A DNA stretch of 64,000 bases, from positions 32,001 to 96,000 of IMG/VR virus record IMGVR_UViG_3300030099_006395; one strand, given 5' to 3'. This document shows, one piece after another, positions 1-64,000 of this stretch. The stretch is from a virus. The notes under the pieces were generated by a model. It searched no databases. It was not told where the DNA came from and saw only the letters and a list, made by a program, of their open reading frames with translations. The first letter of the stretch is position 1. Each line of letters opens with the position of its first letter. The translations under genes were made by a program, and so were the position numbers.

Positions 1-1
1 A

Positions 2-1390
2 CCGAATAATGTTATATATCAAGTTATTAAAAATTTACTTAATGAAAAGAAAGTAAAACCACATAAAGATACAGAATTATTAAAAAAATTAGGAGCTAAA
101 AAATTACCAGTTGATATAATAAATAATATTGGTAATGGTAAATACAAAGACTCTTTATTATCAGCTGGTTCAGGAAGCACATATAATACCAAAAAGAAAA
201 AATATTCTTTTAATGATTTAAAAAGGGAACTAAATAAAAATGATAAATTATTTATAACAACTTCTGGAACAATATTAAAAGTTAGATCTCAATATGGAGA
301 AAGAATTTGTCAATTAAGTATATCTAAAGCAAAAAATCCAAAAGATACTTATATGGGTCAAATTAGTGTTTTATATAAATTATCTAAATTAAATAAAGTT
401 GATATAGTAAATAAAGTTGCTCCTGGTATCGGATATGAAAAAATGCAAATTAAAAATTTAGATAATCATGTTAGTGAGATGTTAGGTATATCTGGACACA
501 AACCACTACCTTTATTCATAGGTGGAAAAGATACAGGTGTAGATATAGATGGTGGTGCTAAAGTATCTGGTAGTCCAAAAGCTGATTTGGCTTTTGGTAT
601 AAAAGGAAAACCAAACTTTTTTGTCTCATATAAGCATGGAGAATATATAGATTCAAGTGGTAAAGAACTACCGGCTTCATATCAACAATATGGTTCATTA
701 AAAACATTTTATACAAAAGAGTTTAATTCGGCGTTTGAAGATGATATAATAGGAAAAACAACAGATAACTTTCTAAACGATGTAGCTTCTGAAATAAAAA
801 AAGACGCTAGTTTTTTTCCAAATGTAACTGAATTAAAAGAAGTTGATGGGAAAATAACAGTAGTACAAGGTAAAAAAGAAACACCAACAGATTGGAAAGT
901 TGGGTCTGAATTGTGGAAAAGTAATTTTAAGAGGTTTAATAAAATAGTCGGTTCTGGTAAAAATTTATATGTGTTAGATAAATCAGGATGGGCAGTTAGG
1001 AGATCTTTGTTAAAAGTTCCTGGAGGTAAAGATATATCATTATTATCTATTTTTGGTAAAGATTATTCTAGTGGAAAAGGTGGTATAAATAATTGCAATA
1101 TTTTGATGCAAGATTCTGCAGCTTTCACAGTGTCACTAATGACCGATGAAGATGGTAATGGTAAAGGGATTAATTTAGAAGTAAGTAATAAAGGACACAT
1201 AATGTGGAATCCTAAAATGTATGGTGGTAGTGAAAAGTTTCCAAAATTTGCAGAACCATATGAACCACATCTTGTAGCTAGATATACAGGTAATATGAAT
1301 ATAGGTTGGAACTCTGGAAAAGATTATATAATAGGTGCTAGATTATTAGTTATGCCAAAAAGTCAAGTTAGTGGGAAGAAGGATATCTAA
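2..1390 (+). CDS. Hypothetical phage protein, 5'-partial; possible PD-(D/E)xK-like fold
   Basis: Frame is open from position 2 through the annotated 353..1390 ORF; PKADL...FFVSYK resembles a nuclease-type D...xK motif. Confidence 0.5.
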   Translation, partial: PNNVIYQVIKNLLNEKKVKPHKDTELLKKLGAKKLPVDIINNIGNGKYKDSLLSAGSGSTYNTKKKKYSFNDLKRELNKNDKLFITTSGTILKVRSQYGERICQLSISKAKNPKDTYMGQISVLYKLSKLNKVDIVNKVAPGIGYEKMQIKNLDNHVSEMLGISGHKPLPLFIGGKDTGVDIDGGAKVSGSPKADLAFGIKGKPNFFVSYKHGEYIDSSGKELPASYQQYGSLKTFYTKEFNSAFEDDIIGKTTDNFLNDVASEIKKDASFFPNVTELKEVDGKITVVQGKKETPTDWKVGSELWKSNFKRFNKIVGSGKNLYVLDKSGWAVRRSLLKVPGGKDISLLSIFGKDYSSGKGGINNCNILMQDSAAFTVSLMTDEDGNGKGINLEVSNKGHIMWNPKMYGGSEKFPKFAEPYEPHLVARYTGNMNIGWNSGKDYIIGARLLVMPKSQVSGKKDI

Positions 1391-1789
1391 ATGAAATCAC
1401 AACTATTATGTACATTTACAACAAAAGAAAATCTTGATAATACTGTTAAAATAATAATTGATGCATACAGTATTATTTTTAATAAAATATATATTTTACA
1501 AAATGAAAACAATGTAAATGAATTAATTTGTACTTATAATGTGGATACACAAAATGGTGTGGATTACAATAAAGTAAAAGGAACGATTTCACTACATAGA
1601 AAAAAACACTCTAATACATTATATACGATAAACGCTTTAAACGAAGTAATAGCAGAATTAAATAATGGAATAGTAGATAGTAAATTTTTAGTTCCTTGGG
1701 AAAATTTTAAAAATACATTATTAGTTACAAATTCAGATGGTTTAAACAGAATAGATACAAGAATTTTTAAAATAATAAAAATAGATTAG
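1391..1789 (+). CDS. Conserved hypothetical large-phage protein
   Basis: ORF abuts upstream stop; LLCTFT and HRKKxSNTLYTINALN motifs. Confidence 0.6.
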   Translation: MKSQLLCTFTTKENLDNTVKIIIDAYSIIFNKIYILQNENNVNELICTYNVDTQNGVDYNKVKGTISLHRKKHSNTLYTINALNEVIAELNNGIVDSKFLVPWENFKNTLLVTNSDGLNRIDTRIFKIIKID

Positions 1790-1865
1790 TTGTTTTTATA
1801 ATTTCATATATACTTATATATAAATATAAATTCAAAACACTTTAAACTTATAGGAGAAAACGGTT

Positions 1866-2669
1866 ATGTCAAAAGAAGCCAATAAAGATACAAAAAAGTC
1901 ACAAGTGGAAGAAATAAATCCAGAAGTGATTGAAGATGAAGAAGCTGACTCACCTTGGTATTATTTTTATTCACAAGGATGTGGTTGGTGTAAAAAATCA
2001 GAACCAATTGTAGATGAACTTAACAAAAACAGAGAAGAAGGTCAAGAAATATTAAAACTTGATTTAGCAGATCCTGATAATAGAGCACTTAACGAAGAAT
2101 TAAAAAAAGAATATAATATTCAATGTGGAACACCATGGTTTATTAATGAAGCTACTGGTAAAGGTATATGTGGATTCAGAGAAAAAGATATCGTTCAAAA
2201 ATGGTTAGATGGTGAAGATATTCCAGCACCACCTAGACCAAAAGGTCCTATTCCAAAACTTCCATTATTAGAAGCTCCTAAAAAAGAAGTTAATAAATGG
2301 AAAAAAGATTATGAAAAATGGTTAAAAGATAATGATCATTTACCTGATAATCAGAAAAAAAGTGTGGATGATATGTTGGCAATGCCTAGACCAAAAACAG
2401 ACCCACCAAAACCTCCAATGGCTAATATGTCAGATGATGAACTTAATAAATGGGCTGAAGAATATGATGAGTGGGCTAAAGTTAATAGTCATCTTCCAAA
2501 TTTACAACCGTCCAAAGTAATTCTACAGAGAATAAAAGGACAATCCCAACAACAAGCTGTCAATCAAGCACCAGCTATAGACAATGCAAAGTTAAATACA
2601 ATGGATGCTAAAATTCAAGCTCTTGAAGTTAAGATTGATAAAATAATGAGTCATTTTGGGGTAAAGTAA
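1866..2669 (+). CDS. Thioredoxin-fold protein with Pro-rich repeated C-terminal region
   Basis: YFYSQGCGWCKK (CxxC) and GTPWF cis-Pro loop; AGGAGA RBS. Confidence 0.75.
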   Translation: MSKEANKDTKKSQVEEINPEVIEDEEADSPWYYFYSQGCGWCKKSEPIVDELNKNREEGQEILKLDLADPDNRALNEELKKEYNIQCGTPWFINEATGKGICGFREKDIVQKWLDGEDIPAPPRPKGPIPKLPLLEAPKKEVNKWKKDYEKWLKDNDHLPDNQKKSVDDMLAMPRPKTDPPKPPMANMSDDELNKWAEEYDEWAKVNSHLPNLQPSKVILQRIKGQSQQQAVNQAPAIDNAKLNTMDAKIQALEVKIDKIMSHFGVK

Positions 2670-3098
2670 ATGGCAAGAAGGCGATTTAAGCCTAAAGTAA
2701 CTAGAGATAGAGAAGCTACTCAAGAAGAATTAAAGTGTATTGAACAAACAGAAGAGATGTTGGCGGGAGAGAAAAAACTTCCACCAGCATCTCAAATGAT
2801 TCGTGATTTAGCTACCACTCATTGGAAAACTTTGGGTGCATGGTTACGAGGTTCACAAACAATAGCTACTCAAGAAGAAGCTGCACGAAGATGGGCAATT
2901 TGTAAAGAATGTCCTCATCTTCTCTACGATGAAGTAAATCCAGACACCAATAAAAAAGATGGTAGATGTACTCATTGTGGTTGTTTTATGAATGTCAAAG
3001 TTCACTATGCAGTTGCTGATTGTCCTATCAGTAAATGGGAAAAAAAATGTGGATGTAATTCGGATTGTAAATGTGTAGATGGAGATTGTGATGAATAA
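2670..3098 (+). CDS. Cys-rich putative zinc-binding protein
   Basis: R-x3-CxxC...RCxxCGCF...K.....CPxxKW pattern plus Cys-rich tail. Confidence 0.6.
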   Translation: MARRRFKPKVTRDREATQEELKCIEQTEEMLAGEKKLPPASQMIRDLATTHWKTLGAWLRGSQTIATQEEAARRWAICKECPHLLYDEVNPDTNKKDGRCTHCGCFMNVKVHYAVADCPISKWEKKCGCNSDCKCVDGDCDE

Positions 3099-3423
3099 TT
3101 TAACAAAAGAAAAATTAGATACAATATTTAAAGATGGAAAAAATATAAGTGATAAACCAATTTATATAGATTTTTATGCAGATTGGTGAGGTCCTTGTAG
3201 GATGTTTAGTAGTGTACTAGACGAAGTTTCACCTGAATACAATGATAAGGTGAATATGTATAAAGTAGATATAGAAAAGGAAACAGACTTAGCCATAAAA
3301 TTTGGAGCTAGAGCTCTTCCTTACATGGTTTTTATTCCGAAAGAGGGTGAAATAACAGGAACTCCTGGAGCTTTAAGTAAAGACCAATTAAAATATTATT
3401 TGGATGGATTAATTTCTAAATAA
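3091..3423 (+). CDS. trxA: Thioredoxin with in-frame UGA at the nucleophilic Cys (putative selenoprotein, WUGPC)
   Basis: ATG 3091 behind GGAGA reads MNNLTKEKLDTIFKDGKNISDKPIYIDFYADW-TGA(3187-3189)-GPCRMF..., in frame with the 3202..3423 ORF; 110 codons, full thioredoxin length. Confidence 0.88.
3204..3222 (+). promoter_or_regulatory. Candidate bacterial-type SECIS hairpin
   Basis: GTTTAGTA-GTG-TACTAGAC, 8-bp stem with one G.U; G-starting apical loop begins 22 nt after the UGA. Confidence 0.6.
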
Positions 3424-3431
3424 AAAAAACG

Positions 3432-3461
3432 TTGACTTATATATACTTTTTGATATATATT
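3432..3461 (+). promoter_or_regulatory. Sigma70-like promoter for SSB/recA/helicase operon
   Basis: AAAAC-G-TTGACT-N18-TATATT, same motif recurs about 12 times in the window. Confidence 0.75.
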
Positions 3462-3535
3462 ATAGGAAACAGGTTATATGGTTTTAGTAAACCATAAATA
3501 ATAAACGATAAACGATAAAACATAGGAGAATATTC

Positions 3536-4333
3536 ATGGACATGAATGCAATCAAAAACAGGCTAAATCAGCTACAATCAACAACTTCAAATAAAGATAA
3601 CTTTTGGAAACCTGAACCAGGTAAACAAGTAGTTCGTATTGTACCTTATTTACACAACAAAGACAATCCATTTATTGAATTGTTTTTTCACTATAATTTA
3701 GGTAACAATAAAACTTACCTATCACCAGCATCATTTGGTAAACCAGATCCAGTAGCAGAATTTGCTGACAAACTAAAATCAACAGGTAATAAAGACGAAT
3801 GGATTCAAGGTAAAAGACTTGAACCTAAAATGAGAACTTTTGCACCTGTGATTGTTAGAGGTCGTGAATCTGAAGGTGTTAAGTTTTGGGGATTCGGTAA
3901 AACTGTATATCAAGAATTACTTGGTGTAATAGCTGACCCTGATTATGGTGATATTACAGACGCTACCAATGGTAGAGATATCATGATTGAAAGACAGACT
4001 CCTGCTGAGGCTGGAAATCAATATGGTAAAACTACTGTAAGAGTTAAACCTAATCAAACTGCTATGACAGATGATAGTAATTTGATGGAAAGTTTGTTAA
4101 CTAATCAATCTGATTTAACCGAGTTATATACAGAACCATCTTATGATGATTTAAAAGAAGCTCTTCAGAATTATCTAAATCCAAGTGATGATGATACTAC
4201 TGAAACTACTACAACTTCTAATGGTGTAGCAGCTAGTACAGCTCCAACTACAAACACAGGAACTGCAACTACTACAGACACTAAAAAAACAGAAAATGTA
4301 GAAGACGCTTTTGACCAATTATTCAATAGTTAA
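3536..4333 (+). CDS. Single-stranded DNA-binding protein (T4 gp32-like)
   Basis: FWKP, VRIVP, WGFGKTVY, DYGDITD..GRD motifs; acidic tail ending DAFDQLF; upstream of recA. Confidence 0.85.
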   Translation: MDMNAIKNRLNQLQSTTSNKDNFWKPEPGKQVVRIVPYLHNKDNPFIELFFHYNLGNNKTYLSPASFGKPDPVAEFADKLKSTGNKDEWIQGKRLEPKMRTFAPVIVRGRESEGVKFWGFGKTVYQELLGVIADPDYGDITDATNGRDIMIERQTPAEAGNQYGKTTVRVKPNQTAMTDDSNLMESLLTNQSDLTELYTEPSYDDLKEALQNYLNPSDDDTTETTTTSNGVAASTAPTTNTGTATTTDTKKTENVEDAFDQLFNS

Positions 4334-4442
4334 TAAATAACCAAATTGTTAAGAGTGGGATGGAAATTACACAAACCACGATTCCTGTAAAGGTGTATGG
4401 TAGAATCACTCTCCCACTCATAACATCATAAGGAGAACTTAA

Positions 4443-5561
4443 ATGTCAGAAAAAGACAACTTGGCTAGTGTAATAGCTGGTGAATTAAATAAACAATTCA
4501 AACATCAAAAGGTGGCTTATTTTCTTGAAGAAGATGAGAATCCAACAGATGTTACTGATTTTATTTCAACAGGTTCAACGATGTTAGATTTAGCTATTTC
4601 CAATAGACCAAATGGTGGTATTGCCGTAGGTAAAATCACCGAATTAAATGGTTTAGAAGGTAGTGGTAAATCTTTGATAGGTTCTCATCTATTGGCTTCA
4701 ACACAAAAGAAAGATGGTATAGCAGTTTATATAGATACCGAATCAGCAGTATCTCAAGAATTTTTGAGAGCTATTGGTGTGGATACTAAAAATATGTTAT
4801 ATGTACATCTTGAAACTGTTGAAGAGATATTTGATACTATTGAAACAATTGTTACTAAAATCAGAGAATCAAACAAAGATAAGTTAGTTACAATCTTGGT
4901 TGACTCATTAGCAGCTGCTTCTACGAAAGTGGAGATGGATGCTGACTTTGATAAAGATGGTTGGGCAACAGCCAAAGCAATCATCATATCAAAAGCTATG
5001 AGAAAAGTAACACAGATGATAGCACGACAAAAAGTTGCATTGGTTTTCACAAATCAATTACGACAAAAGTTGGGTGTAATGTTTGGAGATCCTTGGACTA
5101 CTTCAGGTGGTAAGGCTCTACCATTTCATTCATCAACTCGTGTTAGATTCAAAAACGCAGGACAAATCAAAGATGGTAGTAAGAATACTATCGGTATTAA
5201 GATAAAAGGACAAGTGATTAAGAATCGTCTTGGTCCTCCAATGAGAACTGCAGAGTTTCCATTATATTTTGATACAGGTATTGCCGACTACGATAGTTGG
5301 TTAACTGTGATGAAAGAACATAAAATCTGTAAAGTTGGTGGTTCGTGGTATACATTACCACAAGTTGATACTGAAACTGGTGAATTAATTAAAGAACACA
5401 AATTTCAATCAAAAGATTTTGAAGAATTAATGAATACTAATGATGAATTAAGAGAGTATTGTTATCAACAAATCTGTGAAGCTTGTATTCTTAAATATGA
5501 TTCTAAAGAATTAGGTATTGATGATGTAGAAGAAACTGATGAGGTAGTAGATGAACTCTAA
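4443..5561 (+). CDS. uvsX: RecA/UvsX recombinase
   Basis: ISTGS..LDLA, Walker A GLEGSGKS, YIDTE, VDSLAA, NQLR, TSGGKALPF. Confidence 0.95.
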   Translation: MSEKDNLASVIAGELNKQFKHQKVAYFLEEDENPTDVTDFISTGSTMLDLAISNRPNGGIAVGKITELNGLEGSGKSLIGSHLLASTQKKDGIAVYIDTESAVSQEFLRAIGVDTKNMLYVHLETVEEIFDTIETIVTKIRESNKDKLVTILVDSLAAASTKVEMDADFDKDGWATAKAIIISKAMRKVTQMIARQKVALVFTNQLRQKLGVMFGDPWTTSGGKALPFHSSTRVRFKNAGQIKDGSKNTIGIKIKGQVIKNRLGPPMRTAEFPLYFDTGIADYDSWLTVMKEHKICKVGGSWYTLPQVDTETGELIKEHKFQSKDFEELMNTNDELREYCYQQICEACILKYDSKELGIDDVEETDEVVDEL

Positions 5562-6615
5562 AAAAGACTTAAATGAAAAATTTATATCTTTCTTGGATAA
5601 AACTAAAAACAATGAAAAAAAATCAGTAACACATCTGAATGACAGAGTATTGATTGTAGACGGCCTGAATACATTTATCAGGTCGTTTGCAGTTAATCCT
5701 GCTATTAATGAAGATGGATTGCACATTGGTGGTATGATGGGTTTTTTAAAATCATTGAGATATACATCAGACATTTTAAAGCCGTCAAGAGTTATTGTTG
5801 TGTTCGATGGAAAAAATGGTAGTGGTAGGAGACAGAAAATATATCCAGAATACAAATCAACTCGCAAAGTTAAGCGTAGGTTGAATCGTAATGTGGATTG
5901 GGGTACAGCTCCACAAGATGAACAACAATCTATGAAACAGCAAATGGGTAGATTGATTGAGTATTTAGAACAACTACCTTTGACTTTAATTTGTGTAGAT
6001 GGGATAGAGGCTGATGATACAATGGCTTATATATCTCAACAAGTGCTTAAAGATAGTGATATATTTATAATGTCTACAGATAAAGATTTTATTCAATTAG
6101 TAGACGATAGAGTAAAAATTTGGTCACCAACAAAAAAGAAACTTTATGATAAGAATAAAGTATTTGAAGAATATGGTATACATTCACATAACATGTTAAC
6201 TTATAGAATACTAGATGGTGACAAGTCAGATAACATAGATGGAATAAAAGGTGCAGGACTTAAAACTCTAAAAAAATTCTGCCCACAATTTTCTTCTATA
6301 GAAAAATTTACAGCTAAAGATTTATTAGAATTTGTAGAAAAATCAGATTCTAAAATAAAACTGTTGGAAAATATAAAAAAAAGTAGTAATATTGTTAAAC
6401 GAAATTATTTACTAATGCAATTAAACAATGTAGACATACCAAACCACACTAAAATGAAAATACAAGGAGCTGTGAATGGTGATGTTCCGCAACTAATTAA
6501 GTATAAATTTCAAACAATGTTTTTAAAGGATAAATTAACATCTGCTATTCCTAATCTTGATTCTTGGATTATGGAGTTTACCAGATTAGATAGATTTAGA
6601 GGATTGAATGGATAA
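5551..6615 (+). CDS. 5'-3' exonuclease / T4 RNase H-like flap endonuclease
   Basis: LIVDGLN, VFDG, YK..R, EADD, STDKDF.QL, GDKSDNI.GIKGAG.KT. Confidence 0.93.
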   Translation: MNSKKDLNEKFISFLDKTKNNEKKSVTHLNDRVLIVDGLNTFIRSFAVNPAINEDGLHIGGMMGFLKSLRYTSDILKPSRVIVVFDGKNGSGRRQKIYPEYKSTRKVKRRLNRNVDWGTAPQDEQQSMKQQMGRLIEYLEQLPLTLICVDGIEADDTMAYISQQVLKDSDIFIMSTDKDFIQLVDDRVKIWSPTKKKLYDKNKVFEEYGIHSHNMLTYRILDGDKSDNIDGIKGAGLKTLKKFCPQFSSIEKFTAKDLLEFVEKSDSKIKLLENIKKSSNIVKRNYLLMQLNNVDIPNHTKMKIQGAVNGDVPQLIKYKFQTMFLKDKLTSAIPNLDSWIMEFTRLDRFRGLNG

Positions 6616-7960
6616 ACTAAATGAATTTGGACACACATTTCAGATAAAATCAATTGCTAGTTTGATGAAGAATCAAACATTTCTTGAACAGATACATGAT
6701 ATATTAGATGATAAACACTATGACAGTGATTCTTTAAAATGGTTAGTAAAGGAATGTAAAAAATATTATGATGAATACAGAAAGTGTATTACACTTGATG
6801 TATTTAAAGTTAAAACACAAGAAGTTGAAAATGATATTCTAAAAGTAGCTATTGTAGAAAATTTAAAAGAAGTATTTAAACACATAGAATCACCTGATTT
6901 AGAATTTGTACAAGATAAAGCACTTGATTTTTTTAAAAATCAAACTTTAAAAAATGCAATTTTAGAATCGGTTGAAATTATGGAATCAAAAGGTGATTAT
7001 GATATAATCAAGAGATTGGTGGATGACGCTTTAAATGCTGGTACGGAAAGAAATATAGGACACGAATACATTGAGCACATTGAAGATAGATATTCAGAAA
7101 CAGCTCGTGAAACTGTATCTACTGGTTGGGAAGTGATTGATGAATTAACTCAAGGTGGTTTAGGTGGTGGTGAACTTGGTGTGATTGTAGCACCTGCTGG
7201 TGTTGGTAAGACTTGGGTATTAGCTGCGATTGGTGCTAACGCAATGAAGAAAGGAAAACATATAGTTCATTATTCACTTGAGTTAAATGAATCTTATGTA
7301 GGTTTAAGATATGATAGTATCTTCACAGGTATTGCAAATCAAAACTTAAAGTTTCACAAAGAAGATGTACAAAGTGAAATGGATAAATTAAAAGGTGATT
7401 TGGTGATTAAATATTATCCAACTAAAACTGCTAGTGTGAATACCTTATCAGCACATTTGAAACGAATTACAACATTAGGAACTCAAGTTGATATGGTAGT
7501 TGTAGATTACGCTGACATACTTAAAGATACAGGCACTGCAAGAGAAGTAAGACACGCACTTGGAAACATCTATGAAGACTTGAGAGGATTGGCTGGTGAG
7601 TTTCAAATACCTGTTTGGACGGCTTCACAAGCTAATCGTTCAGCATTAGATGAAGATGTGATTGAGGCACAGAAAGTATCTGAATCATATCAAAAGATTA
7701 TGACAGCAGATTTTGTAATGTCATTAAGTAGAAAAGTAGAAGATAAGATTGGTAACACAGGTAGATTTCATGTAATCAAAAACAGATTCGGACCTGATGG
7801 TATTACTTATCCTGCTAAAGTAAATACTAATACTGGTAAAATGGAGATATATGAATCATCATCTGTCGGTGGACAAGAACAACAACAAAAAATTGATAAT
7901 CGTGACAACATCATGAAAAAAATGTTATCTAATAGATATGAAGATTTGATGAATGAATAA
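6608..7960 (+). CDS. Replicative DnaB/gp41-like helicase
   Basis: APAGVGKT Walker A, SLEL, VVVDYAD, WTASQANR, KNRFG. Confidence 0.93.
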   Translation: MDKLNEFGHTFQIKSIASLMKNQTFLEQIHDILDDKHYDSDSLKWLVKECKKYYDEYRKCITLDVFKVKTQEVENDILKVAIVENLKEVFKHIESPDLEFVQDKALDFFKNQTLKNAILESVEIMESKGDYDIIKRLVDDALNAGTERNIGHEYIEHIEDRYSETARETVSTGWEVIDELTQGGLGGGELGVIVAPAGVGKTWVLAAIGANAMKKGKHIVHYSLELNESYVGLRYDSIFTGIANQNLKFHKEDVQSEMDKLKGDLVIKYYPTKTASVNTLSAHLKRITTLGTQVDMVVVDYADILKDTGTAREVRHALGNIYEDLRGLAGEFQIPVWTASQANRSALDEDVIEAQKVSESYQKIMTADFVMSLSRKVEDKIGNTGRFHVIKNRFGPDGITYPAKVNTNTGKMEIYESSSVGGQEQQQKIDNRDNIMKKMLSNRYEDLMNE

Positions 7961-8213
7961 GATATTACATTTAAACTTATACAGGAAGTATTTTGATGAA
8001 ATAGCTAATGGAACTAAAACTATTGAATACAGAGATAGAACTGATTATTGGAAAAAAAGAATAGAACATAAAGAATATGATGTTATAAAATTCAGAAATG
8101 GTTACGCTAAAAATGCACCAACTATGTTAGTTGAATATAAAGGTTGGGATGTAAATGAAGATGGTGAATATGAATTGTATTTAGGAAAAATAATAGAGGT
8201 AAATTATGAGTGA
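7953..8213 (+). CDS. ASCH domain protein
   Basis: YFDEIANGTKTIEYR (G.K..E.R ASCH motif). Confidence 0.8.
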   Translation: MNKILHLNLYRKYFDEIANGTKTIEYRDRTDYWKKRIEHKEYDVIKFRNGYAKNAPTMLVEYKGWDVNEDGEYELYLGKIIEVNYE

Positions 8214-8343
8214 AGATTATTGGGATACACATTATCCAACACATATAGAAGTACCAGAAGGTTATTGGACAATAACTACTACTATTGTTGAAGAATATAA
8301 CCCAAATAAATATTGGCACAATAAGGAAGATAATGAAAATTAA
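8206..8343 (+). CDS. Small hypothetical protein (45 aa, not in ORF track)
   Basis: GAGG RBS, ATG 8206, TAA 8341-8343; fills the gap between neighbours. Confidence 0.45.
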   Translation: MSEDYWDTHYPTHIEVPEGYWTITTTIVEEYNPNKYWHNKEDNEN

Positions 8344-8674
8344 ATTAGATAAAACAGATAGTAAAGTAATACATTCAAATGAAACATATGATGTTATAGA
8401 TAATACAAATCTAAATAATCTTATAGTTTCAAAAACTATATTACATGAGGGAAAAGAAACTGGTGGTCACAATCACAAAGGACAAGAAGAAGTTTATATA
8501 TTTACAGAGGGTTCTGGTGTGATGCAAATAGATGATGAAAAGTTTTTAGTTACGAAAGGTGATATAGTATTAATACCAGATGGAGCATTCCATAAAGTAT
8601 TTAACACAAGTAACTATAAGGCAAACAATCCTTTAATATTTGTATGTGTATTTGATGGTGGGAGAAATCATTAA
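8333..8674 (+). CDS. Cupin domain protein
   Basis: GHNH..QEEVYIF..G.G and GDIVLIP.GAFH motifs; ATG 8333 follows AAGGAAG. Confidence 0.85.
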   Translation: MKIKLDKTDSKVIHSNETYDVIDNTNLNNLIVSKTILHEGKETGGHNHKGQEEVYIFTEGSGVMQIDDEKFLVTKGDIVLIPDGAFHKVFNTSNYKANNPLIFVCVFDGGRNH

Positions 8675-9299
8675 AGTATCTGATTTTATAATAGAACCTG
8701 TACCTCGTAGTGCTATTCAATCATTTGTACATAAATGGCATTATTCACATGATACTAATGGTGTACAACAAACACAATGTTTTGCTTTGTTTGATGACAA
8801 TAGAATGATAGGTGCTATGATATATGCTTTACCATCCATGAAATCAACAGCAGCAAAATATAATCCAGATAATCCTGATAGGTGTTGGGAGTTACGAAGA
8901 TTATGTTGTATTGATGATACACCAACAAACACAGAAAGTTATTTTATAGGGCAGACTTTAAGGTGGATAAGACAAAATACTGATATAGAAGTTATTGTAT
9001 CTTATGCTGATTTAGAACAAGGGCATGAAGGAGTCATTTATAAAGCCACTAACTTTCATTATTTAGGCCAAAGTGGTGGTGGTAGAAATTTAATGGTAGA
9101 TGGAAAAAAGTTTCACGCTAGGTCTTTAAATCAAAAAGAAAAACCCTATGGTAGGGATTTAAAAAGAAGATGGGAAAACAAAGAGGGGCATAGTTTTTGG
9201 GATTCAAAACAAGATATGTATTTTGTAAATACAAAACCAAAAAATATCTATGTTTATTACTTAAATAAAAAAATAAAAAAGAAATTACTTAAAAAATGA
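8655..9299 (+). CDS. Mom-like GNAT-fold DNA-modification protein (copy 1)
   Basis: HYSH, WELRRL, NTESYFI, VSYAD..QGH.G.IYKATNF; start uncertain (8640-8676). Confidence 0.8.
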   Translation: MVGEIIKVSDFIIEPVPRSAIQSFVHKWHYSHDTNGVQQTQCFALFDDNRMIGAMIYALPSMKSTAAKYNPDNPDRCWELRRLCCIDDTPTNTESYFIGQTLRWIRQNTDIEVIVSYADLEQGHEGVIYKATNFHYLGQSGGGRNLMVDGKKFHARSLNQKEKPYGRDLKRRWENKEGHSFWDSKQDMYFVNTKPKNIYVYYLNKKIKKKLLKK

Positions 9300-9356
9300 T
9301 ATTTATAAATGTCCAACCAAAAGGTTGTATTTTAAACTCAAGGAGAAAAAATAAAA

Positions 9357-11372
9357 ATGGATTATAAGAGATTTTCACTGTCAGATAATTTTATAGATGG
9401 TTACAAAAGAAAAAAACCCCCTTTCGGATTCAATGGATTAGGGGAACTTGTCTATATGAGAACTTATTCTCGTATAAAAGAAGACGGAAAAAACGAAATG
9501 TGGTGGGAAACTTGTCAACGAGTAGTTGAAGGTACTTACAACATGCAAAAAAAATGGATAGAATCACACCATTTAGGGTGGAATGCGTGGCAAGCTCAAA
9601 GGTCAGCTCAAGAAATGTACGACCGAATGTTTAATATGAAGTTTTTGCCACCTGGCCGAGGTCTATGGGCTATGGGAACACCAATCACAGAAGAACGAGG
9701 TTTATACGCCGCCCTTAACAATTGTGCATTTGTATCAACTGATAATCTCAAAGAGGATTTATCAAAACCATTCTGTTTCTTAATGGATGCTTCAATGGTT
9801 GGAGTTGGTGTAGGATTTGATACAAAGGGTGCAGAACAATTCGTAGTCAGAGGTCCTAAAACAGATAGAGAAACAGAAACATATGTAATACCTGATACAA
9901 GAGAAGGTTGGGTAGAATCTGTAAGACGATTATTAGATTCATACTTTCTTGGTATAACAGGTGTTAATTTTGATTATTCTAAAATTAGACCAGAGGGTGC
10001 ACCAATCAAAGGTTTTGGTGGTGTATCGAGTGGATACAAACCATTAGAAGAAGTACACAAATCTGTATCAGAATGTTTAGATAAAAACATAGGTTCACCA
10101 ATATCAATAACCACAATCGTAGACATAATGAATTTGATTGGTAAATGTGTTGTAGCAGGTAATGTTAGAAGAACTGCTGAAATAGTGTTTGGTGATCCTG
10201 AATCAGAAGAATATATTAATTTAAAAAATTATAAAAAGAACCCTCATAGAGAAATGTATGGTTGGACATCTAACAATTCAGTATTTGCTGAGTTAGGACA
10301 AGACTATACAGATATAGCAGAAAGAATTATAGACAATGGAGAACCAGGACTTGCGTGGTTAGATAATATGAAACACTATTCAAGAATGAAGAATGGTGGT
10401 GATGATAAAGACCATAGAGTTGCAGGTGGTAATCCTTGTCTTGAACAATCATTGGAATCATATGAATTATGTTGTTTGGTAGAAACATTTCCACATAATC
10501 ATAAAGATTTAGATGATTATTTAACAACATTAAAATACGCATATCTATATGCAAAAACTGTTACACTTGGAAAAACACATTGGCCTGAAACCAATCGTGT
10601 AATGTTGAGAAACAGAAGGATAGGTTGTAGTGTGAGTGGTATTGCACAATTCATTACACATAGAGGACAAGGTGAATTGAGAAATTGGTTGGAATCAGGT
10701 TATGATAAACTACAAGAGTATGATAAAAACTATTCAGATTGGTTTGCAGTACCTCGTAGTATAAAAACTACATCAGTAAAACCAAGTGGTACAGTTTCAT
10801 TGTTGGCTGGCTCTACACCAGGTCTACATTATCCAGAAAGTAGGTTCTATATCAGAAGAATTAGGTTATCGGTGAACTCACCATTAATCAAACCTTTAGA
10901 AAAAGCTGGTTATAAAATTGAACCTGCATTTGGTAGTGAAGATTCAACAGTAGTAATCGAAGTACCTGTAGATGTAGGTGAAGGAATCAGAACAGTGAGT
11001 GAAGTTCCAATGTGGGAACAAATGGCATTAGCAGCATTTATGCAAAGGTATTGGGCGGATAATCAAGTAAGTTGTACGGTTACATTTGACCCTGAAAAAG
11101 AAGGTCCTATGATAGCGACAGCACTTAACTATTTTCAATATCAGTTAAAAGGTATCTCATTCTTACCTAAATTAGAATTAGGTGCTTATAAACAAATGCC
11201 ATATGAAGAAATATCTGAAAAAAAATATAACGAAATGGTAAAGAAATTAAGTTTCTTATCATTCAGACAGGTAAAAGGTAATGAAGCTGAGATTGATAAA
11301 TTCTGTAATAATGACACTTGTGAAATTGATTTGGAAGCAATTAAAGAAACTCAAGAAATGGAGAACGCATAA
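9357..11372 (+). CDS. nrdJ: Class II (adenosylcobalamin-dependent) ribonucleotide reductase, monomeric RTPR type
   Basis: RTYSR, PPGRGLW, LNNC, GNVRRTA, NPCLE, TSVKPSGTVS, C-terminal FCNNDTCE. Confidence 0.93.
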   Translation: MDYKRFSLSDNFIDGYKRKKPPFGFNGLGELVYMRTYSRIKEDGKNEMWWETCQRVVEGTYNMQKKWIESHHLGWNAWQAQRSAQEMYDRMFNMKFLPPGRGLWAMGTPITEERGLYAALNNCAFVSTDNLKEDLSKPFCFLMDASMVGVGVGFDTKGAEQFVVRGPKTDRETETYVIPDTREGWVESVRRLLDSYFLGITGVNFDYSKIRPEGAPIKGFGGVSSGYKPLEEVHKSVSECLDKNIGSPISITTIVDIMNLIGKCVVAGNVRRTAEIVFGDPESEEYINLKNYKKNPHREMYGWTSNNSVFAELGQDYTDIAERIIDNGEPGLAWLDNMKHYSRMKNGGDDKDHRVAGGNPCLEQSLESYELCCLVETFPHNHKDLDDYLTTLKYAYLYAKTVTLGKTHWPETNRVMLRNRRIGCSVSGIAQFITHRGQGELRNWLESGYDKLQEYDKNYSDWFAVPRSIKTTSVKPSGTVSLLAGSTPGLHYPESRFYIRRIRLSVNSPLIKPLEKAGYKIEPAFGSEDSTVVIEVPVDVGEGIRTVSEVPMWEQMALAAFMQRYWADNQVSCTVTFDPEKEGPMIATALNYFQYQLKGISFLPKLELGAYKQMPYEEISEKKYNEMVKKLSFLSFRQVKGNEAEIDKFCNNDTCEIDLEAIKETQEMENA

Positions 11373-11577
11373 TCCATTTACCAAACATCCGAAACAAAAT
11401 GCGGATGAAACTTGGTGGGAACATTTAAAGTTTGCAACTCATATTGGGTTTAGATTATTTTTTACATCATTTTATTTTATAATACATGGTGTACTTCCAT
11501 TTATTAAAATACCGAAATGGATTAACATTTCTGCTACGGCAGAATATTTATTAAAAGAGAATAGGAAAAGAAAATAA
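11281..11577 (+). CDS. Small membrane-associated hypothetical protein
   Basis: NPFTKHP...ETWWEHL.FA...IIHG.LPF; start uncertain because it overlaps nrdJ. Confidence 0.5.
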   Translation: MKLRLINSVIMTLVKLIWKQLKKLKKWRTHNPFTKHPKQNADETWWEHLKFATHIGFRLFFTSFYFIIHGVLPFIKIPKWINISATAEYLLKENRKRK

Positions 11578-12074
11578 TGAAAATAGATTGGAAGAAATCA
11601 GTAATAATATTAAGTGGTGGGTTCGACCCAATACACAAAGGACATATGAGAATGTTCAGAGAAGCTAGTAATTTAGGACATCAAGTAATCGTAGGATTAA
11701 ATTCAGACGAATGGTTAACAAGAAAAAAAGGTAAACCATTTATGGAGTTCTACGAAAGAAAAGAAATACTTGAAGGTATAAAATATATTAGTTCAGTTGT
11801 AAAGTTTGATGATTCTGATGATACTGCTAATTCACTAATTACTCAAGTTAGAACTACATATAATGGTGGAATGTTTAATCACGACTTTGAAGATAAAAAC
11901 CCAACAGGTAGAAATGATTATAGGATATATTTCGCTAATGGTGGAGATAGAGGTAAAGGTAACACACCTGAAATGGACACTTGTAGAAAACTCGATGTAA
12001 CAATGTTATGGGGAATAGGTGGTGGTAAAATTCAATCATCATCATGGTTAATTAATGGAGGAAAAAATGAGTAG
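11577..12074 (+). CDS. HIGH-family cytidylyl/adenylyltransferase
   Basis: SGGFDPIHKGH, VGLNSD, FANGGDR, KIQSSS. Confidence 0.9.
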   Translation: MKIDWKKSVIILSGGFDPIHKGHMRMFREASNLGHQVIVGLNSDEWLTRKKGKPFMEFYERKEILEGIKYISSVVKFDDSDDTANSLITQVRTTYNGGMFNHDFEDKNPTGRNDYRIYFANGGDRGKGNTPEMDTCRKLDVTMLWGIGGGKIQSSSWLINGGKNE

Positions 12075-12199
12075 AGGAACACCTGAACAATATTTACAGA
12101 TGTTTTTGTCTGAACAAATTATGCCAAATGAATGGTATAGGATATTAAAAGAAAGACCTGATGTAAATAAATTATATCAAAAATACCTGGAGAAAAGAA

Positions 12200-13537
12200 A
12201 TGTGGAACATAAAACTAATTAAAAATATATTTAAAGTATTTTGTTTACTTGGATTAATACTATTATTTTGTAATAGTTGTCAAGATTCAAATCCAATGAC
12301 AATGGAAGAACCTTGTTGTGTGAATCCTCCTGATTTAGATTTAAGGTCTGAAGAACAACATACGGTGATGCCTGGTGAACTACCACAACCAATGATTGTC
12401 GGTGGTGAGGAAGTAAACCCAGCTTGTCCTAATTGTAAATATGATTTCATGGTTTCATTACAAACAGATGGTTGGTTTGGTGGACACTTTTGTGGTGGTT
12501 CATTGGTTAGAGAAGATTGGGTTGTGACAGCTGCTCATTGTGTTCAAGGTACTTCACCAAATAGTATTGAAGTGGTTATCGGATTACATAATGTAAACGG
12601 AACTACAGGACAACAAACAAGAAATGTATCGGAAATAATCATACATCCACAATATAGTGGTAACTCTTTAAATAACGATTATGCTCTGTTGAGATTATCA
12701 TCACCAATCACAGATTTTGAACCGATTAAATTATGTACAGATACTGCACACGATGAAGAACCTGTAATGTCAACAACAATGGGTTGGGGAGCAATATATA
12801 GTGGTGGTCCTTCATCAAGTGTATTACTTGAAGTAGATGTACCCATTGATGATTCTTGTGGTAACTATTCTAATTCAGATATAACAAACAATATGGTATG
12901 TGCTGGTGATGGAAATGGTGGTGAAGATTCTTGTCAAGGAGATAGTGGAGGCCCTTTGATTATGACAAACTCTGATGGTGAGTATGAGTTAATCGGAATA
13001 GTAAGTTGGGGTTATGGTTGTGCTGAAGCTCAGTATCCGGGTGTGTACTCTAAAATTCATAGTAGATTAAATTGGTTCTTTAGTTACATTGGAGAACCTG
13101 AAGAAGATTTTGTAGTAGATTTATATGGTGATGTTAACTTTGATAATTCATTGGATATAACAGATGTTATATTATTGATTAACTTTGTTTTAGGACAAAC
13201 ACCAACAGAAGAGGAATCATTAACTGCTGATATGAATCAAGATGGTATTGTAAATATACTTGATGTGATATTGTTAGTTAATGAAATATTAGGAACAACA
13301 TTTAGTCAATCTGTACAATGGTTGGAAGAAAACTTTCCATCATTAAAAACAAAAGAAAGATTAAGTAAATTAGATAAATCACAATTTTTTGCAAAAAGAA
13401 ACAATTGTATTCAATTACAAAAAGAATTTGATATCTTACTAAAAGAATATGAAGAATTAGAAACAAGATATAGATTACTACAGAAATTAGATTTAGATAA
13501 ACAAAAAATTATAAAAAAATTATCGGAGGAAAAATGA
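12200..13537 (+). CDS. Secreted/lipoprotein trypsin-like (S1) serine protease with C-terminal dockerin-like domain
   Basis: Hydrophobic signal, IVGG, TAAHC, NDYALL, GDSGGPL triad motifs; paired GDVNFDNSLDITD / ADMNQDGIVNILD Ca-binding repeats. Confidence 0.9.
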   Translation: MWNIKLIKNIFKVFCLLGLILLFCNSCQDSNPMTMEEPCCVNPPDLDLRSEEQHTVMPGELPQPMIVGGEEVNPACPNCKYDFMVSLQTDGWFGGHFCGGSLVREDWVVTAAHCVQGTSPNSIEVVIGLHNVNGTTGQQTRNVSEIIIHPQYSGNSLNNDYALLRLSSPITDFEPIKLCTDTAHDEEPVMSTTMGWGAIYSGGPSSSVLLEVDVPIDDSCGNYSNSDITNNMVCAGDGNGGEDSCQGDSGGPLIMTNSDGEYELIGIVSWGYGCAEAQYPGVYSKIHSRLNWFFSYIGEPEEDFVVDLYGDVNFDNSLDITDVILLINFVLGQTPTEEESLTADMNQDGIVNILDVILLVNEILGTTFSQSVQWLEENFPSLKTKERLSKLDKSQFFAKRNNCIQLQKEFDILLKEYEELETRYRLLQKLDLDKQKIIKKLSEEK

Positions 13538-13923
13538 TGGGGAAAAAAATGGATAAACATATTTACTCAGCAAAACTTCAAAGAGTCGTAGATGGTGACA
13601 CTTGTGATGCTCTAATTGACTTGGGTTTTGATACTTGGGTTAAGAAAAGAATTAGATTTTATGGAGTGGATACTTGGGAATCAAGGACACGGAACAAAGA
13701 AGAAAAGGTAAAAGGATTAGCTGCAAAAGCATATACAAAAGATTTATTAGAAAATTCAGACGAGGGTAAGTTCTTATTAAAATCTCACGGAGTTGGGAAA
13801 TATGGACGGGTCCTCGGTGAACTATTTGTAAAAGGTCACGAACAATCAGTAAATGAATTGTTGAAAGAAAACGGACATGCTAGTGCTTACTATGGTGGAA
13901 AGAAAAAAGTGTTCGGAGGATAA
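13534..13923 (+). CDS. Thermonuclease (SNase-like)
   Basis: RVVDGDT, RIRFYGVDT.E, GKYGRVLG. Confidence 0.9.
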   Translation: MMGKKMDKHIYSAKLQRVVDGDTCDALIDLGFDTWVKKRIRFYGVDTWESRTRNKEEKVKGLAAKAYTKDLLENSDEGKFLLKSHGVGKYGRVLGELFVKGHEQSVNELLKENGHASAYYGGKKKVFGG

Positions 13924-14322
13924 ATGAAAATAGGTTTTACTTGTAGTTGTTTTGATTTATTACACGCTGGACATATATTGATGTTAAAAGATGCTAAATC
14001 ACAATGTGATAAATTAATAGTTGGATTACAAACAGACCCAACATTAGACAGGCCAGAAAAAAACAAACCAATCCAAACATTAAAAGAACGTAAGATACAA
14101 CTTGAAGCTGTAAAATATGTAGATGATATATTTGTATATGATACGGAGGAAGAGTTGTATCATTTGTTAAAATTAATAAATCCTGATATAAGAATATTAG
14201 GTTCTGATTATGAAGATGGTAGATATTATACCGGAGTGGAGTTAAATATTCCAATATATTTTCATAAAAGAAATCATAATTATTCCTCAACAAATTTACG
14301 AAAAAAAGCTTGTTTAAAATAA
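13924..14322 (+). CDS. Glycerol-3-phosphate cytidylyltransferase-like (TagD family)
   Basis: FDLLHAGH, VGLQTDP, GSDY, SSTNLR. Confidence 0.88.
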   Translation: MKIGFTCSCFDLLHAGHILMLKDAKSQCDKLIVGLQTDPTLDRPEKNKPIQTLKERKIQLEAVKYVDDIFVYDTEEELYHLLKLINPDIRILGSDYEDGRYYTGVELNIPIYFHKRNHNYSSTNLRKKACLK

Positions 14323-14338
14323 ATAAAGGTTGTATATT
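14310..14338 (+). promoter_or_regulatory. Promoter directly ahead of the polymerase start (likely leaderless mRNA)
   Basis: TTGTTT-N17-TATATT-CTAGT-ATG; no SD. Confidence 0.5.
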
Positions 14339-14343
14339 CTAGT

Positions 14344-16857
14344 ATGTATCAAAATATATATGTAAAGCGCACAAAAACATCAAGTGAAGTTCATCTTTGG
14401 GATGACAAAACTGGTTATACAAAATTTCAGTATAAACCATATGCTTATCTAAAATCACCGAGTGGAACATATCGTTCTTTGTATGGTGACAAACTCAAGA
14501 AAGTAAACTTTTGGACACAAGAAGACTTGCAAGAGGGTAGAGTATTTGAATCAGATGTACCAATTGAAACTCGTGTATTAGTTGATATGTATGGAGACTC
14601 GGATGAGGTTTCGGAAGGACATCGTGAGGTTTATTTTGATATTGAGGTTGAAGTAAAAGATGGTTTTCCAGATCCCAAACGAGCTGATAATAAGATAACT
14701 GCTATTGCATTGTATGATAAATCAACAGACAAATATCATTGTTATGTTTTGGGTAATGTTCCAAATACAGATGTGGTTGAATCCTTTCAATCAGAAGAAG
14801 AATTACTACAAAGGTTTTATCAGAAATATCTTGAAATCAATCCAACGATATTAAGTGGTTGGAACATTGATGGTTTTGATATCCCTTATCTATATAACAG
14901 AACAACACGAGTTTTAGGTGAACAATTTGCAAATGCTCTTTCGCCGATTGGTGAGGTATTTTATTCTGAAAATAAAAATCAATATAAGATAGCAGGTGTG
15001 TCTTGTCTTGATTACATGAGACTATATAAGTGGTTCACATATACACAACAATCATCATATAGATTGGATTTCATAGGACAATTAGAAGTTGGTATTGGTA
15101 AGATTGAATATGAGGGAACATTACAAGATTTATACGAAACGGATATTGAAAAGTATATTGAATATAACTTAAACGATGTTAAGATTGTAAAGGCGTTAGA
15201 TGATAAACTAAAGTTTATTGATTTGGCTCGTGGTTTAGGACATCTTGGACATATTCCATATGAAGAAAACTTTTTCAGTAGTAGATATTGTGAAGGTGCT
15301 ATGTTGGTTTATATGAAAAAGATTGGTGTAGTTGCACCAAATAAACAACATAGATCTTATCAGAGGTCTGATGAAGACAGATTTGCAGGTGCTTATGTCA
15401 AAGACCCTAAACCAGGTAGATACGAATGGGTGTTTGATTTAGATTTAACTTCTATGTATCCTTCAGTTATCATGTCATTGAATATATCACCTGAAACCAA
15501 GATGGGTAAATTAGTTGGTTGGAACGCTGAAGAGTTTGTAAAGGGTACACCAAAAACTTATACTCTTATGGTTGGTGATAAAGAAAAAGGTAGATATAAT
15601 CAAGATGAATTAAAACAAATGTTTGACAATAATAAAGTTTCCATATCTTCAAATGGCATAATGTATCGTTATGATAAAAAAGGTTTAGTTCCTGTGTTAT
15701 TAGAAAAGTGGTTTAACGAAAGAGTTGAATACAAAAAACTAATGAAGAAATATGGTGACGAAGGTGTTACAGAAAAGTATGAATATTTCAAGAGAAGACA
15801 ACATGTACAGAAAATTATTCTAAACTCATTGTATGGTGTGTTGGGATTACCTGTGTTTAGATTCTATGATGTGGACAACGCTGAGGCCACTACATTGACA
15901 GGCCAAGAGTTAATCAAGTTTACAGAGAAGATTGCTAATAGTTATTACAATAAACAATTGGGTGATACAAAAGATTATTGTATCTACACCGACACCGATT
16001 CAGTATTTTATCCTTCCATTCCATTGATTCAGAAAGATTATCCAGATGCAGACTTATCTGATGATAAGTTTATGACGGAAAAGATATTAGAAAAAGCTGG
16101 TGTTGTTCAAGATTTTATAAATGATTCGTATAATCTTTTTGCTGAAAGATTGTTGAATGTAAAAGGTGGTCACAGATTTGATATCAAACAAGAGTGTGTG
16201 GCTAAATCGGCATTTTGGGTTACGAAGAAAAGATATGGACAATGGATTATTAACGATGGTGGTGTGGTTTGTGATAAACTTGATGTTAAAGGTTTGGACA
16301 TTGTGAGAAGTAACTTTCCTGTGGCAATGAGAAAGTTAATGACAGAAGTTCTTCAAGATATATTGTCAAATGAAGACAAAGAATTAATTGACGATAAGAT
16401 AATTTCATTTAAAAAAGAAATGAAAACTTTACCATTAGAAGATATAGCTTTACCAACTGGTGTTAAGAATTTAGGTAAGTTTGCTGACAAAAGAAAAGTT
16501 GGTAAGTTATATGGTAAGGGTAGTATAATGACACCAATGCACAAAGGTACACCTGTGCATGTGAAAGCTGCTTGGATTTATAATGATTTATTAAAGCATT
16601 ATGGTTTGAATAATGTTGAACAAATTAAAAATAGTGAAAAGATTAAGTGGGTTTATCTTAAAGACAATCCTTTAAGTATATCACAGATTGCTTTCAAAGG
16701 TTATGATGACCCAAAAGAAATTATGGATTATATTAATCAGTATGTAAATCATAGTAAATTGTTTGAGAAAGCCTTGAAGAAAAAAATAGATATGTTTTAT
16801 GATTCAATGGGTTGGACATTAGTTGACAAAAAAAATACATTAGAAAGATTTTTTTAA
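14344..16857 (+). CDS. Family B DNA polymerase (T4 gp43-like)
   Basis: FDIE, GWNIDGFD, YNLND exonuclease motifs; DLTSMYPS, KIILNSLYG, YTDTDS; C-terminal TLERFF clamp-binding-like peptide. Confidence 0.97.
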   Translation: MYQNIYVKRTKTSSEVHLWDDKTGYTKFQYKPYAYLKSPSGTYRSLYGDKLKKVNFWTQEDLQEGRVFESDVPIETRVLVDMYGDSDEVSEGHREVYFDIEVEVKDGFPDPKRADNKITAIALYDKSTDKYHCYVLGNVPNTDVVESFQSEEELLQRFYQKYLEINPTILSGWNIDGFDIPYLYNRTTRVLGEQFANALSPIGEVFYSENKNQYKIAGVSCLDYMRLYKWFTYTQQSSYRLDFIGQLEVGIGKIEYEGTLQDLYETDIEKYIEYNLNDVKIVKALDDKLKFIDLARGLGHLGHIPYEENFFSSRYCEGAMLVYMKKIGVVAPNKQHRSYQRSDEDRFAGAYVKDPKPGRYEWVFDLDLTSMYPSVIMSLNISPETKMGKLVGWNAEEFVKGTPKTYTLMVGDKEKGRYNQDELKQMFDNNKVSISSNGIMYRYDKKGLVPVLLEKWFNERVEYKKLMKKYGDEGVTEKYEYFKRRQHVQKIILNSLYGVLGLPVFRFYDVDNAEATTLTGQELIKFTEKIANSYYNKQLGDTKDYCIYTDTDSVFYPSIPLIQKDYPDADLSDDKFMTEKILEKAGVVQDFINDSYNLFAERLLNVKGGHRFDIKQECVAKSAFWVTKKRYGQWIINDGGVVCDKLDVKGLDIVRSNFPVAMRKLMTEVLQDILSNEDKELIDDKIISFKKEMKTLPLEDIALPTGVKNLGKFADKRKVGKLYGKGSIMTPMHKGTPVHVKAAWIYNDLLKHYGLNNVEQIKNSEKIKWVYLKDNPLSISQIAFKGYDDPKEIMDYINQYVNHSKLFEKALKKKIDMFYDSMGWTLVDKKNTLERFF

Positions 16858-16860
16858 ACG

Positions 16861-16890
16861 TTGACTTATATTATAAAAAATTTGTATATT
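16861..16890 (+). promoter_or_regulatory. Sigma70-like promoter for clamp/clamp-loader genes
   Basis: AAACG-TTGACT-N18-TATATT. Confidence 0.7.
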
Positions 16891-16922
16891 AATAAAAATA
16901 ATAGTTATAGGAGAAATGTAAG

Positions 16923-17642
16923 ATGCAAAAAAGTAAGTTAGATAGATTCATTCAAAAATACAACTTGGGTGGAAATGTCAATTCAGTAAAGTGGAAATCA
17001 AATGGTTCATCTTTGTCAACTTCATTTGTTACACCAGACAAATCTTTATTAGGTAATGTCAAAGTTGACAATTTTAAATTTGAAGACGCTGAACTTGGTG
17101 TATATCAAACCGACCAATTAAAAAGTTTGATAAATGTGTTGGGTGAAGATGTATCTTTAAATTTATTAAAAGTGGGTGACAAAGCAGTATCACTAAATGT
17201 TAAAAATGGAAGTGTTTCTATTGATTATGTATTAAGTGATTTATCTGTAATAGCAGACCCACCAGCCTTAAAAAGACTTCCGGAGTTTGGAACACGTATT
17301 AAACTTGATGGTAGTTTTATTAATAGTTTTATAAAAGGTAAATCTGCTTTAAGTGATATTGATTCATTTGCAGTTGTAAATGGAAAAAATGGTTGTGAGG
17401 TTATAATTGGATACGCTTCAACAAATACTAACAGAGTTAATATACCTGTTGATTGTACAGAGTGTGACATTACAAGTCCAATCATATTCAACGCTAATTT
17501 GTTTAAAGAAATGTTGATGGCTAACAAAGAATGTACATCTGCAATTCTTGAAGTTTCTACCGAAGGTTTAGCCAAAGTAAACTTTAAAGTTGATGATTAT
17601 GATTCGGAATATTTTATTGTAGCAATGCAGGATGTTGATTAA
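16923..17642 (+). CDS. Sliding clamp (gp45/PCNA-like)
   Basis: 239 aa, beta-rich, lies between polymerase and clamp loader. Confidence 0.75.
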   Translation: MQKSKLDRFIQKYNLGGNVNSVKWKSNGSSLSTSFVTPDKSLLGNVKVDNFKFEDAELGVYQTDQLKSLINVLGEDVSLNLLKVGDKAVSLNVKNGSVSIDYVLSDLSVIADPPALKRLPEFGTRIKLDGSFINSFIKGKSALSDIDSFAVVNGKNGCEVIIGYASTNTNRVNIPVDCTECDITSPIIFNANLFKEMLMANKECTSAILEVSTEGLAKVNFKVDDYDSEYFIVAMQDVD

Positions 17643-18547
17643 TGAGTCATAGTTTATGGGTAGAAAAATATCGTCCTAAAGACTTATCAACTTACATTGG
17701 TAACGAGCATCTTAAAAATAAGGTAAAGGTATATCTTGAGTCAGAAGATGTACCACACCTTCTCCTTTATGGAAAGGCTGGTACTGGTAAGACAACATTG
17801 GCTAAGATTATTACATCTAATATAGATTGTGATTACATGTACATAAATGCTTCTGATGAGAATAGTGTTGATGCTGTTAGGTTCAAGATAAGGTCTTTTG
17901 CAGCTTCTGTTGGTTTCAAAGATTTGAAGGTTATCATACTCGATGAGGCTGATTATCTTACACCAAATGCACAGGCTGCATTGAGAAACCTAATGGAAAC
18001 ATTTTCAAAACATTGTCGATTCATTCTAACTTGTAATTATGTAGAGAGAATAATCGACCCAATCCAATCAAGATGTCAATCATATAAAGTTATACCACCT
18101 TCAAAGAAAGATATAGCCCAACATGTTGTAAAAATATTAGAGACGGAACAATGTTCTTTTGATTTAAAAGATGTAGCTATGGTAGTAAACGCTGGTTATC
18201 CTGATATTCGTAGAGTTATTAATTCTGTACAACGGCAAATAGTTGATAATACTTTAAAAATCGATACAAGTTCAATAATACAAAACAATTACAAAATACA
18301 GTTATTACAAATGTTATCGGATGGTAGTAAATTAAACGATATAAGAAAGTTGATAGCTGATAATTCTATAAGTGATTATTCTGAATTATATAGATTGTTG
18401 TATGATGAGGTAGAAACTTATAGTAATGGTAAAGTGGCAGAGTGTATCTTAAATATTGCAGAAGCTCAGTATCAAGATGTTAATGTGGTAGATAAAGAAA
18501 TTAATTTTATGTCATTAATAATAAGAATAACAAGGATAATTAAATGA
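17642..18547 (+). CDS. Clamp loader large subunit (gp44/RFC-like AAA+)
   Basis: LWVEKYRP, GKAGTGKTT, INASDE, ILDEAD, IQSRC. Confidence 0.95.
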   Translation: MSHSLWVEKYRPKDLSTYIGNEHLKNKVKVYLESEDVPHLLLYGKAGTGKTTLAKIITSNIDCDYMYINASDENSVDAVRFKIRSFAASVGFKDLKVIILDEADYLTPNAQAALRNLMETFSKHCRFILTCNYVERIIDPIQSRCQSYKVIPPSKKDIAQHVVKILETEQCSFDLKDVAMVVNAGYPDIRRVINSVQRQIVDNTLKIDTSSIIQNNYKIQLLQMLSDGSKLNDIRKLIADNSISDYSELYRLLYDEVETYSNGKVAECILNIAEAQYQDVNVVDKEINFMSLIIRITRIIK

Positions 18548-18798
18548 GAACATTTTTAGTAGAAAATACCCGAAAGGGAACAACGGTAAAAGTAACTTTA
18601 CATAATCCACCTTATGAAAATGAAAATGTATTAGCTTTTACAGGTTATAGTGAAAAAGATTGTGTCATAACGGATTTATCAGAAAATAATACAATAGATT
18701 TAAATGATTATAATTCTATAGATAATGAACATGATGAAAGAGAAAATAGTTTAATGGGAGCTAAAGCCCCTAAAAAAACGAAAGGTAAAAAGAAATGA
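18544..18798 (+). CDS. Hypothetical protein
   Basis: ORF tightly packed with neighbours. Confidence 0.5.
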   Translation: MRTFLVENTRKGTTVKVTLHNPPYENENVLAFTGYSEKDCVITDLSENNTIDLNDYNSIDNEHDERENSLMGAKAPKKTKGKKK

Positions 18799-19031
18799 TA
18801 ACACCAGGAAAAGATGGTCAAATGCAACAACAAATTGACATAAGTAAAACATCAGAGATTAAATGTGAAGCTTGTGGGGGTTTGACATTCAAACAATCAT
18901 TGATGTTGAGAAAATTATCAGCATTAGTATCACCAAGTGGACAAGAAACTTTGATACCTGTACAAGTATTTGCATGTGAAAAATGTGAGCATGTAAATAA
19001 AGAATTTTCTGATATAGCCGGTATTCAATAA
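18795..19031 (+). CDS. Zinc-ribbon protein
   Basis: CEACG...FACEKCEH. Confidence 0.7.
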   Translation: MITPGKDGQMQQQIDISKTSEIKCEACGGLTFKQSLMLRKLSALVSPSGQETLIPVQVFACEKCEHVNKEFSDIAGIQ

Positions 19032-19205
19032 ATGCCATTCTACACATATAAATGTCCATCATGTGATAAAGAAAAAGAAGTATTACAGAAAATGAATGAC
19101 AAACCGCCATTATGTGATGGTGTAAAGATGAAAAGAATATTTAAACCAAATGCAAAACCAGGTTCTAAAGATGGTTCTTGGGGTTTTGGGGGGAAAAAGA
19201 GATGA
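19032..19205 (+). CDS. FmdB-like zinc-ribbon protein (not in ORF track)
   Basis: MPFYTYKCPSC...PPLCDG..MKRIF. Confidence 0.7.
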   Translation: MPFYTYKCPSCDKEKEVLQKMNDKPPLCDGVKMKRIFKPNAKPGSKDGSWGFGGKKR

Positions 19206-19627
19206 CAATTATAGATTGGATGAACCAGTTATTGGTTCATAAAAAATCATGGGATTCTTTTTCAGAAAATGAACAAAAATCTTTTAATACATTTATAATC
19301 AATCGCTGGTTATCAATGGATAAAGAGTTTATAGAAATTGTGAATTACTTTCAAAAATATTCTATTGGAACATTAGAGTCAAGAGAGGTTTACAAGTGGT
19401 ATTGTGACATACTTCCTAAAGGTAAAAGATTCAATAAGTATATTAAAGGTAAAAAAAGCACTAAATATGAAAAAGAATTAGTTGACATATTAATTAAATA
19501 TTTTGAATGTAGTAAGTTACAGGTAAAAGATTATTTAGAATTAATTTCTGAAATAGAATTAGTTCAAATATTAGAAAGTTATGGAAAAGACAAAAAGACA
19601 ATTAAGAGGTTATGTAAATGGAAATAA
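19202..19627 (+). CDS. Clamp loader small subunit (gp62-like)
   Basis: FIINRWLSM, YIKGKK motifs; near gp44-like gene; ATG 19202 overlaps upstream stop. Confidence 0.7.
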   Translation: MTIIDWMNQLLVHKKSWDSFSENEQKSFNTFIINRWLSMDKEFIEIVNYFQKYSIGTLESREVYKWYCDILPKGKRFNKYIKGKKSTKYEKELVDILIKYFECSKLQVKDYLELISEIELVQILESYGKDKKTIKRLCKWK

Positions 19628-20001
19628 TAAAAGATACAAAAAATAAAAAAGATGTATTTACAAATCATCCAATTGTAGAACAAATGGAAGAAGAGTGGCC
19701 TGAAATGACTGGTGAGTTTAAAAGATTACAAAGAGAGCAATATGAGTTGTTTTGTAGAAAACAACACGATTATGGTCCTGGTAATATTTCAGTTGGAACA
19801 CAATTGCAAACGCCTGAAGAGGTAAGTTTATCTCTGACTGGATTATGGTTTCGTATGAATGATAAAATACAAAGACTAAAAACTTTGTTAATGGGTAACA
19901 AAGACACCGCTGTAGATGAACCTTTAGAAGACGCATATCTTGATGTGTCTAACTATGGTATCATGGCAACAATTGTAAAAAATGGTAAATGGGGAAAATA
20001 A
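19618..20001 (+). CDS. Nucleotide-modification-associated domain 1 (DUF1599-like)
   Basis: KQHDYG, R.NDKI.RL, EPLEDAYLDVSNYGI. Confidence 0.85.
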   Translation: MEIIKDTKNKKDVFTNHPIVEQMEEEWPEMTGEFKRLQREQYELFCRKQHDYGPGNISVGTQLQTPEEVSLSLTGLWFRMNDKIQRLKTLLMGNKDTAVDEPLEDAYLDVSNYGIMATIVKNGKWGK

Positions 20002-20002
20002 A

Positions 20003-20215
20003 ATGAATAAATTATTAATGGCAGCTATTGATAGTTACCAAGCACAAAAAACAGAAGCACTAGCTCATTTGGATTTATTGTTCAATGATGCCACAATGAT
20101 AGGTGAACACACAGATTTAACAGCTGAAGTAAAAAAATGGACAATGAGTTTAGCAGAAGCTGAAGGTTGTTTAAAAGTATTGGATACACATTTTTATGTC
20201 GGTAAATCCAAGTAA
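20003..20215 (+). CDS. Hypothetical helical protein
   Basis: ORF with IGEH motif, packed operon. Confidence 0.55.
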   Translation: MNKLLMAAIDSYQAQKTEALAHLDLLFNDATMIGEHTDLTAEVKKWTMSLAEAEGCLKVLDTHFYVGKSK

Positions 20216-20951
20216 AATAACCATAAGAGAAATCTCAAAGAAGATAGCCAAAGATATGATTGTAAAAAATCATTACAGTCACAAGTGGACAAGTTGTAGA
20301 TACGCTTTAGGTATATTTTATGAAACAGATAACCAACACGCATTCTTTGATGAGAAGGATGAGAAGTTAGCTGGTGTGGCTATCTATGGTTATCCTGTTG
20401 GAAGAAGTGCTCCTAAATCTATCTCACCTGAATTAAAGGAAGAAGAAGTATTAGAGTTGACAAGGTTATTTATCTTTGATGATTATGGTAAGAATACAGA
20501 AAGTGTGGTTTTATCTAAAACATTTAATTGGTTAAAGGAAAACGCTAGTGAGATAAAAGTATTGGTAAGTTATTCAGACCCAGAACAAGGACACTTGGGT
20601 ATTATTTATCAAGCTACGAATTGGATATATCAAGGTAATAGTATAAGGTTAATGCCTAACTACGCTATACGACTTACAGAAGATGGTACTTGGATGCACT
20701 CACGAAATGTAACAACAAAGTTTGGTTCTCATAACCTTGAGAAACTAAAGAAAAGAATCGGACACACATTTTGGAGAAAGGAAGAACCTGAAAAACACAG
20801 ATATTTGTATTTGTTATGTGGTAAGAAAGATAAGAAAAAGATTATGAATACATTGATACATAAACCTAAGCCTTATCCAAAAGATGCTTATCAATTTTAT
20901 CCAGAGATACAAAAGATTGAAGTAACTTCAAAGGAAAAATTTTATGAATAG
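20196..20951 (+). CDS. Mom-like GNAT-fold DNA-modification protein (copy 2)
   Basis: HYSH, LELTRL, NTES, VSYSDPEQGH.G.IYQATNW, KHRY, PYPK. Confidence 0.82.
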   Translation: MSVNPSKITIREISKKIAKDMIVKNHYSHKWTSCRYALGIFYETDNQHAFFDEKDEKLAGVAIYGYPVGRSAPKSISPELKEEEVLELTRLFIFDDYGKNTESVVLSKTFNWLKENASEIKVLVSYSDPEQGHLGIIYQATNWIYQGNSIRLMPNYAIRLTEDGTWMHSRNVTTKFGSHNLEKLKKRIGHTFWRKEEPEKHRYLYLLCGKKDKKKIMNTLIHKPKPYPKDAYQFYPEIQKIEVTSKEKFYE

Positions 20952-21801
20952 AATAAGTTATAGTCAATTGTCAATGTTTAATGAGTGTCCATTGAGATGG
21001 AAATTAAATTATGTAGACGATTTATCTATATCAGAACCAAGTATTCACCTGTTATTCGGAACAGCGATGCACGAAGTTATACAAACTTGGTTAGAAGTTA
21101 TGTATCACGATAGTATCAAAAACGCTGATAAGTTAAATCTTGAACAAAGACTACATGATAAAATGTATGAGAGGTTTCAAATAGATAAGGAAGCTTATGG
21201 TAAGAATCCTTGTACACTTGAAGAAATGAAAGAGTTTTTTAATGATGGTGTGGCTATACTTGATTTTGTTAAAAAGAAAAGAGCAGATTATTTCCAAAAA
21301 AGACAATATGAATTAGTTGGTTGTGAAGTTCCTATTGAAGTTATGTTAAAAAAAGATATTAAAATGGTTGGATATTTAGATGTTGTGTTAAGACATAAAC
21401 CAACAGATACAATTACGATTATTGATATAAAAACATCTACTCGTGGTTGGAATAAATGGATGAAAGCTGATAAGAATAAAACTCAACAATTATTATTATA
21501 TAAACAATTTTATTCTAAACAATATGGTACACCGATTGAAAATATAGATGTTGAGTATTTTATAGTAAAAAGAAAACTATGGGAGAATACAGACTTTCCA
21601 CAGAAAAGAGTTCAAAAGTTTGTACCTGCGAGTGGAACTGTAAGTATGAACAAAGTAAATAATGGCCTAAATCTATTTTTAGAAAATGCATTTGATGACA
21701 AAGGTGAATATAGGACTGATAAGATATTTGCATTACCAAGTAAAAAATCTTGTAGATTTTGTGAATTTAAAAATACGGAGTATTGTAGTTATGGTGTATA
21801 G
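20944..21801 (+). CDS. PD-(D/E)xK nuclease, Cas4/RecB-like
   Basis: ISYSQL..F..CP, FGTAMHE, GYLD, IIDIKTS, QL..Y, CRFCEF....C. Confidence 0.88.
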   Translation: MNRISYSQLSMFNECPLRWKLNYVDDLSISEPSIHLLFGTAMHEVIQTWLEVMYHDSIKNADKLNLEQRLHDKMYERFQIDKEAYGKNPCTLEEMKEFFNDGVAILDFVKKKRADYFQKRQYELVGCEVPIEVMLKKDIKMVGYLDVVLRHKPTDTITIIDIKTSTRGWNKWMKADKNKTQQLLLYKQFYSKQYGTPIENIDVEYFIVKRKLWENTDFPQKRVQKFVPASGTVSMNKVNNGLNLFLENAFDDKGEYRTDKIFALPSKKSCRFCEFKNTEYCSYGV

Positions 21802-22174
21802 TACGGTGTTTTTATCATTAAGAATGAAACTAGATAATATTATTGAAGATTTGGAATACGAAAAAAAAGTAATTGAAAATATAAAATATTGTAGAAGAAT
21901 TATTGGTAAAGAATTTAAAGTTATATTTTGGAATGAAAATCTATTAGAAAGTCAAGTAAAGGATTTTATAAAAAGAAATAGTGATACCTTAATTGAAGTC
22001 AACACAGAAATTACTAAAGAGTTCAATATATGTTGGTTTGTGATTGGAGATGATGATAAAAGTAAACATAGGTATTTATATAATGGAGATATACTTCCAG
22101 GTATAGCTGCTTTTTTAAAAGTTTCAAAAATTTTAATAAAAAAGGATAGAAATGAAGATAGCTATAATAGGTAG
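21791..22174 (+). CDS. Hypothetical protein
   Basis: ORF, ATG 21791 overlaps upstream stop. Confidence 0.5.
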   Translation: MVYSTVFLSLRMKLDNIIEDLEYEKKVIENIKYCRRIIGKEFKVIFWNENLLESQVKDFIKRNSDTLIEVNTEITKEFNICWFVIGDDDKSKHRYLYNGDILPGIAAFLKVSKILIKKDRNEDSYNR

Positions 22175-22553
22175 TAGACGATATGAAAATAAAAGAAAAA
22201 TAAAAGAGTTTATATTTAAACTTAAAAATCAATATGGAGAGGATACTACCATTGTTAGTGGTGGGTGTAAACAAGGAGCTGACAAGTATGCTAAAAAATA
22301 TGCATTGGAGTTAGGATTACAATACGAAGAGTATCCACCATTTCATGAGGTTCATAATTTATATTGTCCACTACCTGAATCAAGATATGGAAAACCATAT
22401 AGTATGAAATACTTTTTTGCAAGAAATAAAATTATAGCTGGTACATCAGATTTTATAGTTGGTTTTATTCCAGAAGGAGTTGAAGGTAGAGGAACGATGA
22501 ACACTATAGATTACGCTAAAAAGTTCTCAAAAAAATATATAATTATTTCGTAG
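22152..22553 (+). CDS. SLOG/YspA-like protein
   Basis: IAIIGSR, IVSGG..GAD, RN..I, GT..TI. Confidence 0.82.
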   Translation: MKIAIIGSRRYENKRKIKEFIFKLKNQYGEDTTIVSGGCKQGADKYAKKYALELGLQYEEYPPFHEVHNLYCPLPESRYGKPYSMKYFFARNKIIAGTSDFIVGFIPEGVEGRGTMNTIDYAKKFSKKYIIIS

Positions 22554-22606
22554 TTTTTTTATATTTGTATATATTTATATATGTACATATATGATGGAGA
22601 AACAAT

Positions 22607-22801
22607 ATGAAAAACACAAAATTAACATCGGTAAAAATATTAGAAAATTTATATAATGATTTTAAAATTAAAACTGTATCAAATAGTATGACTTTACAGA
22701 AATTAACAAATCGTTGTATAAATCTTTATGTAAGAGACGATGAATTTAGAGATAAAATAGAAAGTAATCAAGAATTAATAATTAGTGGTAGTAATTTTTA
22801 A
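22607..22801 (+). CDS. Small putative DNA-binding (ribbon-helix-helix-like) protein
   Basis: LTSVKI...LY..FK...TLQKL.NR pattern; GGAGA RBS. Confidence 0.5.
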   Translation: MKNTKLTSVKILENLYNDFKIKTVSNSMTLQKLTNRCINLYVRDDEFRDKIESNQELIISGSNF

Positions 22802-22823
22802 TTTAAAATAGAGGAAATAGGTT

Positions 22824-24200
22824 ATGTCAAAAAAGAAAATTCTACTCTTGTCAGACGACTTGAGAATGCATAGTGGAATAGCCACGGTTTCAAAAGATGT
22901 TGTATTAGGAACAATGCATAAATATGATTGGGCTCAAATTGGTGGAGCAGTAAAACATCCAGAACAAGGAAAAATATTTGATATGAGTCCAGATTGTGTT
23001 AAAACCACAGGTGTAAAAGATTCATACTTAAAAATATATCCAGTTACAGGATATGGAAATGCTAATATTTTAAGAGAAGTTATGGAGTTAGAAAAACCAG
23101 ACGCTATACTTCACTATACAGACCCAAGATTTTGGATTTGGTTGTATGAAATGGAAAATGAAATAAGACAACAAATTCCTATTTTTTATTATAATATTTG
23201 GGATGATTTACCAGACCCACATTGGAATGAAAACTATTACAGAAGTTCTGATTTATTGATGGCTATATCAAAGCAAACTTATGGTATCAACAAAAGAATT
23301 TTACCAGACTATGAAGATTGGCAAATAACCTATGTACCACATGGTATTAGTTCACAAAGATTTTTTAAATTAGAAGAAAAAGGTGATACTAAATTTAGAG
23401 AGTTTGAGAAAAAATTTGGTTTAGATAAGTACAAATTTAAAATTTTATATTCAAATAGAAATATAAGAAGAAAAAATCCAGGTGATACTGCCTTAGCATA
23501 TAAACATATGATGGATAAACTTACACCCGAACAGAGAAAAGAATGTGTATTTATATTTCATTCAGCTCCTGTTGACGAAAATGGAACTGATATGAGAGCT
23601 TTGTGTAAAGCTTTGTTACCTGATTGTCCTGTAATATTCACATATGACATAAATGGTCCTCAAGGTTTTAATGACGAACAAATGAACTTTTTATTTAATT
23701 CCGCCGATGTTTATATCAATATGGCTTCTAATGAAGGATTTGGGTTAGGTAGTTGTGAAGCATTAACTTGTGGAACACCAATAGTAGTAAATGTAACTGG
23801 TGGATTACAAGACCAATGTGGATTCAAAAATGAAAAAGGTGAATATCTAACTGCTGATGATTATATTGAGTTAGGTTCTAATCATAGAGGAACGTATTTA
23901 AATCACGGTGAGTGGGTGAAACCCGTATTCCCAACTAATAGAAGTTTACAAGGTTCACCAATGACACCATACATCTTTGATGATAGATGTGACTATGAAG
24001 AAGCTGGTCAATGTTTATTGGAATGGTATAAAGCTGGTTCAGAGGAGAGAGAAAGATGTGGAAACAAAGGTATAGAGTTCGTAAAAGATAAAAATATTTC
24101 TATGGATTCTAAAGAGATGTGTGGTAAATTTATTGAATCTATGGATAGTGCATTTAATAAGTTTGAACAAAAACCTAGATATATAATGGAGGCTGTATAA
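22824..24200 (+). CDS. GT-B glycosyltransferase (GT4-like)
   Basis: NEGFGL...EAL..GTPIV...TGG. Confidence 0.9.
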   Translation: MSKKKILLLSDDLRMHSGIATVSKDVVLGTMHKYDWAQIGGAVKHPEQGKIFDMSPDCVKTTGVKDSYLKIYPVTGYGNANILREVMELEKPDAILHYTDPRFWIWLYEMENEIRQQIPIFYYNIWDDLPDPHWNENYYRSSDLLMAISKQTYGINKRILPDYEDWQITYVPHGISSQRFFKLEEKGDTKFREFEKKFGLDKYKFKILYSNRNIRRKNPGDTALAYKHMMDKLTPEQRKECVFIFHSAPVDENGTDMRALCKALLPDCPVIFTYDINGPQGFNDEQMNFLFNSADVYINMASNEGFGLGSCEALTCGTPIVVNVTGGLQDQCGFKNEKGEYLTADDYIELGSNHRGTYLNHGEWVKPVFPTNRSLQGSPMTPYIFDDRCDYEEAGQCLLEWYKAGSEERERCGNKGIEFVKDKNISMDSKEMCGKFIESMDSAFNKFEQKPRYIMEAV

Positions 24201-25510
24201 TGAAAAAATTTATGTTAATATGTGCACCAATGACATCACGAAGTGGGTATGGAGCTCACGCCAGAGATTTAATTAAATCATTCATGGAACATGATAAATA
24301 TGATATTCAAGTTTTTGATGTTCCGTGGGGGTCTACACCAAGAAATGCATTGGATAAAAATAATGTAGATGATAAAAAAATGTTAGATTTAATTACAAGA
24401 GAAAATAGCTTTCAGACTCAACCTGATATTTATGTTGATATCAGAATACCTAACGAATTTCAAAATCCTGGTAAATTTAACATTGGTATAACTGCTGGTA
24501 TAGAAACAAATGCTGTATCACAAGCTTGGATTGAGGGTTGTAACAAAATGGATTTAGTCATCGTTCCATCAAAACATTCAAAAGACGGATTTGTTAACGC
24601 TTTATATGAAAAAATACAGCAGTTACCTGATGGTCAACAAAAAAAGATTGGTGAACTAAAACTTGAAAAACCAATAGAAATTTTATTTGAAGGTTCTGAT
24701 AAAATATATAGAAAATTAAGCACGGAAGAAATAGATTCTAAATTTTTTGATTGGTTAAATGATGAAGTACCTGAAAAGTTTGCATTTTTACATGTAGGAC
24801 TTTGGGGTAAAGGTGGTTATGGTGAAGATAGAAAAGATATAGGAACATTACTTAAAACTTTTTATGAATCATTTGCAAATAAAAAGAAACAACCAGCTTT
24901 AATATTAAAAACAAGTGGTGCTACTTATTCGATATTAAGTAAAAAAGATATTTTAAATAAAATAAATAATATTAAATCTATGTTTCCATCAGATTGGAAT
25001 CTACCAAATGTTTATTTATTACATGGCGATTTAACTGATGAAGAAATGAATTATCTTTATAATCATCCTAAAGTAAAAGCTATGGTTTCATTTACACATG
25101 GTGAGGGTTATGGAAGACCTCTACAAGAAGCCAGTATGGTTGGATTACCTGTTATGGTTAGTGGTTGGAGTGGTCATATAGATTTTTTAAATCAACATGA
25201 AAGTCTTTTAGTTCCAGGTAAATTAGAAAAAGTTCCACAGTCACAAGTATGGGAAAATATAATAATACCAGAATCAAGTTGGTTTAACATAGATACAAAT
25301 TCAGCTTATCAGGGGTTCAATATGTTACATAACAACATAAAAAAATATCAAAGTCAAGCTAAGTCTTTAATGTACACCAATAGGAATAAATTTACATTAG
25401 AAAAGATGACACGGAAATTAGATGAGATTGTTAATAATTACACATCTGATATGCCACAACAAGTTGAATTACAATTACCAAAATTAAAAAAAGTTAAGGA
25501 GTCTGTATAA
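24200..25510 (+). CDS. GT-B glycosyltransferase (GT4-like)
   Basis: SRSGYG, RKDI, GEGYGRPLQEA...GLPV..SGWSGH.DF. Confidence 0.9.
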   Translation: MKKFMLICAPMTSRSGYGAHARDLIKSFMEHDKYDIQVFDVPWGSTPRNALDKNNVDDKKMLDLITRENSFQTQPDIYVDIRIPNEFQNPGKFNIGITAGIETNAVSQAWIEGCNKMDLVIVPSKHSKDGFVNALYEKIQQLPDGQQKKIGELKLEKPIEILFEGSDKIYRKLSTEEIDSKFFDWLNDEVPEKFAFLHVGLWGKGGYGEDRKDIGTLLKTFYESFANKKKQPALILKTSGATYSILSKKDILNKINNIKSMFPSDWNLPNVYLLHGDLTDEEMNYLYNHPKVKAMVSFTHGEGYGRPLQEASMVGLPVMVSGWSGHIDFLNQHESLLVPGKLEKVPQSQVWENIIIPESSWFNIDTNSAYQGFNMLHNNIKKYQSQAKSLMYTNRNKFTLEKMTRKLDEIVNNYTSDMPQQVELQLPKLKKVKESV

Positions 25511-26013
25511 TGCAACCAATAATAAGTAATTGCCCGCTGTGTGAAGAGCACTCACTTCATCTTTCGGAAGACAAAGAATTGAATTTTATGCAATGTGTAA
25601 ATTGTGGGTATGTCAGTTCTGATAAATTTTTAGGTAGTAAAGAAACAAATGAAGAGTATGCTAAATTAGATGAATTGTTACAAAAGTGGGTTAAAGAAAC
25701 TGAAAATAGGTTATGGATACCAATACAAATGACATTACCTTTTGGAATGATTTATCCAGCTTTAGTAGATAACGAAATGAAATGGATTTTTGCAGACACA
25801 CAAGAGATACCTGAAGAAGAAAGAAAAAATTATCCGATTGAAGGACAAGAAGGTAAATTCTATGATAGAAAGTATAATACAGAAAATCCAAAAATGTACG
25901 ATATTTATGCAGAAGCTTTAGCGGATGTTCAAAAAATAATTCAAAAAGAAACTCAAAAAGCTGCAGATAATAATAGTATAGATCTTAAACTACCCAAACT
26001 TAAAAAGAAATAG
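25510..26013 (+). CDS. Zinc-ribbon hypothetical protein
   Basis: CPLC...CVNCGY; C-terminal LKLPKLKK. Confidence 0.6.
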   Translation: MQPIISNCPLCEEHSLHLSEDKELNFMQCVNCGYVSSDKFLGSKETNEEYAKLDELLQKWVKETENRLWIPIQMTLPFGMIYPALVDNEMKWIFADTQEIPEEERKNYPIEGQEGKFYDRKYNTENPKMYDIYAEALADVQKIIQKETQKAADNNSIDLKLPKLKKK

Positions 26014-26481
26014 ATGGCAAACAAAAAATTACCATATAACTGGAAAAGAGTTAAAGCCGGTGACATAATATCTTTTAAGTATAAGAAAGAATCCACTGGT
26101 AAAGTTAGAGTTAATTCTATTTTAGTATTAAATCCCATAATGAATGTTAAATTAAAAGACGGAACTTCAAAAAGACATTTGATTGGTGTAAAATTAGAAG
26201 AATCTAACAAAGTAAAACTATTATTAAACAGCCAAAGAATAAGTTTGTTAGAAAAAATTGGTGATTTCATAAAAATAGATGATAAAAATAATTTATATAA
26301 ATTATCCATAAAAGATACTTTTGTAATTAATGATAGAAAAGGTATTAAAAAACAGGCTTGGGATATAATATCTAAAAATTTATCAATAAATGGAAAATAC
26401 AGAACATATGATTATGACAAAGCTATAAAAAGTTCAGTTTATTTAGAACCAATAAGGGCAAGGATGAAAGATGAAGATTAG
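26014..26481 (+). CDS. Basic hypothetical protein
   Basis: ORF in operon. Confidence 0.5.
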   Translation: MANKKLPYNWKRVKAGDIISFKYKKESTGKVRVNSILVLNPIMNVKLKDGTSKRHLIGVKLEESNKVKLLLNSQRISLLEKIGDFIKIDDKNNLYKLSIKDTFVINDRKGIKKQAWDIISKNLSINGKYRTYDYDKAIKSSVYLEPIRARMKDED

Positions 26482-27091
26482 TTATAGTATATTGACTCAC
26501 AATGAAGATGAGTCACTACAAAAATTACTTGAGTTTTTAGTCAAACATAAAGACGAAGAGGACGAAATAGTAATTCTTGATGATTATTCAGATAATAAAA
26601 AAACAATAGAGATATTAGATGTAATGACATCCATGCACGAGATGACTTTTGAACAAAGACATTTGTTAAAAGATTACGCTGGACAAAAAAATCACTTGAC
26701 TCGTATGTGTTCTGGTGACTATATTATAAATATAGATGCTGATGAGATTCCACACAAATCATTGATGAAGAATCTTAAACCAATATTAGAATCAAACCCA
26801 ACAATAGATTTATATTGGGTGCCAAGAGTGAATACAGTTGATGGTATCACACAAGAACATATTAATAAATGGGGTTGGCAAGTAAATGAAAAAGGTTGGG
26901 TAAACTGGCCAGATTATCAAGGGAGAATTTGGAGAAATAGACCTAACATTATTTGGAAAAACAAAGTACATGAAGTATTGACAGGATACAAAGAACACAC
27001 TTATCTTCCAATGGAAGAAGAGTTTTGTTTTTATCATCCTAAAGAAATTGAACGACAAGAGAGGCAAAATAAATTTTATGACACAATATAA
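26471..27091 (+). CDS. GT2 glycosyltransferase
   Basis: THNE, LDDYS, IDADE, WPDYQ.R, VHE. Confidence 0.9.
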   Translation: MKISYSILTHNEDESLQKLLEFLVKHKDEEDEIVILDDYSDNKKTIEILDVMTSMHEMTFEQRHLLKDYAGQKNHLTRMCSGDYIINIDADEIPHKSLMKNLKPILESNPTIDLYWVPRVNTVDGITQEHINKWGWQVNEKGWVNWPDYQGRIWRNRPNIIWKNKVHEVLTGYKEHTYLPMEEEFCFYHPKEIERQERQNKFYDTI

Positions 27092-27956
27092 TCAAGAGTT
27101 ATTCGATAGAATAGATAATTACAGAGATGAAGTTTTGAATTTTTTAAGAAGTAAAGGTAATTATTTTTACACAAATGAAATTAATATAGAAATGGGTAAA
27201 TACAAAATAAATTATCACAGGTGGTTACATCCAATGCAGGGTAGTTGGGAAACAACTGAATTGTTTACGCCACAAAAATTAGGATATCTTAAAAAGATAA
27301 TAAAAGAAAATTCTGTTGTATTAGATATAGGAGCACATACAGGAAATATGTCAGTAGCTTATAGTTTGTTTGCTAGAAAAGTAATATCATTTGAACCAAA
27401 TCCATCTACTTTCGATGTATTAAATCAAAATTCTAAATTAAACAGAAACATAATACCTTATAATTTTGGATGTTCTACTGAAGATGGTAAAATGGAATTT
27501 CATTATTCTGATGAAGGTTTTAACAATGGGGGATTAGCCTCTACATTAGATAATGGTATAGGTGTTACAGGACACAAAGTTCCTATTGAAGTTTATTGTG
27601 TAAATGTTAATAATTTATTAAAAGATTTACATTCTGATGATTACGACAATATAAGTTTTATTAAAATTGATTGTGAGGGTCATGATAAAGAAATATTACC
27701 AACATTAAAAGGTATAATAGAAAAAAATAAACCTATAATTCAAACGGAAATTTATGATGGTTTAACAGATAGAGAGAAAATAGAATTGATAGAGGTTATA
27801 GATTCTTTGGGTTATGATTGTTACAATCTTACAGAAGCTAACGATAATATAGATGATTTGGGTGAAAAAATAACTAAAGATTCTGTTAGTGATTTAAGTT
27901 TATTGACTGGTCATAATTTAATATGTTTTCCAAGAGGTATAAATGATACCAAATAA
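27078..27956 (+). CDS. FkbM family methyltransferase
   Basis: LDIGAHTG, SFEPNP, FIKIDCEG. Confidence 0.9.
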   Translation: MTQYNQELFDRIDNYRDEVLNFLRSKGNYFYTNEINIEMGKYKINYHRWLHPMQGSWETTELFTPQKLGYLKKIIKENSVVLDIGAHTGNMSVAYSLFARKVISFEPNPSTFDVLNQNSKLNRNIIPYNFGCSTEDGKMEFHYSDEGFNNGGLASTLDNGIGVTGHKVPIEVYCVNVNNLLKDLHSDDYDNISFIKIDCEGHDKEILPTLKGIIEKNKPIIQTEIYDGLTDREKIELIEVIDSLGYDCYNLTEANDNIDDLGEKITKDSVSDLSLLTGHNLICFPRGINDTK

Positions 27957-28713
27957 GTTTCACTATGTATATTTAACACATGACAATAATAAACATCCAA
28001 TGTACCAGAAATTTCATTTGTTACATTATCTTTGTATAAAATCTGCAATTGAAGTAAATAATCCTGATGAGGTAAATGTTTATTGTAATCAAGAGCCAAA
28101 AGGTGAATGGTGGAAAAAAATAAGAAACGAAGTAAATGTAGTTATAATAGAACCACCCACAGAAATATTTGGTTTACCAATAACAGAATTAGCTCATATG
28201 TCAGATGTTATTAGGTTACAGGTGTTATTAGAAGAAGGTGGAATTTATACAGATATGGATACTATATCAGTTAAACCTTATGGTGATTTATTAAATAATA
28301 AATTTGTTTTAGGACAACAAGGGGTTGGTGGTTCTGAAGGATTATGTCCAGCAGTGATTATGTCAGAAAAAGATTCTCATTTTGGTAAACAATGGTTATA
28401 TGGATTTAAAGATACATTCAAAGGAGGTCCTCCTGGAAGTGATGGTTGGTGTACACACTCTGTTTACTATCCATTACATTTAGCTAAATCTATATCAGAA
28501 CATATTCATATAGAACCTCATACAAGTTTTTTTCATCCGACTTATCATCAACCTTCATTGAAAGATATGTTTGAAAAAGTTGTAAATTTTGATAAAGCAT
28601 ATTCACACCACTTGTGGGAAACAGCTTCTATGAAATGGATTGAAAATATAACTGTAAAAGAGATAAAAAATAATGATACAACTTTTAATTTAATAGCGAG
28701 AAAGTATTTATAA
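27943..28713 (+). CDS. DXD-motif glycosyltransferase (GT32-like)
   Basis: MIPNKFH, SDVIRL..L..EGGIY.DMD, HLW. Confidence 0.88.
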   Translation: MIPNKFHYVYLTHDNNKHPMYQKFHLLHYLCIKSAIEVNNPDEVNVYCNQEPKGEWWKKIRNEVNVVIIEPPTEIFGLPITELAHMSDVIRLQVLLEEGGIYTDMDTISVKPYGDLLNNKFVLGQQGVGGSEGLCPAVIMSEKDSHFGKQWLYGFKDTFKGGPPGSDGWCTHSVYYPLHLAKSISEHIHIEPHTSFFHPTYHQPSLKDMFEKVVNFDKAYSHHLWETASMKWIENITVKEIKNNDTTFNLIARKYL

Positions 28714-29843
28714 TGAAAATTGGTATATTTGCATCAGACGCTAAAGGTTTAAGTATATTAAATAGTTTAATAAATGAATTACATGAGAATAACATTGATT
28801 ATTTTGCTATGATATGTCAAAATACTCAATTAGCTAGAGTAAGAGAGGATTACTCACATTTAACAAATGTAGAAACATCTGAAGAAATTTGGTCTGATAC
28901 CTTACTAATAAATATACCATTTAAACCTGATTGGTTGGTTGTACAAAGAGAAAGATGGAAGCCAGAAACTGGTATCATACAAGAATTTAAAAATAAATTT
29001 AATTCTAAAATAGCTTTGGTGGAACAAAATGCTCAAATGTTGAATAGTGTAGAAACTATTTTAGAAACATATTCTCGTAATAGATTTGTACCATATATTG
29101 ATGTATTTTTTGATCATAGTAAATGGATTTCTGAACAAAGAAAATTAGTTGGTTTTAAAGGGAATAGTTTTGTTGTAGGTAATCCCAAATATGATATAAA
29201 TTTAGATGTATCTGATTTACATATTAAAACGATGAAAGAATATTATGGAGTTGATGATAACAAAAAACAGGTATTGTTGTTTTCTTTAATAAATACCGCG
29301 AGAGAAAATCTTTTTAATGAATTTGAAAAGTACATAGAAGATAATCCTGATTATCAATATTTTATTAAACCTTATCCAGGAGAACCATTCGGTGAACAAT
29401 TTGGTAATGAGTATTTCCCAAATTTTAGAATTAAAAATGTTACACCTATATTGGATGAAAATCATATTTGGCCTATGTTCAGTATATGTGATATTCATAT
29501 GGGTTGTTTAAGTTCTATATTTCATGCTTCTTTATTGTTGAAAAAGGAAATAATAGATTTTTCTAAAGAAATAGGTATGGCTGAAAAATATTTAGACGTG
29601 GATAGAATAATGAAATCTACAAATAAAGGTGTAGAAGATAGTAAAGGGTTATGGATGAACTCATTCGGATTTACAGAAGATAGTCAATTACTTGAATTAT
29701 TACCAAAAGATTTATTGAAAAAAATAGAAGAAAACAATAATAACGTTTGGAATTGTCAGGAAAATGTCGTAAGTTTATTTGATGACTATAATGACGGTAA
29801 GGCATCAACAAGAATTATAAAATACTTGAAGGAGAATGTGTGA
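28713..29843 (+). CDS. GT-B-like protein (glycerophosphotransferase / sialyltransferase / NeuC-like)
   Basis: VGNPKYD, KPYP.E, SS and terminal DGKAS.RI; position in nonulosonate cluster. Confidence 0.55.
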   Translation: MKIGIFASDAKGLSILNSLINELHENNIDYFAMICQNTQLARVREDYSHLTNVETSEEIWSDTLLINIPFKPDWLVVQRERWKPETGIIQEFKNKFNSKIALVEQNAQMLNSVETILETYSRNRFVPYIDVFFDHSKWISEQRKLVGFKGNSFVVGNPKYDINLDVSDLHIKTMKEYYGVDDNKKQVLLFSLINTARENLFNEFEKYIEDNPDYQYFIKPYPGEPFGEQFGNEYFPNFRIKNVTPILDENHIWPMFSICDIHMGCLSSIFHASLLLKKEIIDFSKEIGMAEKYLDVDRIMKSTNKGVEDSKGLWMNSFGFTEDSQLLELLPKDLLKKIEENNNNVWNCQENVVSLFDDYNDGKASTRIIKYLKENV

Positions 29844-30700
29844 AAAAAACATATATAATAGCAGAAATAGGAATAAATCATAATGGAGATTTAGATATAG
29901 CTAAAAAACTAATTGACATAGCTCATCTATCTGGTTGTGATTCAGTTAAATTTCAAAAACGAAATCCCGATGTATGTGTTCCTGAACATCAAAAAGGTGT
30001 TATGAGAGATACTCCTTGGGGTAGAATGACATATTTAGAATATAAATATAAAGTAGAGTTTGGTAAAGAAGAGTATGATGAGATAGATAGATATTGCAAG
30101 GAAAGAGGAATTGATTGGTCAGCATCTCCCTGGGATATGGATAGTTTAGATTTCTTGATGCAGTATGATATTCCATATATAAAAATACCATCAGCTATGT
30201 TAACCAATAAAGAATTGATAATAGCTGCTAGAGATACAGGTAAAAAAGTTATACTTTCTACTGGAATGAGCACTTGGAGAGAAATTGAGGAAGCTAACAC
30301 TTGGTTAATACATGGTAATGAAGGTCAAATAAAATTAGGTCAAGGTAATAAAAATTATGCATTGTTACATTGTAATTCACAATATCCAGCACCACTTGAA
30401 GAATTGAATTTAAGTGCAATAAAAACCTTGAAACAGAAATACTTTTGTGAAGTTGGTTATAGCGGACATGAGTTTAGACTAGGTACATCCGTAGCAGCTG
30501 TTTATTTGGGAGCAACAATTATAGAAAGACATATTACACTTGATAGAACTATGTGGGGTACAGACCATTTATCTTCTGTAGAACCTCAAGGTTTAATCAA
30601 GTTAGTAAAAGGTATTAGAGAATTAGAAACTTGTTATGGTGACGGAGAGTTAGGTTGTTCACCTGGTGAGTTAGAAATAGCTAAAAAATTAAGGGGGTAA
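29840..30700 (+). CDS. NeuB-family nonulosonic acid synthase, no C-terminal SAF domain
   Basis: IAEIGINHNG, VKFQ, LSTGM, LHCNS.YP, GYSGHE, IERHITL. Confidence 0.93.
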   Translation: MKKTYIIAEIGINHNGDLDIAKKLIDIAHLSGCDSVKFQKRNPDVCVPEHQKGVMRDTPWGRMTYLEYKYKVEFGKEEYDEIDRYCKERGIDWSASPWDMDSLDFLMQYDIPYIKIPSAMLTNKELIIAARDTGKKVILSTGMSTWREIEEANTWLIHGNEGQIKLGQGNKNYALLHCNSQYPAPLEELNLSAIKTLKQKYFCEVGYSGHEFRLGTSVAAVYLGATIIERHITLDRTMWGTDHLSSVEPQGLIKLVKGIRELETCYGDGELGCSPGELEIAKKLRG

Positions 30701-30701
30701 A

Positions 30702-31685
30702 ATGAATAATTTTTACAAAGGTAAAAAAATACTAATAACAGGTGGTACAGGTTCATTGGGTAAAGCATTAATAAAAGAACTAAAAAATTATGATTGTGAA
30801 CTAATAGTTTATAGTCGTGATGAAGGGAAACAGGCATTATCATTTGGAAATGATTCAAGTATTGTTAGAGTTATTGGTGATGTCAGAGATTTAGATAAAC
30901 TTGATGTAACTATGAAAAGACATAAACCTGATTATGTAATTCATACAGGTGCATTAAAAAGAATTGATGATATGGAGTTTTATCCAGATGAATGTGTAAA
31001 GACAAACATTCAAGGTTCTGAAAATGTAGCAATTGCTTCTCAAAATAATGGTGTAAAAAAATGTATATTAATATCTACTGATAAGGCGTGTCAACCTGTT
31101 AATGTGTATGGTTCGAGTAAATTTATAGCAGAAAGAATATTTACTAATTATGATTACAATTCAAATTCTACTATATTCTCTTCAGTTAGATATGGTAATG
31201 TAATTGCAAGTAGAGGTTCTTTTATACCTTTATGGATGGACGCTATATCAGAAGGTAAAAGAATGAATGTAACATCAATGGAAATGACAAGATTTTTATT
31301 TACATTGAGTGACGCTGTTGATACGGTGTTGAAATCTTTGTATTATGCAGAGGGTGGTGAAGTATTTATACCAAAAATAAATTCATTTAAAATGCGAGTT
31401 ATAATAGATTCTATTAAAAAGTTAGTTGGTAAAGATGATGTGGAAACTAAAATAATTGGAGTTAGACCAGGTGAAAAACTACATGAAGATATGTTGGCCA
31501 AAACAGAATTGCCATTTACATATCAGCCTGATGATAAGTTGTTAACCGTTATTCCACAATATACAAATAAATCTCATACATATAGTAAAAAATATGATGG
31601 TAAAGAATTTAACTCATCATTACATAATAATGATAATGTAGATGATTTGTGTGAATTAATAAAAAGAGGGTTACAAGTAGATTAA
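30702..31685 (+). CDS. pseB: UDP-GlcNAc 4,6-dehydratase (PseB/CapD family)
   Basis: TGGTGSLG, SRDE.KQ, STDKA..P.NVYG.SK, RYGNV..SRGS, RPGEKLHE. Confidence 0.88.
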   Translation: MNNFYKGKKILITGGTGSLGKALIKELKNYDCELIVYSRDEGKQALSFGNDSSIVRVIGDVRDLDKLDVTMKRHKPDYVIHTGALKRIDDMEFYPDECVKTNIQGSENVAIASQNNGVKKCILISTDKACQPVNVYGSSKFIAERIFTNYDYNSNSTIFSSVRYGNVIASRGSFIPLWMDAISEGKRMNVTSMEMTRFLFTLSDAVDTVLKSLYYAEGGEVFIPKINSFKMRVIIDSIKKLVGKDDVETKIIGVRPGEKLHEDMLAKTELPFTYQPDDKLLTVIPQYTNKSHTYSKKYDGKEFNSSLHNNDNVDDLCELIKRGLQVD

Positions 31686-32740
31686 TGAAATCATTTGAAC
31701 CAACAATAACAAAACAAGACATACAAAAAGTTACAGAACTATTAGAATCAGGTAACATAGGGTTCGGTAGTAATGTAAAAGTATTTGAAGATAAATTTTC
31801 TAAACATTCAGAAAAAAAATATAATATCGGATTAAATTCTGCATCAGCTGCAGCATATTGTCTATTCGCATATCTATACGATAAACATGGTAGTTGTGAT
31901 ATTTACACACCTTCATTGGGATTTACATCAGTTTCATGGGCAGCAGAAAAAAATGGTCATCGTGTTATTTTTGTCGATGTAGATGATAATTTATTATTTG
32001 ATTTTGATTCTTACAAACAATTACGACAAGACCCTTATATAAAAAAAGGTGAGGGTAATAAAACAATATTGATGCCAGTGTTATATGGTGGTGTAAGTAA
32101 TGTACCAAATTTTAATGAACAGGTTACAGATGAAATAGTTATAGTTGATTCAGCACATTGTATTCAACCAACAATAAAATCTGATTACATATTCTTTTCA
32201 TTTCATCCAATCAAACCTCTAACTATGAGTTGTGGTGGGTTATTAGGAACTGATGATGAAGAAGCTAACGAATACATATGTAGTTATAGAAACTTTGGGA
32301 GGGAGAATATTGGTGACACATACGACATAGTAAATCCTGGTTTTAACTTCTATATGAATAATTTAAACGCCACGTTAGGTTTATCACAATTAGATAGTTG
32401 TTTTCAAAACATAAAAAAAAGAAAATATAACTTGGAATATTTGCAGAAAAGCATTAGATTAGACATAGGACGTTTTACAGAACACGATGAAAAATCATCA
32501 TATTATTTAGGAACACTTATTTTAAATGAAAGGGGTTCAGAGGATTTGAGACATAAATTAAAAAAGAATGGATGTGATGCATCATTTCATTATCCATATT
32601 TACATCTCTCTCAATATTATAACTCTAATGTACCATTAGGTAATTTAGAAGATTTAGATGATAGGATTATTAATTTACCAATTCATCAAAATTTATCAGC
32701 TGTCGATGTCAGTAGAATAGTGGGGGTTATTAATGAGTAA
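31685..32740 (+). CDS. DegT/PseC-family PLP aminotransferase
   Basis: VDSAH, FSFHPIK...GG, GFNF; follows pseB. Confidence 0.88.
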   Translation: MKSFEPTITKQDIQKVTELLESGNIGFGSNVKVFEDKFSKHSEKKYNIGLNSASAAAYCLFAYLYDKHGSCDIYTPSLGFTSVSWAAEKNGHRVIFVDVDDNLLFDFDSYKQLRQDPYIKKGEGNKTILMPVLYGGVSNVPNFNEQVTDEIVIVDSAHCIQPTIKSDYIFFSFHPIKPLTMSCGGLLGTDDEEANEYICSYRNFGRENIGDTYDIVNPGFNFYMNNLNATLGLSQLDSCFQNIKKRKYNLEYLQKSIRLDIGRFTEHDEKSSYYLGTLILNERGSEDLRHKLKKNGCDASFHYPYLHLSQYYNSNVPLGNLEDLDDRIINLPIHQNLSAVDVSRIVGVINE

Positions 32741-33740
32741 CACATTTGTTATTGCAGAAGCAGGAGCGAATCACGATAGAAAATTTGCACAAGCATTTAG
32801 ATTAATAGATGTTGCGATTAAATCTGGAGCAGATGCAGTTAAGTTTCAGACATATTCCTCTGATACATTATATTCTAAATATACTCCTGATTTTGCTGGG
32901 CATAAAAATATACCTGAATTAATAAAAAGTATTGAGTTACCAAGAGAATGGCAAAAAGAATTAAAACTATATTGTGATGACAATGGCATTGAGTTTATGT
33001 CTACACCATTCGATGAAAGAGCAGTAGACGAGTTATATGATTTAGGAGTAAAAAGGTTTAAGATTGCTGGGTTTGAATCTACAGATCCAAGATTAGTTAA
33101 GTATGTCGCATCTACAAAATTACCACTTATAATTTCGTTGGGAATCGGAACTGATTTTAATACAATGGTTCAGATTAAAAATTGGATTTTAGAGGTAAAC
33201 AATAATCCAGATATAACATTCCTTCATTGTAACAATGCATATCCAACACCATTTGAAGATATAAATTTAAAACATATGAGTAATATGATTTACAATGGAT
33301 TAAAAGGTGTTATGAAATTTGGATTGTCAGACCATACTGAAGGCATACTAACACCACCAATAGCTGTTGCACTAGGAGCTGAAGTAATTGAAAAACATTA
33401 TACTATAGACAGGAGTTTATCTGGTCCTGATCATCCATTTGCTATAGAACCCGATGAATTAAAAGAGATGGTTAAGAATATTAGACTAGTAGAAAAAATG
33501 ATGAATATAAAATCAGAACAATATACCAAAAGTGAAAAAGGTTTTTCGATGGCTAGAAGATCAGTAATTGTTAAAGGTGATGTTAAACAAGGTGATATTA
33601 TAACTAAAGATAACATAACAACTAAAAGACCATTATTGGAAGATTCAATACCAGCTGTAGAATATTATGAATTAATTGGTAAACATTTTACTAAAGATTT
33701 GGGAGATGATGTTATATTAACAAGGGATGATGTAAAATGA
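32733..33740 (+). CDS. NeuB/PseI-family synthase with SAF domain
   Basis: IAEAGANH, VKFQ, STPFD, GLSDHT, IEKH, RRS..., KRP. Confidence 0.92.
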   Translation: MSNTFVIAEAGANHDRKFAQAFRLIDVAIKSGADAVKFQTYSSDTLYSKYTPDFAGHKNIPELIKSIELPREWQKELKLYCDDNGIEFMSTPFDERAVDELYDLGVKRFKIAGFESTDPRLVKYVASTKLPLIISLGIGTDFNTMVQIKNWILEVNNNPDITFLHCNNAYPTPFEDINLKHMSNMIYNGLKGVMKFGLSDHTEGILTPPIAVALGAEVIEKHYTIDRSLSGPDHPFAIEPDELKEMVKNIRLVEKMMNIKSEQYTKSEKGFSMARRSVIVKGDVKQGDIITKDNITTKRPLLEDSIPAVEYYELIGKHFTKDLGDDVILTRDDVK

Positions 33741-34960
33741 ATATTTTAATTACATCTATTTCTACAAAAGTATTATTAGTTAAACAATTTAAAAAAACAG
33801 CTACTAACTTTTCTGATGTAACAATATTCGCAGGAGATGTAGATTCAGATGCTGTAGGGTTGATGTATTCTGATAAACATTTAATTTTACCAAAAGATAA
33901 AGATTTAGACTTCATTGATAAAATGTTGGACATATGTTTAGAAAATAATATTGAATTAATAATCCCAACGAGAGATGAAGAGTTACCACTTTTTGCTAAG
34001 AATGTAAAAAAATTCAATGAATGTGGTTGTTCTGTTTTGGTATCATCGTTGGAGACTATAAATATTTGTCAGAATAAAAGTGAATTTTTTAGGTTTTGTG
34101 AAGATAATAAAATAAATGTTCCTAAAACATATTGGAATTGTGATGATATAGTTTATCCATCTTTTGTAAAGCCCGTGTATGGTAAAGCTAGTAAAGGTGT
34201 TTTTAAAATATCAAATGATAAAGATCTTTCAAAATTAAATGATGGGATGATTGTACAAGAATATATAGATTGGCAAGAGTACACTATAGATTTATTTTCA
34301 GATTTCGAATCTAATATTATTTCTGTAATTCCAAGAAAAAGAATAAAAATACTTAATGGTGAATCTCATATAGGTGAAACAGAAAATAATGAACACATAA
34401 TAAATGAATCAATAAATCTTGCTAATAAATTAAAATTAATTGGACATAATGTAATTCAATGTTTTTATAAAGATGGGATTGTAAAATTTATAGAAGTCAA
34501 TCCTAGATATGGTGGTGCATCTAATTTAAGTTTCAAGAGTGGTGCAAATACACCAGAATTTTTAATAAAATTACTAAAAGGTGAAAAAATCAAAAGTCAA
34601 ATTAAAGATTTTAAAGATGGTTTAAAAATGTATCGTCATTCAACAGATGTATTTGTGAATGAAAATATATCAAATAAAGTCTTTTGTATTGATATTGATG
34701 GAACTATATGTACAGAGGACTGTAAATATGAAGAAGCTAAACCAATAACTAAAGTAATTGATAAAATTAATAAATTATATGAAAAAAATGTTATCAAATT
34801 ATTTACTGCAAGAGGAGCTGAAAGTGGATTTGATTGGAAACCTTTAACTGAAAAACAATTAAATGAGTGGGGTGTTAAATACCATAATTTAATTATGGGT
34901 AAACCATATGCTGATTATTATGTTGATAATAAAGCAATAGATGTATTGGATTGGGTATGA
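33737..34960 (+). CDS. ATP-grasp ligase fused to HAD phosphatase
   Basis: KP..G..S, VQEYI...EYTID, FIEVNPR; C-terminal DIDGTI, FTARG, GKP.AD.YVD. Confidence 0.85.
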   Translation: MNILITSISTKVLLVKQFKKTATNFSDVTIFAGDVDSDAVGLMYSDKHLILPKDKDLDFIDKMLDICLENNIELIIPTRDEELPLFAKNVKKFNECGCSVLVSSLETINICQNKSEFFRFCEDNKINVPKTYWNCDDIVYPSFVKPVYGKASKGVFKISNDKDLSKLNDGMIVQEYIDWQEYTIDLFSDFESNIISVIPRKRIKILNGESHIGETENNEHIINESINLANKLKLIGHNVIQCFYKDGIVKFIEVNPRYGGASNLSFKSGANTPEFLIKLLKGEKIKSQIKDFKDGLKMYRHSTDVFVNENISNKVFCIDIDGTICTEDCKYEEAKPITKVIDKINKLYEKNVIKLFTARGAESGFDWKPLTEKQLNEWGVKYHNLIMGKPYADYYVDNKAIDVLDWV

Positions 34961-35454
34961 AATATAAATTAGGAACTATAGAAAAAAATAATATCGAGTT
35001 TATTAGAACATTGAGAAATAATCAAATGGATATCTTGAGACAATTTAAATTAATTAATTCGGTGGAACAAGAAGAATATTTTAATAAAGTACATAAAGAT
35101 AATACACAGATATTATTTTCTATTTTGGATAATGATAGTTTTATTGGGTATTGTGGATTGACTAATATTAATTATATCTATGGAACTGCAGAAATATCAT
35201 TTATAGTTGATACTGATGATTATGAAAATGTATTTTTGTTTGTGTTAAATGAATTGAGTAAACATGCATTTAATGTTTTGAATTTAAATAAAATTTGGAC
35301 AGAAACATATGAATTTAGAAAAAACCACATAAACATAATAGAATCTTTTGGAATGAAACAAGAAGGCATATTAAGAGAACATGTTTATAAAAAAGGGAAA
35401 AGGTACAATAGTATTGTACATTCATTATTGAAGAGGGAATATGGAACAATTTAA
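34957..35454 (+). CDS. GNAT N-acetyltransferase (PseH/RimJ-like)
   Basis: IGYCGL.NI, AF..LNL.KI, GMKQEG.LREH. Confidence 0.82.
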   Translation: MKYKLGTIEKNNIEFIRTLRNNQMDILRQFKLINSVEQEEYFNKVHKDNTQILFSILDNDSFIGYCGLTNINYIYGTAEISFIVDTDDYENVFLFVLNELSKHAFNVLNLNKIWTETYEFRKNHINIIESFGMKQEGILREHVYKKGKRYNSIVHSLLKREYGTI

Positions 35455-36367
35455 AGATAAAAATATATTAGTGACAGGTGGTTGTGGTGTAATTGGTAGA
35501 GAACTTATAGCTAAGTTAGTTTTGTTTGGTGCAAACGTGAGATGTGTAGATTTTGTTGATTTACCAACAGAGTTAGAAAAATTACCTATTGAATTTTATA
35601 AAGTAGATTTATCCGATTCAAAATCACAATTTTTATTTAGGTACAATCCTGATTATGTTTTTCATTTAGCAGCTGATTTTGAAAGAAGTACTGAAAGTTT
35701 TGACTTTTGGGATTCTAATTTTAACAACAATGTATTAGCATCTAGGAACTTATTAAACAAGGTAATGAATTGCACTAATTTAAAAAAGATAGTTTTTGCA
35801 TCAAGTTATTTAATTTATGATAAAGATTTGTATACCAATGATTTAACTTTCTTGAAAGAAACTGATGTTATACAACCAAGAAATTTATGTGGTATTGCAA
35901 AATTACAAACAGAAACAGACTTAAATTTTATAAATGAATTTAAAGATATAGATATAGCGAGTGCTAGAATATTTAGAGTTTATGGTAGAGGTTCAAGAGA
36001 TATAATATCAAGATGGGTTGAAGATGCATATAATAATAAAACTATAAAAGTGTTTAGTAAAGACAATAGTTTTGATTATATATACGCTGAAGATGTAGCA
36101 GATGGATTAATACAGATATGTAAAAGAAATCTTAAACATAAAGTTTATAATATAGGTACAGGAAATTCTGTACCAATTCATAGAATTGTAGATATATTAA
36201 AAAATAAATTTGCAAATCTAAAAATTGATTTTGTAGATGATGTTATATTTCCTGAACAGAGTGGTGCACATATGGGTAGATTATATGAAGAAACTATGTG
36301 GCAATCTAAATATGATATTGAAAAAGGAATTGATAAAGTCATATCTCATATGGGAGAAAATAAATGA
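35441..36367 (+). CDS. NAD-dependent epimerase/dehydratase
   Basis: TGGCGVIG, HLAA, R.F.VYG; catalytic YxxxK appears as CGIAK. Confidence 0.85.
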   Translation: MEQFKDKNILVTGGCGVIGRELIAKLVLFGANVRCVDFVDLPTELEKLPIEFYKVDLSDSKSQFLFRYNPDYVFHLAADFERSTESFDFWDSNFNNNVLASRNLLNKVMNCTNLKKIVFASSYLIYDKDLYTNDLTFLKETDVIQPRNLCGIAKLQTETDLNFINEFKDIDIASARIFRVYGRGSRDIISRWVEDAYNNKTIKVFSKDNSFDYIYAEDVADGLIQICKRNLKHKVYNIGTGNSVPIHRIVDILKNKFANLKIDFVDDVIFPEQSGAHMGRLYEETMWQSKYDIEKGIDKVISHMGENK

Positions 36368-37089
36368 TAAAATCAGTTAAATTCATGTCAACTGAAGTAA
36401 CCAACAATACTTTTGTTGATAAATTTCAGGATAAAAAAATATTAGTTATGGGTTCAGGACCATCTGTTAATGAATTAAATTGGGAAAATTTAGATTATGA
36501 CGGTATTGTTACTTGTAATAATTTTTTTAGGAATGATAGAGTTTTATCTCAAGCAGATAAAATATTACATATTTCATTTCAAAGAATTGTTGATTTAAAT
36601 AATGAAACATTAATATCATTTTTAGATAATAATCCTAAATGTACAATTGGTTTTGATTCATACACTTTATGGGATGCGAATCCAGAATTTAATAAAAAAT
36701 ATAAAAATAGAATTTGTGGTTATGATACTGTTAGATGTTCTAATAATCATGACGGAGTTGGTGGTAGATTATCTTATTTTACTATAGCGTGGAAACCATC
36801 TGATTTGTATTTCATAGGATTAGATGGATTTTCTGAAAATATGAAAAATGATCCACCTAATGCATTTAGAGATTGGATAAAAGGATCTGCTGATAGTCAT
36901 TATGATCATAGTCAAATTAAAACTTCTCATTCTGAATTTGCCGATTATGTTTATAATTTTTCTAAAGAACATAATATAAATATCTATAATTTGGGTGAAG
37001 GTTTACAATACAATGTTTTAACTGAATTTAGTGAGAAATTATTTCCATTACCTAAAAATATAAAAAATAAATTAAAGGAGTCTAAATGA
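36364..37089 (+). CDS. Putative nonulosonate transferase (DUF115/Maf/GT42-like Rossmann fold)
   Basis: ILVMGSGPS, TCNNFF, LYFIGLDG. Confidence 0.6.
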   Translation: MIKSVKFMSTEVTNNTFVDKFQDKKILVMGSGPSVNELNWENLDYDGIVTCNNFFRNDRVLSQADKILHISFQRIVDLNNETLISFLDNNPKCTIGFDSYTLWDANPEFNKKYKNRICGYDTVRCSNNHDGVGGRLSYFTIAWKPSDLYFIGLDGFSENMKNDPPNAFRDWIKGSADSHYDHSQIKTSHSEFADYVYNFSKEHNINIYNLGEGLQYNVLTEFSEKLFPLPKNIKNKLKESK

Positions 37090-37760
37090 AAAATATAAAT
37101 GATGTATGTGTACTAATACAGGCAAGGTTAGGTTCAACACGAGTACCAGGTAAAATGTTAAGACCATTTGCTGGAACTACACTTGTAGATATTTTGTTTG
37201 AAAAATTAAAATTATCAAAAGTTATTCCTCAAGATAATATTTATTTTTCAGCGTATGAGAAAGAATTAAAAGAAGTTGGTAACAAACATAATATTAATAT
37301 ATTTGATAGAAGTGAAGCTTCAGCATTTTCAGAGGGAGAACCTTTATCAGAAATATATGAGTGGTATAATAAGTTGCCATTTAAATATGTTGTGTTAATC
37401 AGTGCATGTAATCCTTTGTTAAAAATAGAGACGATAGATTCTTTTGTAGAAAGTTTTTTAAATTCAGATAAAGAAGGTGGATTTGCTGTATTTGAAAAAA
37501 AGACATACTATTGGGATAAGAATGGAAAGCCAATAACAAATTGGGATGGTGCAACTATAATGAATACTAAATTTGTAGAACCTATATATGAAGCTGCTCA
37601 TTGTTTATATGCAAGTAGAATGGATATAATAGGTAGAGGTCATTGGATGGATACTAAATCACCACCAGAACCTGAATTATTTACTATGGAAGAGTTAGAG
37701 GCATTTGATATTGATTATGAATGGCAATTTAAATTAGGTGAGGAATTATATAATGGATAA
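37086..37760 (+). CDS. Acylneuraminate cytidylyltransferase (NeuA/PseF family)
   Basis: IQARLGS.RVPGK..RPF, NPL, FDIDY. Confidence 0.9.
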   Translation: MKNINDVCVLIQARLGSTRVPGKMLRPFAGTTLVDILFEKLKLSKVIPQDNIYFSAYEKELKEVGNKHNINIFDRSEASAFSEGEPLSEIYEWYNKLPFKYVVLISACNPLLKIETIDSFVESFLNSDKEGGFAVFEKKTYYWDKNGKPITNWDGATIMNTKFVEPIYEAAHCLYASRMDIIGRGHWMDTKSPPEPELFTMEELEAFDIDYEWQFKLGEELYNG

Positions 37761-39360
37761 ATTATTTGCATTAGGAGTTGGAGAATCTGTTAGGTTTTAC
37801 GAAAAACAAATACCAGGTATATTTGAAAAATATAAAACAATAACTCTACATAATGGTTTTATAAAATTATATGATAAGTTCGGTAAGTATACAGATTACT
37901 ATACTTGGGGAGATCCTTTTGGTGCATTACATACTTTAAGATATTTAAATACTATTGATGTTATTAAAACAAAGATATTAATACCAAGCACTATGTTAGG
38001 AACATATGAAGATTTTAGAAAATATCACGGAACAAGTAGAATTTCTCAAGATAATAAATGGGATGAATATAAATCTTTAATATTTAAACTATACAATAAA
38101 GGTTTTACAATTTTTGAAATACCGACAGGTACAATGAAAGAAAAAAATTATTCTGTTGAAGAAAGATTTAATGGTAATAAAATGGTGATGGGAACTTGGA
38201 AATGGACTGGAGACGCTTCTGAAGAAAGATGTACAACAGAGACTAAATTGACATCTTTAATATTTCCATTAGCTCACTATTTAGATTTTGATGAGGTTGA
38301 TGTTTTAGGTTTTGATTTAATAGGTGGTAGGTTTTATGATAAGATAGAAGGTGTTCCATCAGACCCATGGCCAAAACATCAATTACCACTATTGGTTGAA
38401 AATATGAATGTATGGAATAGTTGGAAAGAATATCATAATATAGATTTAATTAGTGTTGTGAATGATGATTTAACTATAAATAATCAAGCTTTGGAATACA
38501 AAGACATTTCTGAATTTAAATTAAAAACATGGTCTGAATATTATAAAGAATGTAAAAAGGTTTATGGTGATTCTGATACTGATATAAACGATTTAACTAT
38601 TCATACTAAACATTTTAAAGATGAAAAATATAATAATTTAATAACATCATTGAGAAATAAATTAGATGTGTTGTATCAAAATGAATCTAATTATGAATGG
38701 AAAAATGTTGCTATGGGTTTAAATGATATATTTATGGTTGAAGATGAATTAAAACCTTTAGTTGAAGAATATTTAATCCCATATTTAGAAAAAAATATAT
38801 TTGGTTGTTATGTACATTGTGATAATATAAAAATATATAAAACACCACAAGTAAATTCACAAGAATCAAGTTCTTGGGTGTGGCATATTGATAATAATCC
38901 TGTTGAACAAATGAAAGTTATGATATACATAAATGATGTAAATAAAGAATCAGGAGCATTTAGATATTTAAAAAAAGATAATGGTGGTGTTAAGTTATTG
39001 TCTACGCGGAGAGATTATCAAAATTGGAAAGAAACTTATCAAGAAGAAATATTTGAAAAATTCGGTCGTAAGTGGAATGGAACAAGAACACCTGATAGTA
39101 TATTGAATGACTTTATTCAGAATGAAAATTGTGAGATTGTAGATATAGAAGATAAGGCAGGAACTGCAATTATCTTTGATAACAATTGTATTCATAAAGG
39201 AACAATACCAACAAATGGTTTCAGATATGCGATGACTATTCAATTTAAACCTGTAAATAAAAAATTAGTACCTGTATTTGATAAAAAATATGTAGGTAAT
39301 GGATGGAAACATGTAACATTCCATAAAGACCCAGAAATAATAAAACCAATGGATTATTAA
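37753..39360 (+). CDS. Fusion: transferase-like N-terminal domain + PhyH-type 2OG-Fe(II) dioxygenase
   Basis: ALGVGES...VLGFD; C-terminal WHID, AGT.IIFD...HKG, R. Confidence 0.65.
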   Translation: MDKLFALGVGESVRFYEKQIPGIFEKYKTITLHNGFIKLYDKFGKYTDYYTWGDPFGALHTLRYLNTIDVIKTKILIPSTMLGTYEDFRKYHGTSRISQDNKWDEYKSLIFKLYNKGFTIFEIPTGTMKEKNYSVEERFNGNKMVMGTWKWTGDASEERCTTETKLTSLIFPLAHYLDFDEVDVLGFDLIGGRFYDKIEGVPSDPWPKHQLPLLVENMNVWNSWKEYHNIDLISVVNDDLTINNQALEYKDISEFKLKTWSEYYKECKKVYGDSDTDINDLTIHTKHFKDEKYNNLITSLRNKLDVLYQNESNYEWKNVAMGLNDIFMVEDELKPLVEEYLIPYLEKNIFGCYVHCDNIKIYKTPQVNSQESSSWVWHIDNNPVEQMKVMIYINDVNKESGAFRYLKKDNGGVKLLSTRRDYQNWKETYQEEIFEKFGRKWNGTRTPDSILNDFIQNENCEIVDIEDKAGTAIIFDNNCIHKGTIPTNGFRYAMTIQFKPVNKKLVPVFDKKYVGNGWKHVTFHKDPEIIKPMDY

Positions 39361-39361
39361 T

Positions 39362-40066
39362 ATGAGAAAAATATTTTTAGATTGTGGAGCATACAATGGT
39401 TGTTCTGTAGAATTGTTTACTAAAATGTATGATGATTATGAGGAATATGAGGTATTCTCATTCGAAGCAAATAGGGGATTGAGTAATCAGATATGGTCTA
39501 CAGCAAAAAAGTATAAATTTAAAAACTTTACATTAATTAATGAAGCTGTGTGGATTTCTAGTGGAATAAAATATTTTGTTGGATCACGATTAGTTGATTT
39601 AAAAAATGATACTGATGATGCTACTTTAGTTAAAAGTTACGAAGAAATAACTTTAATGTACGAACAGGAGCAAACAGACACAGGTCAACCTAGAGGTAAT
39701 TTACAGACTTTAGATTTTTCTAAATTTATACTTGACAATTTTGATAAAAATGATTATATAATTTTAAAAATGGACATTGAAGGAGCAGAATATAAAGTTA
39801 TTGATAAAATGTTTAATGATGATTCTCTAAAGTATATTTCTAAATTTTATGGAGAATTACATGGTACTAAAAAAGGATTTAATCAAAATGATACCAATAA
39901 ATTTTTTAAACAAATCTACTCTAATAATTTAAGGATGTTTAATTGGGATAGTATGCAAGGAGAAATAAGTGATTTAGAAATAGTACCAAATAATACAGAA
40001 AATTCATTTGAAATTAGCGGTTCATGTAATAGATTATGTCATTCATATAAAAAAATAGAGGATTAA
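39362..40066 (+). CDS. FkbM-like methyltransferase
   Basis: FLDCGA..G, FEAN, LKMDIEGAEY, ELH. Confidence 0.85.
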   Translation: MRKIFLDCGAYNGCSVELFTKMYDDYEEYEVFSFEANRGLSNQIWSTAKKYKFKNFTLINEAVWISSGIKYFVGSRLVDLKNDTDDATLVKSYEEITLMYEQEQTDTGQPRGNLQTLDFSKFILDNFDKNDYIILKMDIEGAEYKVIDKMFNDDSLKYISKFYGELHGTKKGFNQNDTNKFFKQIYSNNLRMFNWDSMQGEISDLEIVPNNTENSFEISGSCNRLCHSYKKIED

Positions 40067-40068
40067 CA

Positions 40069-41265
40069 ATGGAAAAAATAACATTTTGTATACCAAGTAA
40101 AAACAATAAAAGATATCTTGAAGCTTGTATACCTTCAATAAGAAAAAACTCGTATCGTGGAGACCATGATATAATTGTGTTTGTCGACGCTGACAACGAT
40201 GGAACCGTTGAATGGTTAGAATCAGTTAAGGATAAATATAATTTAAAATACATAGTCAATGATACAGGTAAATTATATGGTATTGGAAAGGCATATGATA
40301 AATGTGTAGAAGAATCCACAACAGATATTTTTATGATATTCCATGCAGATATGATGTTAGGTAGAGATGCAGATTTAGAAGCATTTAAATATCTTGATAG
40401 AAAGAAAGTTGTATGTGCTACGAGAATAGAACCACCACTGCATCCAGAAGGACCTGAAAAGATAGTAAAAGACTTTGGTATGTGGCCAGAAAAAGATATT
40501 GAGGATGGTTGGAAAGATAAAGACTTTGATGTATTTGTTGACATAATGAGATCAAAAAATGAAAATAAAATAACAAAAGGTTGTTTTGCACCATGGATGA
40601 TGTACAAGGATGAATTTTTAGAGATGGGTGGTCATGACCCAAGATTTGCTTCAGCTCGTGAAGATTCAGATGTGTTTAACAGATTAGTTTTAAGTGGTTT
40701 TGATTTGATACAATCTTGGCAAAGTTTTGTGTATCATTTAACAGCTAGAGCTGGACAATTTCAACATGGAAAATTGACACAAGACCATAGTCAAAAGTCT
40801 GAAGAGTGGAGAAAGCTTATGAGTAATTCAACGAGAGAGTTTTTCAGAAAATGGGGAAGTACGGTAAATCACGACCAATATATGATGCCGATAATATCAC
40901 CAAAATATGATATTGGGTTTGTAGTTAAAAATTGTAATGAACATTTGTTGGGTATTTTAGAACCTTGGTGTTCTACAATCTATGTCGATTGTGAAATTGA
41001 AAAATATATAGAGAGTGAACAACCTAATACAACAGATAATTTAACTAAAAAAATATTATCTATACATTCCGAAAAACAAAATGACATAGTTGTCAGTTTT
41101 GATGGATTAAAATTAACAAATGAAGAATTTCAATTTATACAACAGTTACCACTTGTTATTAAAGATAGTGGTGAGATCGGTAATATGGAATATAGTATAT
41201 TTGAAATACAAATTAACAAATTAAAAACTTATGAGGAGGATCTAATAAAATGCCATATGATGTAG
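40069..41265 (+). CDS. GT2 glycosyltransferase
   Basis: DGTVEW, HADM, GG.D..F...EDSD, VYH. Confidence 0.88.
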   Translation: MEKITFCIPSKNNKRYLEACIPSIRKNSYRGDHDIIVFVDADNDGTVEWLESVKDKYNLKYIVNDTGKLYGIGKAYDKCVEESTTDIFMIFHADMMLGRDADLEAFKYLDRKKVVCATRIEPPLHPEGPEKIVKDFGMWPEKDIEDGWKDKDFDVFVDIMRSKNENKITKGCFAPWMMYKDEFLEMGGHDPRFASAREDSDVFNRLVLSGFDLIQSWQSFVYHLTARAGQFQHGKLTQDHSQKSEEWRKLMSNSTREFFRKWGSTVNHDQYMMPIISPKYDIGFVVKNCNEHLLGILEPWCSTIYVDCEIEKYIESEQPNTTDNLTKKILSIHSEKQNDIVVSFDGLKLTNEEFQFIQQLPLVIKDSGEIGNMEYSIFEIQINKLKTYEEDLIKCHMM

Positions 41266-42194
41266 AACTAGAAGATTATCATGAAGACGTTTTGTTAAGT
41301 AGTGGACCTAAAAATTGTTTGGTAACAGGTGGTGCTGGATTTATAGGTAGTAATATAGTCAATAAACTTATAAAAGATGGTCATTATGTAAGAGTGGTTG
41401 ATGATTTATCTTCTGGAAGTAAATACAATTTTAAGTATCAGACAGAGTTTTATAGAGCAGACATTTCAGAAGAACCTTTTTTAGACATGTTTCAAGATAT
41501 TGATATTGTTTTTCACTTAGCAGCATTTCCAAGAGTAGAACCATCTATTCAAGACCCAATAAAAGCTAATAGAATTAATGTCAATGGAACACTAAATGTA
41601 TTAAACGCGTGTGTAAAATATGGTGTTAAAAGATTCGTATTTACATCATCTTCAGCTATATATGGAGAAGCTGATACACCAACTACAGAAGAACACTCTA
41701 AAAATCCAATGAGTCCATATGCATTGAATAAATTGATAGGAGAACAATATTGTAAATTGTATTCAGAAATATATAATTTACAAACTGTGTGCTTAAGATA
41801 TTCTAATGTGTATGGTGAAGGACAACCAATTGAAGGTGCATATTGCAATGTGATGGGTATATTTGAACAACAAAAATTGATGGGTAAACCTATGACAATT
41901 GTTGGTGATGGTGAACAAAGAAGAGATTTTATTCATGTCAATGATGTTGTCGAAGCTAATTTAATAGCAGCTTTTACTGATAAAATAAGTTTTTTGGGTG
42001 AAGTATATAACATTGGTTATGGAAAAAGTTATTCAGTAAACCAAATAGCTGAGTGGATAGGTGGTGACACCAAAAACATAGAACCAAGAATAGAACCAAG
42101 AGAAACTTTGTTGAATAGTGATAAATTTAAAAAAACATTCGGATGGGAAACTACAATAGACTTAAAAAAATGGTTGGAGGAAAAAAATGTCTAA
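41250..42194 (+). CDS. NAD-dependent sugar epimerase/dehydratase
   Basis: TGGAGFIGS, HLAA, SSSAIYG, PYALNK, LRYSNVYG, GDG.Q.RDF.HV.D. Confidence 0.93.
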   Translation: MPYDVELEDYHEDVLLSSGPKNCLVTGGAGFIGSNIVNKLIKDGHYVRVVDDLSSGSKYNFKYQTEFYRADISEEPFLDMFQDIDIVFHLAAFPRVEPSIQDPIKANRINVNGTLNVLNACVKYGVKRFVFTSSSAIYGEADTPTTEEHSKNPMSPYALNKLIGEQYCKLYSEIYNLQTVCLRYSNVYGEGQPIEGAYCNVMGIFEQQKLMGKPMTIVGDGEQRRDFIHVNDVVEANLIAAFTDKISFLGEVYNIGYGKSYSVNQIAEWIGGDTKNIEPRIEPRETLLNSDKFKKTFGWETTIDLKKWLEEKNV

Positions 42195-42342
42195 CATAGA
42201 TCCAGATAATTGGAAAGAATGGGAAGAACGTGAAGAAAAGAAGAAAAATAAACGTTTGAAGAAAAAAAAGCAAAGAAAGTCAAATAAGAAAAAAAGACGA
42301 AAAGAAAAATAATTATATATTTATATATATTAGGAGAAAATT

Positions 42343-42555
42343 ATGTCAGATGATAAATTAGGTACTTATATAACAAAATTAATGACTACGATAGTCAATA
42401 AAGACTCGGAAGATTTTGTAAAAGATTTAGCTATGTCAGAGTTGAGTAGACTCAAAGTTGATATAGATTCGTTTCTAAAAAAACATATAAGTGAAAAAGA
42501 AAATAAAGAAACAGAAAAACAATTGTTACAGGAGGAAAAAGAAAATGGCAAATAA
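42343..42555 (+). CDS. Hypothetical protein
   Basis: AGGAGA RBS downstream of TATTTATA motif. Confidence 0.55.
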   Translation: MSDDKLGTYITKLMTTIVNKDSEDFVKDLAMSELSRLKVDIDSFLKKHISEKENKETEKQLLQEEKENGK

Positions 42556-42775
42556 TCAAGCACAAGATAGATATAATCCACAAGGTGTTATGGCTGATGA
42601 TTGGGAATCACATAAATTTTTTGATTTACCAGATGGTGAAATATTTTTTTTAAAAAATGAAAGAAATAATAATAATCACGCGTATAGAAAAATAAATGAT
42701 AAACAAGCAATGAATACGAGAATGCAAACCACACATGATGTTTTATCAAATATAACAGTTTATACAAAGATATAA
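42545..42775 (+). CDS. Hypothetical protein
   Basis: GGAGG RBS, ATG 42545. Confidence 0.5.
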   Translation: MANNQAQDRYNPQGVMADDWESHKFFDLPDGEIFFLKNERNNNNHAYRKINDKQAMNTRMQTTHDVLSNITVYTKI

Positions 42776-43278
42776 TGTCAATCATAAAACCATTACATAT
42801 ACCCGGTAAAAGATTTGTATTAACAAAAAATATGATTCTAAATGCTCAAAAAGAAACAATTTCTGGTAGACAGGCTGCTAAATGGTTAAAAGTATCTTAC
42901 CCTACGTATAGAAAATGGGCTAAGTATTACAAAATATTTGAAGAACACAAAAATCAAAAAGGTGTTGGTACTAAAAAAGGTTGGGCTAGTTATAAGATAC
43001 CTTTGGAAGATTTTTTTGAAGGTAAAAGAGAATTACCGACAAATTATAGTGGAAAAGTTTTAAAGAAAAGAATGTTGGAAGAGGGTTATTTACAAGAGGA
43101 ATGTTCACATTGTGGATATAATGAACCAATGTTTGATTCAGAAAAAGTTTGTTTGAATATTGACTTCGTAGATGACAACAATAAAAATATATCATTAGAT
43201 AATATAAGATTGTTGTGTGCTAATTGTTATTTGTCATTTAATGGTAACTTTCCAAAATCAAAGGTTTTTTGTAAATGA
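42775..43278 (+). CDS. HTH + HNH-like zinc-finger protein
   Basis: QAAKWLKVSY.TYRKW helix-turn-helix; CSHCG...N.RLLCANC. Confidence 0.7.
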   Translation: MSIIKPLHIPGKRFVLTKNMILNAQKETISGRQAAKWLKVSYPTYRKWAKYYKIFEEHKNQKGVGTKKGWASYKIPLEDFFEGKRELPTNYSGKVLKKRMLEEGYLQEECSHCGYNEPMFDSEKVCLNIDFVDDNNKNISLDNIRLLCANCYLSFNGNFPKSKVFCK

Positions 43279-43952
43279 GTATAGACAGAGAAAATTTAAC
43301 TGAACATTATAAATCTTTTCGAGATGTAGACGAAAACTTTTTAAACATCAATATGCCATTAGATGAAAATGATTATCCTACAGCAGAACGCTCTCAATTT
43401 CCTGTAACTTTTAAACACAATTGGGATTATAAACCTGTTGTGAGTTTACCTTTTTTAAGTGAAGATGAGTGTAGTTTAATTATAAACAAATGGGTTGAAC
43501 CTGAAGATGTAGATCATGAAGAAAATAAAAGTTATAGAAAATGTAAAATAAATTGGATTAATTATTATAAACCTGGATGGGAATGGTTCTTTGATAAAAT
43601 TTTAAATGTTGTGGAAGATGTAAACAAAAAATATTACAAATTTGAATTATCGAATCCAATAACTTTAGAACCTGTTCAATTTACAAAATATAGTTCAGGT
43701 GGTTTTTACAGTAAGCATACTGATTGGGAAGGTGGTGGAATTTTAGATATTAGAAAATTATCATGGGTTGTTAATTTATCAGACCCTTCAGAATATAGGG
43801 GTGGTAATTTACAAGTATTAAAAGATACTGTGCCAAAAAATATTGGGTGGATACATTTATTTCCAAGTTTTTTGAGACACCAAGCTACAAAAGTTTTTAA
43901 AGGTAAAAGATATTCATTGGTAGGATGGACCGTAGGTCCACCATTTAAATAG
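43275..43952 (+). CDS. 2OG-Fe(II) oxygenase
   Basis: QFTKY, HTD, RKLS, GG.L, FPSF..H, G.RYSLV.W..GP. Confidence 0.9.
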   Translation: MSIDRENLTEHYKSFRDVDENFLNINMPLDENDYPTAERSQFPVTFKHNWDYKPVVSLPFLSEDECSLIINKWVEPEDVDHEENKSYRKCKINWINYYKPGWEWFFDKILNVVEDVNKKYYKFELSNPITLEPVQFTKYSSGGFYSKHTDWEGGGILDIRKLSWVVNLSDPSEYRGGNLQVLKDTVPKNIGWIHLFPSFLRHQATKVFKGKRYSLVGWTVGPPFK

Positions 43953-43960
43953 GAGATAAT

Positions 43961-44161
43961 ATGAAAGATATAAAAGGTACTAAATTAAAAATAAGTGACA
44001 GAGTTAGAATAGAACAAGATATACCATCGGTAAATGGCATGTTATACAAAAATACCATATGTAAAATAGATAGTCTTGAAGAGAGTAAATTAAGAGTTCA
44101 AGATAGAAGTGGAAAACTTTGGTGGGTACAATATAGTCAAGTAAGTGCGAGTTTTTTATAA
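43961..44161 (+). CDS. Small beta-barrel hypothetical protein
   Basis: AGGAGA RBS; ORF. Confidence 0.55.
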   Translation: MKDIKGTKLKISDRVRIEQDIPSVNGMLYKNTICKIDSLEESKLRVQDRSGKLWWVQYSQVSASFL

Positions 44162-44376
44162 TGAGTGATGAGTTAACAAAAGAACAACGAAAAGAACTAG
44201 AAAAATTAATAAAAAAAATAACAGATGACGCTAAATCTGTTGTTGAAGATTATGTTAAAAATCCATCTACAATAAGTGGTAGTGCAGAAATACACATTCA
44301 CGAAAATAGTCCATGGTTAGATGAAAATAAAAAATTTATACCATTAACTAAAAAAAGAAAAAAAAATGTTAATTAA
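44161..44376 (+). CDS. Hypothetical protein
   Basis: ORF coupled to neighbours. Confidence 0.5.
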   Translation: MSDELTKEQRKELEKLIKKITDDAKSVVEDYVKNPSTISGSAEIHIHENSPWLDENKKFIPLTKKRKKNVN

Positions 44377-44776
44377 AGAATTTATATCAGAAACAAATAA
44401 AAACAAAATAATTTCAGATTTATTGAAACACTACAAAGTTGGTAGTGTTAAAGTAAAACTAAAAGCTATGAAAAATCATGCACATTACAATGTGGATACA
44501 GGTACATTAGAATTATCTACACGATATAAAACAATTAAAAACAGACAGTTAAAAGAGTTTTTGATTACAATACTTCATGAAATTTATCACGCAATGGATG
44601 CCAAGAAATATGGTTGGAGAAAGTTCAAAGATATGTATGAATATGAAATGAACTTACAGATAGCTAAGGGTAAACATCAGTATAAAGATAATAAATTTGA
44701 AATAGAAGCTGAAGACTTTGGCCAAAAAAATTGGAAAAAATGGGATACCAAATTTAAAAAAGATGGTTTAATTTAA
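44366..44776 (+). CDS. HExxH zinc metallopeptidase-like protein
   Basis: ILHEIYHAMD plus downstream FEIEA. Confidence 0.75.
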   Translation: MLIKEFISETNKNKIISDLLKHYKVGSVKVKLKAMKNHAHYNVDTGTLELSTRYKTIKNRQLKEFLITILHEIYHAMDAKKYGWRKFKDMYEYEMNLQIAKGKHQYKDNKFEIEAEDFGQKNWKKWDTKFKKDGLI

Positions 44777-44780
44777 ATCC

Positions 44781-44836
44781 TGTTACATATTGTTACAATT
44801 AAAACCTTGGCGAATGTCAAGGTTTTTTCGTATATT
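44781..44836 (+). promoter_or_regulatory. TGTTACA-N3-TGTTACA box plus promoter
   Basis: Box 44781-44797; TTGGCG-N18-TATATT; overlaps inverted repeat AAAACCTTGGC/GTCAAGGTTTT. Confidence 0.65.
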
Positions 44837-44841
44837 ATAGT

Positions 44842-45198
44842 ATGATTGAGAGAGAAAATATTAAAAAAGGAGAAAATATGGTTTCAATTAACGGAATAGA
44901 CTACATTGATTTAGATAGTGTAGGTTCAACACTTACAAAAGATTTAAAAGTATTTCCACAAAATATAACAGAAGCACCAGAAACTGCTAGTGAAGCTGAT
45001 GAATTGATGGGTGTCCATGTTTATGATTTAAATGATGAATGGTACAATAATTTGAGTGCTGATGATTTAACAGATTTCTTTGAATTTATAGAGTTAAATA
45101 CTGATGTTGTGACTACTGTTTACAAGGCTTGGAAAGATGGTATTTGGGGTGATTGGGAAACAGCGAATAATTGTTACTTAAATATGGAGGCTATATAA
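44842..45198 (+). CDS. Acidic hypothetical protein
   Basis: ORF; alternative start 44878 has AAGGAGA RBS. Confidence 0.55.
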   Translation: MIERENIKKGENMVSINGIDYIDLDSVGSTLTKDLKVFPQNITEAPETASEADELMGVHVYDLNDEWYNNLSADDLTDFFEFIELNTDVVTTVYKAWKDGIWGDWETANNCYLNMEAI

Positions 45199-45370
45199 TG
45201 GCTATCTATTCTAATATACCAGGTTCAGGTGGAAAAACAATTCCGATTGATTTGATTTGGGATGGTGAAGATACCAAATGTGACAAGTGTAAAAAATTAA
45301 ATGTAAATATAGAGTATAAAGGTAAATCGTATTGTACTTGGTATTGTGCAAAAAAAAATTAAAAAAAACG

Positions 45371-45399
45371 TTGACTGGTTATCCAGAAAGCCGTATATT
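45371..45399 (+). promoter_or_regulatory. Sigma70-like promoter cassette
   Basis: A-tract, TTGACT-N17-TATATT, then ATAGTATAATTAAAAAGGAGT. Confidence 0.75.
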
Positions 45400-45684
45400 A
45401 TAGTATAATTAAAAAGGAGTTTTATTATGGGTTTATTAAAAGGACATATACAAGATTGGTTAGAAGAATTTGGTTATGATTTGGGATATGATTGGGATAA
45501 TCTTCCTGATTTATCTGATATGAATGAAAACACACCACCAGCGTGGGAGACGAAATAATGGATTTAACAAATTTAGTACAACAATTTGCAAATGTAGGTT
45601 TAACGATATTCTGTGTAGTTGTAGGTGTAATATTAGTTAATTGGTTAGATAGGAATGTATTTAATAAGACAAGGAGAAATAAAG

Positions 45685-46074
45685 ATGATAAATGGGATTA
45701 AACCAACAATAGGTAATACTACTAAAACTGAAAAGACAACTACAAAGAATGGTTTATCCTTTGATGAAGCGATGGATACACTACTTGTTAAGATACAAGA
45801 GAATTATGATAAGTGGTATTCAGGAACTGATTATGAATCCAAGAAAATGAATCTATCACTTAAACCAGGTAGAAAGTTTATTAAAGTAGTTCACGATAAT
45901 TCAGTATGGGGATTTGTTGCTAAAGTGGATGGTGTACATAAAGGTGTACCAATGTTAAAGGGTGATATATTAAAAGCTGCTACTTGGAGTCAACCAGCAA
46001 AACATTCAAGAGGTTCTATATTTGATTCAGAGATGCACAAGAGTTTTTCTTGGACAGGACCTAATTATCTGTAA
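45685..46074 (+). CDS. Conserved hypothetical phage protein
   Basis: GRKFIKV...SVWGFV...GDILKAATW..PAK..RG motif; AAGGAGA RBS. Confidence 0.7.
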   Translation: MINGIKPTIGNTTKTEKTTTKNGLSFDEAMDTLLVKIQENYDKWYSGTDYESKKMNLSLKPGRKFIKVVHDNSVWGFVAKVDGVHKGVPMLKGDILKAATWSQPAKHSRGSIFDSEMHKSFSWTGPNYL

Positions 46075-46379
46075 TGAGTTTTACAGAGGGTGATGAAAAA
46101 TGGATAAAAAATTGGAAACCAAAAGGAGTAAAAATGAAACCAACTAAAAAAAGGCCAGCTAAAAGAAAACCATTACATGGTGAAAGTAATCCATTAGTGG
46201 CTAAGTTATTAAATTTAAAGTATCGTTTGAATGACGCTTATAATTTAAGAGATATTGATACAAAGTATGATAAGAATTGGGTTATGAATTTAATAGAAGA
46301 TGTAAGAACAAATAATTTAACTAAATTATGTAAAGAAGATATGTTAAAATGTAACGCATTATGGAAAACATATGAATAG
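46074..46379 (+). CDS. Hypothetical protein
   Basis: ORF; strong RBS favours internal start 46134. Confidence 0.55.
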   Translation: MSFTEGDEKWIKNWKPKGVKMKPTKKRPAKRKPLHGESNPLVAKLLNLKYRLNDAYNLRDIDTKYDKNWVMNLIEDVRTNNLTKLCKEDMLKCNALWKTYE

Positions 46380-46839
46380 ATTTTATCGTAAACCCAAACC
46401 AGAAACCATGAAGAAAAATAGAGAAGCTTATAAAAAATCTTATAAAGAAGAAATTTTATGGTTAAAAGTTAATCTTCAAAAGTTAACGGAAACTAAAAAC
46501 AAATTTTTGTTGGATATGTATACAATATTGATATCAGGCAGTAGAAAAATTACACCTAAAATGTCAGAAGCCATTAAAAAAGGTATTGAAAGATGTAATA
46601 ACCATCCAAAATTTAATAATGTTGTACGAGTTGAACAAGAGGCTAAACTAAAACCTATACTAGAGAAAATCGCTATGGTTGAGAGGTTGGCTGAATCCAA
46701 GAATGATAAAGCACTTGGGTTTATTCAGAATGTAAAAGAATATGTGAAAATAAATTATAGAGTAACCAAGAAACAAATGGAAGCTCTAAACAAAGTGTAC
46801 AAAAGGTGTAGTGAAGATTTATTTAAAGGAGATGAATAA
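46372..46839 (+). CDS. Hypothetical protein
   Basis: ORF with two similar helical segments (KITPKM / RVTKKQM). Confidence 0.55.
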   Translation: MNRFYRKPKPETMKKNREAYKKSYKEEILWLKVNLQKLTETKNKFLLDMYTILISGSRKITPKMSEAIKKGIERCNNHPKFNNVVRVEQEAKLKPILEKIAMVERLAESKNDKALGFIQNVKEYVKINYRVTKKQMEALNKVYKRCSEDLFKGDE

Positions 46840-47087
46840 TGAAAGGTAGTAGATTAGTAGATGTATTGGATGATAAACCAACTTTCCAAAAATGGAGAGA
46901 GATATTTGGTAAGATGAGAAAATTAGGAACGGCTATTGAAATGTTTCATGGTCCAGATATGAATATTGATGATTTGGATTACAGATGGGTTAATGATAGG
47001 ATTGAATACTTTGATAAAAAGAAAAGATTGTTAACCAAAGATGAGATGACAATAGCTAATAATTTATGGAAAAAATATAACAAATAA
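46839..47087 (+). CDS. Hypothetical protein, apparent paralogue of 46074..46379
   Basis: Shared WV....E......L.K.(D/E)M...N.LWK.Y C-terminus. Confidence 0.55.
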   Translation: MKGSRLVDVLDDKPTFQKWREIFGKMRKLGTAIEMFHGPDMNIDDLDYRWVNDRIEYFDKKKRLLTKDEMTIANNLWKKYNK

Positions 47088-47098
47088 AAGGAGTCAAA

Positions 47099-47308
47099 AT
47101 GACAGTACAACAAATAGTAGCAGAATTAGAAAATATTAAAGAACAAACATTAAATAATAGTCAAATCACAACAGATGATGTTATTGAAGCTATTGATGAT
47201 ATAATATCAGATTGTAAAGACAATAGTTTAGATTTTACTTTTGATGATGAAGACCACTATGGTTCTTTTGAAACTGAAACTGATTTTACGAAATTGGAGA
47301 TAATGTAA
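47099..47308 (+). CDS. Small acidic hypothetical protein
   Basis: AAAGGAGT RBS. Confidence 0.55.
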   Translation: MTVQQIVAELENIKEQTLNNSQITTDDVIEAIDDIISDCKDNSLDFTFDDEDHYGSFETETDFTKLEIM

Positions 47309-47887
47309 ATGGAAAATATATTACAAACAATTGATAACAATTATCAAAAAACACTTGATGAATGTTATAAAGCGTATAACAACAAAGAAATGGGAGTTGT
47401 TCGAGAGTCTATGGGTAAACTTGTAGAAAACTTTGTAGATGATGTATGTGATATGTTGAATGAAAAATTTGATGTTGATATTGAATGTAAATTCGGAGAG
47501 TCAGATAGGATTCCAATTACAAATGAATCAGGTAGAGTTTTAGGTTTTCAAGTTGATAAACATATTTACATAGATTCTAAATTGAAAGCTATAGTAGAAT
47601 GTAAATCTTATTTGGACCGTTCTATGTTGATAAGAGCTTCTGATGATATAGGTCGTATAAAAAAAGGTATCAATCACGATATAAAAGGATTTGTATTATC
47701 TTTAGAAAATGCAGTAGCTAAAACAGCAGAGGACTACTTGTTAGATGAAGGTAATGTAGATAAAATATTTTATCTTACGGAAGGTAAAAGAAACTCTTAC
47801 AGACAAATATGGAGGCCTGAATTTAACAAAGAATTAAATAAAAATGTTATGAAAGAATTTATTCAAAATTTAATAAATCTTTTTTAA
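47309..47887 (+). CDS. Restriction-endonuclease-like PD-(D/E)xK protein
   Basis: QVDKH...IVECKSYLD. Confidence 0.6.
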   Translation: MENILQTIDNNYQKTLDECYKAYNNKEMGVVRESMGKLVENFVDDVCDMLNEKFDVDIECKFGESDRIPITNESGRVLGFQVDKHIYIDSKLKAIVECKSYLDRSMLIRASDDIGRIKKGINHDIKGFVLSLENAVAKTAEDYLLDEGNVDKIFYLTEGKRNSYRQIWRPEFNKELNKNVMKEFIQNLINLF

Positions 47888-47895
47888 AAAAAACG

Positions 47896-47925
47896 TTGAC
47901 TCATATGGCTATTTAGCCGTATATT
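47896..47925 (+). promoter_or_regulatory. Sigma70-like promoter of the DUF2828 operon
   Basis: TTGACT-N18-TATATT; nearly identical to the promoter at 52970. Confidence 0.75.
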
Positions 47926-47962
47926 GAAACAATAAAAATAAACGATAAACTTTAAGGATAAT

Positions 47963-49333
47963 ATGAACTATACAACAACTACAAATGGAGCGATAACAAA
48001 CAAAACATCAGACAAAGAATGTTTAGATTTGTTTCAACGCATTGGTAACATGAGAAATCATGATAGATTGTATATCCTTGAAAATTTCAACAAGGCGTAT
48101 GAGGAAGATAAAGAACTTGCAACACAAGTTCTATTTTGGGCGAGAGCAGCACGAATAGGTTCAGGTGAGAGAAAAACTTTTCACACAATCTTACGGGAGA
48201 TTGGAAAGACATCACCTGATTTTATATCAGACAATGCAAAACTCATTGCTGATTTGGGTTATTGGAAAGACCTAATTGAGTATTTCCATATACCAAAGGT
48301 TATATCAGTTTTCGCCCAAGCAATTCGTGAAAAGGATAGGTTAGCATGTAAATGGGCTCCAAGAAAGTGTGCGGTATTAAGAGATGAACTTGGTTTCACT
48401 AACCGAGAATACAGAAAATGGTTGAAGAGATATTCTGAAACTGTTGAACAAACGATGTCTGAAAAAGAGTGGTCTGATATAAACTATTCATCCGTCCCCG
48501 GTTCTGCTATGAGACGATATAGTGGAGCATTTACTAAACAAGACAGTAAACGATTCGATGAATGGAAAGAGGACAAAACCACAAAGGCATCTGTATCAGC
48601 TACCTATCCACACGAAGTGTTAGCTTGTGATGATGACAAGTTAGCAGAAAAATTATGGGATAACTTACCTGATTTATTATCAGAGAGTGAAGAGAATATT
48701 CTACCAATGATTGATGTGAGTGGTTCAATGATGGGAAAACCATTAGCAGTCGCAATGTCATTAGGTATGTATTTATCTGAAAGAACTAAAGGTGAGTTTA
48801 AAGATTTATTTTTAACATTTAGTGAGAATCCAGAGTTAGTAAGATTAGAAGGTGATTCAGTAGCAGAACGATTGAGAAACATATCACAGGCAGATTGGGG
48901 CATGAATACAGATTTCAGTAAAGCATTTCAACACATATTAGATGTGGCTACAAAACACAATGTATTGCCCGATTCGATGCCAACTATGTTATTGGTGTTA
49001 TCAGATATGCAATTTGATGAATCACAGAACAGTAGTTTTTATGGTAGTAAATCAATGACACACTTTGGACATATGAAAGAAGAGTATGAAAAAGCTGGAT
49101 ACAAATTACCAAAGATAGTGTTTTGGAACTTGGATGCACATATGGGAACACCAGCAAGATGTTCTGATGATTCAGTAGCGATGGTTAGTGGATTCTCACC
49201 AAGTATTATGAAAGCAGTGTTAAACGCTGAAGAGTTCAATCCAATTAGTGTAATGATGGAAGCACTTAAAGATATTAAACCAGATTGTAATAATTTACCA
49301 TCAGAATTTGAATATAAAAGAGAGACGATATAA
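47963..49333 (+). CDS. DUF2828-family protein (helical domain + vWA; Ro60/TROVE-like architecture)
   Basis: T.NGA, G.GER, GYWKDL, KWAPR, MIDAS DVSGSM, FLTFS..P, WGMNTDF, LSDMQFD, VFWNL, VSGFS. Confidence 0.85.
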   Translation: MNYTTTTNGAITNKTSDKECLDLFQRIGNMRNHDRLYILENFNKAYEEDKELATQVLFWARAARIGSGERKTFHTILREIGKTSPDFISDNAKLIADLGYWKDLIEYFHIPKVISVFAQAIREKDRLACKWAPRKCAVLRDELGFTNREYRKWLKRYSETVEQTMSEKEWSDINYSSVPGSAMRRYSGAFTKQDSKRFDEWKEDKTTKASVSATYPHEVLACDDDKLAEKLWDNLPDLLSESEENILPMIDVSGSMMGKPLAVAMSLGMYLSERTKGEFKDLFLTFSENPELVRLEGDSVAERLRNISQADWGMNTDFSKAFQHILDVATKHNVLPDSMPTMLLVLSDMQFDESQNSSFYGSKSMTHFGHMKEEYEKAGYKLPKIVFWNLDAHMGTPARCSDDSVAMVSGFSPSIMKAVLNAEEFNPISVMMEALKDIKPDCNNLPSEFEYKRETI

Positions 49334-50370
49334 TGCAAAAGTACGATAGAAAATATTTTGAAGATAATTTTGATAAACCACATATCCCTAATATACCTGA
49401 TAGTATTAAGGTAAAATCAATAAGGAAAAAAATACTTAAAATAAGTGACATAAATAGTGATACATTTTTAAGTCAAATTAGAGTAAACGATGATATAGCT
49501 GCTAGAGCTACAAGATTAAACGGATCATTTAATACAGGAATTGATTGGGATAGTCCACTACCAATAGTGAAGTTAAGAGATGATGGTGGTTATGATTTAA
49601 TAGATGCATTTGGCAGATTTCAAATGTTTGAATTGAATGGACAAGAATACTGGATTATGATTGTTGTAGAGTGTGATTCACATAATGAATTGAGGTTAAG
49701 AGGGTGGGCTAATAAACAATTGTTTATAGTACCAAACTCAACGAAAGATAATATTGAAACAATATCTACCATGGTTAGAAAAAAAATGATTAAACCTACG
49801 AAAAGAAATTTTACAAGGGAATTAAATATCATTGAACCACATAAAGACCCTGATATAAAAAAGGATATAGTGAATCAATTGATGGATGTTTTTAAGGTAA
49901 AATCAACTGTAAAACCTAAAAGATTTGTTTCATATTCAGCAGCAACCATAATGAAAAATTGGGTTAAACCACATTTCGCTGATGAAAAGAAAATTGGGTT
50001 TAAGTTAGGATCAAAAGGTGAACCACTTTTTAGTAAATTAGCTAATTGTTATTTTGGTATTTTACAATATAAATATGAATATAGAAAAGTATTACAAGCT
50101 ATAGAGATGAATGTGAGAAAAAATGCTCCATTGAAAGTTTTAGGTTTATCAGAGGGTAAAGGTATGACAATGAAGAAACTTAAAAATGATAGAGCTGGTA
50201 TTAAAAGAAATATAACTAAAATAACTAATAATATTGATAAACTTGTTTCAAAATACCATGGTGAAGAATCTAAAATTAAGTGGGAAGAGGTTATAGATTT
50301 ATTTGGTTTTATACCTGAAAGTGTTAATGAAGATGTAAAAGAACCCGTAGAATATAAGGAGATTGTATAA
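49333..50370 (+). CDS. Hypothetical protein with ParB/Srx-like N-terminal region
   Basis: PLPIV......YDLIDAFGR resembles the ParB IDG..R motif; coupled to DUF2828 gene. Confidence 0.5.
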   Translation: MQKYDRKYFEDNFDKPHIPNIPDSIKVKSIRKKILKISDINSDTFLSQIRVNDDIAARATRLNGSFNTGIDWDSPLPIVKLRDDGGYDLIDAFGRFQMFELNGQEYWIMIVVECDSHNELRLRGWANKQLFIVPNSTKDNIETISTMVRKKMIKPTKRNFTRELNIIEPHKDPDIKKDIVNQLMDVFKVKSTVKPKRFVSYSAATIMKNWVKPHFADEKKIGFKLGSKGEPLFSKLANCYFGILQYKYEYRKVLQAIEMNVRKNAPLKVLGLSEGKGMTMKKLKNDRAGIKRNITKITNNIDKLVSKYHGEESKIKWEEVIDLFGFIPESVNEDVKEPVEYKEIV

Positions 50371-50412
50371 ATAAATTACGTGTTTGATGTAATTTGTATA
50401 TATTTATATATA

Positions 50413-50684
50413 CACTTAACCCTACAGCACTACTCACTTAAAAGAAAAGCGAATAGAGCAGGGTGGTAAGGGAAACCGAAACTGAAAGTATCAATGGGGT
50501 TACCGAAAGGTTTGAAAAAGATATTAGTAAGTGGTGAACCGAGTCCATCCATAATATAAGAGGATGTAATATGTTATAGTTAAGATAATAGTTACGGATT
50601 AGAAATGTCATAGTTGGTCATACAGCACTTTACAAAATGATAACAGAATAAATCAAAAAAAAAGACCACCGAAAGGATATGACA
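50413..50684 (+). ncRNA. Putative structured RNA with two TACAGCAC stem elements and several GAAA tetraloops
   Basis: No ORF; stems ACCCT/AGGGT, TGGTC/GACCA, TGTCATA/TATGACA; follows TATTTATA motif at 50401. Confidence 0.55.
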
Positions 50685-50712
50685 AAAAATTAAATAAAAG
50701 AGGTTATAAAAT

Positions 50713-51177
50713 ATGTCAATAGATTATCAAGAGTTAACAGGTAAATTAATAATAGAAAATGGTGAATTAAAAAACCAATTGTCACATGCACTAAAAGAAT
50801 TAGAAGATGTGTACAATATGGTAGAATCAGAACCTAATGATATGGCTTTAGGTGAAATAGTTAGACAACATTATTGGGCAAATACAGAGGAACCAGAATC
50901 CACAGAAGAACCTATATACATTTATGAATCTCCTGATGAAGGTAAAACATTGTATAGAAGACGAGTTGGTGAAACTGTAAGAGAACAAGTAGAAACACCT
51001 GAACCACCTGTTAGTAGAGAAAGAGCTGAAGCTAGATTACAATATTTAAGAACAGAAATAGCTCATGAAGATTATCACGATGGGTGGACTCTTCAGGGTA
51101 TGAAAGACGAAGTGGAATGGTTAGAAAATCAGTTAGGTATTGATAGTAAACAAATGGAGTTGTTCGACAATCATTAA
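50713..51177 (+). CDS. Acidic hypothetical protein
   Basis: YIYESPD.GKT.Y.R motif; ends QMELF. Confidence 0.6.
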   Translation: MSIDYQELTGKLIIENGELKNQLSHALKELEDVYNMVESEPNDMALGEIVRQHYWANTEEPESTEEPIYIYESPDEGKTLYRRRVGETVREQVETPEPPVSRERAEARLQYLRTEIAHEDYHDGWTLQGMKDEVEWLENQLGIDSKQMELFDNH

Positions 51178-51231
51178 AGCGAAAGAAAATTTTTTCCAGA
51201 GTGGACGGGAAAGCAGTCGCGTAAGTCAAGT

Positions 51232-51876
51232 ATGATTATAAAGGACAATGTAATAACCAATAAAGCTTTATTACAATCAATTCAAAATGATAAGAATAAT
51301 ATATTCATGGAAGATGGTTGTTATTCTCTTTGGTATCCAGGTGAAAGCGTACAAAACACTACAGAGCTTATCATAGAACACCTTATAAAGTTATTGGAGT
51401 TAGATATAAGTAAATGCGTGTCAATAGAACATTGGACATTTCCATCAACAAAATTGACAGCTTCTAATCGATGGCATAGGAATACAAACGTAAACAATGA
51501 AGGCCATGTGTTAAGACAAATCACACCTATTTATTCTCTTGTTTACTTTCCAATACCTATCGATATAGAAGGCGGTTATTTAGAAATTAGTTCAAAGCGT
51601 GGAGATATAACACCTTATGATAAACAAGGGCGGAGAAATGAAGAAGGATTGTTAATAGATTTACTGCCAAATCATAAAGAAATATTGGGTGAACTTCAAA
51701 GAATAAAACCAGTATATAATAGAGCGATTGTATTCGACGGTGACTTATGGCATAGAGTTAGTCCACATATAGGAGACAGATGGTCCTTGTCGGTAGACTT
51801 TTGGAGAGAAGATATTCTCGATGATTTTCATTGTCGAGATTTAATATATGGAGAATCAAATGAATGGTATAACTAA
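51232..51876 (+). CDS. 2OG-Fe(II) oxygenase-like protein
   Basis: WH, GGYLE, NR..VFDG..WH.V, RWS. Confidence 0.7.
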   Translation: MIIKDNVITNKALLQSIQNDKNNIFMEDGCYSLWYPGESVQNTTELIIEHLIKLLELDISKCVSIEHWTFPSTKLTASNRWHRNTNVNNEGHVLRQITPIYSLVYFPIPIDIEGGYLEISSKRGDITPYDKQGRRNEEGLLIDLLPNHKEILGELQRIKPVYNRAIVFDGDLWHRVSPHIGDRWSLSVDFWREDILDDFHCRDLIYGESNEWYN

Positions 51877-52189
51877 ATGGTTAAGTAGCAAATGGAATTT
51901 GTTGGGTATGTTTATGTTGAGTTATTTTGTAATAGGATATATATTTGATATAGTAGGCGTTAGCTTTAATAATATGATTGTCTTATTTGTCTTTATGTAT
52001 ATAGGTAACTTTGCGTCTTACTTATGGGGTATGAGTAAAGGTATTATGTACGCTACAACACAACGGCCTAACTTTATACAAGAATTAGAAAAAATGAACG
52101 AAATGATAAGAGAAGAAAACACCAGTACATCAAAGAAGTGTAAGAAGAAAGCCAAAAAGTGTTCTTCAGATAGATGTAAAAATTGTTAG
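51848..52189 (+). CDS. Two-TM membrane protein
   Basis: Two hydrophobic segments, basic/Cys tail. Confidence 0.6.
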   Translation: MENQMNGITKWLSSKWNLLGMFMLSYFVIGYIFDIVGVSFNNMIVLFVFMYIGNFASYLWGMSKGIMYATTQRPNFIQELEKMNEMIREENTSTSKKCKKKAKKCSSDRCKNC

Positions 52190-52260
52190 TGTTTTCTTTA
52201 TTTTCGTATATTTATATATACAATAGTTATAACACAATTCAATTATAGGAGATATAACAA

Positions 52261-52584
52261 ATGATACGATATAAGAATAGAGTATTGCCAGTATGGATAC
52301 AATGGGATGGCGATGAACAATACTTCGAGAGAGCCAAACAATCTATTATAGATGATATAAGACTTAATGGTTTAGACCATTATGATGGTTACGCTGACTT
52401 ACATGATATGCCTACTGAAGAAGAGAAACAATGGGATGGTTCACCTGCACAAGAGAAGATTACTAAATCAAGTAAATCTACTAAATCAACTAAAGCCAAT
52501 AAGTCTCTACCTAAAGGGAATACACCTAATATGGATAAGTTCGCTGATAAGGGTGGTTCTAACGACAACGAGACTGCGTCTTAA
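52261..52584 (+). CDS. Hypothetical protein
   Basis: AGGAGA RBS; repeated QWDG. Confidence 0.55.
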   Translation: MIRYKNRVLPVWIQWDGDEQYFERAKQSIIDDIRLNGLDHYDGYADLHDMPTEEEKQWDGSPAQEKITKSSKSTKSTKANKSLPKGNTPNMDKFADKGGSNDNETAS

Positions 52585-52752
52585 TCAATTACACACTCAA
52601 TTATTATTTCCATACATTAGATATGGGTAGTAGTGGAGTATAGTGGGTTAATGTGGTGAATTTCCATGTTATAGATAGTTTACCGTAGGATTTTATAATC
52701 TAAAATAGACACGATTATATAGAGTACACATGCGTCGTAAAAAACAAAATTT

Positions 52753-52817
52753 TGTTACAAATTGTTACACTTTTTTTAAGAAAAACGTTGACTTGTATCG
52801 CGTAAAACCCCTATATT
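52753..52817 (+). promoter_or_regulatory. TGTTACA-N3-TGTTACA box plus promoter
   Basis: Box 52753-52769; TTGACT(52788)-N18-TATATT. Confidence 0.7.
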
Positions 52818-52969
52818 ATAGTATAAATTAAAGGAGTATGCTTATGATATTAGAGTTATTATTCAATCCATTCGCGTGTGTAATGTGGTTTTGGTTGGGC
52901 GTTTTCGTCTGGAGTTGGTTATCTACCGCGAATTAATGTAAAAAAAACGTCTTTTTTTGTAAAAAAACG

Positions 52970-52999
52970 TTGACTCATATGGCTTTTTCGCCGTATATT
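52970..52999 (+). promoter_or_regulatory. Sigma70-like promoter of the putative ncRNA
   Basis: TTGACT-N18-TATATT with no ORF downstream. Confidence 0.72.
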
Positions 53000-53178
53000 G
53001 TAGTATAAGATTTTTGAAATGAAAGAATTAGTGGGAGTACAAGGGGTATAATTCCCGACGGGGGCATACTTACTTAAAGAGAGACAATACACTAGCGTAA
53101 CCCACCTCTCGCCCACGGCTAGTTTAAAGGTAAATGACGGGTAGTTACTCTATAAGAGCCTATGTATTTACCACTTTT

Positions 53179-53250
53179 GCGGGGTAAGAATCAAGAGAGA
53201 TTCGTTATACTACCAGTATAAAGGGTGTGGGGCAGTTCCACAACCCCGCT
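53179..53250 (+). tRNA. Non-canonical tRNA-Gly(ACC)-like cloverleaf
   Basis: Acceptor GCGGGGT/ACCCCGC+T; D-like arm GAATC/GATTC; anticodon arm TTATA-CTACCAG-TATAA; T-like arm TGTGG-GGCAGTT-CCACA. Confidence 0.6.
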
Positions 53251-53390
53251 CAACGAGAGAAACCTGCATACTTGAGTAAGGTGAGAATATTTCTCCGAAC
53301 CACGTTTCGTTAATATTCATACCTATCACCATACTTCAGTCCCTCCAGGTTCTCTCCTCACACTTGATCATGGGTGTATTATACGCTCTA

Positions 53391-53430
53391 GGGTGTCAGT
53401 TTTACTCCTTTCTCTGGCACCCTTTTTTTT
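53391..53430 (+). terminator. Intrinsic terminator with anti-SD loop
   Basis: GGGTGTCAG-TTTTACTCCTTTCT-CTGGCACCC-T8. Confidence 0.85.
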
Positions 53431-53433
53431 GCC

Positions 53434-53498
53434 TGTTACATATTGTTACAAATTAAATGAAATAAAACGTTGTATAGTACGCCAGAAAGCCTTATATT
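53434..53498 (+). promoter_or_regulatory. TGTTACA-N3-TGTTACA box plus promoter of AAA+ gene
   Basis: Box 53434-53450; TTGTAT(53470)-N17-TATATT. Confidence 0.68.
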
Positions 53499-53533
53499 TG
53501 ATCGTAAGTTAAATGATAAAAAAAGGAGTATTT

Positions 53534-54724
53534 ATGTCAAAACAAATTTTAACCCCCGATGTTGTAGTGAGGATAGAAAAGTCCGGTAATCGTTACAACG
53601 CGTGGGATACTGATGGTAATAAACGAACATCAGAGATTACATCTGGTTGTAGGAAGAACGCCTTTAATGGTGGTTATCTATTAGGTAGGTTTCCTTCTAC
53701 TGCCTCTAAATCTGGTTTCGCGTGGAGGAAAGTTACTGATTCTGTTGTAGAAACAGCAACTCCTGTCGTGGATAATTCCTCAATAGAGGTACCGACCGAC
53801 CACGCTGAAGTTCTTAATTTTATACACTCTTCTTACTCTTTAAAACCAAAGATGTTAATGATGTCAGAACTTAAATGGAAGTATCTGATTCGTTCTGGTG
53901 TTAGAGGTAAGAATATTATGATGACAGGCCCTGCGGGTTGTGGTAAGACTATGGCAGCTAAGTCATTGGTTAACTCACTTGATAGGCCTGACTATTACTT
54001 CAATTTAGGAGCGACACAAGATCCTCGTTCTACTCTGATTGGTAATACTCACTTCGATTCAAAGAAGGGTACTTACTTTTCAGAATCTCTCTTCGTGAAA
54101 GCGATTCAAACACCAAACGCCGTGATACTATTAGATGAGTTATCAAGGGCTCACCCAGACGCATGGAATATCTTAATGACAGTTCTCGACTATGGGCAAA
54201 GATATTTAAGGTTGGATGAAGCTAGTGGGGCTGATACTATTAAGGTTGCAGATGGTGTTACTTTCGTTGCCACAGCAAACATTGGTAATGAGTATACTTC
54301 TACTAGAGTTATGGATAAGGCCCTCATGGATAGGTTCACTATTGTTGAGATGGATGTACTAACAGAAGAGGACGAGAACTCTCTTCTTAATATGATGTTT
54401 CCTTCGGTTGACTCTGTACTACTAGGTAATGTGGCTAAGATAGCGACACTAACAAGAACCGAGTCTGGTAGTGAAACAGCTAGGATTACTAGTGGTATTA
54501 GTACGAGAACCACGGTAGAGTTATGTGGGTTACTATTCGATGGCTTCTCATTACAAGAAGCGGCTGAGGTCAGTATCTATCCCCAGTATGATAACACTGG
54601 TGGGGTAGACAGCGAGAGAACCTTTGTGAAGCAGATAGTCCAAAAGTTCTGTGATGACGGCTCAAGCGATGACTTGTTCAATGAGGACGAGATGGCTGAG
54701 GCGACAGAGGACACTACCTACTAA
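53534..54724 (+). CDS. MoxR/CbbQ/NirQ-type AAA+ ATPase
   Basis: GPAGCGKT, LLDELSR, FVATAN, D.ALMDRF, ISTR; AAAGGAGT RBS before ATG 53534. Confidence 0.9.
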   Translation: MSKQILTPDVVVRIEKSGNRYNAWDTDGNKRTSEITSGCRKNAFNGGYLLGRFPSTASKSGFAWRKVTDSVVETATPVVDNSSIEVPTDHAEVLNFIHSSYSLKPKMLMMSELKWKYLIRSGVRGKNIMMTGPAGCGKTMAAKSLVNSLDRPDYYFNLGATQDPRSTLIGNTHFDSKKGTYFSESLFVKAIQTPNAVILLDELSRAHPDAWNILMTVLDYGQRYLRLDEASGADTIKVADGVTFVATANIGNEYTSTRVMDKALMDRFTIVEMDVLTEEDENSLLNMMFPSVDSVLLGNVAKIATLTRTESGSETARITSGISTRTTVELCGLLFDGFSLQEAAEVSIYPQYDNTGGVDSERTFVKQIVQKFCDDGSSDDLFNEDEMAEATEDTTY

Positions 54725-54733
54725 ACCTCTTTA

Positions 54734-54761
54734 GGGGGGCGGTTATTCCTTTCCGCCTCCC
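54734..54761 (+). terminator. GC-rich hairpin after AAA+ gene (terminator or RNA-stabilising element)
   Basis: GGGGGGCGG-TTATTCCTTT-CCGCCTCCC; lacks a clear U-tract. Confidence 0.5.
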
Positions 54762-54895
54762 AACTTACAACTTGAAAAGATTTTTCACTTTACGTTAAAG
54801 TATTACTTTAACGCTCATACCCATGCACATCCCGAGGAGAAATTTTTCACGTATAGCAAATTACGTATATGTATTTACACACAAGTGTGTGAGTC

Positions 54896-54950
54896 TGTTA
54901 CAAACTGTTACAATTAAGCTGTTGTCTACCACCCTATATACCCTTATATT
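54896..54950 (+). promoter_or_regulatory. TGTTACA-N3-TGTTACA box plus promoter
   Basis: Box 54896-54912; TTGTCT(54922)-N17-TATATT. Confidence 0.68.
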
Positions 54951-54977
54951 ATAGTATAATTAAAAGGAGTTTTATTT

Positions 54978-55217
54978 ATGGTACATGTAGCGGAAATAGT
55001 AGTTGAACAAGGTAATGAAAACCTTGACGTAGATGGATGGCGTGTTTGTTCATTTTGGGATGAAGACGTTGATGGTAATGAATTTATGAATTTTGAAGTA
55101 GCGTATTGGAGAGGTGGTTCTATAGAATGGGCTTCTCTTAATGATTCTCTTCATTACTTTAGGAGTTGGAGTGACGCTGTAAATTTTTATGAAGATGCAA
55201 TAGAAGGAGTTGTATAA
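54978..55217 (+). CDS. Acidic hypothetical protein
   Basis: AAAGGAGT RBS. Confidence 0.6.
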   Translation: MVHVAEIVVEQGNENLDVDGWRVCSFWDEDVDGNEFMNFEVAYWRGGSIEWASLNDSLHYFRSWSDAVNFYEDAIEGVV

Positions 55218-55401
55218 TATGATTAGATATGTTCTATCATTTTTATTGTTATTTTTAATAGGTTGTTTTGATGATGATAGTTGTGTTTCAAGTAATGCAC
55301 CCTTTATACCTTCATGTGAATGTTTAGACACTTCCGAATGTGAAGATGGATACAGGTGTATTGATAATGAATGTAGACTTATTTTAAATGAGAATGATTA
55401 A
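55210..55401 (+). CDS. Small Cys-rich lipoprotein
   Basis: LFLIGC lipobox-like signal; six further Cys. Confidence 0.6.
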   Translation: MYNMIRYVLSFLLLFLIGCFDDDSCVSSNAPFIPSCECLDTSECEDGYRCIDNECRLILNEND

Positions 55402-55563
55402 AGGAGTATTATATGGAATGTAGTATATGTAAAGATGATATAATAGATAAGTTTGGCCATAATGCTGAACCTATTAATTCAGGTAGGTGTTGTGAGTTAT
55501 GTAATAGTACATTTGTTATACCATTTAGGATACAACAGATGTTTAACTCGGAGTGTGATTAAT

Positions 55564-56091
55564 ATGCATAAGTGTAGTATGTGTTCTACTGATATACCTA
55601 AAGCTCGTGTTGAGTTAGGTTATACTATATGTACCAAGTGTTCTACCGAAGAGAAAGTTGCTTGTCATACTATATACCCACACAAGACTGGTGGTTATAT
55701 ACAGGTAGTTAGTAGAGAGCAATCTGAAAACCTCAATCGTTTAGATAGACGGGGTTATTCTGGTATGAAGAAGGCTAAGAATTATAAATCTATTATTAAG
55801 AAGAAGAGTAAAGACTTGGATAAAACCGCCAAGGTAGTTCGTCACCGGTCCTCTTCTCTTAATAGTATTAAACATACACCTTATGATACTGCTCTTGAAA
55901 TGGTAAATAAGTATTATGATGAATGGGGTTATCAGCCTACGCTTAAGTATTTACGAAAATTGAATAGTTCAGGTGAGATACCTCTTATGACACGAGTTAA
56001 GATACAAGATATTATTACTGATAGATATTTAGAACCCACACCAAGGGCATTAAAAAGAAAGTTTAACGGTTTGGATTCAATGTACACATAA
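55564..56091 (+). CDS. Protein with DksA/TraR-type C4 zinc finger
   Basis: CSMCSTDIPKARVELGYTICTKC; GGAGTG RBS before ATG 55564. Confidence 0.65.
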   Translation: MHKCSMCSTDIPKARVELGYTICTKCSTEEKVACHTIYPHKTGGYIQVVSREQSENLNRLDRRGYSGMKKAKNYKSIIKKKSKDLDKTAKVVRHRSSSLNSIKHTPYDTALEMVNKYYDEWGYQPTLKYLRKLNSSGEIPLMTRVKIQDIITDRYLEPTPRALKRKFNGLDSMYT

Positions 56092-58096
56092 GTGCGTGGT
56101 GATCCATAAAATCAAACTCATATGTTTGACAATTACGACTGTTGGAAAAATTACTTATAATATAATCTAATGTACCTTCTAAAAACATGAATGAGTGTGT
56201 TATATCCGGACCATAAAAATAATTTGTTCCATCCCAATTATTTGCATATGGACTTTGTGATAAATTCCAATCTTGTGGTACATTATGTACAGTAAAACCT
56301 TTATCTCCATAAGTTGTTTGAGAATGCCAATATTGAGCTGAATCAATATAATCATATTGTTCTGGTTGGACTATACTATCATAATCAACAGGTGATAATG
56401 TTTCTATCAAATCTCCAATACTTTCATACTCCATAATCATATCTTCTATTTTTCCTGCTACGGAGTTCTTTACCTGTTCTTCCATCCATTCAAATCCCAT
56501 TATCCATCCAGAACTATTTAAATCTAAATCAGAAGCATCTACATCATGTAATGTAGATGTACCATCTGAATTCATTCTTACAGTCATAACGATATCACCA
56601 GACCAACTCCACACTAAATGATCATTAAACAATCCATTACATCCTCCCGTTCCCGGAACAAGTCCAATTGGAAATTCTGGACAAGCATGCCAAGCAGTCA
56701 TATCCATACATATTTTTTGAGATGTATCATCAAGTCCTAGAATTAAATTTAAATCATAATAATTTTCCGATGAATTTGTTTGACCGAATATAACTTCTTG
56801 ACCAGCTGGATTAGTTATACTAAACTCTACATCACTTAAATTAACATCAATATCCCAAGAGTCAATATGATAAACCTGGTCTTCACCTATTGGACAAACA
56901 CCATCAGTTGTATAATCCAAAACATTTGGTATAGGATTAAATTCATTCAATAATGTTTTAGCAAATGTTTCAGTCCATTCTTGATTTGTTAATTCATTCC
57001 AATTAAATATACTATTCCAATTCCATCTATATGGATCTGTATTAAAATCTCCAGCGATTAAAATATTTTCATTTGGATTATATAAATCATCAAAGATTTG
57101 TTGGAAGTGTGCCTTTCTACATTTATCTTTATGTTGAGTAGGTGCATTTAATGGATGTGCAGCTATAACTTTTATTCTAGACCCATTGTTAAGAGTTACA
57201 TAATTATAATTGACATTAATTGGCCAACTATCTAAACCATTACATTGTTCGGGTAGGTCTGTAGTAATACTATCACTATCTAAAGAACCTACACTATTCT
57301 TAACTGCTATACATGTATATAGTGGGTCACTGCATGAGTAAGTATAATTGTTTGGTAACACTCTACGAATTTGTTCATCACTATATTGTGCTAAACTACA
57401 AGATGAATCCATAGATAAATCTGCCGCCTCTTGACAAATAGGATTTTCTATGCATTCTTGATTACTTATCAATTCTGTTATAGTAACTATATCAGGTTGG
57501 TAATTACTTATAAAATCTCGTAATTCATCTTCATCACTTTTTCTACATAATCCCTGCTGTGTACATTCATCCAAACATTCTGGAAAGTCACCAGATGAAT
57601 CAAATGCATTAGTATAATTAATATTGAATAAATGACCAGCGTTGATTTGTAGTACTTTTAATTCTTCAGGAACATTACCACCACCTTCAGTACCGCCAGC
57701 TAAAAGTAAATCAATAAAATATTGTATATCTATTACATTAACATCTCTGTCATTATTTATATCCATAGCCCAAATAATACATGACCAGTAATTATAAAAA
57801 GGTGGCATTTCATCGTTAGAGTATGGTGCTGGATTTAAAATAAAATTTCTGACTTCTATAATATCTAAAATATCTATATTTTGATCATAATAGGTTGGAT
57901 TTCCTTTTACGAAACCTGCTTCAGTACATACAGAATCGCAAGATCCTCCAACATTATGGAAGCTTCCATCCCATATACCATTAATTGGATCACAGTTACT
58001 AAATCTTGTATTAGTTCTTATAGGTGTATCGGTTTTGGTTTCTATACAAACTCCTCGATGTGACATTGTATAACCTTTTGGACATTTACCTCTCAT
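56063..58096 (-). CDS. Endonuclease/exonuclease/phosphatase (EEP) family protein with dockerin-like domain
   Basis: LKVLQIN, PDIVTITE, AAH, IAGDFN, LDYI, DHH; IDILDI / DINNDRDVNVID repeats. Confidence 0.75.
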   Translation of the reverse strand: MRGKCPKGYTMSHRGVCIETKTDTPIRTNTRFSNCDPINGIWDGSFHNVGGSCDSVCTEAGFVKGNPTYYDQNIDILDIIEVRNFILNPAPYSNDEMPPFYNYWSCIIWAMDINNDRDVNVIDIQYFIDLLLAGGTEGGGNVPEELKVLQINAGHLFNINYTNAFDSSGDFPECLDECTQQGLCRKSDEDELRDFISNYQPDIVTITELISNQECIENPICQEAADLSMDSSCSLAQYSDEQIRRVLPNNYTYSCSDPLYTCIAVKNSVGSLDSDSITTDLPEQCNGLDSWPINVNYNYVTLNNGSRIKVIAAHPLNAPTQHKDKCRKAHFQQIFDDLYNPNENILIAGDFNTDPYRWNWNSIFNWNELTNQEWTETFAKTLLNEFNPIPNVLDYTTDGVCPIGEDQVYHIDSWDIDVNLSDVEFSITNPAGQEVIFGQTNSSENYYDLNLILGLDDTSQKICMDMTAWHACPEFPIGLVPGTGGCNGLFNDHLVWSWSGDIVMTVRMNSDGTSTLHDVDASDLDLNSSGWIMGFEWMEEQVKNSVAGKIEDMIMEYESIGDLIETLSPVDYDSIVQPEQYDYIDSAQYWHSQTTYGDKGFTVHNVPQDWNLSQSPYANNWDGTNYFYGPDITHSFMFLEGTLDYIISNFSNSRNCQTYEFDFMDHHALMCTLNPNR

Positions 58097-58753
58097 TTAA
58101 AAAGGACCCTTTGGTTGACTTTCACCAGATTGTTTAGGTTGCCAGTTACCACACAAATAAGGTGCGTCTACATCACCTGTCCATTCCCATTCATCCCCAG
58201 CATATTGTCCTCCTGGATTACCTGATGGTGTATACCATCCAGCACATGTGGTTGAAGCGAAATATGGAAATATACATCGGTCACCCATTACAAAACTATA
58301 TGGATGGTTCTCACACATCTCATATGGATATTCAACAGATAAGACACCATTGGAATCACAATATGCAGTGTTTTGTCCAGAACCTTGTACAAAAAAATTA
58401 AATCCATTCATAAATTTATATCTTATATCATCTGTGAGTTGTTGCGTGGTATCATATTGAGTTGATTCACAACCTACTGCCCCTCCTAATGTCCAAAGAT
58501 AAAATAAACCTACTCGAAGATTATGACCATCACAAAAAGCTTCAAAATACTGTACATCTTCACACCCTTGATCACAACAAGGTAACACTGCTCTATTATT
58601 TGTACGGGTAAAAGTACCATACTGATTTAATATATTTCCTTCAACACATGTACCATTACTTCTATCCATCACCATACCTTTTGGGCATTCTTTTCTTTTA
58701 TTTGGTATGAGATCACCTGCTATATTTACTTTATAATTTTTTGTTTCTTTCAT
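58097..58753 (-). CDS. Cys-rich hypothetical protein
   Basis: ORF in minus-strand operon; CPKG...GTCV motif. Confidence 0.65.
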   Translation of the reverse strand: MKETKNYKVNIAGDLIPNKRKECPKGMVMDRSNGTCVEGNILNQYGTFTRTNNRAVLPCCDQGCEDVQYFEAFCDGHNLRVGLFYLWTLGGAVGCESTQYDTTQQLTDDIRYKFMNGFNFFVQGSGQNTAYCDSNGVLSVEYPYEMCENHPYSFVMGDRCIFPYFASTTCAGWYTPSGNPGGQYAGDEWEWTGDVDAPYLCGNWQPKQSGESQPKGPF

Positions 58754-58754
58754 T

Positions 58755-59858
58755 TTACATTACTCCAAATAAAGAAGGACAATTTAAATCCATATGTTGC
58801 CAATTGTTACCACATCCCTGTTGCCAATAATAATTCATACCTTCTGATGTCTGTAATATAAATCCTTGTCCTGGATTAAATCTAAAACTACCAACCCAAG
58901 TCCAACCTTGAAAAGTAATCTCTTGAGTTACAGGATCTGTAACTGTAATATTATTATAATTAGCAGCTGAACCTACGCCTATCAACTCTCTAGTTATTGT
59001 ACCATCTGCAATAGTATTACTTACGACACTGGTATCACTAGGCTCAATATCTCTATATTCGGGTTTATCAGGAAAAGGATAAGCTCTGTAATTTGGACCT
59101 GCGTGAGTAACCATTTTATAGTCACGACTAATCATACCATATGGTGCATTAACTCTTTGATTTATAGGTGAACTAAATTCAACCCAATAAGCCATTTGAG
59201 GATATATATGAGTTAAACTTCCAACCCATACTCCATTAACTTTTTGAGTAGCAACACCTTGATTTTGAGTTGGATGTACACCTGTTATCTTTTTTATCTG
59301 TCCTCCAGGAGCTAACATACTTTCAAACTCTTCTACAGACCAAACACCTTCTTCAAGTGGGAATCCTACACCATCAGAGGGATCACTATTACTTACATGT
59401 GAACCAAAGTCTTCCTGTGGGTAAGCCCTAAATGGGAATGATATTAAAAAAGAACCTGCTGGGTAATTATATGTAATACCATCTACTGGTGCTGGTGATA
59501 TTCCACCTGGTAAGGAAGTATCACCACCTATACCAGGTGAAAGAATTGAATTATTTGATTGAATACATACTCCTTTTTGTTTATTCAAATGCATACCTTT
59601 TGGGCACTTTTCTCTATGATCTATAGGAACACTATAATAATATTGTTCAGGATAATCTTCGAAACTATTATTAACTTTTATAGTTCTACCAACCCCATCT
59701 TCTAACTTAACTTTTGGTTGAGGAACTATTGGTTCATTTGGATGAATAGGAGTAACTCCGTTATCTGGAAGAATGATTCCACCATCTTGAAATCTAGCTC
59801 TCCGTCTTGATAACCTACCACCATTCCTTCTAGTTCTTCTTCTAGTTCTTCTAGCCAT
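58755..59858 (-). CDS. Hypothetical protein with Arg-rich N-terminus and duplicated WVGS domain
   Basis: MARRTRRRTRR; CPKG...GVCI; two WVGS(L/F) repeats; AAGGAAA RBS. Confidence 0.7.
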   Translation of the reverse strand: MARRTRRRTRRNGGRLSRRRARFQDGGIILPDNGVTPIHPNEPIVPQPKVKLEDGVGRTIKVNNSFEDYPEQYYYSVPIDHREKCPKGMHLNKQKGVCIQSNNSILSPGIGGDTSLPGGISPAPVDGITYNYPAGSFLISFPFRAYPQEDFGSHVSNSDPSDGVGFPLEEGVWSVEEFESMLAPGGQIKKITGVHPTQNQGVATQKVNGVWVGSLTHIYPQMAYWVEFSSPINQRVNAPYGMISRDYKMVTHAGPNYRAYPFPDKPEYRDIEPSDTSVVSNTIADGTITRELIGVGSAANYNNITVTDPVTQEITFQGWTWVGSFRFNPGQGFILQTSEGMNYYWQQGCGNNWQHMDLNCPSLFGVM

Positions 59859-59923
59859 TAGTTTCCTTTATTTAAATTAAATATATTTGTTCATATATAA
59901 ATATAATATGTCCAAAAAAAACG

Positions 59924-59953
59924 TTGACTTTAATATTTAATAGGTATTATATT
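59924..59953 (+). promoter_or_regulatory. Promoter of tRNA-Arg/tmRNA
   Basis: TTGACT-N18-TATATT overlapping TATTTATA motif. Confidence 0.72.
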
Positions 59954-59966
59954 TATATATAGTTTT

Positions 59967-60040
<74 letters not shown>

Positions 60041-60043
60041 CAT

Positions 60044-60386
60044 GGGGTCGACATGGAATCGATTGCTAGATTTTTGACATAAAGTGCAAGTAGCGTGATT
60101 CACTCACGAATCAAACATACGATAATCGGCAACGAATATCAATACATGGCAGTAGCGTAGTCTACTTCCCATCACTCCTTGATTTCTGATAGAGGATAAA
60201 GTGGTGTCATATCAGAAGAACCTCCTTTATGAATGGGTTGGGAGAATACTAATTTACATTCCATCTTTGAGCAAACAGATGTAAAACAGTAATCTGACTT
60301 TGTTAATAAGAAAGAAATTAACTAAACTTGTAAATGACTTTATGTAGGAAACTGGTAAGACGGGGGTTCGAATCCCCCCGACTCCA
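60044..60386 (+). ncRNA. ssrA: tmRNA
   Basis: 5' GGGGTCG pairs with 3' CGACTCC-A including G3.U70; GGGGGTTCGAATCCCCC T arm; tag frame 60128-60160 GNEYQYMAVA*. Confidence 0.93.
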
Positions 60387-60397
60387 CAAATTAAACG

Positions 60398-60427
60398 TTG
60401 ACTTTAATAACAAAAATGGAGTATATT
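60398..60427 (+). promoter_or_regulatory. Promoter of uvsE (likely leaderless)
   Basis: TTGACT-N18-TATATT-ATAGT-ATG. Confidence 0.7.
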
Positions 60428-60432
60428 ATAGT

Positions 60433-61353
60433 ATGAATAATATTGGTTATGCATGTATTAACATGAATCTATCTAAATGTAAACCGAAGATTACTACTAA
60501 TCGTAGTATGATAAAAAGAACATTTACAGAAAAAGGTTTACCATACGCATCTGAACTAGCGTTACAAAATTGTAAAGACTTACTTACAATACTCAAGTGG
60601 AACAAAGCTAATGGTATTAATTTCTTTCGTATGTCTTCAGACCTTATACCATGGGCTTCTGAATACAAGTTGGATGATTTACCAGACCATTGGGATATAG
60701 TAGCTACATTGGGTGAATGTGGTAAGTTTGCTGAAGAGAATAATATTCGTATTACATCTCATCCTGGTCCTTTCAATGTTCTTACCTCACCACATGAACA
60801 TGTAGTTGAGAATTGTATCAAAGACTTGTCTATACATGGTGAAGTGTTTGACATGATGGGTTTATCTCGTACACCATACAACAAGATTAATATACATATT
60901 GGTGGTGCTTATGGTGACAAGGTATCAGCTATGGAACGATTCTGTAAAAACTTTCATCGTCTACCAGATTCAGTTAAGTCTCGTCTTACGGTTGAGAATG
61001 ATGACAAGGCTTCTATGTATTCTGTCGTTGATTTGTATGAGGGTGTATACAAGGTTATAGGTATACCGATTGTATTTGATTACCATCACCATAGATTCTG
61101 TACAGGTGGACTGACAGAAGAAGATGCACTTGAAGTTGCTATATCTACTTGGCCTACTGACATTGTACCTGTTGTACACTATTCAGAGTCTCGTAGTAAA
61201 GAACAACTAGATGAGTCTATTAGACCACAAGCACATTCAGATTATGTACTTGACTATATTGACACCTATGGTAATAGAGTTGATATTATGATAGAAGCAA
61301 AAGCCAAAGAGTTGGCTGTTATGAAATACAAAGAGTTACATGGATTATGTTAA
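60433..61353 (+). CDS. uvsE: UV DNA damage endonuclease
   Basis: IGYACIN, FFRMSS, HPGPF, NIHIGG, VENDD, VFDYHHH, VHYSES, AHSD, MIEAK.KE. Confidence 0.95.
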   Translation: MNNIGYACINMNLSKCKPKITTNRSMIKRTFTEKGLPYASELALQNCKDLLTILKWNKANGINFFRMSSDLIPWASEYKLDDLPDHWDIVATLGECGKFAEENNIRITSHPGPFNVLTSPHEHVVENCIKDLSIHGEVFDMMGLSRTPYNKINIHIGGAYGDKVSAMERFCKNFHRLPDSVKSRLTVENDDKASMYSVVDLYEGVYKVIGIPIVFDYHHHRFCTGGLTEEDALEVAISTWPTDIVPVVHYSESRSKEQLDESIRPQAHSDYVLDYIDTYGNRVDIMIEAKAKELAVMKYKELHGLC

Positions 61354-62062
61354 TACTAATAAATTAATAGTAAGAGAAGTTACAAAGTCTATAGCTAAAA
61401 AGATGGTAGTTAAATATCATTACTCTCACCTATGGACAAAGTGTTCTGTTGCATTAGGATTATTTTATAACACAGGTAAACAACATTCTTTCTTTGATGA
61501 AGAAGAAGAAAAGCTTATCGGTGTTATAATATATGGTGACCCGATTGGTAGACATAGTGGTGGTTCTATATCAGAGTTATTAGATAGAACTGATGTATAT
61601 GAATTAACAAGGTTATATATCCACGATGGTTATGGTAGTAATATTGAGAGTTGGTTTATCTCTCAATCTTTTAAATGGTTGAAAGAGAATACAAACATCA
61701 AGGCTTTGATATCATACGCAGACCCAAAAGAAGGACATGCTGGTACAATCTACCAAGCCACTAATTGGATATATCAAGGTAATAGTATTAGACCAAATGA
61801 TACATATAGTTTTAAATTGAAACCAGACGATGAGTGGATACATGGAAGAACATTGGCTAATACATATAAGACAAATGATATAGAGAAGTTAAAGAAAAAA
61901 ATTGGACATACCTTTTGGTATAGAGTAGAACCGTTGAAACATCGGTATGTATATCTACTAAAGAATAAAAGGAAGTTAATGAAACACTTAAAGCATCCTA
62001 TTAAGCCATATCCGAAGGCGGATGATGTAGATGATTTAAAAGTAACAAAGGTGGTGGTATGA
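61340..62062 (+). CDS. Mom-like GNAT-fold DNA-modification protein (copy 3)
   Basis: HYSH, YELTRL, N.ESWFI, ISYADP..GH.GTIYQATNW, KHRY, PYPK. Confidence 0.82.
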   Translation: MDYVNTNKLIVREVTKSIAKKMVVKYHYSHLWTKCSVALGLFYNTGKQHSFFDEEEEKLIGVIIYGDPIGRHSGGSISELLDRTDVYELTRLYIHDGYGSNIESWFISQSFKWLKENTNIKALISYADPKEGHAGTIYQATNWIYQGNSIRPNDTYSFKLKPDDEWIHGRTLANTYKTNDIEKLKKKIGHTFWYRVEPLKHRYVYLLKNKRKLMKHLKHPIKPYPKADDVDDLKVTKVVV

Positions 62063-62649
62063 TAAGATTGGAGTTGGTACAATATCATATGCAAAAGTTA
62101 CAGGTAAAAAGAATAATAGAGAAACATCATTCTTATGTGCCATCTAATCGTTCAGTAGGCAGAAGAATAGATTGGTTAATATATCATTCAGAACATACTA
62201 ATAACTTTGGTATAGAAGAACCTGTTGGTATGGTTGGTATTGGTTCATCAGTATATCCACCACCCAAAGACATCTTGCGTTATGTAGGAATGAGTAAATC
62301 CGTATATAAGGATAACTTTAATTCGTTTGCTAACAACTGGCGCTACTGCCTAGTCAAGTCAATACCGAACTTGGGAAGTCAAGTTTTAAAACAACTTCGG
62401 GAACAGGGCTTGCTTCAATGGAAATCCAAATACGGCGATGACTTGAAATATCTAATCACCTTTGTCGGTGGTGGTAATAACGGAGCAGTATACAAAGCTG
62501 ACAATTGGAAACATGTAGGATACACAGCAGGATTACCTGAACATAAAAGTAGTTCAATGAAATGGGATAACAAAGATAAGTTAAAAGAACTATTTGTTAA
62601 ACCAACAGGAGAAAATAAAAAAATGATATTTATAAAGGAGATTAAATGA
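62059..62649 (+). CDS. Divergent Mom/DUF4338-like GNAT-fold protein
   Basis: HHSY, VGR, NNWRY, PNLGSQ.L, ITFV...G.VYKADNW..VG.T. Confidence 0.65.
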   Translation: MIRLELVQYHMQKLQVKRIIEKHHSYVPSNRSVGRRIDWLIYHSEHTNNFGIEEPVGMVGIGSSVYPPPKDILRYVGMSKSVYKDNFNSFANNWRYCLVKSIPNLGSQVLKQLREQGLLQWKSKYGDDLKYLITFVGGGNNGAVYKADNWKHVGYTAGLPEHKSSSMKWDNKDKLKELFVKPTGENKKMIFIKEIK

Positions 62650-63038
62650 AGTTTATATTACTTATATTGACATTATTATTTGTAGGTTGTGATAATCCAT
62701 TAGAACCAGAAATAACTTTTCTAAACATACATTTAGATTCTGAAAAAGATTCAAATGGATATTATCATATAGATTATAATGGAACAACTTATAAACATGT
62801 CTACTATCAAACAACACCAAACCAAAGAGTACATTGGGGTAGTGAAGATACATTTAGTATTGATTGGATGTATAACACATACGAAGAACCAATCATAAAC
62901 TATTCTACTTATGCCGATGAGTGGGGTAGTGGACAGCAATTGTTTTATTTAGATTCGGAAGCAGTAGGTGATACGATGATGATAGTAGGTTACATCAACG
63001 AAATTGCCTGGGATTATTTATATTTTATATTGGAGTAG
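62646..63038 (+). CDS. Lipoprotein
   Basis: MKFILLILTLLFVGC lipobox. Confidence 0.75.
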   Translation: MKFILLILTLLFVGCDNPLEPEITFLNIHLDSEKDSNGYYHIDYNGTTYKHVYYQTTPNQRVHWGSEDTFSIDWMYNTYEEPIINYSTYADEWGSGQQLFYLDSEAVGDTMMIVGYINEIAWDYLYFILE

Positions 63039-63041
63039 ATT

Positions 63042-63404
63042 ATGAAATTTTTAACAAGAAAATTAATAACACCCGCAGATTTAAATCCAAGAGGTACACT
63101 ACATGGTGGACAACTACTAAAGTGGATTGATGAAGAAGGTGGAATACATGCAGCACTTGAACTACAAACTGGATTGATTGTAACTAAATACATTTCAGAA
63201 ATAGATTTTAAATTTCCAGTATTGGAAGGTGATGTGGTGGAGATAGGAATGCAAACAATAGAAATAGGTAATACATCTTGTACATTAGCTTGTGATGTTA
63301 GAAGTGTTCAAGCTGATAGAGTTGTTTGTAGTATAGATAAGATGGTTTATATAAGAGTTAACAAATATGGTTTACCAAAGAAACATGGGGGTATGAATGA
63401 ATAA
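63042..63404 (+). CDS. Acyl-CoA thioesterase (hotdog fold)
   Basis: DLNPRGTLHGG.LLKWIDE, VT, F..PV..GD.V. Confidence 0.9.
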   Translation: MKFLTRKLITPADLNPRGTLHGGQLLKWIDEEGGIHAALELQTGLIVTKYISEIDFKFPVLEGDVVEIGMQTIEIGNTSCTLACDVRSVQADRVVCSIDKMVYIRVNKYGLPKKHGGMNE

Positions 63405-63553
63405 AGAATATAACTGGGGAATGATAATCCTTTTAATACTTAATGCATCCTATTGGGTATGTGTTTGGAAGTTTGGCTTTTTTATCTCAACTATATGGAC
63501 TGTAATTATAGCAGCTTTAGTTGGAATAATTTTAAGAATGAAAGAGAACAGAT

Positions 63554-63877
63554 ATTAAATTTAAAAAAGGAAATCGTTGGAAAAATAGTAAAGGTGAATT
63601 AAGATATAAAACCTGGAGGAAAAATGTATTCGAACTCAACAAAGCAAAAAAAGGATTACGAAAATATTATGTCTGTGAGAAATGCAATAAGAAACGAAAG
63701 ACCACAAGGGTCTTACATGCTCACCATATTAAGAGTTGGGATAGATTCCCAAAAGATAGATACGATAGAAATAACGGAGTAGTGTTATGTATCAAATGTC
63801 ATAACGCATTTCATCGTAAATATAAATTTGAAGCTCTTGAAAATCCTAAACTGTTATATGAATATTTAAAAAATTAA
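63554..63877 (+). CDS. HNH endonuclease lacking a canonical start codon (not in ORF track)
   Basis: Open frame reads WRKNVFE...CEKC...LHAHHIKSW..FP..RYD..NGVVLC..CH..FH. Confidence 0.7.
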   Translation: MKFKKGNRWKNSKGELRYKTWRKNVFELNKAKKGLRKYYVCEKCNKKRKTTRVLHAHHIKSWDRFPKDRYDRNNGVVLCIKCHNAFHRKYKFEALENPKLLYEYLKN

Positions 63878-63999
63878 GAACACTGGTGTTCATTAGGTAG
63901 ATAATAATATCTGGTAGGATGTCCAGTACAATCGTTTCCACTATCAGCACATCCATTTTCAAATGTATTCCATGTTGAAAAACCATATCCAAAGACACC
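63874..63999 (-). CDS. 3' end of a Cys-containing protein running in from beyond the window
   Basis: GVFGYGFSTWNTFENGCADSGNDCTGHPTRYYYLPNEHQCS*. Confidence 0.5.
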   Translation of the reverse strand, partial: GVFGYGFSTWNTFENGCADSGNDCTGHPTRYYYLPNEHQCS

Positions 64000-64000
64000 T

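Follow-up and report, generated by a model that had tools for sequence, protein, structure and literature searches.

Selenoproteins and the machinery that recodes UGA as selenocysteine (Sec) are usually treated as cellular traits. The locus described here raises the question of whether a bacteriophage, too, can encode one: a small thioredoxin gene, located within the replication module of a tailed phage, is interrupted by a single TGA codon at the position of its catalytic cysteine. The gene lies in a window of 64,000 nucleotides, namely bases 32001-96000 of the single 113,475-bp IMG/VR record IMGVR_UViG_3300030099_006395, which is linear and about 63% complete according to CheckV; unless otherwise stated, coordinates refer to this window and features are on its plus strand. 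A first-pass annotation of the window had proposed that the gene encodes a Sec-containing thioredoxin whose UGA is followed by a SECIS element. The present analysis supports this proposal through the alternation of TGA and TGT among orthologues, the selection acting on both halves of the gene, a covarying hairpin with a G- or GU-containing loop, and the use of TGA as a stop codon in the remainder of the genome. In the absence of any read-level, RNA or protein evidence, we consider it highly probable that the gene at 3091-3423 encodes a genuine Sec-decoded thioredoxin.

A thioredoxin gene interrupted at its nucleophilic cysteine codon

The ORF caller returned only a 73-amino-acid piece starting at ATG 3202 from this locus. 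As the first-pass annotation had recognized, a longer frame opens at ATG 3091, 6 nt downstream of a ribosome-binding site read from the sequence as GGAG (3081-3084), and runs for 110 codons to a TAA at 3421-3423, its sole interruption being the TGA at 3187-3189 (codon 33) in the context DFYADW-TGA-GPCRM. Translation of the 110-codon frame confirmed that this one stop falls on the first, nucleophilic Cys position of the WCGPC motif. Read as Sec, it would yield the active site W-U-G-P-C, the resolving Cys of which is encoded by TGT at 3196-3198 and is invariant across all orthologues. The start codon overlaps the stop of the preceding ORF, 2670-3098 (ATGAATAA), and the two closest relatives share exactly this GTGATGAATAA overlap of start and stop. 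The read-through product matched Pfam family PF00085 with an E value of 6e-22 over residues 12-104, so that the thioredoxin fold spans the UGA, and its best solved relative, the 141-amino-acid thioredoxin 3hxs (E 6e-29, residues 13-108), aligned across the UGA site. At the level of sequence, the assignment as a thioredoxin is unambiguous.

The TGA codon is conserved and both halves of the gene are under selection

Relatives of the gene were gathered in three ways, using the protein itself, the neighboring gp32 and the DNA pattern FYAxW-TGA-GPC, and in all related phage contigs so obtained the thioredoxin gene occupies the same position upstream of gp32. The first-pass annotation had left open whether TGA alternates with a Cys codon at this site. 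Codon 33 proved to be TGA in 23 distinct orthologues from related marine phage contigs, with identities down to 47%, and TGT in six (L099, L100, L104, L105, L108 and L176); the same column holds TGT or TGC in 51 more distant phage thioredoxins. The orthologue group was supported at 100/99 in the tree, the Sec and Cys forms being interleaved and unresolved within it, and a single origin of the Sec form is thus not excluded. Codons adjoining the TGA vary synonymously (GGT, GGC or GGA; CCT or CCA). In 16 TGA forms, none of which contained a further stop or a frameshift, the median pairwise dN/dS was 0.37 for codons 1-32 and 0.33 for codons 34-110. As judged from these ratios, purifying selection acts on both halves of the thioredoxin gene.

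In sequence collections the gene is systematically split or mistranslated by gene callers, appearing either as 73-amino-acid fragments or with the motif 'WWGPC'. Eighty-seven protein clusters from ocean metagenomes (Tara, ENA, JGI and NCBI) matched the C-terminal piece at E <= 1e-8, comprising 54 pieces of 72-74 amino acids cut at the TGA, 23 forms of 101-115 amino acids and 10 shorter ones; every long form inspected (17/17) read 'DWWGPC', the TGA having been called as Trp on short contigs. The 32-amino-acid N-terminal piece is likewise called as a separate gene in databases. The C-terminal fragment of the phage under study was itself found on 35 contigs of the protein collection, and a 151-kb public contig encodes an identical fragment. 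When metagenomes were scanned with the orthologue alignment, the matches listed were nearly all generic WCGPC thioredoxins and included at least one additional orthologue, the Cys-type L176.

These observations bear on the simplest alternative, that of a thioredoxin gene killed by a nonsense mutation or of an error in assembly, which would account for a lone in-frame stop and for an ORF caller that delivers a 73-amino-acid fragment only. A dead or misassembled gene is not expected to share its TGA with divergent orthologues from many samples, nor to have its own C-terminal piece recur on so many contigs. The relaxed selection that would mark a pseudogene was not observed either, dN/dS being close to 0.35 on both sides of a TGA that is accompanied by no other lesion, and the ribosome-binding site, the start codon and the coupling to the upstream gene are conserved in relatives. 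Given this conservation and selection, a pseudogene or an assembly error is excluded for practical purposes, and we attach next to no credence to it.

A covarying hairpin follows the TGA codon

The first-pass annotation had also described a SECIS-like hairpin, and we recovered it as drawn, with an 8-bp stem and a triloop beginning with G, 22 nt after the UGA. The element spans 3204-3222, its arms GTTTAGTA (3204-3211) and TACTAGAC (3215-3222) flanking the loop GTG (3212-3214; GUG in the RNA), and has a predicted folding energy of -6.6 kcal/mol. Taken from the window alone, the hairpin does not reach significance (z -1.6 over 121 nt); its significance rests on comparison with relatives. With the U of UGA numbered as 1, the subclade of the window (four sequences) shares an identical 8-bp stem formed by positions 18-25 and 29-36, with the loop GUG, replaced by GUA in one member. 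In the remaining 19 TGA forms the stem measures 5-6 bp (20-25 with 30-35) and the loop is AGGU, except in L437, which has GGUC as a result of two amino-acid changes that preserve GGU. The two forms agree in having position 25 as the last base of the 5' arm and GU in the apical loop, and the hairpin begins 14-16 nt after the UGA in every TGA form. The loops of the 23 TGA forms (GUG, GUA, AGGU and GGUC) fit the published description of bacterial SECIS elements, in which a stem-loop just 3' of the UGA carries a guanosine in its small apical loop (PMC1088965).

Covariation was scored in a set of 13 sequences of the second form. Pair 21-34 was UA in nine sequences, CG in three and UG in one; pair 22-33 was GC in 11, AU in one and GU in one; and pair 23-32 was AU in 11, GU in one and mismatched in one. 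Stem cells were paired in 93.6% of cases compared to 30-50% when the partners were slid, and the observed covariation score was reached by none of 500 shuffles. Covariation, which the first-pass annotation had suggested looking for, is thus present in the stem among TGA relatives of the second form, as compensatory and wobble changes; the variant in the window, being invariant in its subclade, provides no covariation of its own. All 23 TGA forms folded at -4.4 to -8.5 kcal/mol (median -6.8 over nt 13-42) with the hairpin at nt 18-36. In contrast, the median for 49 Cys-type phage thioredoxins, most of which lacked the hairpin, was -1.6 kcal/mol (Mann-Whitney p 3e-11, without correction for relatedness).

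Presence of the hairpin does not depend strictly on TGA, since the Cys orthologue L105 retains it by means of two compensatory pairs; its sister L108 has lost it. A peptide segment of L105, MFKQVLDEV, occurs also in forms of the protein collection that carry TGA, and this pattern fits a recent Sec-to-Cys change. An Rfam search of the hairpin region returned no family at E <= 10 except for two chance matches, as is expected from the poor representation of bacterial SECIS elements in Rfam. The codons CAG-GUG, which form the AGGU loop, are retained. G-ending codons such as these are expected to be less favored in a genome of 31% GC, an expectation that is reckoned rather than measured.

TGA serves as a stop codon elsewhere in the genome

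TGA terminates 13 plus-strand genes of at least 80 amino acids, mostly in ATGA overlaps with the next gene, and the two ORFs from which the first-pass annotation had inferred its normal use as a stop, ending at 13537 and 18798, do end in TGA. When all TGAs on both strands of the 113 kb were read through in search of split genes and U-containing redox motifs, no other credible in-frame TGA was found. The criterion for a stop-codon-recoded phage, namely many in-frame TGAs and a TGA that no longer terminates, is thus not met. An alternative genetic code, or a recoding of late genes in which TGA would stand for Trp or Gly, would leave unexplained that the one in-frame TGA of the entire 113 kb coincides with the catalytic Cys column, that 13 genes stop at this very codon, and that the only tRNA with a UCA anticodon is of the Sec type (see below) and not a 7/5 tRNA-Trp. 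On the evidence of gene ends and tRNA content we regard an alternative code as excluded for this phage, leaving it a vanishingly small probability.

A canonical tRNA-Sec gene is present on the same contig

ARAGORN and Rfam both located a tRNA-Sec gene at positions 103633-103727 of the contig (L001:8633-8727), 7.6 kb past the end of the window. It scored 69.4 bits against RF01852, the gathering score of which is 47, and matched the model over its full length (1-91). An acceptor stem of 8 bp (GGAAAUGU/ACAUUUCC) and a T stem of 5 bp (UUGGG/CCCAA) make up a 13-bp branch (8 + 5), the 6-bp D stem (GUAUUC/GAAUGC) is closed by a 4-nt loop (CGGU), and the anticodon UCA is accompanied by a long variable arm (22-nt region), G73 and an encoded CCA. 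By these structural standards the phage tRNA-Sec is of the canonical bacterial type, with every hallmark present; biochemical data on its serylation, its conversion by SelA and its delivery by SelB are lacking.

The tRNA gene starts 1 nt after the stop codon of a PNKP-type phosphatase gene and is followed on its 3' side by a conserved non-coding element and then by a CobT-like gene. Both of these neighbors have phage relatives, which places the tRNA inside the phage genome rather than in flanking host DNA. No integrase was found beside it, and the tRNA is a whole gene, not an attachment-site fragment. At the equivalent spot upstream of the CobT-like gene, close relatives carry either a small hydrophobic ORF or nothing, and no tRNA, making the tRNA-Sec a variable accessory gene. 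Twenty related phage records, all of them fragments (6-71% complete), yielded no tRNA-Sec above the Rfam cut-off, and a phage-encoded tRNA is thus not a general requirement of the UGA-thioredoxin clade; the thioredoxin and tRNA-Sec genes lie 68.5 kb apart in the phage under study, and the contigs of the relatives are short. A pattern derived from the 3' half of the tRNA had no match in IMG/VR. Other 'tRNA-SeC' calls in IMG/VR (L169 and L170) scored below the Rfam cut-off.

No selA, selB or selD gene was found on the 113 kb of phage sequence (~63% of the genome), and neither selD nor selB was detected in five large relatives. The first-pass annotation had the phage borrowing SelA, SelB and tRNA-Sec from its host, noting that the window contains no sel genes. 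This remains true of the window, but the borrowing of tRNA-Sec does not hold for the contig as a whole, on which the presence of a canonical tRNA-Sec implies that the phage supplies selC itself. By inference, the phage would depend on its host only for SelA, SelB, SelD and seryl-tRNA synthetase (SerRS). Further components of the Sec-insertion apparatus could be encoded in the third of the genome that is missing from the record.

The tRNA also bears on the possibility that the UGA is read through without Sec, a phage tRNA(UCA) or a host suppressor inserting Ser, Cys or Trp so as to produce a sulfur-only or inactive thioredoxin. Non-Sec phage tRNAs in which a UCA anticodon sits on a Sec-like scaffold do exist (PMC5389517). 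The Trp assigned to this codon by gene callers on short contigs and the failure to find SelA, SelB or SelD on the phage are also compatible with such a scenario. The phage tRNA, in contrast, combines the full Sec architecture (8/5 stems, 6-bp D stem and G73) with its score of 69.4 bits on RF01852, and it does not carry the U73 needed by CysRS for Cys to be inserted. With G73 and a long arm, its identity elements indicate a serine acceptor rather than a cysteine mimic with U73 of the kind reported by Mukai et al. (PMC5389517). Moreover, a product with Trp or Ser at the nucleophilic position would be incapable of thioredoxin chemistry, which is hard to square with the purifying selection acting on the gene; any general suppressor would also read into the sequence beyond the 13 genes ending in TGA; and the conserved GU-loop hairpin, needed for SelB-dependent decoding, has no role in plain suppression. 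Read-through without Sec is thus in our view improbable, without being negligible.

Genomic setting and clues to the host

The phage record has a GC content of 31%, with nearly all genes on one strand, and the presence of a major head protein (phrog_138) and a tail sheath (phrog_23) identifies it as a myovirus. Its replication module comprises gp32, a RecA/UvsX-type recombinase, a 5'-3' exonuclease, DnaB, a class II ribonucleotide reductase (RNR), PolB and a clamp loader; other genes encode CobS-like and CobT-like proteins, UvdE, Mom, Hsp20, peptide deformylase, a tRNA-Arg and a tmRNA. The thioredoxin gene belongs to the same module and sits 6 kb upstream of the class II (B12-dependent) RNR gene (9357-11372; Pfam RNR_Alpha, E 2e-43; RNR-II insertion domain, E 1e-14), the product of which holds a cysteine pair at its C-terminus (FCNNDTCE). 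Two upstream genes (1866-3098), characterized from their translations, are coupled to the thioredoxin gene in an order that is kept in relatives: the first (1866-2669) encodes a CGWC thioredoxin-fold protein with a weak match to PF00085, and the second (2670-3098) a Cys-rich protein.

The nearest cultured phage, as determined from the recombinase, is Microcystis phage Mel-JY01 (53% identity), and the relatives originate from marine metagenomes, including Tara. Taken as genomic signatures, the tmRNA, the 8/5 tRNA-Sec, the in-ORF SECIS and the deformylase point to a bacterial, not an archaeal, host. A query with UvdE returned viral clusters only. The 17-nt anticodon arm of the phage tRNA-Sec occurs in tRNA-Sec genes of many phyla, the best full-length identity being 78%. 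Matches of this 17-mer in Flavobacteriia turned out not to be tRNAs, and the phage tmRNA had no BLAST relative in three Flavobacteriia genomes. Actinomarina is reported to be a Sec-competent marine lineage, abundant and of low GC, and Pelagibacter to be without selC (preprint 10.64898/2026.04.03.716425). A search of 401 genomes from the class of G026 (titled Acidimicrobiia) produced only ~77% matches; the members listed without a match included three of 1.1 Mb (G033, G039 and G045; 32-33.5% GC). All three encode ordinary Cys-type thioredoxins and carry a Sec-form selD in which a conserved hairpin with a GUU or GUA triloop lies 33 nt after the UGA. No link between the phage and Actinomarina was found in the host-inference searches.

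Proposed decoding of the UGA and role of the product

We propose that the UGA at 3187-3189 is decoded as Sec during infection by the bacterial route, an insertion event that is inferred and not observed. The hairpin 14 nt downstream would serve as the SECIS element and recruit SelB, carrying GTP and Sec-tRNA-Sec, to the ribosome, a step for which there are no SelB-binding data. The tRNA-Sec, originating from the phage selC or from the host, would be charged by the host SerRS and converted by the host SelA with selenophosphate provided by the host SelD; both the use of the phage tRNA and the dependence on these host enzymes are inferences. Once made, the Sec-thioredoxin would be recycled by the host thioredoxin reductase and would most likely act as the reductant of the phage B12-dependent RNR at its C-terminal Cys pair. 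That the class II RNR is its client is likely, yet again inferred. The CGWC thioredoxin-fold protein and the Cys-rich protein encoded upstream may act together with the Sec-thioredoxin.

Sec insertion always competes with termination by RF2, and the UGA could in principle be a regulated terminator or selenium sensor that mostly releases the 32-amino-acid peptide and allows the full-length protein only when selenium is available. The annotation of the N-terminal piece as a gene of its own in databases would be in keeping with this idea, which is compatible with Sec insertion since it requires the same machinery. There is no sign, however, that the 32-amino-acid peptide has a function by itself, and the way it is conserved corresponds to strand 1 and helix 1 of the thioredoxin fold. 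We consider such a regulatory role very improbable, and retain the synthesis of a full-length Sec-thioredoxin as the preferred reading.

If the UGA is indeed decoded as Sec, the phage may be partly autonomous in this respect, its own selC serving its own Sec-thioredoxin, which in turn would reduce its own B12-dependent RNR. We incline only slightly toward this scheme. Were it to hold, DNA synthesis by ocean phages would be tied to selenium as well as to cobalamin, and the phage would be the first bacterial virus shown to combine a selenoprotein gene with a component of the Sec-insertion apparatus. More generally, a clade of abundant marine phages keeps a UGA-containing thioredoxin gene with its own putative SECIS, to which one member adds a tRNA-Sec. 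Selenoprotein genes would then be both carried and used by phages, some of the marine selenoproteome regarded as 'bacterial' may be of viral origin, and selenium may be a trace-element constraint on viral replication at sea. The tRNA-Sec, the SECIS and a gene of reporter size also make up a naturally compact set with which the upkeep of recoding during infection might be tested.

Comparison with known systems

Sec-thioredoxins (PF00085, UxxC) are an established bacterial selenoprotein family (PMC13188914, PMC1088965). An example is the Sec-containing thioredoxin Trx of Treponema denticola (Kim et al. 2015, as cited in PMC13188914). Selenoproteins designated 'Trx' and 'Trx-like 1' have further been described from the Sargasso Sea and GOS metagenomes, the 'Trx' type being common in the ocean (PMC1088965, PMC2398784). 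The phage protein resembles its bacterial counterparts in its fold, in the substitution of Sec for the N-terminal Cys of CGPC, in the existence of Cys-containing orthologues and in a hairpin, placed within the ORF after the UGA, whose small apical loop contains a G. It differs from them in that its gene resides in a tailed-phage replication module alongside gp32, a RecA/UvsX-type recombinase, DnaB and a class II RNR, is conserved across a clade of marine phages and, in one member, is accompanied by a phage-borne selC. Such phages may be the source of some marine reads that earlier surveys assigned to 'Trx' selenoproteins, a matter on which those papers are silent. Another marine survey reported few or no viral sequences among selenoprotein families (PMC9402790), and phages are not mentioned in reviews and a prediction method devoted to prokaryotic selenoproteins (PMC13188914, PMC9312934 and PMC12013277). 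Within an incomplete coverage of the literature, we found no published report of a phage selenoprotein, which should be understood as 'not found' rather than 'absent', nor, with the same reservation, any report of a UGA-thioredoxin paired with its own tRNA-Sec in a virus of bacteria. What is new here is thus the carrier, a clade of phages, together with the phage-borne selC, the Sec-thioredoxin family itself being already known.

The SECIS of Escherichia coli fdhF is an in-ORF hairpin located shortly after the UGA, at a spacing of 11 nt, with GGU or GU in its apical loop. The putative phage element is similarly placed within the ORF soon after the UGA and similarly presents GGU or GU in its loop, and the upper part found in most phage orthologues, GC-AGGU-GC, resembles the upper stem-loop of fdhF. 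Unlike the fdhF element, it begins 14-16 nt after the UGA and shows no obvious bulged U, and the variant in the window consists of an 8-bp A/U-rich stem with a GUG triloop.

Among phages, a functional parallel may be drawn with thioredoxins and glutaredoxins such as T4 nrdC, which use Cys and feed the phage ribonucleotide reductase. Here too, a small phage thiol-disulfide oxidoreductase is encoded in a nucleotide-metabolism and replication module beside a phage RNR; the differences are that Sec would take the place of Cys and that the reductase is a B12-dependent class II enzyme. With regard to the tRNA, Basilisk-like Bacillus phages were reported in 2018 to carry a predicted tRNA-SeC, the significance of which was called unknown and for which no selenoprotein gene was reported (PMC6145125). 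The phage described here likewise has a gene called as tRNA-Sec. Unlike in the Basilisk-like case, this tRNA passes the Rfam cut-off, displays all the hallmarks of a bacterial tRNA-Sec and shares its genome with a gene that would give it a use, one that contains an in-frame UGA followed by a putative SECIS element.

A phage-borne tRNA-Sec gene and the structured element adjoining it

A canonical tRNA-Sec gene was found on the phage contig itself, on the plus strand at contig positions 103633-103727 (L001:8633-8727, where L001 is a stretch of this contig that reaches beyond the window end). Although located outside the window, 7.6 kb past its end, this phage-borne gene belongs to the Sec-thioredoxin finding. 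Its neighbors are a PNKP-type phosphatase gene on one side and a conserved non-coding element on the other, and no tRNA-Sec was present at the corresponding spot in close relatives. A run of 10 Ns, representing either masked sequence or a gap in the assembly, was noted within the PNKP-phosphatase gene a short way upstream of the tRNA-Sec (L001:8439-8448).

The non-coding element, of ~105 nt, lies directly 3′ of the tRNA-Sec and upstream of a CobT-like gene, also outside the window and on the plus strand (L001:8724-8842; contig 103724-103842). Its structure consists of a 7-bp hairpin followed by a 12-bp long-range stem, the latter displaying compensatory substitutions in the related phage contigs L376, L377 and L380, all three of which carry the element without the tRNA-Sec. 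RNAalifold yielded -37 kcal/mol for this element, and an Rfam search with it returned zero matches at E <= 1.

ARAGORN also called a 'tRNA-SeC' on two other IMG/VR contigs, one of 64.8 kb (L169:2275-2371) and one of 15.8 kb (L170:4551-4650). The anticodon arm of both calls is identical to that of the phage tRNA-Sec; the identity of these genes is uncertain because their Rfam scores, 42.1 and 32.9 bits, respectively, fall under the cut-off.

Gene calls and neighbors of the UGA-thioredoxin

Calls of the thioredoxin gene in a public collection (proteins P0005-P0080) were systematically wrong, the gene being either split at the TGA into 73-aa and 32-aa fragments or represented by full-length forms with 'DWWGPC', owing to the TGA having been called as Trp on short contigs. 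Upstream of the thioredoxin are two translationally coupled genes (window 1866-3098, plus strand), of which the first encodes a 267-aa product that has a CGWC thioredoxin-fold domain at its N terminus and a long tail rich in Pro and Lys, and the second a 142-aa product with 12 cysteines within its final 65 residues. Both proteins may be partners of the thioredoxin in one redox relay. Immediately after the UGA-thioredoxin of one relative, a second, diverged thioredoxin-like paralogue was observed (L107:1788 onward) that has lost the active-site motif and has Lys in the Sec/Cys column.

Other features of the phage

A tRNA-Arg(UCU) is immediately followed by a tmRNA of the one-piece type, which is full-length and scores 121.7 bits with Rfam (window 59967-60387, plus strand). 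The tag peptide of this tmRNA, GNEYQYMAVA, seems unusual, an impression formed without comparison with known tags. Type I dockerin domains, unexpected in a marine phage, were found in a trypsin-like protease (window 12200-13537, plus strand) and in a 2178-aa protein (L001:874-7410, minus strand). Marine selenoproteins in the GOS survey include trypsin-like proteases (PMC2398784); unlike that case, the phage protease terminates at an ordinary TGA stop.

Sec-form selD in bacterial genomes

Three bacterial genomes from the class of G026 (titled Acidimicrobiia), L459, L460 and L461 (1.1 Mb each, 32-33.5% GC), were observed to carry a selD gene with an in-frame TGA (GSG-U-ACK). Located ~33 nt downstream of this TGA is a conserved hairpin, which has GUU or GUA as its triloop and shows compensatory changes from genome to genome. 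Sec use has been described as universal in Actinomarina (preprint 10.64898/2026.04.03.716425), and the Sec-form selD of these three genomes is consistent with that description.

Follow-up and report, generated by a model that had tools for sequence, protein, structure and literature searches.

What is encoded between positions 52970 and 53430 of this uncultured marine phage, immediately upstream of an AAA+ ATPase gene? A sequence-only reading of the window (the whole 64,000-nucleotide stretch of phage DNA analyzed here) had proposed a single standalone structured RNA of about 420 nt. Our analysis establishes that 52966-53430 on the + strand is a genuine non-coding RNA gene, running from promoter to terminator. 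The consensus promoter named in that reading was found by a consensus scan (TTGACT-18-TATATT, 52970-52999); in its fuller form, AACGTTGACT-N18-TATATT (52966..52999, +), it occurs in eight + strand copies in the window compared to 0.33 expected, and it is also kept in the relative G001. We infer that transcription starts near 53006. Open reading frames of at least 40 aa are absent from the + strand of 52999-53430, in agreement with the earlier view that no credible ORF is present. The strong terminator was likewise confirmed: its stem, GGGTGTCAG/CTGGCACCC, pairs 53391-53399 with 53414-53422 and is followed by T8 at 53423-53430, and the last 69 nt of the unit have a fold z of −5.5. A simple terminator scanner missed this element because its loop is 14 nt long. 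A stand-alone sRNA gene is expected to have a promoter of its own, to lack an ORF, and to end in a GC-rich hairpin with a U tract behind it, and this locus has all three features. The supposed GC enrichment holds relative to the upstream sequence (0.42–0.45 over 53000-53399 versus 0.27–0.36), but the downstream gene is equally GC-rich. The stretch as a whole folds with z = −3.3 on the + strand versus −1.4 on the − strand.

RNA-library contigs, which are short and carry no end or strand information, overlie 52967-53139 and leave parts of the unit uncovered; one of them begins 5′ of the predicted transcription start, and DNA carry-over is possible. No Rfam family matched at its gathering score or at E≤1, in agreement with the description of the RNA as being of an unrecognised class, and at E≤10 all 4227 families searched against 52800-53600 gave just chance-level hits of Lnt, LhrC, and suhB/mmgR on the terminator and the CU-rich loop. 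Three outcomes had been named beforehand as counting against the locus: a match to an Rfam family, a lack of covariation, and a lack of transcription. There is no such match and covariation is strong, while transcription is weakly indicated by the RNA-library contigs.

On the comparative evidence, this RNA is a chain of four modules (M1 to M4), each supported by compensatory changes in relatives. The proposal of one unrecognised class is correct in describing a standalone, non-coding, highly structured unit, but not in treating it as one class, as the four modules are found separately and variously combined. Module combinations differ widely among at least ~112 M4 loci, the commonest arrangements being promoter-M3-M4 and promoter-M4 (27 loci each); nine loci have promoter-M2-M3-M4, three have promoter-M2-M4, and others include arrangements in which M1, a manA-like RNA, or another element is present, each of these in several loci. 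The promoter lies immediately 5′ of M4 in some loci. The full M1-M2-M3-M4 set is unique to this window among the M4 loci listed. Neither this region nor a relative's unit of manA-like RNA and M4 had a match by blastn among cultured phages, and there is no isolate to give context because the closest cultured homologue of the AAA+ protein is only 54% identical.

The first module, M1 (53031..53123, +), is a pseudoknotted domain identified from nhmmer homologues and their covariation. Helix a pairs GAGAG (53079-53083) with CTCTC (53106-53110), helix b is formed by GTGGGA with its 3′ strand at 53111-53116, and helix c crosses them by pairing ACTAGC (53091-53096) with GCTAGT (53118-53123); an inner hairpin, CCC-GACG-GGG, has an invariant GACG loop. 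M1 initially looked non-conserved, and we accept the pseudoknot because five metagenome homologues, retrieved by nhmmer and aligned as A5, overturned that impression. The GTGGG/CCCAC, GAGAG/CTCTC, and crossing ACTAGC/GCTAGT pairings of the sequence-only reading all show compensatory changes in six homologues, with both sides changed at 10 of 25 pairs and a covariation score reached by none of 500 shuffles. By itself, the nested minimum free energy (MFE) fold of M1 is unexceptional (z = −0.03). The second module, M2 (53129..53172, +), is the hairpin GGTAAAT...ATTTACC, represented by 17 homologues, 12 of them distinct. This pairing, too, had been predicted correctly: at least 12 distinct homologues keep it and one of its positions shows a compensatory change (AAAT/ATTT to AAGT/ACTT), and the internal loops are strongly kept (GACGGGTAG..CTCT-NNA-AGAG..CCTATG). 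M2 is also present in G001, and elsewhere it adjoins M4 directly without M3.

M1 and M2 are structured domains, and relatives have a manA-like RNA in their place. In four loci (L004, L006, L007, and L008) such an RNA fills exactly the slot that M1-M3 take up here, 5′ of M4; these relatives score 34–50 bits, under the Rfam threshold of 55. The manA RNA (RF01745; Weinberg 2010, PMC2864571) is, like the RNA described here, a structured RNA of marine phages. M1 resembles manA in appearance, with its GACG-loop hairpin and a long-range helix of GGGAG/CUCCC type. Membership of M1 in the manA family was rejected, since RF01745 matched neither the whole genome nor the region at E≤10.

The third module, M3 (53179..53250, +), is a non-canonical tRNA-Gly look-alike, identified by a covariance model (R1), family covariation, and fold (z = −4.1). 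Its acceptor stem is 7 bp long and position 8 is an A (A8); the D-like stem, of 5 bp, closes the loop AAGAGA, the anticodon-like loop reads CU-ACC-AG, the variable region is AGGG, and the T-like arm ends in the loop GGCAGUU; the discriminator is U at 53250, and CCA is not encoded. A cloverleaf had been proposed at this position, and across 36 sequences its 22 pairs form in 97% of cases, and 16 of them have changed on both sides. For this module the label of an unrecognised class fails: M3 is a member of a family of tRNA-Gly look-alikes that goes with Mom genes. It scores 93.6 bits against R1 (E = 8e-24), a value to be read with the window's row being part of the seed alignment, and independently found family members score 72–93 bits. 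An exact 26-mer from the cloverleaf had zero matches in viral contigs, and the family members were retrieved from these contigs by a looser two-motif pattern; the phages that carry them range from AT-rich marine lineages to GC-rich soil ones. ARAGORN called only a tRNA-Arg and a tmRNA in the window and did not call M3, and the Rfam tRNA model RF00005 (threshold 29 bits) had no match at 53179-53250 at E≤10 over the 113-kb genome.

M3 lacks several universal tRNA bases, with no U8 (A8 is invariant), no G18-G19, and no T54-Psi55-C56, and both the length of the anticodon loop (6–8 nt) and position 33 (non-U33 occurs) vary across the family. Invariant in 36 of 36 sequences, including the window copy, are G1:C72, C2:G71, C35, C36, and U73, together with a purine:pyrimidine pair at 4:69. 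These same elements, G1:C72, C2:G71, purine4:pyrimidine69, C35, C36, and U73, are the determinants of bacterial GlyRS, for which the overall L-shape is also reported to be necessary (PMC10464925).

Which protein might use such a molecule? In addition to M3, the phage encodes three paralogues of Mom, the presumed users, at 8640..9299 (Pfam PF25680 Mom, 1.1e-39), 20196..20951 (4.3e-52), and 61340..62062 (5.9e-51), all on the + strand; the second aligns over its full length with Mu Mom (PDB 8bv8, E = 3e-11). Among 48 other viral copies of the M3 family, 38 follow a Mom gene of the same orientation at a distance of 10–163 nt. The window M3 does not adjoin Mom, being 8–45 kb from the three genes, and the novelty of the locus lies in joining all four modules at a distance from any Mom gene. 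Co-occurrence nonetheless extends to the clade: Mom is encoded in all four records with M3 (G000, which has three Mom genes, G002, G003, and G004) and in none of five with M4 but without M3, including the 95%-complete G006. Long metagenome contigs show Mom in four of seven with M3 versus none of four without. The glycine that Mom transfers comes from Gly-tRNAGly (Silva et al., Nat Commun 2026, PMC13219725). Because M3 tracks Mom genes and Mom draws glycine from this source, M3 is probably a ribosome-insulated private glycine carrier for the phage's Mom enzymes. Such a carrier is not required in principle, since Mu Mom accepts all three ordinary E. coli tRNAGly isoacceptors in vitro (PMC13219725).

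The last module, M4 (53255-53430), is built from a bulged helix, an internal loop with invariant bases, a tail and a loop that are both CU-rich, and the terminator. Its core (53255..53365, +) is defined by metagenome instances, covariation of helix P1, and a fold z of −5.9. P1 consists of 7 bp, a 1-nt bulge, and 4 bp (53255-53266 with 53343-53353). Within it lie a hairpin whose length varies and the internal loop CAUACUU / CAGUCCCUC, which is invariant; an invariant CUCAC tail follows the helix. At least 111 marine metagenome instances, with at least 35 P1 variants, show the inner four pairs 97–100% paired with three to five pair types each, and both-sided change occurs at five pairs in alignment A4. 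The long arm of the original prediction, GAGAG..CCTG/CAGG..CTCTC, accordingly covaries. The helices nested in it (GGTGA/TCACC and GAATATT/AATATTC) are predicted in the MFE fold, in a stretch whose length among homologues varies from 20 to 108 nt. The 3′ end of M4 (53372..53430, +) consists of a small hairpin at 53372-53388 and then the intrinsic terminator, and is marked by its fold (z = −5.5) and its tail motifs.

The phage has AAAGGAGU ribosome-binding sites to which the 14-nt terminator loop, UUUUACUCCUUUCU (53400-53413), is complementary, and a YCCUUUY motif is found one to four times in the tail in 98 of 111 instances among the matches listed. The sequence AAAGGAGT has eight + strand occurrences, all eight before a start codon. 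M4 would be released as a stable small RNA bearing the terminator, which could use its CU-rich loop and tail for pairing to ribosome-binding sites of the AAAGGAG type; a role as an sRNA that pairs with such sites is our weaker suggestion. LhrC-type bacterial sRNAs pair with Shine-Dalgarno sites through CU-rich loops, and M4 is like them in having a terminator and pyrimidine-rich loops of UCCUUUC type complementary to ribosome-binding sites. Its large conserved 5′ domain (P1 and the internal loop) is absent from LhrC-type sRNAs, and M4 as an LhrC was rejected at 17 bits against a threshold of 110. Also rejected was co-evolution of the M4 loop with the ribosome-binding site of the AAA+ gene, the own-locus mean being 7.49 nt and the cross-locus mean 7.56 nt. 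The complementarity of M4 to ribosome-binding sites is generic.

Downstream of the terminator, a TGTTACA-N3-TGTTACA box (53434..53450, +) occurs in four window copies compared to 0.08 expected and is kept after the terminator in relatives, which points to a unit boundary and to separate control of the next gene. That gene encodes an AAA+ ATPase of the MoxR/midasin-like type (53534..54724, +; Pfam AAA_5, 3.6e-17) with a likely start at 53534 and a ribosome-binding site at 53522; among solved structures, midasin, NorQ, and CbbQ come closest to it. Among the matches listed, 95 of 111 loci have the AAA+ gene 3′ of M4 and in the same orientation, at a median of ~335 nt. A ~700-aa ORF found upstream of AAA+ in most other relatives matches no Pfam family and is without a homologue in the window. 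The link between M4 and the AAA+ gene may be plain synteny, as all M4 loci come from one phage lineage.

Several other accounts of the unit have to be weighed against the modular one. All ~420 nt could form one integrated RNA, a scaffold or particle like GOLLD, ROOL, OLE, or the manA cages, in which the cloverleaf is never excised or charged. The four modules are co-transcribed without an internal terminator, the M3-M4 gap is only 3–7 nt in 49 of 52 loci, GA-rich and CU-rich segments are repeated along the RNA, and an RNA-library contig of a close relative crosses M2-M3 into M4 uncut; moreover, the slot is filled in relatives by a manA-like RNA, and in vitro manA RNAs assemble into cages of 10 to 60 copies (bioRxiv 10.64898/2026.07.01.735769). 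We nevertheless regard an integrated RNA as unlikely, because modules occur alone or mixed (M4 behind its own promoter, M2-M4, and M3-M4 all exist), M3 is solitary beside Mom genes in unrelated phages, and a scaffold would have no need of the conserved GlyRS identity set. A cis-acting leader of the AAA+ gene, with the upstream modules sensing a signal and the M4 terminator gating read-through, is suggested by the same-strand spacing just described and by the precedent of manA, which was put forward as a candidate riboswitch of 5′ UTRs (PMC2864571), as well as by the way a variable, sensor-like slot precedes a constant, terminator-bearing M4. Here and in relatives, however, the TGTTACA box and a separate promoter-like site stand before the AAA+ ribosome-binding site, an alternative antiterminator pairing was not found, and the M4 core is conserved far beyond the needs of an expression platform. 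With a single lineage supplying all loci, the adjacency may be inherited synteny, and we give the leader reading little credence.

Less credible again is a Y-RNA-like partner of a Ro60/TROVE-like protein, perhaps remodelled by the MoxR-like ATPase. The candidate protein has DUF2828 and a vWA-like domain (47963-49333; DUF2828/DUF7788, phrog_850 'RNA-binding protein'), its gene lies 5 kb upstream of the RNA, and DUF2828 is upstream in five other M4 loci among the matches listed. vWA proteins are the usual partners of MoxR-type ATPases, P1 of M4 is a bulged helix, and bacterial Y RNAs share with this RNA a tRNA-like domain (PMC7824862). The sequence-only reading had drawn attention to a promoter shared with the DUF2828 gene; the two are 95% identical over 40 nt, but each is a copy of a phage-wide class. 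A special link was rejected because the class has eight copies and also precedes the tRNA-Arg/tmRNA unit and five other units. In addition, 52800-53600 had no Rfam Y RNA or YrlA match at E≤10, the tRNA-like module follows Mom genes rather than DUF2828, and DUF2828 is present in one of the two other contigs long enough upstream to tell. The reading to which we assign the least probability, and very little of it, takes the cloverleaf as an ordinary phage tRNA-Gly(ACC) for translation or as a mere tRNA-shaped cutting signal through which RNase P and RNase Z part the RNAs on either side. Its tRNA geometry is exact and it sits between two other RNA modules, and in T4 there is a precedent of phage tRNA and stable-RNA clusters matured by tRNA-type processing. 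A decoding role is at odds with a molecule missed by tRNA finders, devoid of U8, G18-G19, and T54-Psi55, and belonging to a family with 6–8-nt anticodon loops and non-U33; a cutting signal would neither hold C35, C36, U73, G1:C72, and C2:G71 invariant from AT-rich to GC-rich lineages nor track Mom.

On balance we favour, with some confidence, a non-coding RNA operon of four modules in which M3 is a private glycyl donor for Mom and M4 is released as an sRNA. In the proposed mechanism, one of the phage's standard promoters would give a ~425-nt primary transcript, from near 53006 to the intrinsic terminator at 53430, that would consist of four independently folding modules in series, M1 to M4. 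M3 would be excised as tRNAs are, by RNase P at G53179 and an endonuclease after U53250, and CCA would be added by the host; no CCA-adding enzyme (PF01743) is found in the phage record, which is 63% complete. Release of a chargeable M3 3′ end is an assumption, because M3 is 8–45 kb from Mom, carries no CCA, and lies 4 nt from the M4 helix. Having retained the bacterial glycine identity set, M3 would be charged with glycine by host GlyRS, and it would be a poor partner of EF-Tu and the ribosome because it is without U8, the D-loop GG, and the T-loop UUC. Glycyl-M3 would then supply the three Mom enzymes, which would move glycine to adenine N6 in DNA. The T4 tRNA cluster has co-transcribed stable RNAs, and sRNAs such as 3′ETS-leuZ derive from tRNA spacers; by analogy, the tRNA-shaped and other stable RNAs on one transcript here may be separable by tRNA-processing enzymes. 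M3 differs in not being a decoder and in having large conserved structured domains as its partners. The full picture, a small RNA operon in a lineage of abundant ocean phages that yields a ribosome-invisible glycine carrier, charged by the host, used only by Mom, and co-expressed with the M1, M2, and M4 classes, is a more tentative proposal that we hold as possible.

The closest functional parallel is found in Staphylococcus aureus, where non-proteogenic tRNAGly species (NP1-3) with altered D and T arms serve the Fem transferases FmhB/FemA/FemB (PMC7826273). Like these, M3 would be an extra glycine acceptor with altered D and T arms and with GlyRS charging kept, the charging of M3 being predicted from its identity set; by the same analogy, reduced use by EF-Tu and the ribosome may reserve the Gly-tRNA for a tRNA-dependent transferase. 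NP1-3 are recognisable tRNAs of bacterial cell-wall synthesis, whereas M3 is virus-encoded, unseen by tRNA finders, and presumed to serve a DNA-modifying user, and its invariant D (AAGAGA) and T (GGCAGUU) loops are unique. Phage Mu shares the enzyme family (PF25680, with three paralogues here) and the presumed glycyl transfer to adenine N6. Mu depends on host tRNAGly, no phage-encoded carrier being reported in PMC13219725, whereas the Mom gene is accompanied by a dedicated look-alike in this phage and in dozens of others. A tRNA-Gly-like cloverleaf physically tied to a mom homologue is also known from the ssrA islands of Dehalococcoides, in which a 76-bp 'pseudo-tRNA' was described (McMurdie 2011, PMC3146451). 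That element lies inside the mom coding sequence of a bacterial island and was published without a functional link, whereas M3 is intergenic, lies far from any Mom gene of the phage, and is one link in a chain of RNA modules.

M4 is common in ocean metagenomes and missing from Rfam, M1 is a compact, covariation-supported pseudoknot, and these RNAs are ready candidates for structural and functional work and for RNA-family curation; M3 and a window Mom enzyme make a simple, directly testable pair. The locus further indicates that the look-alike need not adjoin mom and that an RNA operon with three other conserved structured RNAs can house it. Mom-type hypermodification was linked to charged tRNAGly only in 2026, and the published view is that the phage scavenges host tRNA. 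If our proposal is true, M3 would be the first virus-encoded 'non-proteinogenic tRNA' devoted to DNA chemistry, co-expressed with three undescribed RNA classes that swap places with the cage-forming manA, and phages would shield the glycine supply for DNA modification from translation, as staphylococci do for the cell wall.

The stretch under study is a real feature whose anatomy the sequence-only reading had largely right, and it is a modular ncRNA operon. The proposal of one RNA of unrecognised class does not hold, since its modules are separable in ~112 loci among the matches listed; the central module, M3, belongs to a Mom-linked family of tRNA-Gly look-alikes. The source record is a 113-kb uncultured marine virus from IMG/VR, of which the window spans bases 32001–96000, and DNA of this virus was found again in many marine metagenome runs.

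The transcription unit opens with the proposed consensus promoter (TTGACT-18-TATATT, 52970–52999), contains no + strand ORF of at least 40 aa, in agreement with the claim of no credible ORF, and closes with the expected strong terminator, whose GC-rich hairpin of 9 bp precedes eight U. The phage promoter AACGTTGACT-N18-TATATT occurs in eight + strand copies in the window (3428, 16857, 44803, 47892, 52784, 52966, 59920 and 60394) versus 0.33 expected, with one copy directly before the tRNA-Arg/tmRNA unit (59967–60389) and another directly after the tmRNA. The 95% identity over 40 nt with the promoter of the DUF2828 gene is thus genuine but reflects this eight-copy promoter class, not a private link; similarly, the GC excess exists but is common to the downstream gene too. 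The fold of the whole stretch beats its shuffles on the + strand (z = −3.3) but not on the − strand (z = −1.4). Rfam returned zero matches over the RNA region at gathering thresholds, and only chance-level ones at E≤10. One 100%-identical RNA-library contig covers 52967–53139, and, in a close relative, RNA-library contigs extend from M2 across M3 and into a GGUGCU-type M4; these assembled contigs, which define no transcript ends and could stem from DNA carry-over, would fit a precursor expressed without processing. Direct-repeat boxes, TGTTACA-N3-TGTTACA, lie at 44781, 52753, 53434 and 54896 (four versus 0.08 expected); in relatives, too, a conserved box follows the M4 terminator, and the repeats look like the target of a phage transcription factor.

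Just upstream of the unit's promoter lies a hydrophobic ORF of 32 aa (52838–52936) that has a strong ribosome-binding site; at the related locus L187 its homologue continues directly into M4, no promoter separating them. A 2OG-Fe(II) oxygenase-like gene lies near the RNA unit, and the DUF2828/DUF7788 protein (47963–49333) is Ro/TROVE-like, with the phrog label 'RNA-binding protein'. As had been noted, an AAA+ gene, an AAA_5 ATPase, follows directly; its start is ATG 53513 in the ORF list, while a strong AAAGGAGT at 53522 favours ATG 53534. The phage has its own tmRNA (60044–60389, 121.7 bits, tag GNEYQYMAVA; GNEYQYAAAA in the relative L257) and, outside the window, a tRNA-SeC with anticodon TCA (G000:C1:103634-103723; locus L146:1500-1594), found by the Rfam tRNA model at 30 bits and also called by ARAGORN. 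The relative L177 carries an Rfam tRNA-Sec match (4811–4900) just upstream of its cloverleaf. Among 80 related viral loci retrieved with the AAA+ protein as query, nhmmer showed RNA parts kept upstream of the gene in ~12, the cloverleaf and long 3′ arm being most evident.

The cloverleaf is module M3 (53179–53250). A pattern of two motifs, one for the D-like and one for the T-like loop (TCAAGAGAGA...GGGCAGTTC), matched 56 viral contigs whose composition runs from AT-rich to very GC-rich. In an alignment of 36 distinct copies, 97% of positions in the predicted helices were paired and 16 of 22 pairs were altered on both sides, bearing out the proposed fold, with a covariation score of 0.733 versus 0.165 for shuffles and ≤0.13 for slid partners. 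Family invariants are G1:C72, C2:G71, A8, the loop AAGAGA, C35, C36, the loop GGCAGUU with G53:C61, and U73, and position 4:69 is purine:pyrimidine throughout the alignment. Of these, G1:C72, C2:G71, C35, C36, U73 and the 4:69 preference are the reported determinants of bacterial α2β2 GlyRS (PMC10464925). M3 was missed by ARAGORN and by the Rfam tRNA model; it lacks U8, G18G19 and T54-Ψ55, and family members have anticodon loops of 6–8 nt, not all with U33. On these sequence features, M3 is not a decoder. A variant cloverleaf (L115:6161-6234 and L121:1145-1218) has identical D and T loops, a different acceptor stem, an A discriminator, the anticodon-like loop AU-GGU-AC and no Mom gene nearby, and may be a carrier of different identity. 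Another, preceding M4 at L259:25-97, combines the D loop AAGGAAGA with a T loop close to the canonical one (GGUUUGAUUCC) and resembles a form midway from standard tRNA-Gly to the look-alike.

Of 48 cloverleaf copies, 38 lie 10–163 nt downstream of a Mom homologue on the same strand. Three window ORFs are Mom paralogues (Pfam PF25680; 8640–9299, 20196–20951 and 61340–62062), the second matching phage Mu Mom (PDB 8bv8) with E = 3e-11. Mu Mom takes glycine from Gly-tRNAGly and attaches it to N6 of adenine in dsDNA, after which a rearrangement gives N6-carbamoylmethyl-adenine; that study employed host tRNAs, and a phage-encoded carrier is absent from its text (Silva et al. 2026, PMC13219725). A tRNA-Gly-like 'pseudo-tRNA' within a mom homologue was reported, uninterpreted, from Dehalococcoides islands in 2011 (PMC3146451). 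Because the window cloverleaf is not adjacent to any Mom gene, we tested co-occurrence within the clade. Cloverleaf and Mom counts are one and three in this phage, and one and one, two and two, and one and two in its relatives G002, G003 and G004; five M4-bearing relatives, G006 (95% complete), G007, G008, G009 and G010, have neither, with a weak 20-bit cloverleaf-model match only in G008. G011, with M4 and no cloverleaf, stood outside the Mom comparison. Where metagenome contigs extended 4.6 kb or more downstream, 4 of 7 loci with a cloverleaf had Mom, versus 0 of 4 without one. The clade comparison shows that the look-alike tracks Mom even when unlinked from the gene. This phage has a single look-alike for three Mom genes, against two and two in G003; the paralogues may use different donors or act in different DNA sequence contexts.

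The long 3′ arm, M4 (53255–53430), is built on a core helix, P1, in which a single bulged base separates 7 bp from 4 bp. P1 encloses the invariant strands CAUACUU and CAGUCCCUC plus a hairpin of 20–108 nt. The core is followed by an invariant CUCAC tail, one or two hairpins with UCCUUUC-type loops and the terminator. The proposed pairing was upheld by covariation, five P1 pairs being altered on both sides across 11 viral loci. A pattern scan of IMG/VR matched only the contigs of those loci, and one of marine metagenomes found at least 120 stretches; among the matches listed, 111 instances comprise 35 P1 variants, the inner four pairs being 97–100% paired with 3–5 pair types each and pairs 5–7 looser, and YCCUUUY motifs, one to four per tail, are present in 98 of the 111. 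In the window, the terminator loop UUUUACUCCUUUCU is exactly complementary to AAAGGAGUA. The sequence AAAGGAGT occurs eight times on the + strand, in every case ahead of a start codon, and both neighbours of the RNA have it. All eight of these ribosome-binding sites fall within 18 kb (37074–55400); neither the DUF2828 gene nor any of the three Mom genes uses such a site. Tails matched the AAA+ ribosome-binding site of their own locus no better than those of other loci; the complementarity is generic. Our best guess, a tentative one, is that M4 is an anti-Shine-Dalgarno small RNA. The AAA+ gene lies downstream of M4 in 95 of 111 loci among the matches listed, which may be synteny, because all loci represent one phage lineage.

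The 5′ part also proved conserved. M1 (53031–53123) has an unremarkable nested fold (z = −0.03) and initially appeared unconserved; with five homologues from metagenome loci among the matches listed, a small alignment of six sequences, 10 of 25 pairs were altered on both sides, a score reached by 0 of 500 shuffles. These sequences sustain the GTGGG helix (GTGGGA and its 3′ partner, three covarying pairs), the GAGAG/CTCTC helix (variants GAUGG/CCAUC, GAGGG/CCCUC and GAAGG/CCUUC) and the possible pseudoknot, ACUAGC/GCUAGU, with two covarying pairs and the helix missing from two homologues; a 3-bp hairpin with an invariant GACG loop covaries at 3/3 pairs. M2 (53129–53172), the GGTAAAT/ATTTACC hairpin, has at least 12 distinct homologues, with a compensatory stem change (AAAU/AUUU to AAGU/ACUU) and strongly conserved internal loops.

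We took a census of architectures from the nearest promoter to M4 in ~112 loci. Among the matches listed, promoter-M3-M4 and promoter-M4 each occur at 27 loci, the latter sometimes with the −10 a few bases before P1, promoter-M2-M3-M4 at nine and promoter-M2-M4 at three; several loci each have various arrangements with M1, tandem M3-M3-M4, or a manA-like RNA followed by M4, and the full promoter-M1-M2-M3-M4 series occurs once, in the window. At five loci, an element with two T-arm-like hairpins (L020:2556-2651, also L182, L203, L237 and L257; loops UUCGACU and UUCGAUU) and an acceptor-like closing helix precedes M4; neither ARAGORN nor Rfam matched it, and it is a candidate for a second type of tRNA look-alike. 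The manA relatives before M4 in L004, L006, L007 and L008 are sub-threshold (34–50 bits versus 55) and lie inside stand-alone promoter-to-terminator units (for example L007:2321-2534), whereas manA RNAs are usually described from protein-gene 5′ UTRs. The manA motif was proposed as a riboswitch candidate in 2010 (PMC2864571) and forms 10- to 60-mer RNA cages in vitro (2026 preprint, bioRxiv 10.64898/2026.07.01.735769); it has no match in the window itself. The tight M3–M4 spacing of 3–7 nt keeps alive the view that the whole 420 nt acts as one RNA, but the modules occur alone and recombine freely, and we therefore argue, from sequence comparison, for an operon whose RNAs are separate and against a single obligate machine of 420 nt.

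New here are the four-module fusion, the evidence from covariation for M1, the survey of module architectures and the clade-internal test in which the look-alike tracks Mom though unlinked from the gene. The closest functional analogue of M3 is the S. aureus non-proteogenic tRNAGly, which keeps GlyRS charging with altered D and T arms, binds EF-Tu poorly and supplies Fem transferases (PMC7826273). By analogy, we infer that M3 would supply glycyl groups to the Mom enzymes of this phage while being insulated from the ribosome.

Follow-up and report, generated by a model that had tools for sequence, protein, structure and literature searches.

The Mom protein of phage Mu moves glycine from Gly-tRNAGly onto N6 of adenine in double-stranded DNA, and the glycyl group on N6 then rearranges to a carbamoylmethyl group (Silva et al., Nat Commun 2026, PMC13219725; preprint 10.1101/2023.03.24.534169). 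All E. coli Gly isoacceptors serve Mu Mom as donors, Gly-tRNAAla does not, and the 3' acceptor end has been suggested as the part that Mom reads (PMC13219725). This chemistry of taking glycine from a charged tRNA was shown only in 2023-2026; in the published view the host tRNA-Gly is scavenged, and the Mu Mom paper mentions no dedicated tRNA-Gly-like RNA (PMC13219725). Two other described systems are close to the locus reported here. In Staphylococcus, non-proteinogenic tRNA-Gly feed the Fem-family peptidoglycan transferases (as summarised in PMC9976931), and for Ro-type proteins a partnership with tRNA-like RNAs has been reported (PMC7824862).

The locus lies in a stretch of viral DNA of 64,000 nucleotides (positions 32,001 to 96,000 of IMG/VR record IMGVR_UViG_3300030099_006395), hereafter the window. 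It covers the part of a large uncultured marine phage genome that is devoted to replication and nucleotide metabolism. The contig (113 kb, approximately 63% complete) encodes a UvsX-like recombinase, a DnaB-like helicase, a ribonucleotide reductase and a DNA polymerase, and many marine metagenomes contain the locus. Its central feature is a tRNA-Gly-like RNA, for which we propose a role as a glycyl donor to Mom.

With Mu the window phage shares the PF25680 enzyme, which it encodes three times and whose gene adjoins the RNA in most other carriers. The donor in Mu is glycine on tRNA-Gly, with recognition presumed at the 3' acceptor end, and this end is conserved in the window RNA. Mu uses any host tRNA-Gly isoacceptor and encodes no tRNA, whereas the window phage supplies a deviant tRNA-Gly-like RNA. 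If the donor reading holds, the likeness to the staphylococcal tRNAs would be that of a glycine acceptor set apart from translation to supply a GNAT-fold aminoacyl-transferase, its canonical elements replaced in a way that lets it evade the translation machinery; the Fem-serving tRNA-Gly are thus a precedent for a dedicated donor. In contrast to the window RNA, however, they are chromosomal and recognisable as tRNA, and their glycine goes to a cell-wall precursor and not, as it would here, to DNA. The window RNA is also the more radical of the two, with a GGCAGUU T loop, loss of U8, a 32-38 pair and an anticodon loop of variable length in its family. YrlA, the Y RNA that works with Ro (Rsr), resembles it in having a tRNA-like module within a noncoding RNA, and a Ro-like DUF2828 gene lies a few kb away in the window. 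Unlike YrlA, the window RNA has a full anticodon arm, lacks the Ro-binding terminal stem and shows no co-occurrence with DUF2828.

The cloverleaf and its surroundings

The RNA is located in an ORF-free gap of approximately 580 nt (52937-53512), between the gene for a DUF2828 (Ro/TROVE-like vWA) protein at 47963-49333 and the gene for a MoxR-type AAA+ protein at 53513-54724. The following features were recognised in this gap:

52970-52999, plus strand: sigma-70-like promoter, TTGACT-18-TATATT, for a free-standing RNA gene (consensus scan, 10/12; a consensus match only, with the start inferred)
53006-53178, plus strand: 5' leader with a variable hairpin insert (approximately 53030-53175), particular to the window phage (absent from the related loci L005, L020 and L011)
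53179-53250, plus strand: non-canonical cloverleaf resembling tRNA-Gly, 71 nt, with discriminator U73 after it (MFE fold, match to models R1 and R2, covariation)
53251-53375, plus strand: separate conserved 3' RNA module, co-transcribed downstream of the cloverleaf (fold z -3.5)
53391-53430, plus strand: intrinsic-terminator-like hairpin, GGGUGUCAG...CUGGCACCC, then U8 (read from the sequence; present in the full-length fold)

The cloverleaf proper spans 53179-53249, and U73 is at 53250. Its 5' half reads GCGGGGU, AA, GAAUC-AAGAGA-GAUUC, G and UUAUA-CUACCAG-UAUAA, and its 3' half AGGG, UGUGG-GGCAGUU-CCACA, ACCCCGC and U. These segments form a 7-bp acceptor stem, a 2-nt linker, a 5-bp D arm, a 5-bp/7-nt anticodon arm, a 4-nt variable region and a 5-bp/7-nt T arm, followed by U73; the anticodon position of the window copy is ACC, and no CCA is encoded. 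A first-pass annotation, made from the letters alone, had described this succession of acceptor, linker, D-like, anticodon, variable and T arms, and every element of it is present in the sequence. The cloverleaf is both the MFE and the centroid fold of the isolated 73-mer, with -27.8 kcal/mol and z -4.12; no shuffle out of 200 was as stable. It is retained when the full 436-nt non-coding interval, or transcript, is folded, and it scores 101 and 93 bits against the covariance models R1 and R2, respectively. The cloverleaf is real and selected, far beyond what chance would produce.

L005, L020 and L011 have the same promoter block ahead of their cloverleaf, with a short leader of approximately 10-25 nt between the two. 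In the window, the fold of the leader hairpin is not significant (z -1.39) and the hairpin is single-copy in the 113-kb contig, while RNA-library contigs of relatives omit 53018-53126 of the leader. Being statistically unfolded, unrepeated and unconserved, the hairpin was rejected as a functional domain of the tRNA-like RNA. The RNA-library contigs that span the cloverleaf (X18 and X20) come from two studies and derive from relatives in which both the leader and the 3' module are partly missing. A third (X17) covers 52967-53139, promoter DNA included, and does not represent a defined transcript. Such contigs give neither ends nor strand and may reflect DNA carry-over, and they are not counted here as expression.

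The 3' module consists of a helix, GAGAGAAACCUG/CAGGUUCUCUC, around CAUACUUG...CAGUCCCUC, followed by CUCAC, and it matches no Rfam family. It also lies upstream of the AAA+ gene in four related loci that have no cloverleaf (L008, L013, L015 and L056), and the inner pairs of its helix covary (CUG/CAG, CAC/GUG, GCU/AGC, CGC/GCG and CGG/CCG). The 3' module is an independent element: it is found without the cloverleaf before the same AAA+ gene, and its inner pairs covary. Owing to its 14-nt loop, the terminator hairpin that follows was missed by a simple scan.

Homologues, glycine identity and decoding features

At least 193 relatives of the downstream AAA+ gene are present in IMG/VR. Among the loci of 80 of them, five have a homologous cloverleaf upstream, one of these (L012) with two copies in tandem; model R1, run over the same 80 loci, returned its seed sequences only. 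In six homologues from related phages all 132 pair cells are standard, and 12 of the 22 pairs show compensatory changes. A word motif combining the D loop and the T loop led to 56 further viral loci, while an exact T-arm/acceptor word found no match in viral contigs. Model R1 accepted 50 viral hits, which represent 42 distinct sequences and extend to phages of 62-72% G+C. Across the 42 distinct members 96.7% of cells are paired and 18 of the 23 pairs are compensatory; sliding the 3' partners of this alignment by one to three columns reduces the pairing to 33-45%. The same motif identified 21 true members in GTDB genome contigs, mostly from Planctomycetota MAGs, with several per genome. The RNA is thus a real, selected structure of wide distribution, and phage contigs and bacterial MAGs together contain more than 70 copies of the family. 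Neither the 501-nt locus nor two high-GC members of the family had a BLAST match among 50,697 GenBank phage records, and therefore no cultured phage carrying the RNA could be named.

The composition of the family has to be read with the retrieval in mind. The pattern contained both loops, and the invariance of the D and T loops in the main alignment is a matter of ascertainment. No such constraint applied to the acceptor end or to the anticodon arm, which are therefore the informative parts; the T stems are variable across the family.

The position of the RNA between the DUF2828 and AAA+ genes invites comparison with the Y RNAs. The first-pass annotation had listed a Y-RNA-like tRNA domain among its options, and the reported use of tRNA-like RNAs by Ro-type proteins (PMC7824862) would suit a partnership of the RNA with the two flanking gene products. 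We regard such a partnership as highly improbable. The RNA is upstream in only the five AAA+ loci mentioned above, and two contigs with the closest DUF2828 genes (83% identity) span the same interval and contain no cloverleaf. Outside the phage group of the window, the RNA accompanies Mom and not DUF2828 or MoxR. Moreover, its ends form an acceptor stem and not a Ro-binding helix, and it matches no Y RNA in Rfam.

Glycine determinants are present in the window RNA and are conserved throughout the family. In bacteria these are G1-C72, C2-G71, G3-C70, U73, C35 and C36, plus G10-Y25:G45 (PMC9976931). The window RNA carries G1-C72, C2-G71, G3-C70, U73, C35 and C36, and also G10-C25 together with G45, the second position of its variable region. 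Among the viral members, G1-C72 is present in all 40 scorable rows and C2-G71 in 39 of 40, G3-C70 in 33 of 41 (the others mostly have C-G), U73 in 41 of 42 and C35-C36 (anticodon NCC) in 41 of 42. All 21 genome members have C35-C36, 19 have U73 and the remaining two A73. The acceptor, discriminator and CC elements named in the first-pass annotation are accordingly found family-wide, and the homologues retain the cloverleaf and the Gly determinants alike, which was the covariation check it had called for. Its remark that tRNA-Gly with A34 are rare is true and yet beside the point: position 34 is free in the family, where U, A, C and G all occur. Three kinds of 3' trailer were seen: UCAA, U-CCA (encoded, in one high-GC clade) and U followed by a U-run. 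Real tRNA genes end in this way.

With a canonical bacterial or phage tRNA-Gly (RF00005) the window RNA shares cloverleaf geometry, Gly identity nucleotides and evident descent, but it fails both ARAGORN and RF00005 and lacks U8, G18-G19, T54-Psi55 and A58. ARAGORN called only a tRNA-Arg(UCU) and the tmRNA in the window, leaving the cloverleaf uncalled, and no Rfam model, RF00005 included, matched the cloverleaf either at the gathering score or at E<=10. ARAGORN, one of the finders that the first-pass annotation had proposed, and Rfam at a relaxed threshold were both silent. Features of a canonical elongator that the window RNA does have are the four-arm cloverleaf, the 7-bp acceptor and the 5-bp/7-nt T arm (MFE fold; covariation in four helices). 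The canonical core and elbow (U8, G18-G19 and T54-Psi55-C56-R57-A58) are not kept. As had been noted from the sequence, U8, the D-loop GG and UUCRA are missing: the RNA has A8, a D loop AAGAGA without GG, and a T loop of G54 G55 C56 A57 G58 U U. The tRNA-Arg and the tmRNA of the same window have canonical GTTCGAATC T loops. A tmRNA tRNA-like domain was ruled out as an identity for the cloverleaf by its full anticodon arm; the tmRNA of the window is at 60044-60387 (ARAGORN, Rfam).

The anticodon arm has changed as well. The loop of the window copy, CUACCAG, has 7 nt with U33 and A37, and the 5-bp/7-nt description given in the first-pass annotation fits this copy. It does not fit the family, in which positions 32-38 form a covarying Watson-Crick pair (CG 28, AU 6, UA 4) and the loop becomes NNCCA on a 6-bp stem. 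Inside this pair the loop has 4, 5 or 6 nt (6, 7 or 8 counting 32 and 38). Position 33 can be U, A, G or C, with U33 often gone, and a 7-nt anticodon loop with U33 is not conserved across the family.

Less altered relatives point to the origin of the RNA. A search of whole contigs from 24 related phages with model R2, the broader of the two, gave weaker matches of 49-62 bits (L226-L233), which ARAGORN calls as tRNA-Gly(UCC) or tRNA-Gly(ACC). These have a canonical UUCGA T loop and the D-loop GG, yet share with the window RNA A8, the 5-bp D stem and the paired 32-38, and the window RNA is therefore a derived tRNA-Gly. In two relatives an ARAGORN-callable tRNA-Gly is directly upstream of Mom. 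A third form, in L204, combines a D loop GAAAAA with a T loop UGCAAGU. The D and T loops thus change together, an observation on three states only and not a test; such joint change would be expected if the elbow contact had been remodelled and not simply lost.

Could the RNA still be a working tRNA-Gly(ACC), perhaps with I34, that aids the decoding of phage GGN codons? The loop of the window copy, with its 7 nt, U33 and A37, would permit this, and the callable tRNA-Gly of relatives occupy equivalent positions in the family. We nevertheless find it quite improbable, given A8 in place of U8, the absence of G18-G19, and G54-G55 and G58 where T54-Psi55 and A58 are expected. The 6-nt and 8-nt loops, non-U33 residues and Watson-Crick 32-38 pairs of the family, the silence of ARAGORN and of the Rfam tRNA model (even at E<=10) and the canonical T loops that the genuine tRNA-Arg and tmRNA of the phage have retained all speak against it.

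Phage tRNAs counter tRNA-targeting defences, and this background would be compatible with the RNA acting as a decoy or sponge that, during infection, shields the host tRNA-Gly from a factor acting on it. That factor could be a nuclease of a defence system or a TacT/AtaT-type GNAT toxin, which recognises U73 and G71. The acceptor-end features read by TacT (U73, G71; PMC9976931) are indeed conserved. A decoy role is improbable in our estimation, since it would leave both the near-obligate physical tie to mom and the co-occurrence with Mom described below without an explanation, and no such toxin target was identified in this analysis. A mimic of an anticodon loop in particular would fit poorly with the variation in loop length and at position 33, and the suggestion of the first-pass annotation that the RNA is a decoy for anticodon nucleases found no specific support.

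Mom genes and their link to the RNA

Three genes of the Mom family are present in the window, all above the Pfam cut-off for PF25680 and together making up the full set of the contig:

8640-9299, plus strand: Mom-family gene 1, 219 aa (PF25680, 136.7 bits)
20196-20951, plus strand: Mom-family gene 2, 251 aa, followed by an exonuclease-like gene (phrog_69) (PF25680, 177.1 bits)
61340-62062, plus strand: Mom-family gene 3, 240 aa, the nearest to the RNA, 8.1 kb downstream of it (PF25680, 173.3 bits)

Gene 3 overlaps the end of an endonuclease-like gene at 60334-61353 (phrog_8420). All three have a conserved R and S 13 residues apart, as are R111 and S124 in Mu Mom, and we infer from this spacing that they correspond to these essential residues. 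In two relatives the syntenic Mom gene is closer to the RNA, 5.3 kb (L115) and 2.2 kb (L096) downstream. The first-pass annotation made no connection with Mom.

Clustering of every ORF located up to 6 kb from the 50 viral hits revealed one dominant protein family: it was present in 41 of the 50 loci, on the same strand and usually directly upstream of the RNA. This family is Mom (PF25680, E 1e-29 to 1e-50; phrog_1384). In 38 of the 50 hits the same-strand Mom ORF runs into the RNA in one fixed frame, in which the cloverleaf is read as UCA AGA GAG (SRE) and GGG CAG UUC (GQF); in one viral locus the RNA precedes Mom. In 20 of the 21 genome-contig hits the RNA overlaps a Mom ORF at its 3' end; the other hit is approximately 320 nt from the end of its contig. 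The mom stop codon is either a UAA at nucleotides 7-9 of the cloverleaf or lies past the RNA; in none of the 38 viral and 20 genome loci is it ahead of the cloverleaf.

Within the phage group of the window the RNA and Mom also co-occur. Among the 24 contigs of at least 60 kb from this group, seven carry both the RNA and Mom, one Mom only, three the RNA only and 13 neither (Fisher p 0.0023, on fragmentary contigs and uncorrected for phylogeny); the sole relative that is 95% complete has neither. Conversely, a search of the 80 Mom loci closest to gene 3 with R1 and R2 found the RNA within 4 kb in only one, L204, which has two copies, so that the RNA is an accessory of a subset of Mom systems. 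In the window the RNA is free-standing, and its link to Mom is one of family association and co-occurrence, not of adjacency. With its own promoter and a distance of 8 kb to the nearest Mom gene, the window copy must act in trans.

The overlap with mom suggests another reading, in which the RNA is a processing or regulatory element: its tRNA-like fold would attract RNase P or RNase Z, which would cleave the transcript. In the mom-linked phages the cut would remove the mom stop codon and 3' end and so limit the toxic Mom; in the window it would release the RNA modules on either side, in the manner of tRNA punctuation. The mom ORF does enter the cloverleaf in a fixed frame in all 38 viral and 20 genome loci in which mom is upstream, and because the stop codon never precedes the cloverleaf, cleavage by RNase P would leave a non-stop mom message. 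The window cloverleaf is placed between a leader and an independent 3' module, and the phage encodes a tmRNA. Processing as the sole function is nonetheless rather unlikely. It leaves unexplained the conservation of C35, C36, U73 and C2-G71 throughout the family and the CCA encoded by one clade. The L011 copy has only a promoter before it and terminators after it, so that a cut there would release nothing, and the 3' module occurs without the cloverleaf in the four loci listed above. Roles in processing and as a glycyl donor are not mutually exclusive.

A candidate glycyl carrier for DNA modification

Probably, the RNA is a dedicated, non-translating glycyl donor for Mom, derived from a tRNA-Gly that has kept what maturation and glycylation need and lost what ribosomal decoding needs. 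We consider this the simplest reading because Gly identity and the acceptor end are retained, decoding features are lost and the RNA is tied to mom. A glycyl donor for non-ribosomal chemistry was one of the options in the first-pass annotation, and it is the one we favour: the Gly determinants are conserved although they were not used in retrieval, the RNA is tied to Mom, and the donor used by Mom is Gly-tRNAGly (PMC13219725). A private donor is not required in principle, since Mu Mom accepts every host tRNA-Gly isoacceptor.

The proposed pathway would begin with transcription from the RNA's own sigma-70-type promoter, giving a multi-module precursor of approximately 425 nt. Host RNase P would cut at G1 (53179) and a 3' nuclease after U73 (53250), and CCA would be added by the host CCA-adding enzyme. 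No CCA-adding enzyme (PF01743) was found in the 113-kb contig, and maturation would therefore rely on the host. The contig also contains no second copy of the RNA, no canonical tRNA-Gly elsewhere and no tRNA array. Charging by host GlyRS would proceed through G1-C72, C2-G71, G3-C70, U73, C35 and C36, while the altered elbow (A8, AAGAGA, GGCAGUU) and the closed 32-38 pair may exclude EF-Tu and the ribosome. The three Mom paralogues would then take the glycyl group to N6 of adenine in the phage DNA, where its rearrangement to N6-carbamoylmethyl-adenine would block restriction.

A broader proposal, which we put forward tentatively and hold to be possible but doubtful, is that some phages and Mom-bearing elements of Planctomycetota and other bacteria carry a two-part DNA-hypermodification cassette, composed of Mom and its own orthogonal, non-translating tRNA-Gly. 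The RNA would mostly be embedded in the 3' end of mom, so that its excision by RNase P also destroys the mom message and donor supply and enzyme dose regulate each other. The window would then represent an unlinked form, acting in trans for three Mom paralogues.

No paper describing a Mom-linked tRNA was found, and there is no Rfam family for it. A non-proteinogenic tRNA that serves a GNAT aminoacyl-transferase is already known as a kind; what is new here is probably its use for DNA modification. For annotation, the consequence is that genes of such RNAs escape standard tRNA finders. If the donor reading is true, some viruses bring their own donor, which would insulate the protection of their DNA from host translation, from tRNA-targeting defences and from competition by EF-Tu. 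It would also add a second natural case to that of the staphylococcal cell-wall tRNAs, in which a tRNA no longer decodes and serves a GNAT transferase instead, and it would provide a natural, compact, orthogonal tRNA-like scaffold with a rebuilt D/T elbow, maybe useful for engineering. The parts of tRNA-Gly that Mom and GlyRS truly need would thereby become testable.

The mom reading frame and the cloverleaf

Throughout the 38 viral and 20 genome loci considered, all with mom (PF25680) upstream of the tRNA-Gly-like RNA, the stop of the mom ORF never lies 5' of the cloverleaf (the loci fall among L085-L140 and L234-L299; examples are L088:4790-5575 and L245:1491-2291). The ORF either ends at a UAA formed by cloverleaf nucleotides 7-9 or reads through the RNA in a single fixed frame (SRE...GQF). 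Because it never stops before the cloverleaf, RNase P cleavage at the first nucleotide, G1, would be expected to yield a mom mRNA without a stop codon. Regulation, compaction or ancestry may each be grounds for this overlap.

The 3' RNA module and its protein-coding neighbours

The following features surround the cloverleaf in the window:

47963-50370 (region): gene for a Ro/vWA-like protein with DUF2828+DUF7788, matching phrog_850 ("RNA-binding protein")
53251-53375: conserved RNA module, closed by the helix GAGAGAAACCUG/CAGGUUCUCUC, with CAUACUUG and CAGUCCCUC inside and CUCAC at its tail
53513-54724: highly conserved MoxR/CobS-like AAA+ gene, phrog_249, 4 kb downstream of the DUF2828+DUF7788 gene

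The inner pairs of the module's closing helix show covariation, and its CUCAC tail is pyrimidine-rich and anti-Shine-Dalgarno-like; no Rfam family was found for the module. In four loci from related phages (L008, L013, L015 and L056) the same module lies 5' of the AAA+ gene with the cloverleaf absent, and in L013 it directly follows a promoter. The DUF2828+DUF7788 gene, to which an unannotated 345-aa ORF is translationally coupled, is syntenic with the AAA+ gene in a pair of related contigs, the first carrying L003/L013 and the second L002/L022.

As a separate observation, UUUACUCCUUUC-type sequences recur in terminator hairpin loops (window 53400-53411; L005, L008, L012, L013 and L020). They resemble the 16S rRNA anti-Shine-Dalgarno region in appearance and are kept across related phages.

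Nuclease-like genes and other RNA genes

Two of the three Mom genes in the window are coupled to nuclease-like neighbours:

20196-21801 (region): exonuclease-like gene, phrog_69, after the second Mom gene
60334-62062 (region): endonuclease-like gene, phrog_8420, overlapping the start of the third Mom gene

This arrangement recalls the Mom-REase pairing reported in jumbo phages (PMC7824862).

Further RNA genes are:

59967-60387 (both genes within): tRNA-Arg(UCU) and, 3 nt past it, a phage tmRNA with tag GNEYQYMAVA
G000:C1:103633-103727 (= L302:7734-7828), outside the window: tRNA-SeC(UCA)-like gene of 95 nt, called by ARAGORN

T loops are canonical in both the tmRNA and the tRNA-Arg, and the relative L230 also has a tmRNA, near its tRNA-Gly. 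The tRNA-SeC-like call may be a false positive, or it may represent a tRNA of the suppressor type.

Additional copies and cassettes

A third variant of the cloverleaf family, with D loop GAAAAA, T loop UGCAAGU and an encoded CCA, occurs as an identical pair 1 kb apart (L204:2792-2869 and L204:3845-3922), with a Mom gene just downstream. Single Planctomycetota MAGs contain 3-5 separate mom+RNA cassettes; the genome contigs concerned are:

VGYT01: L237, L250, L254, L263, L286
JAAYCR01: L270, L279, L287
JAUWNJ01: L245, L248

Such multiplicity within one MAG suggests a multi-copy mobile element or multiple prophages.
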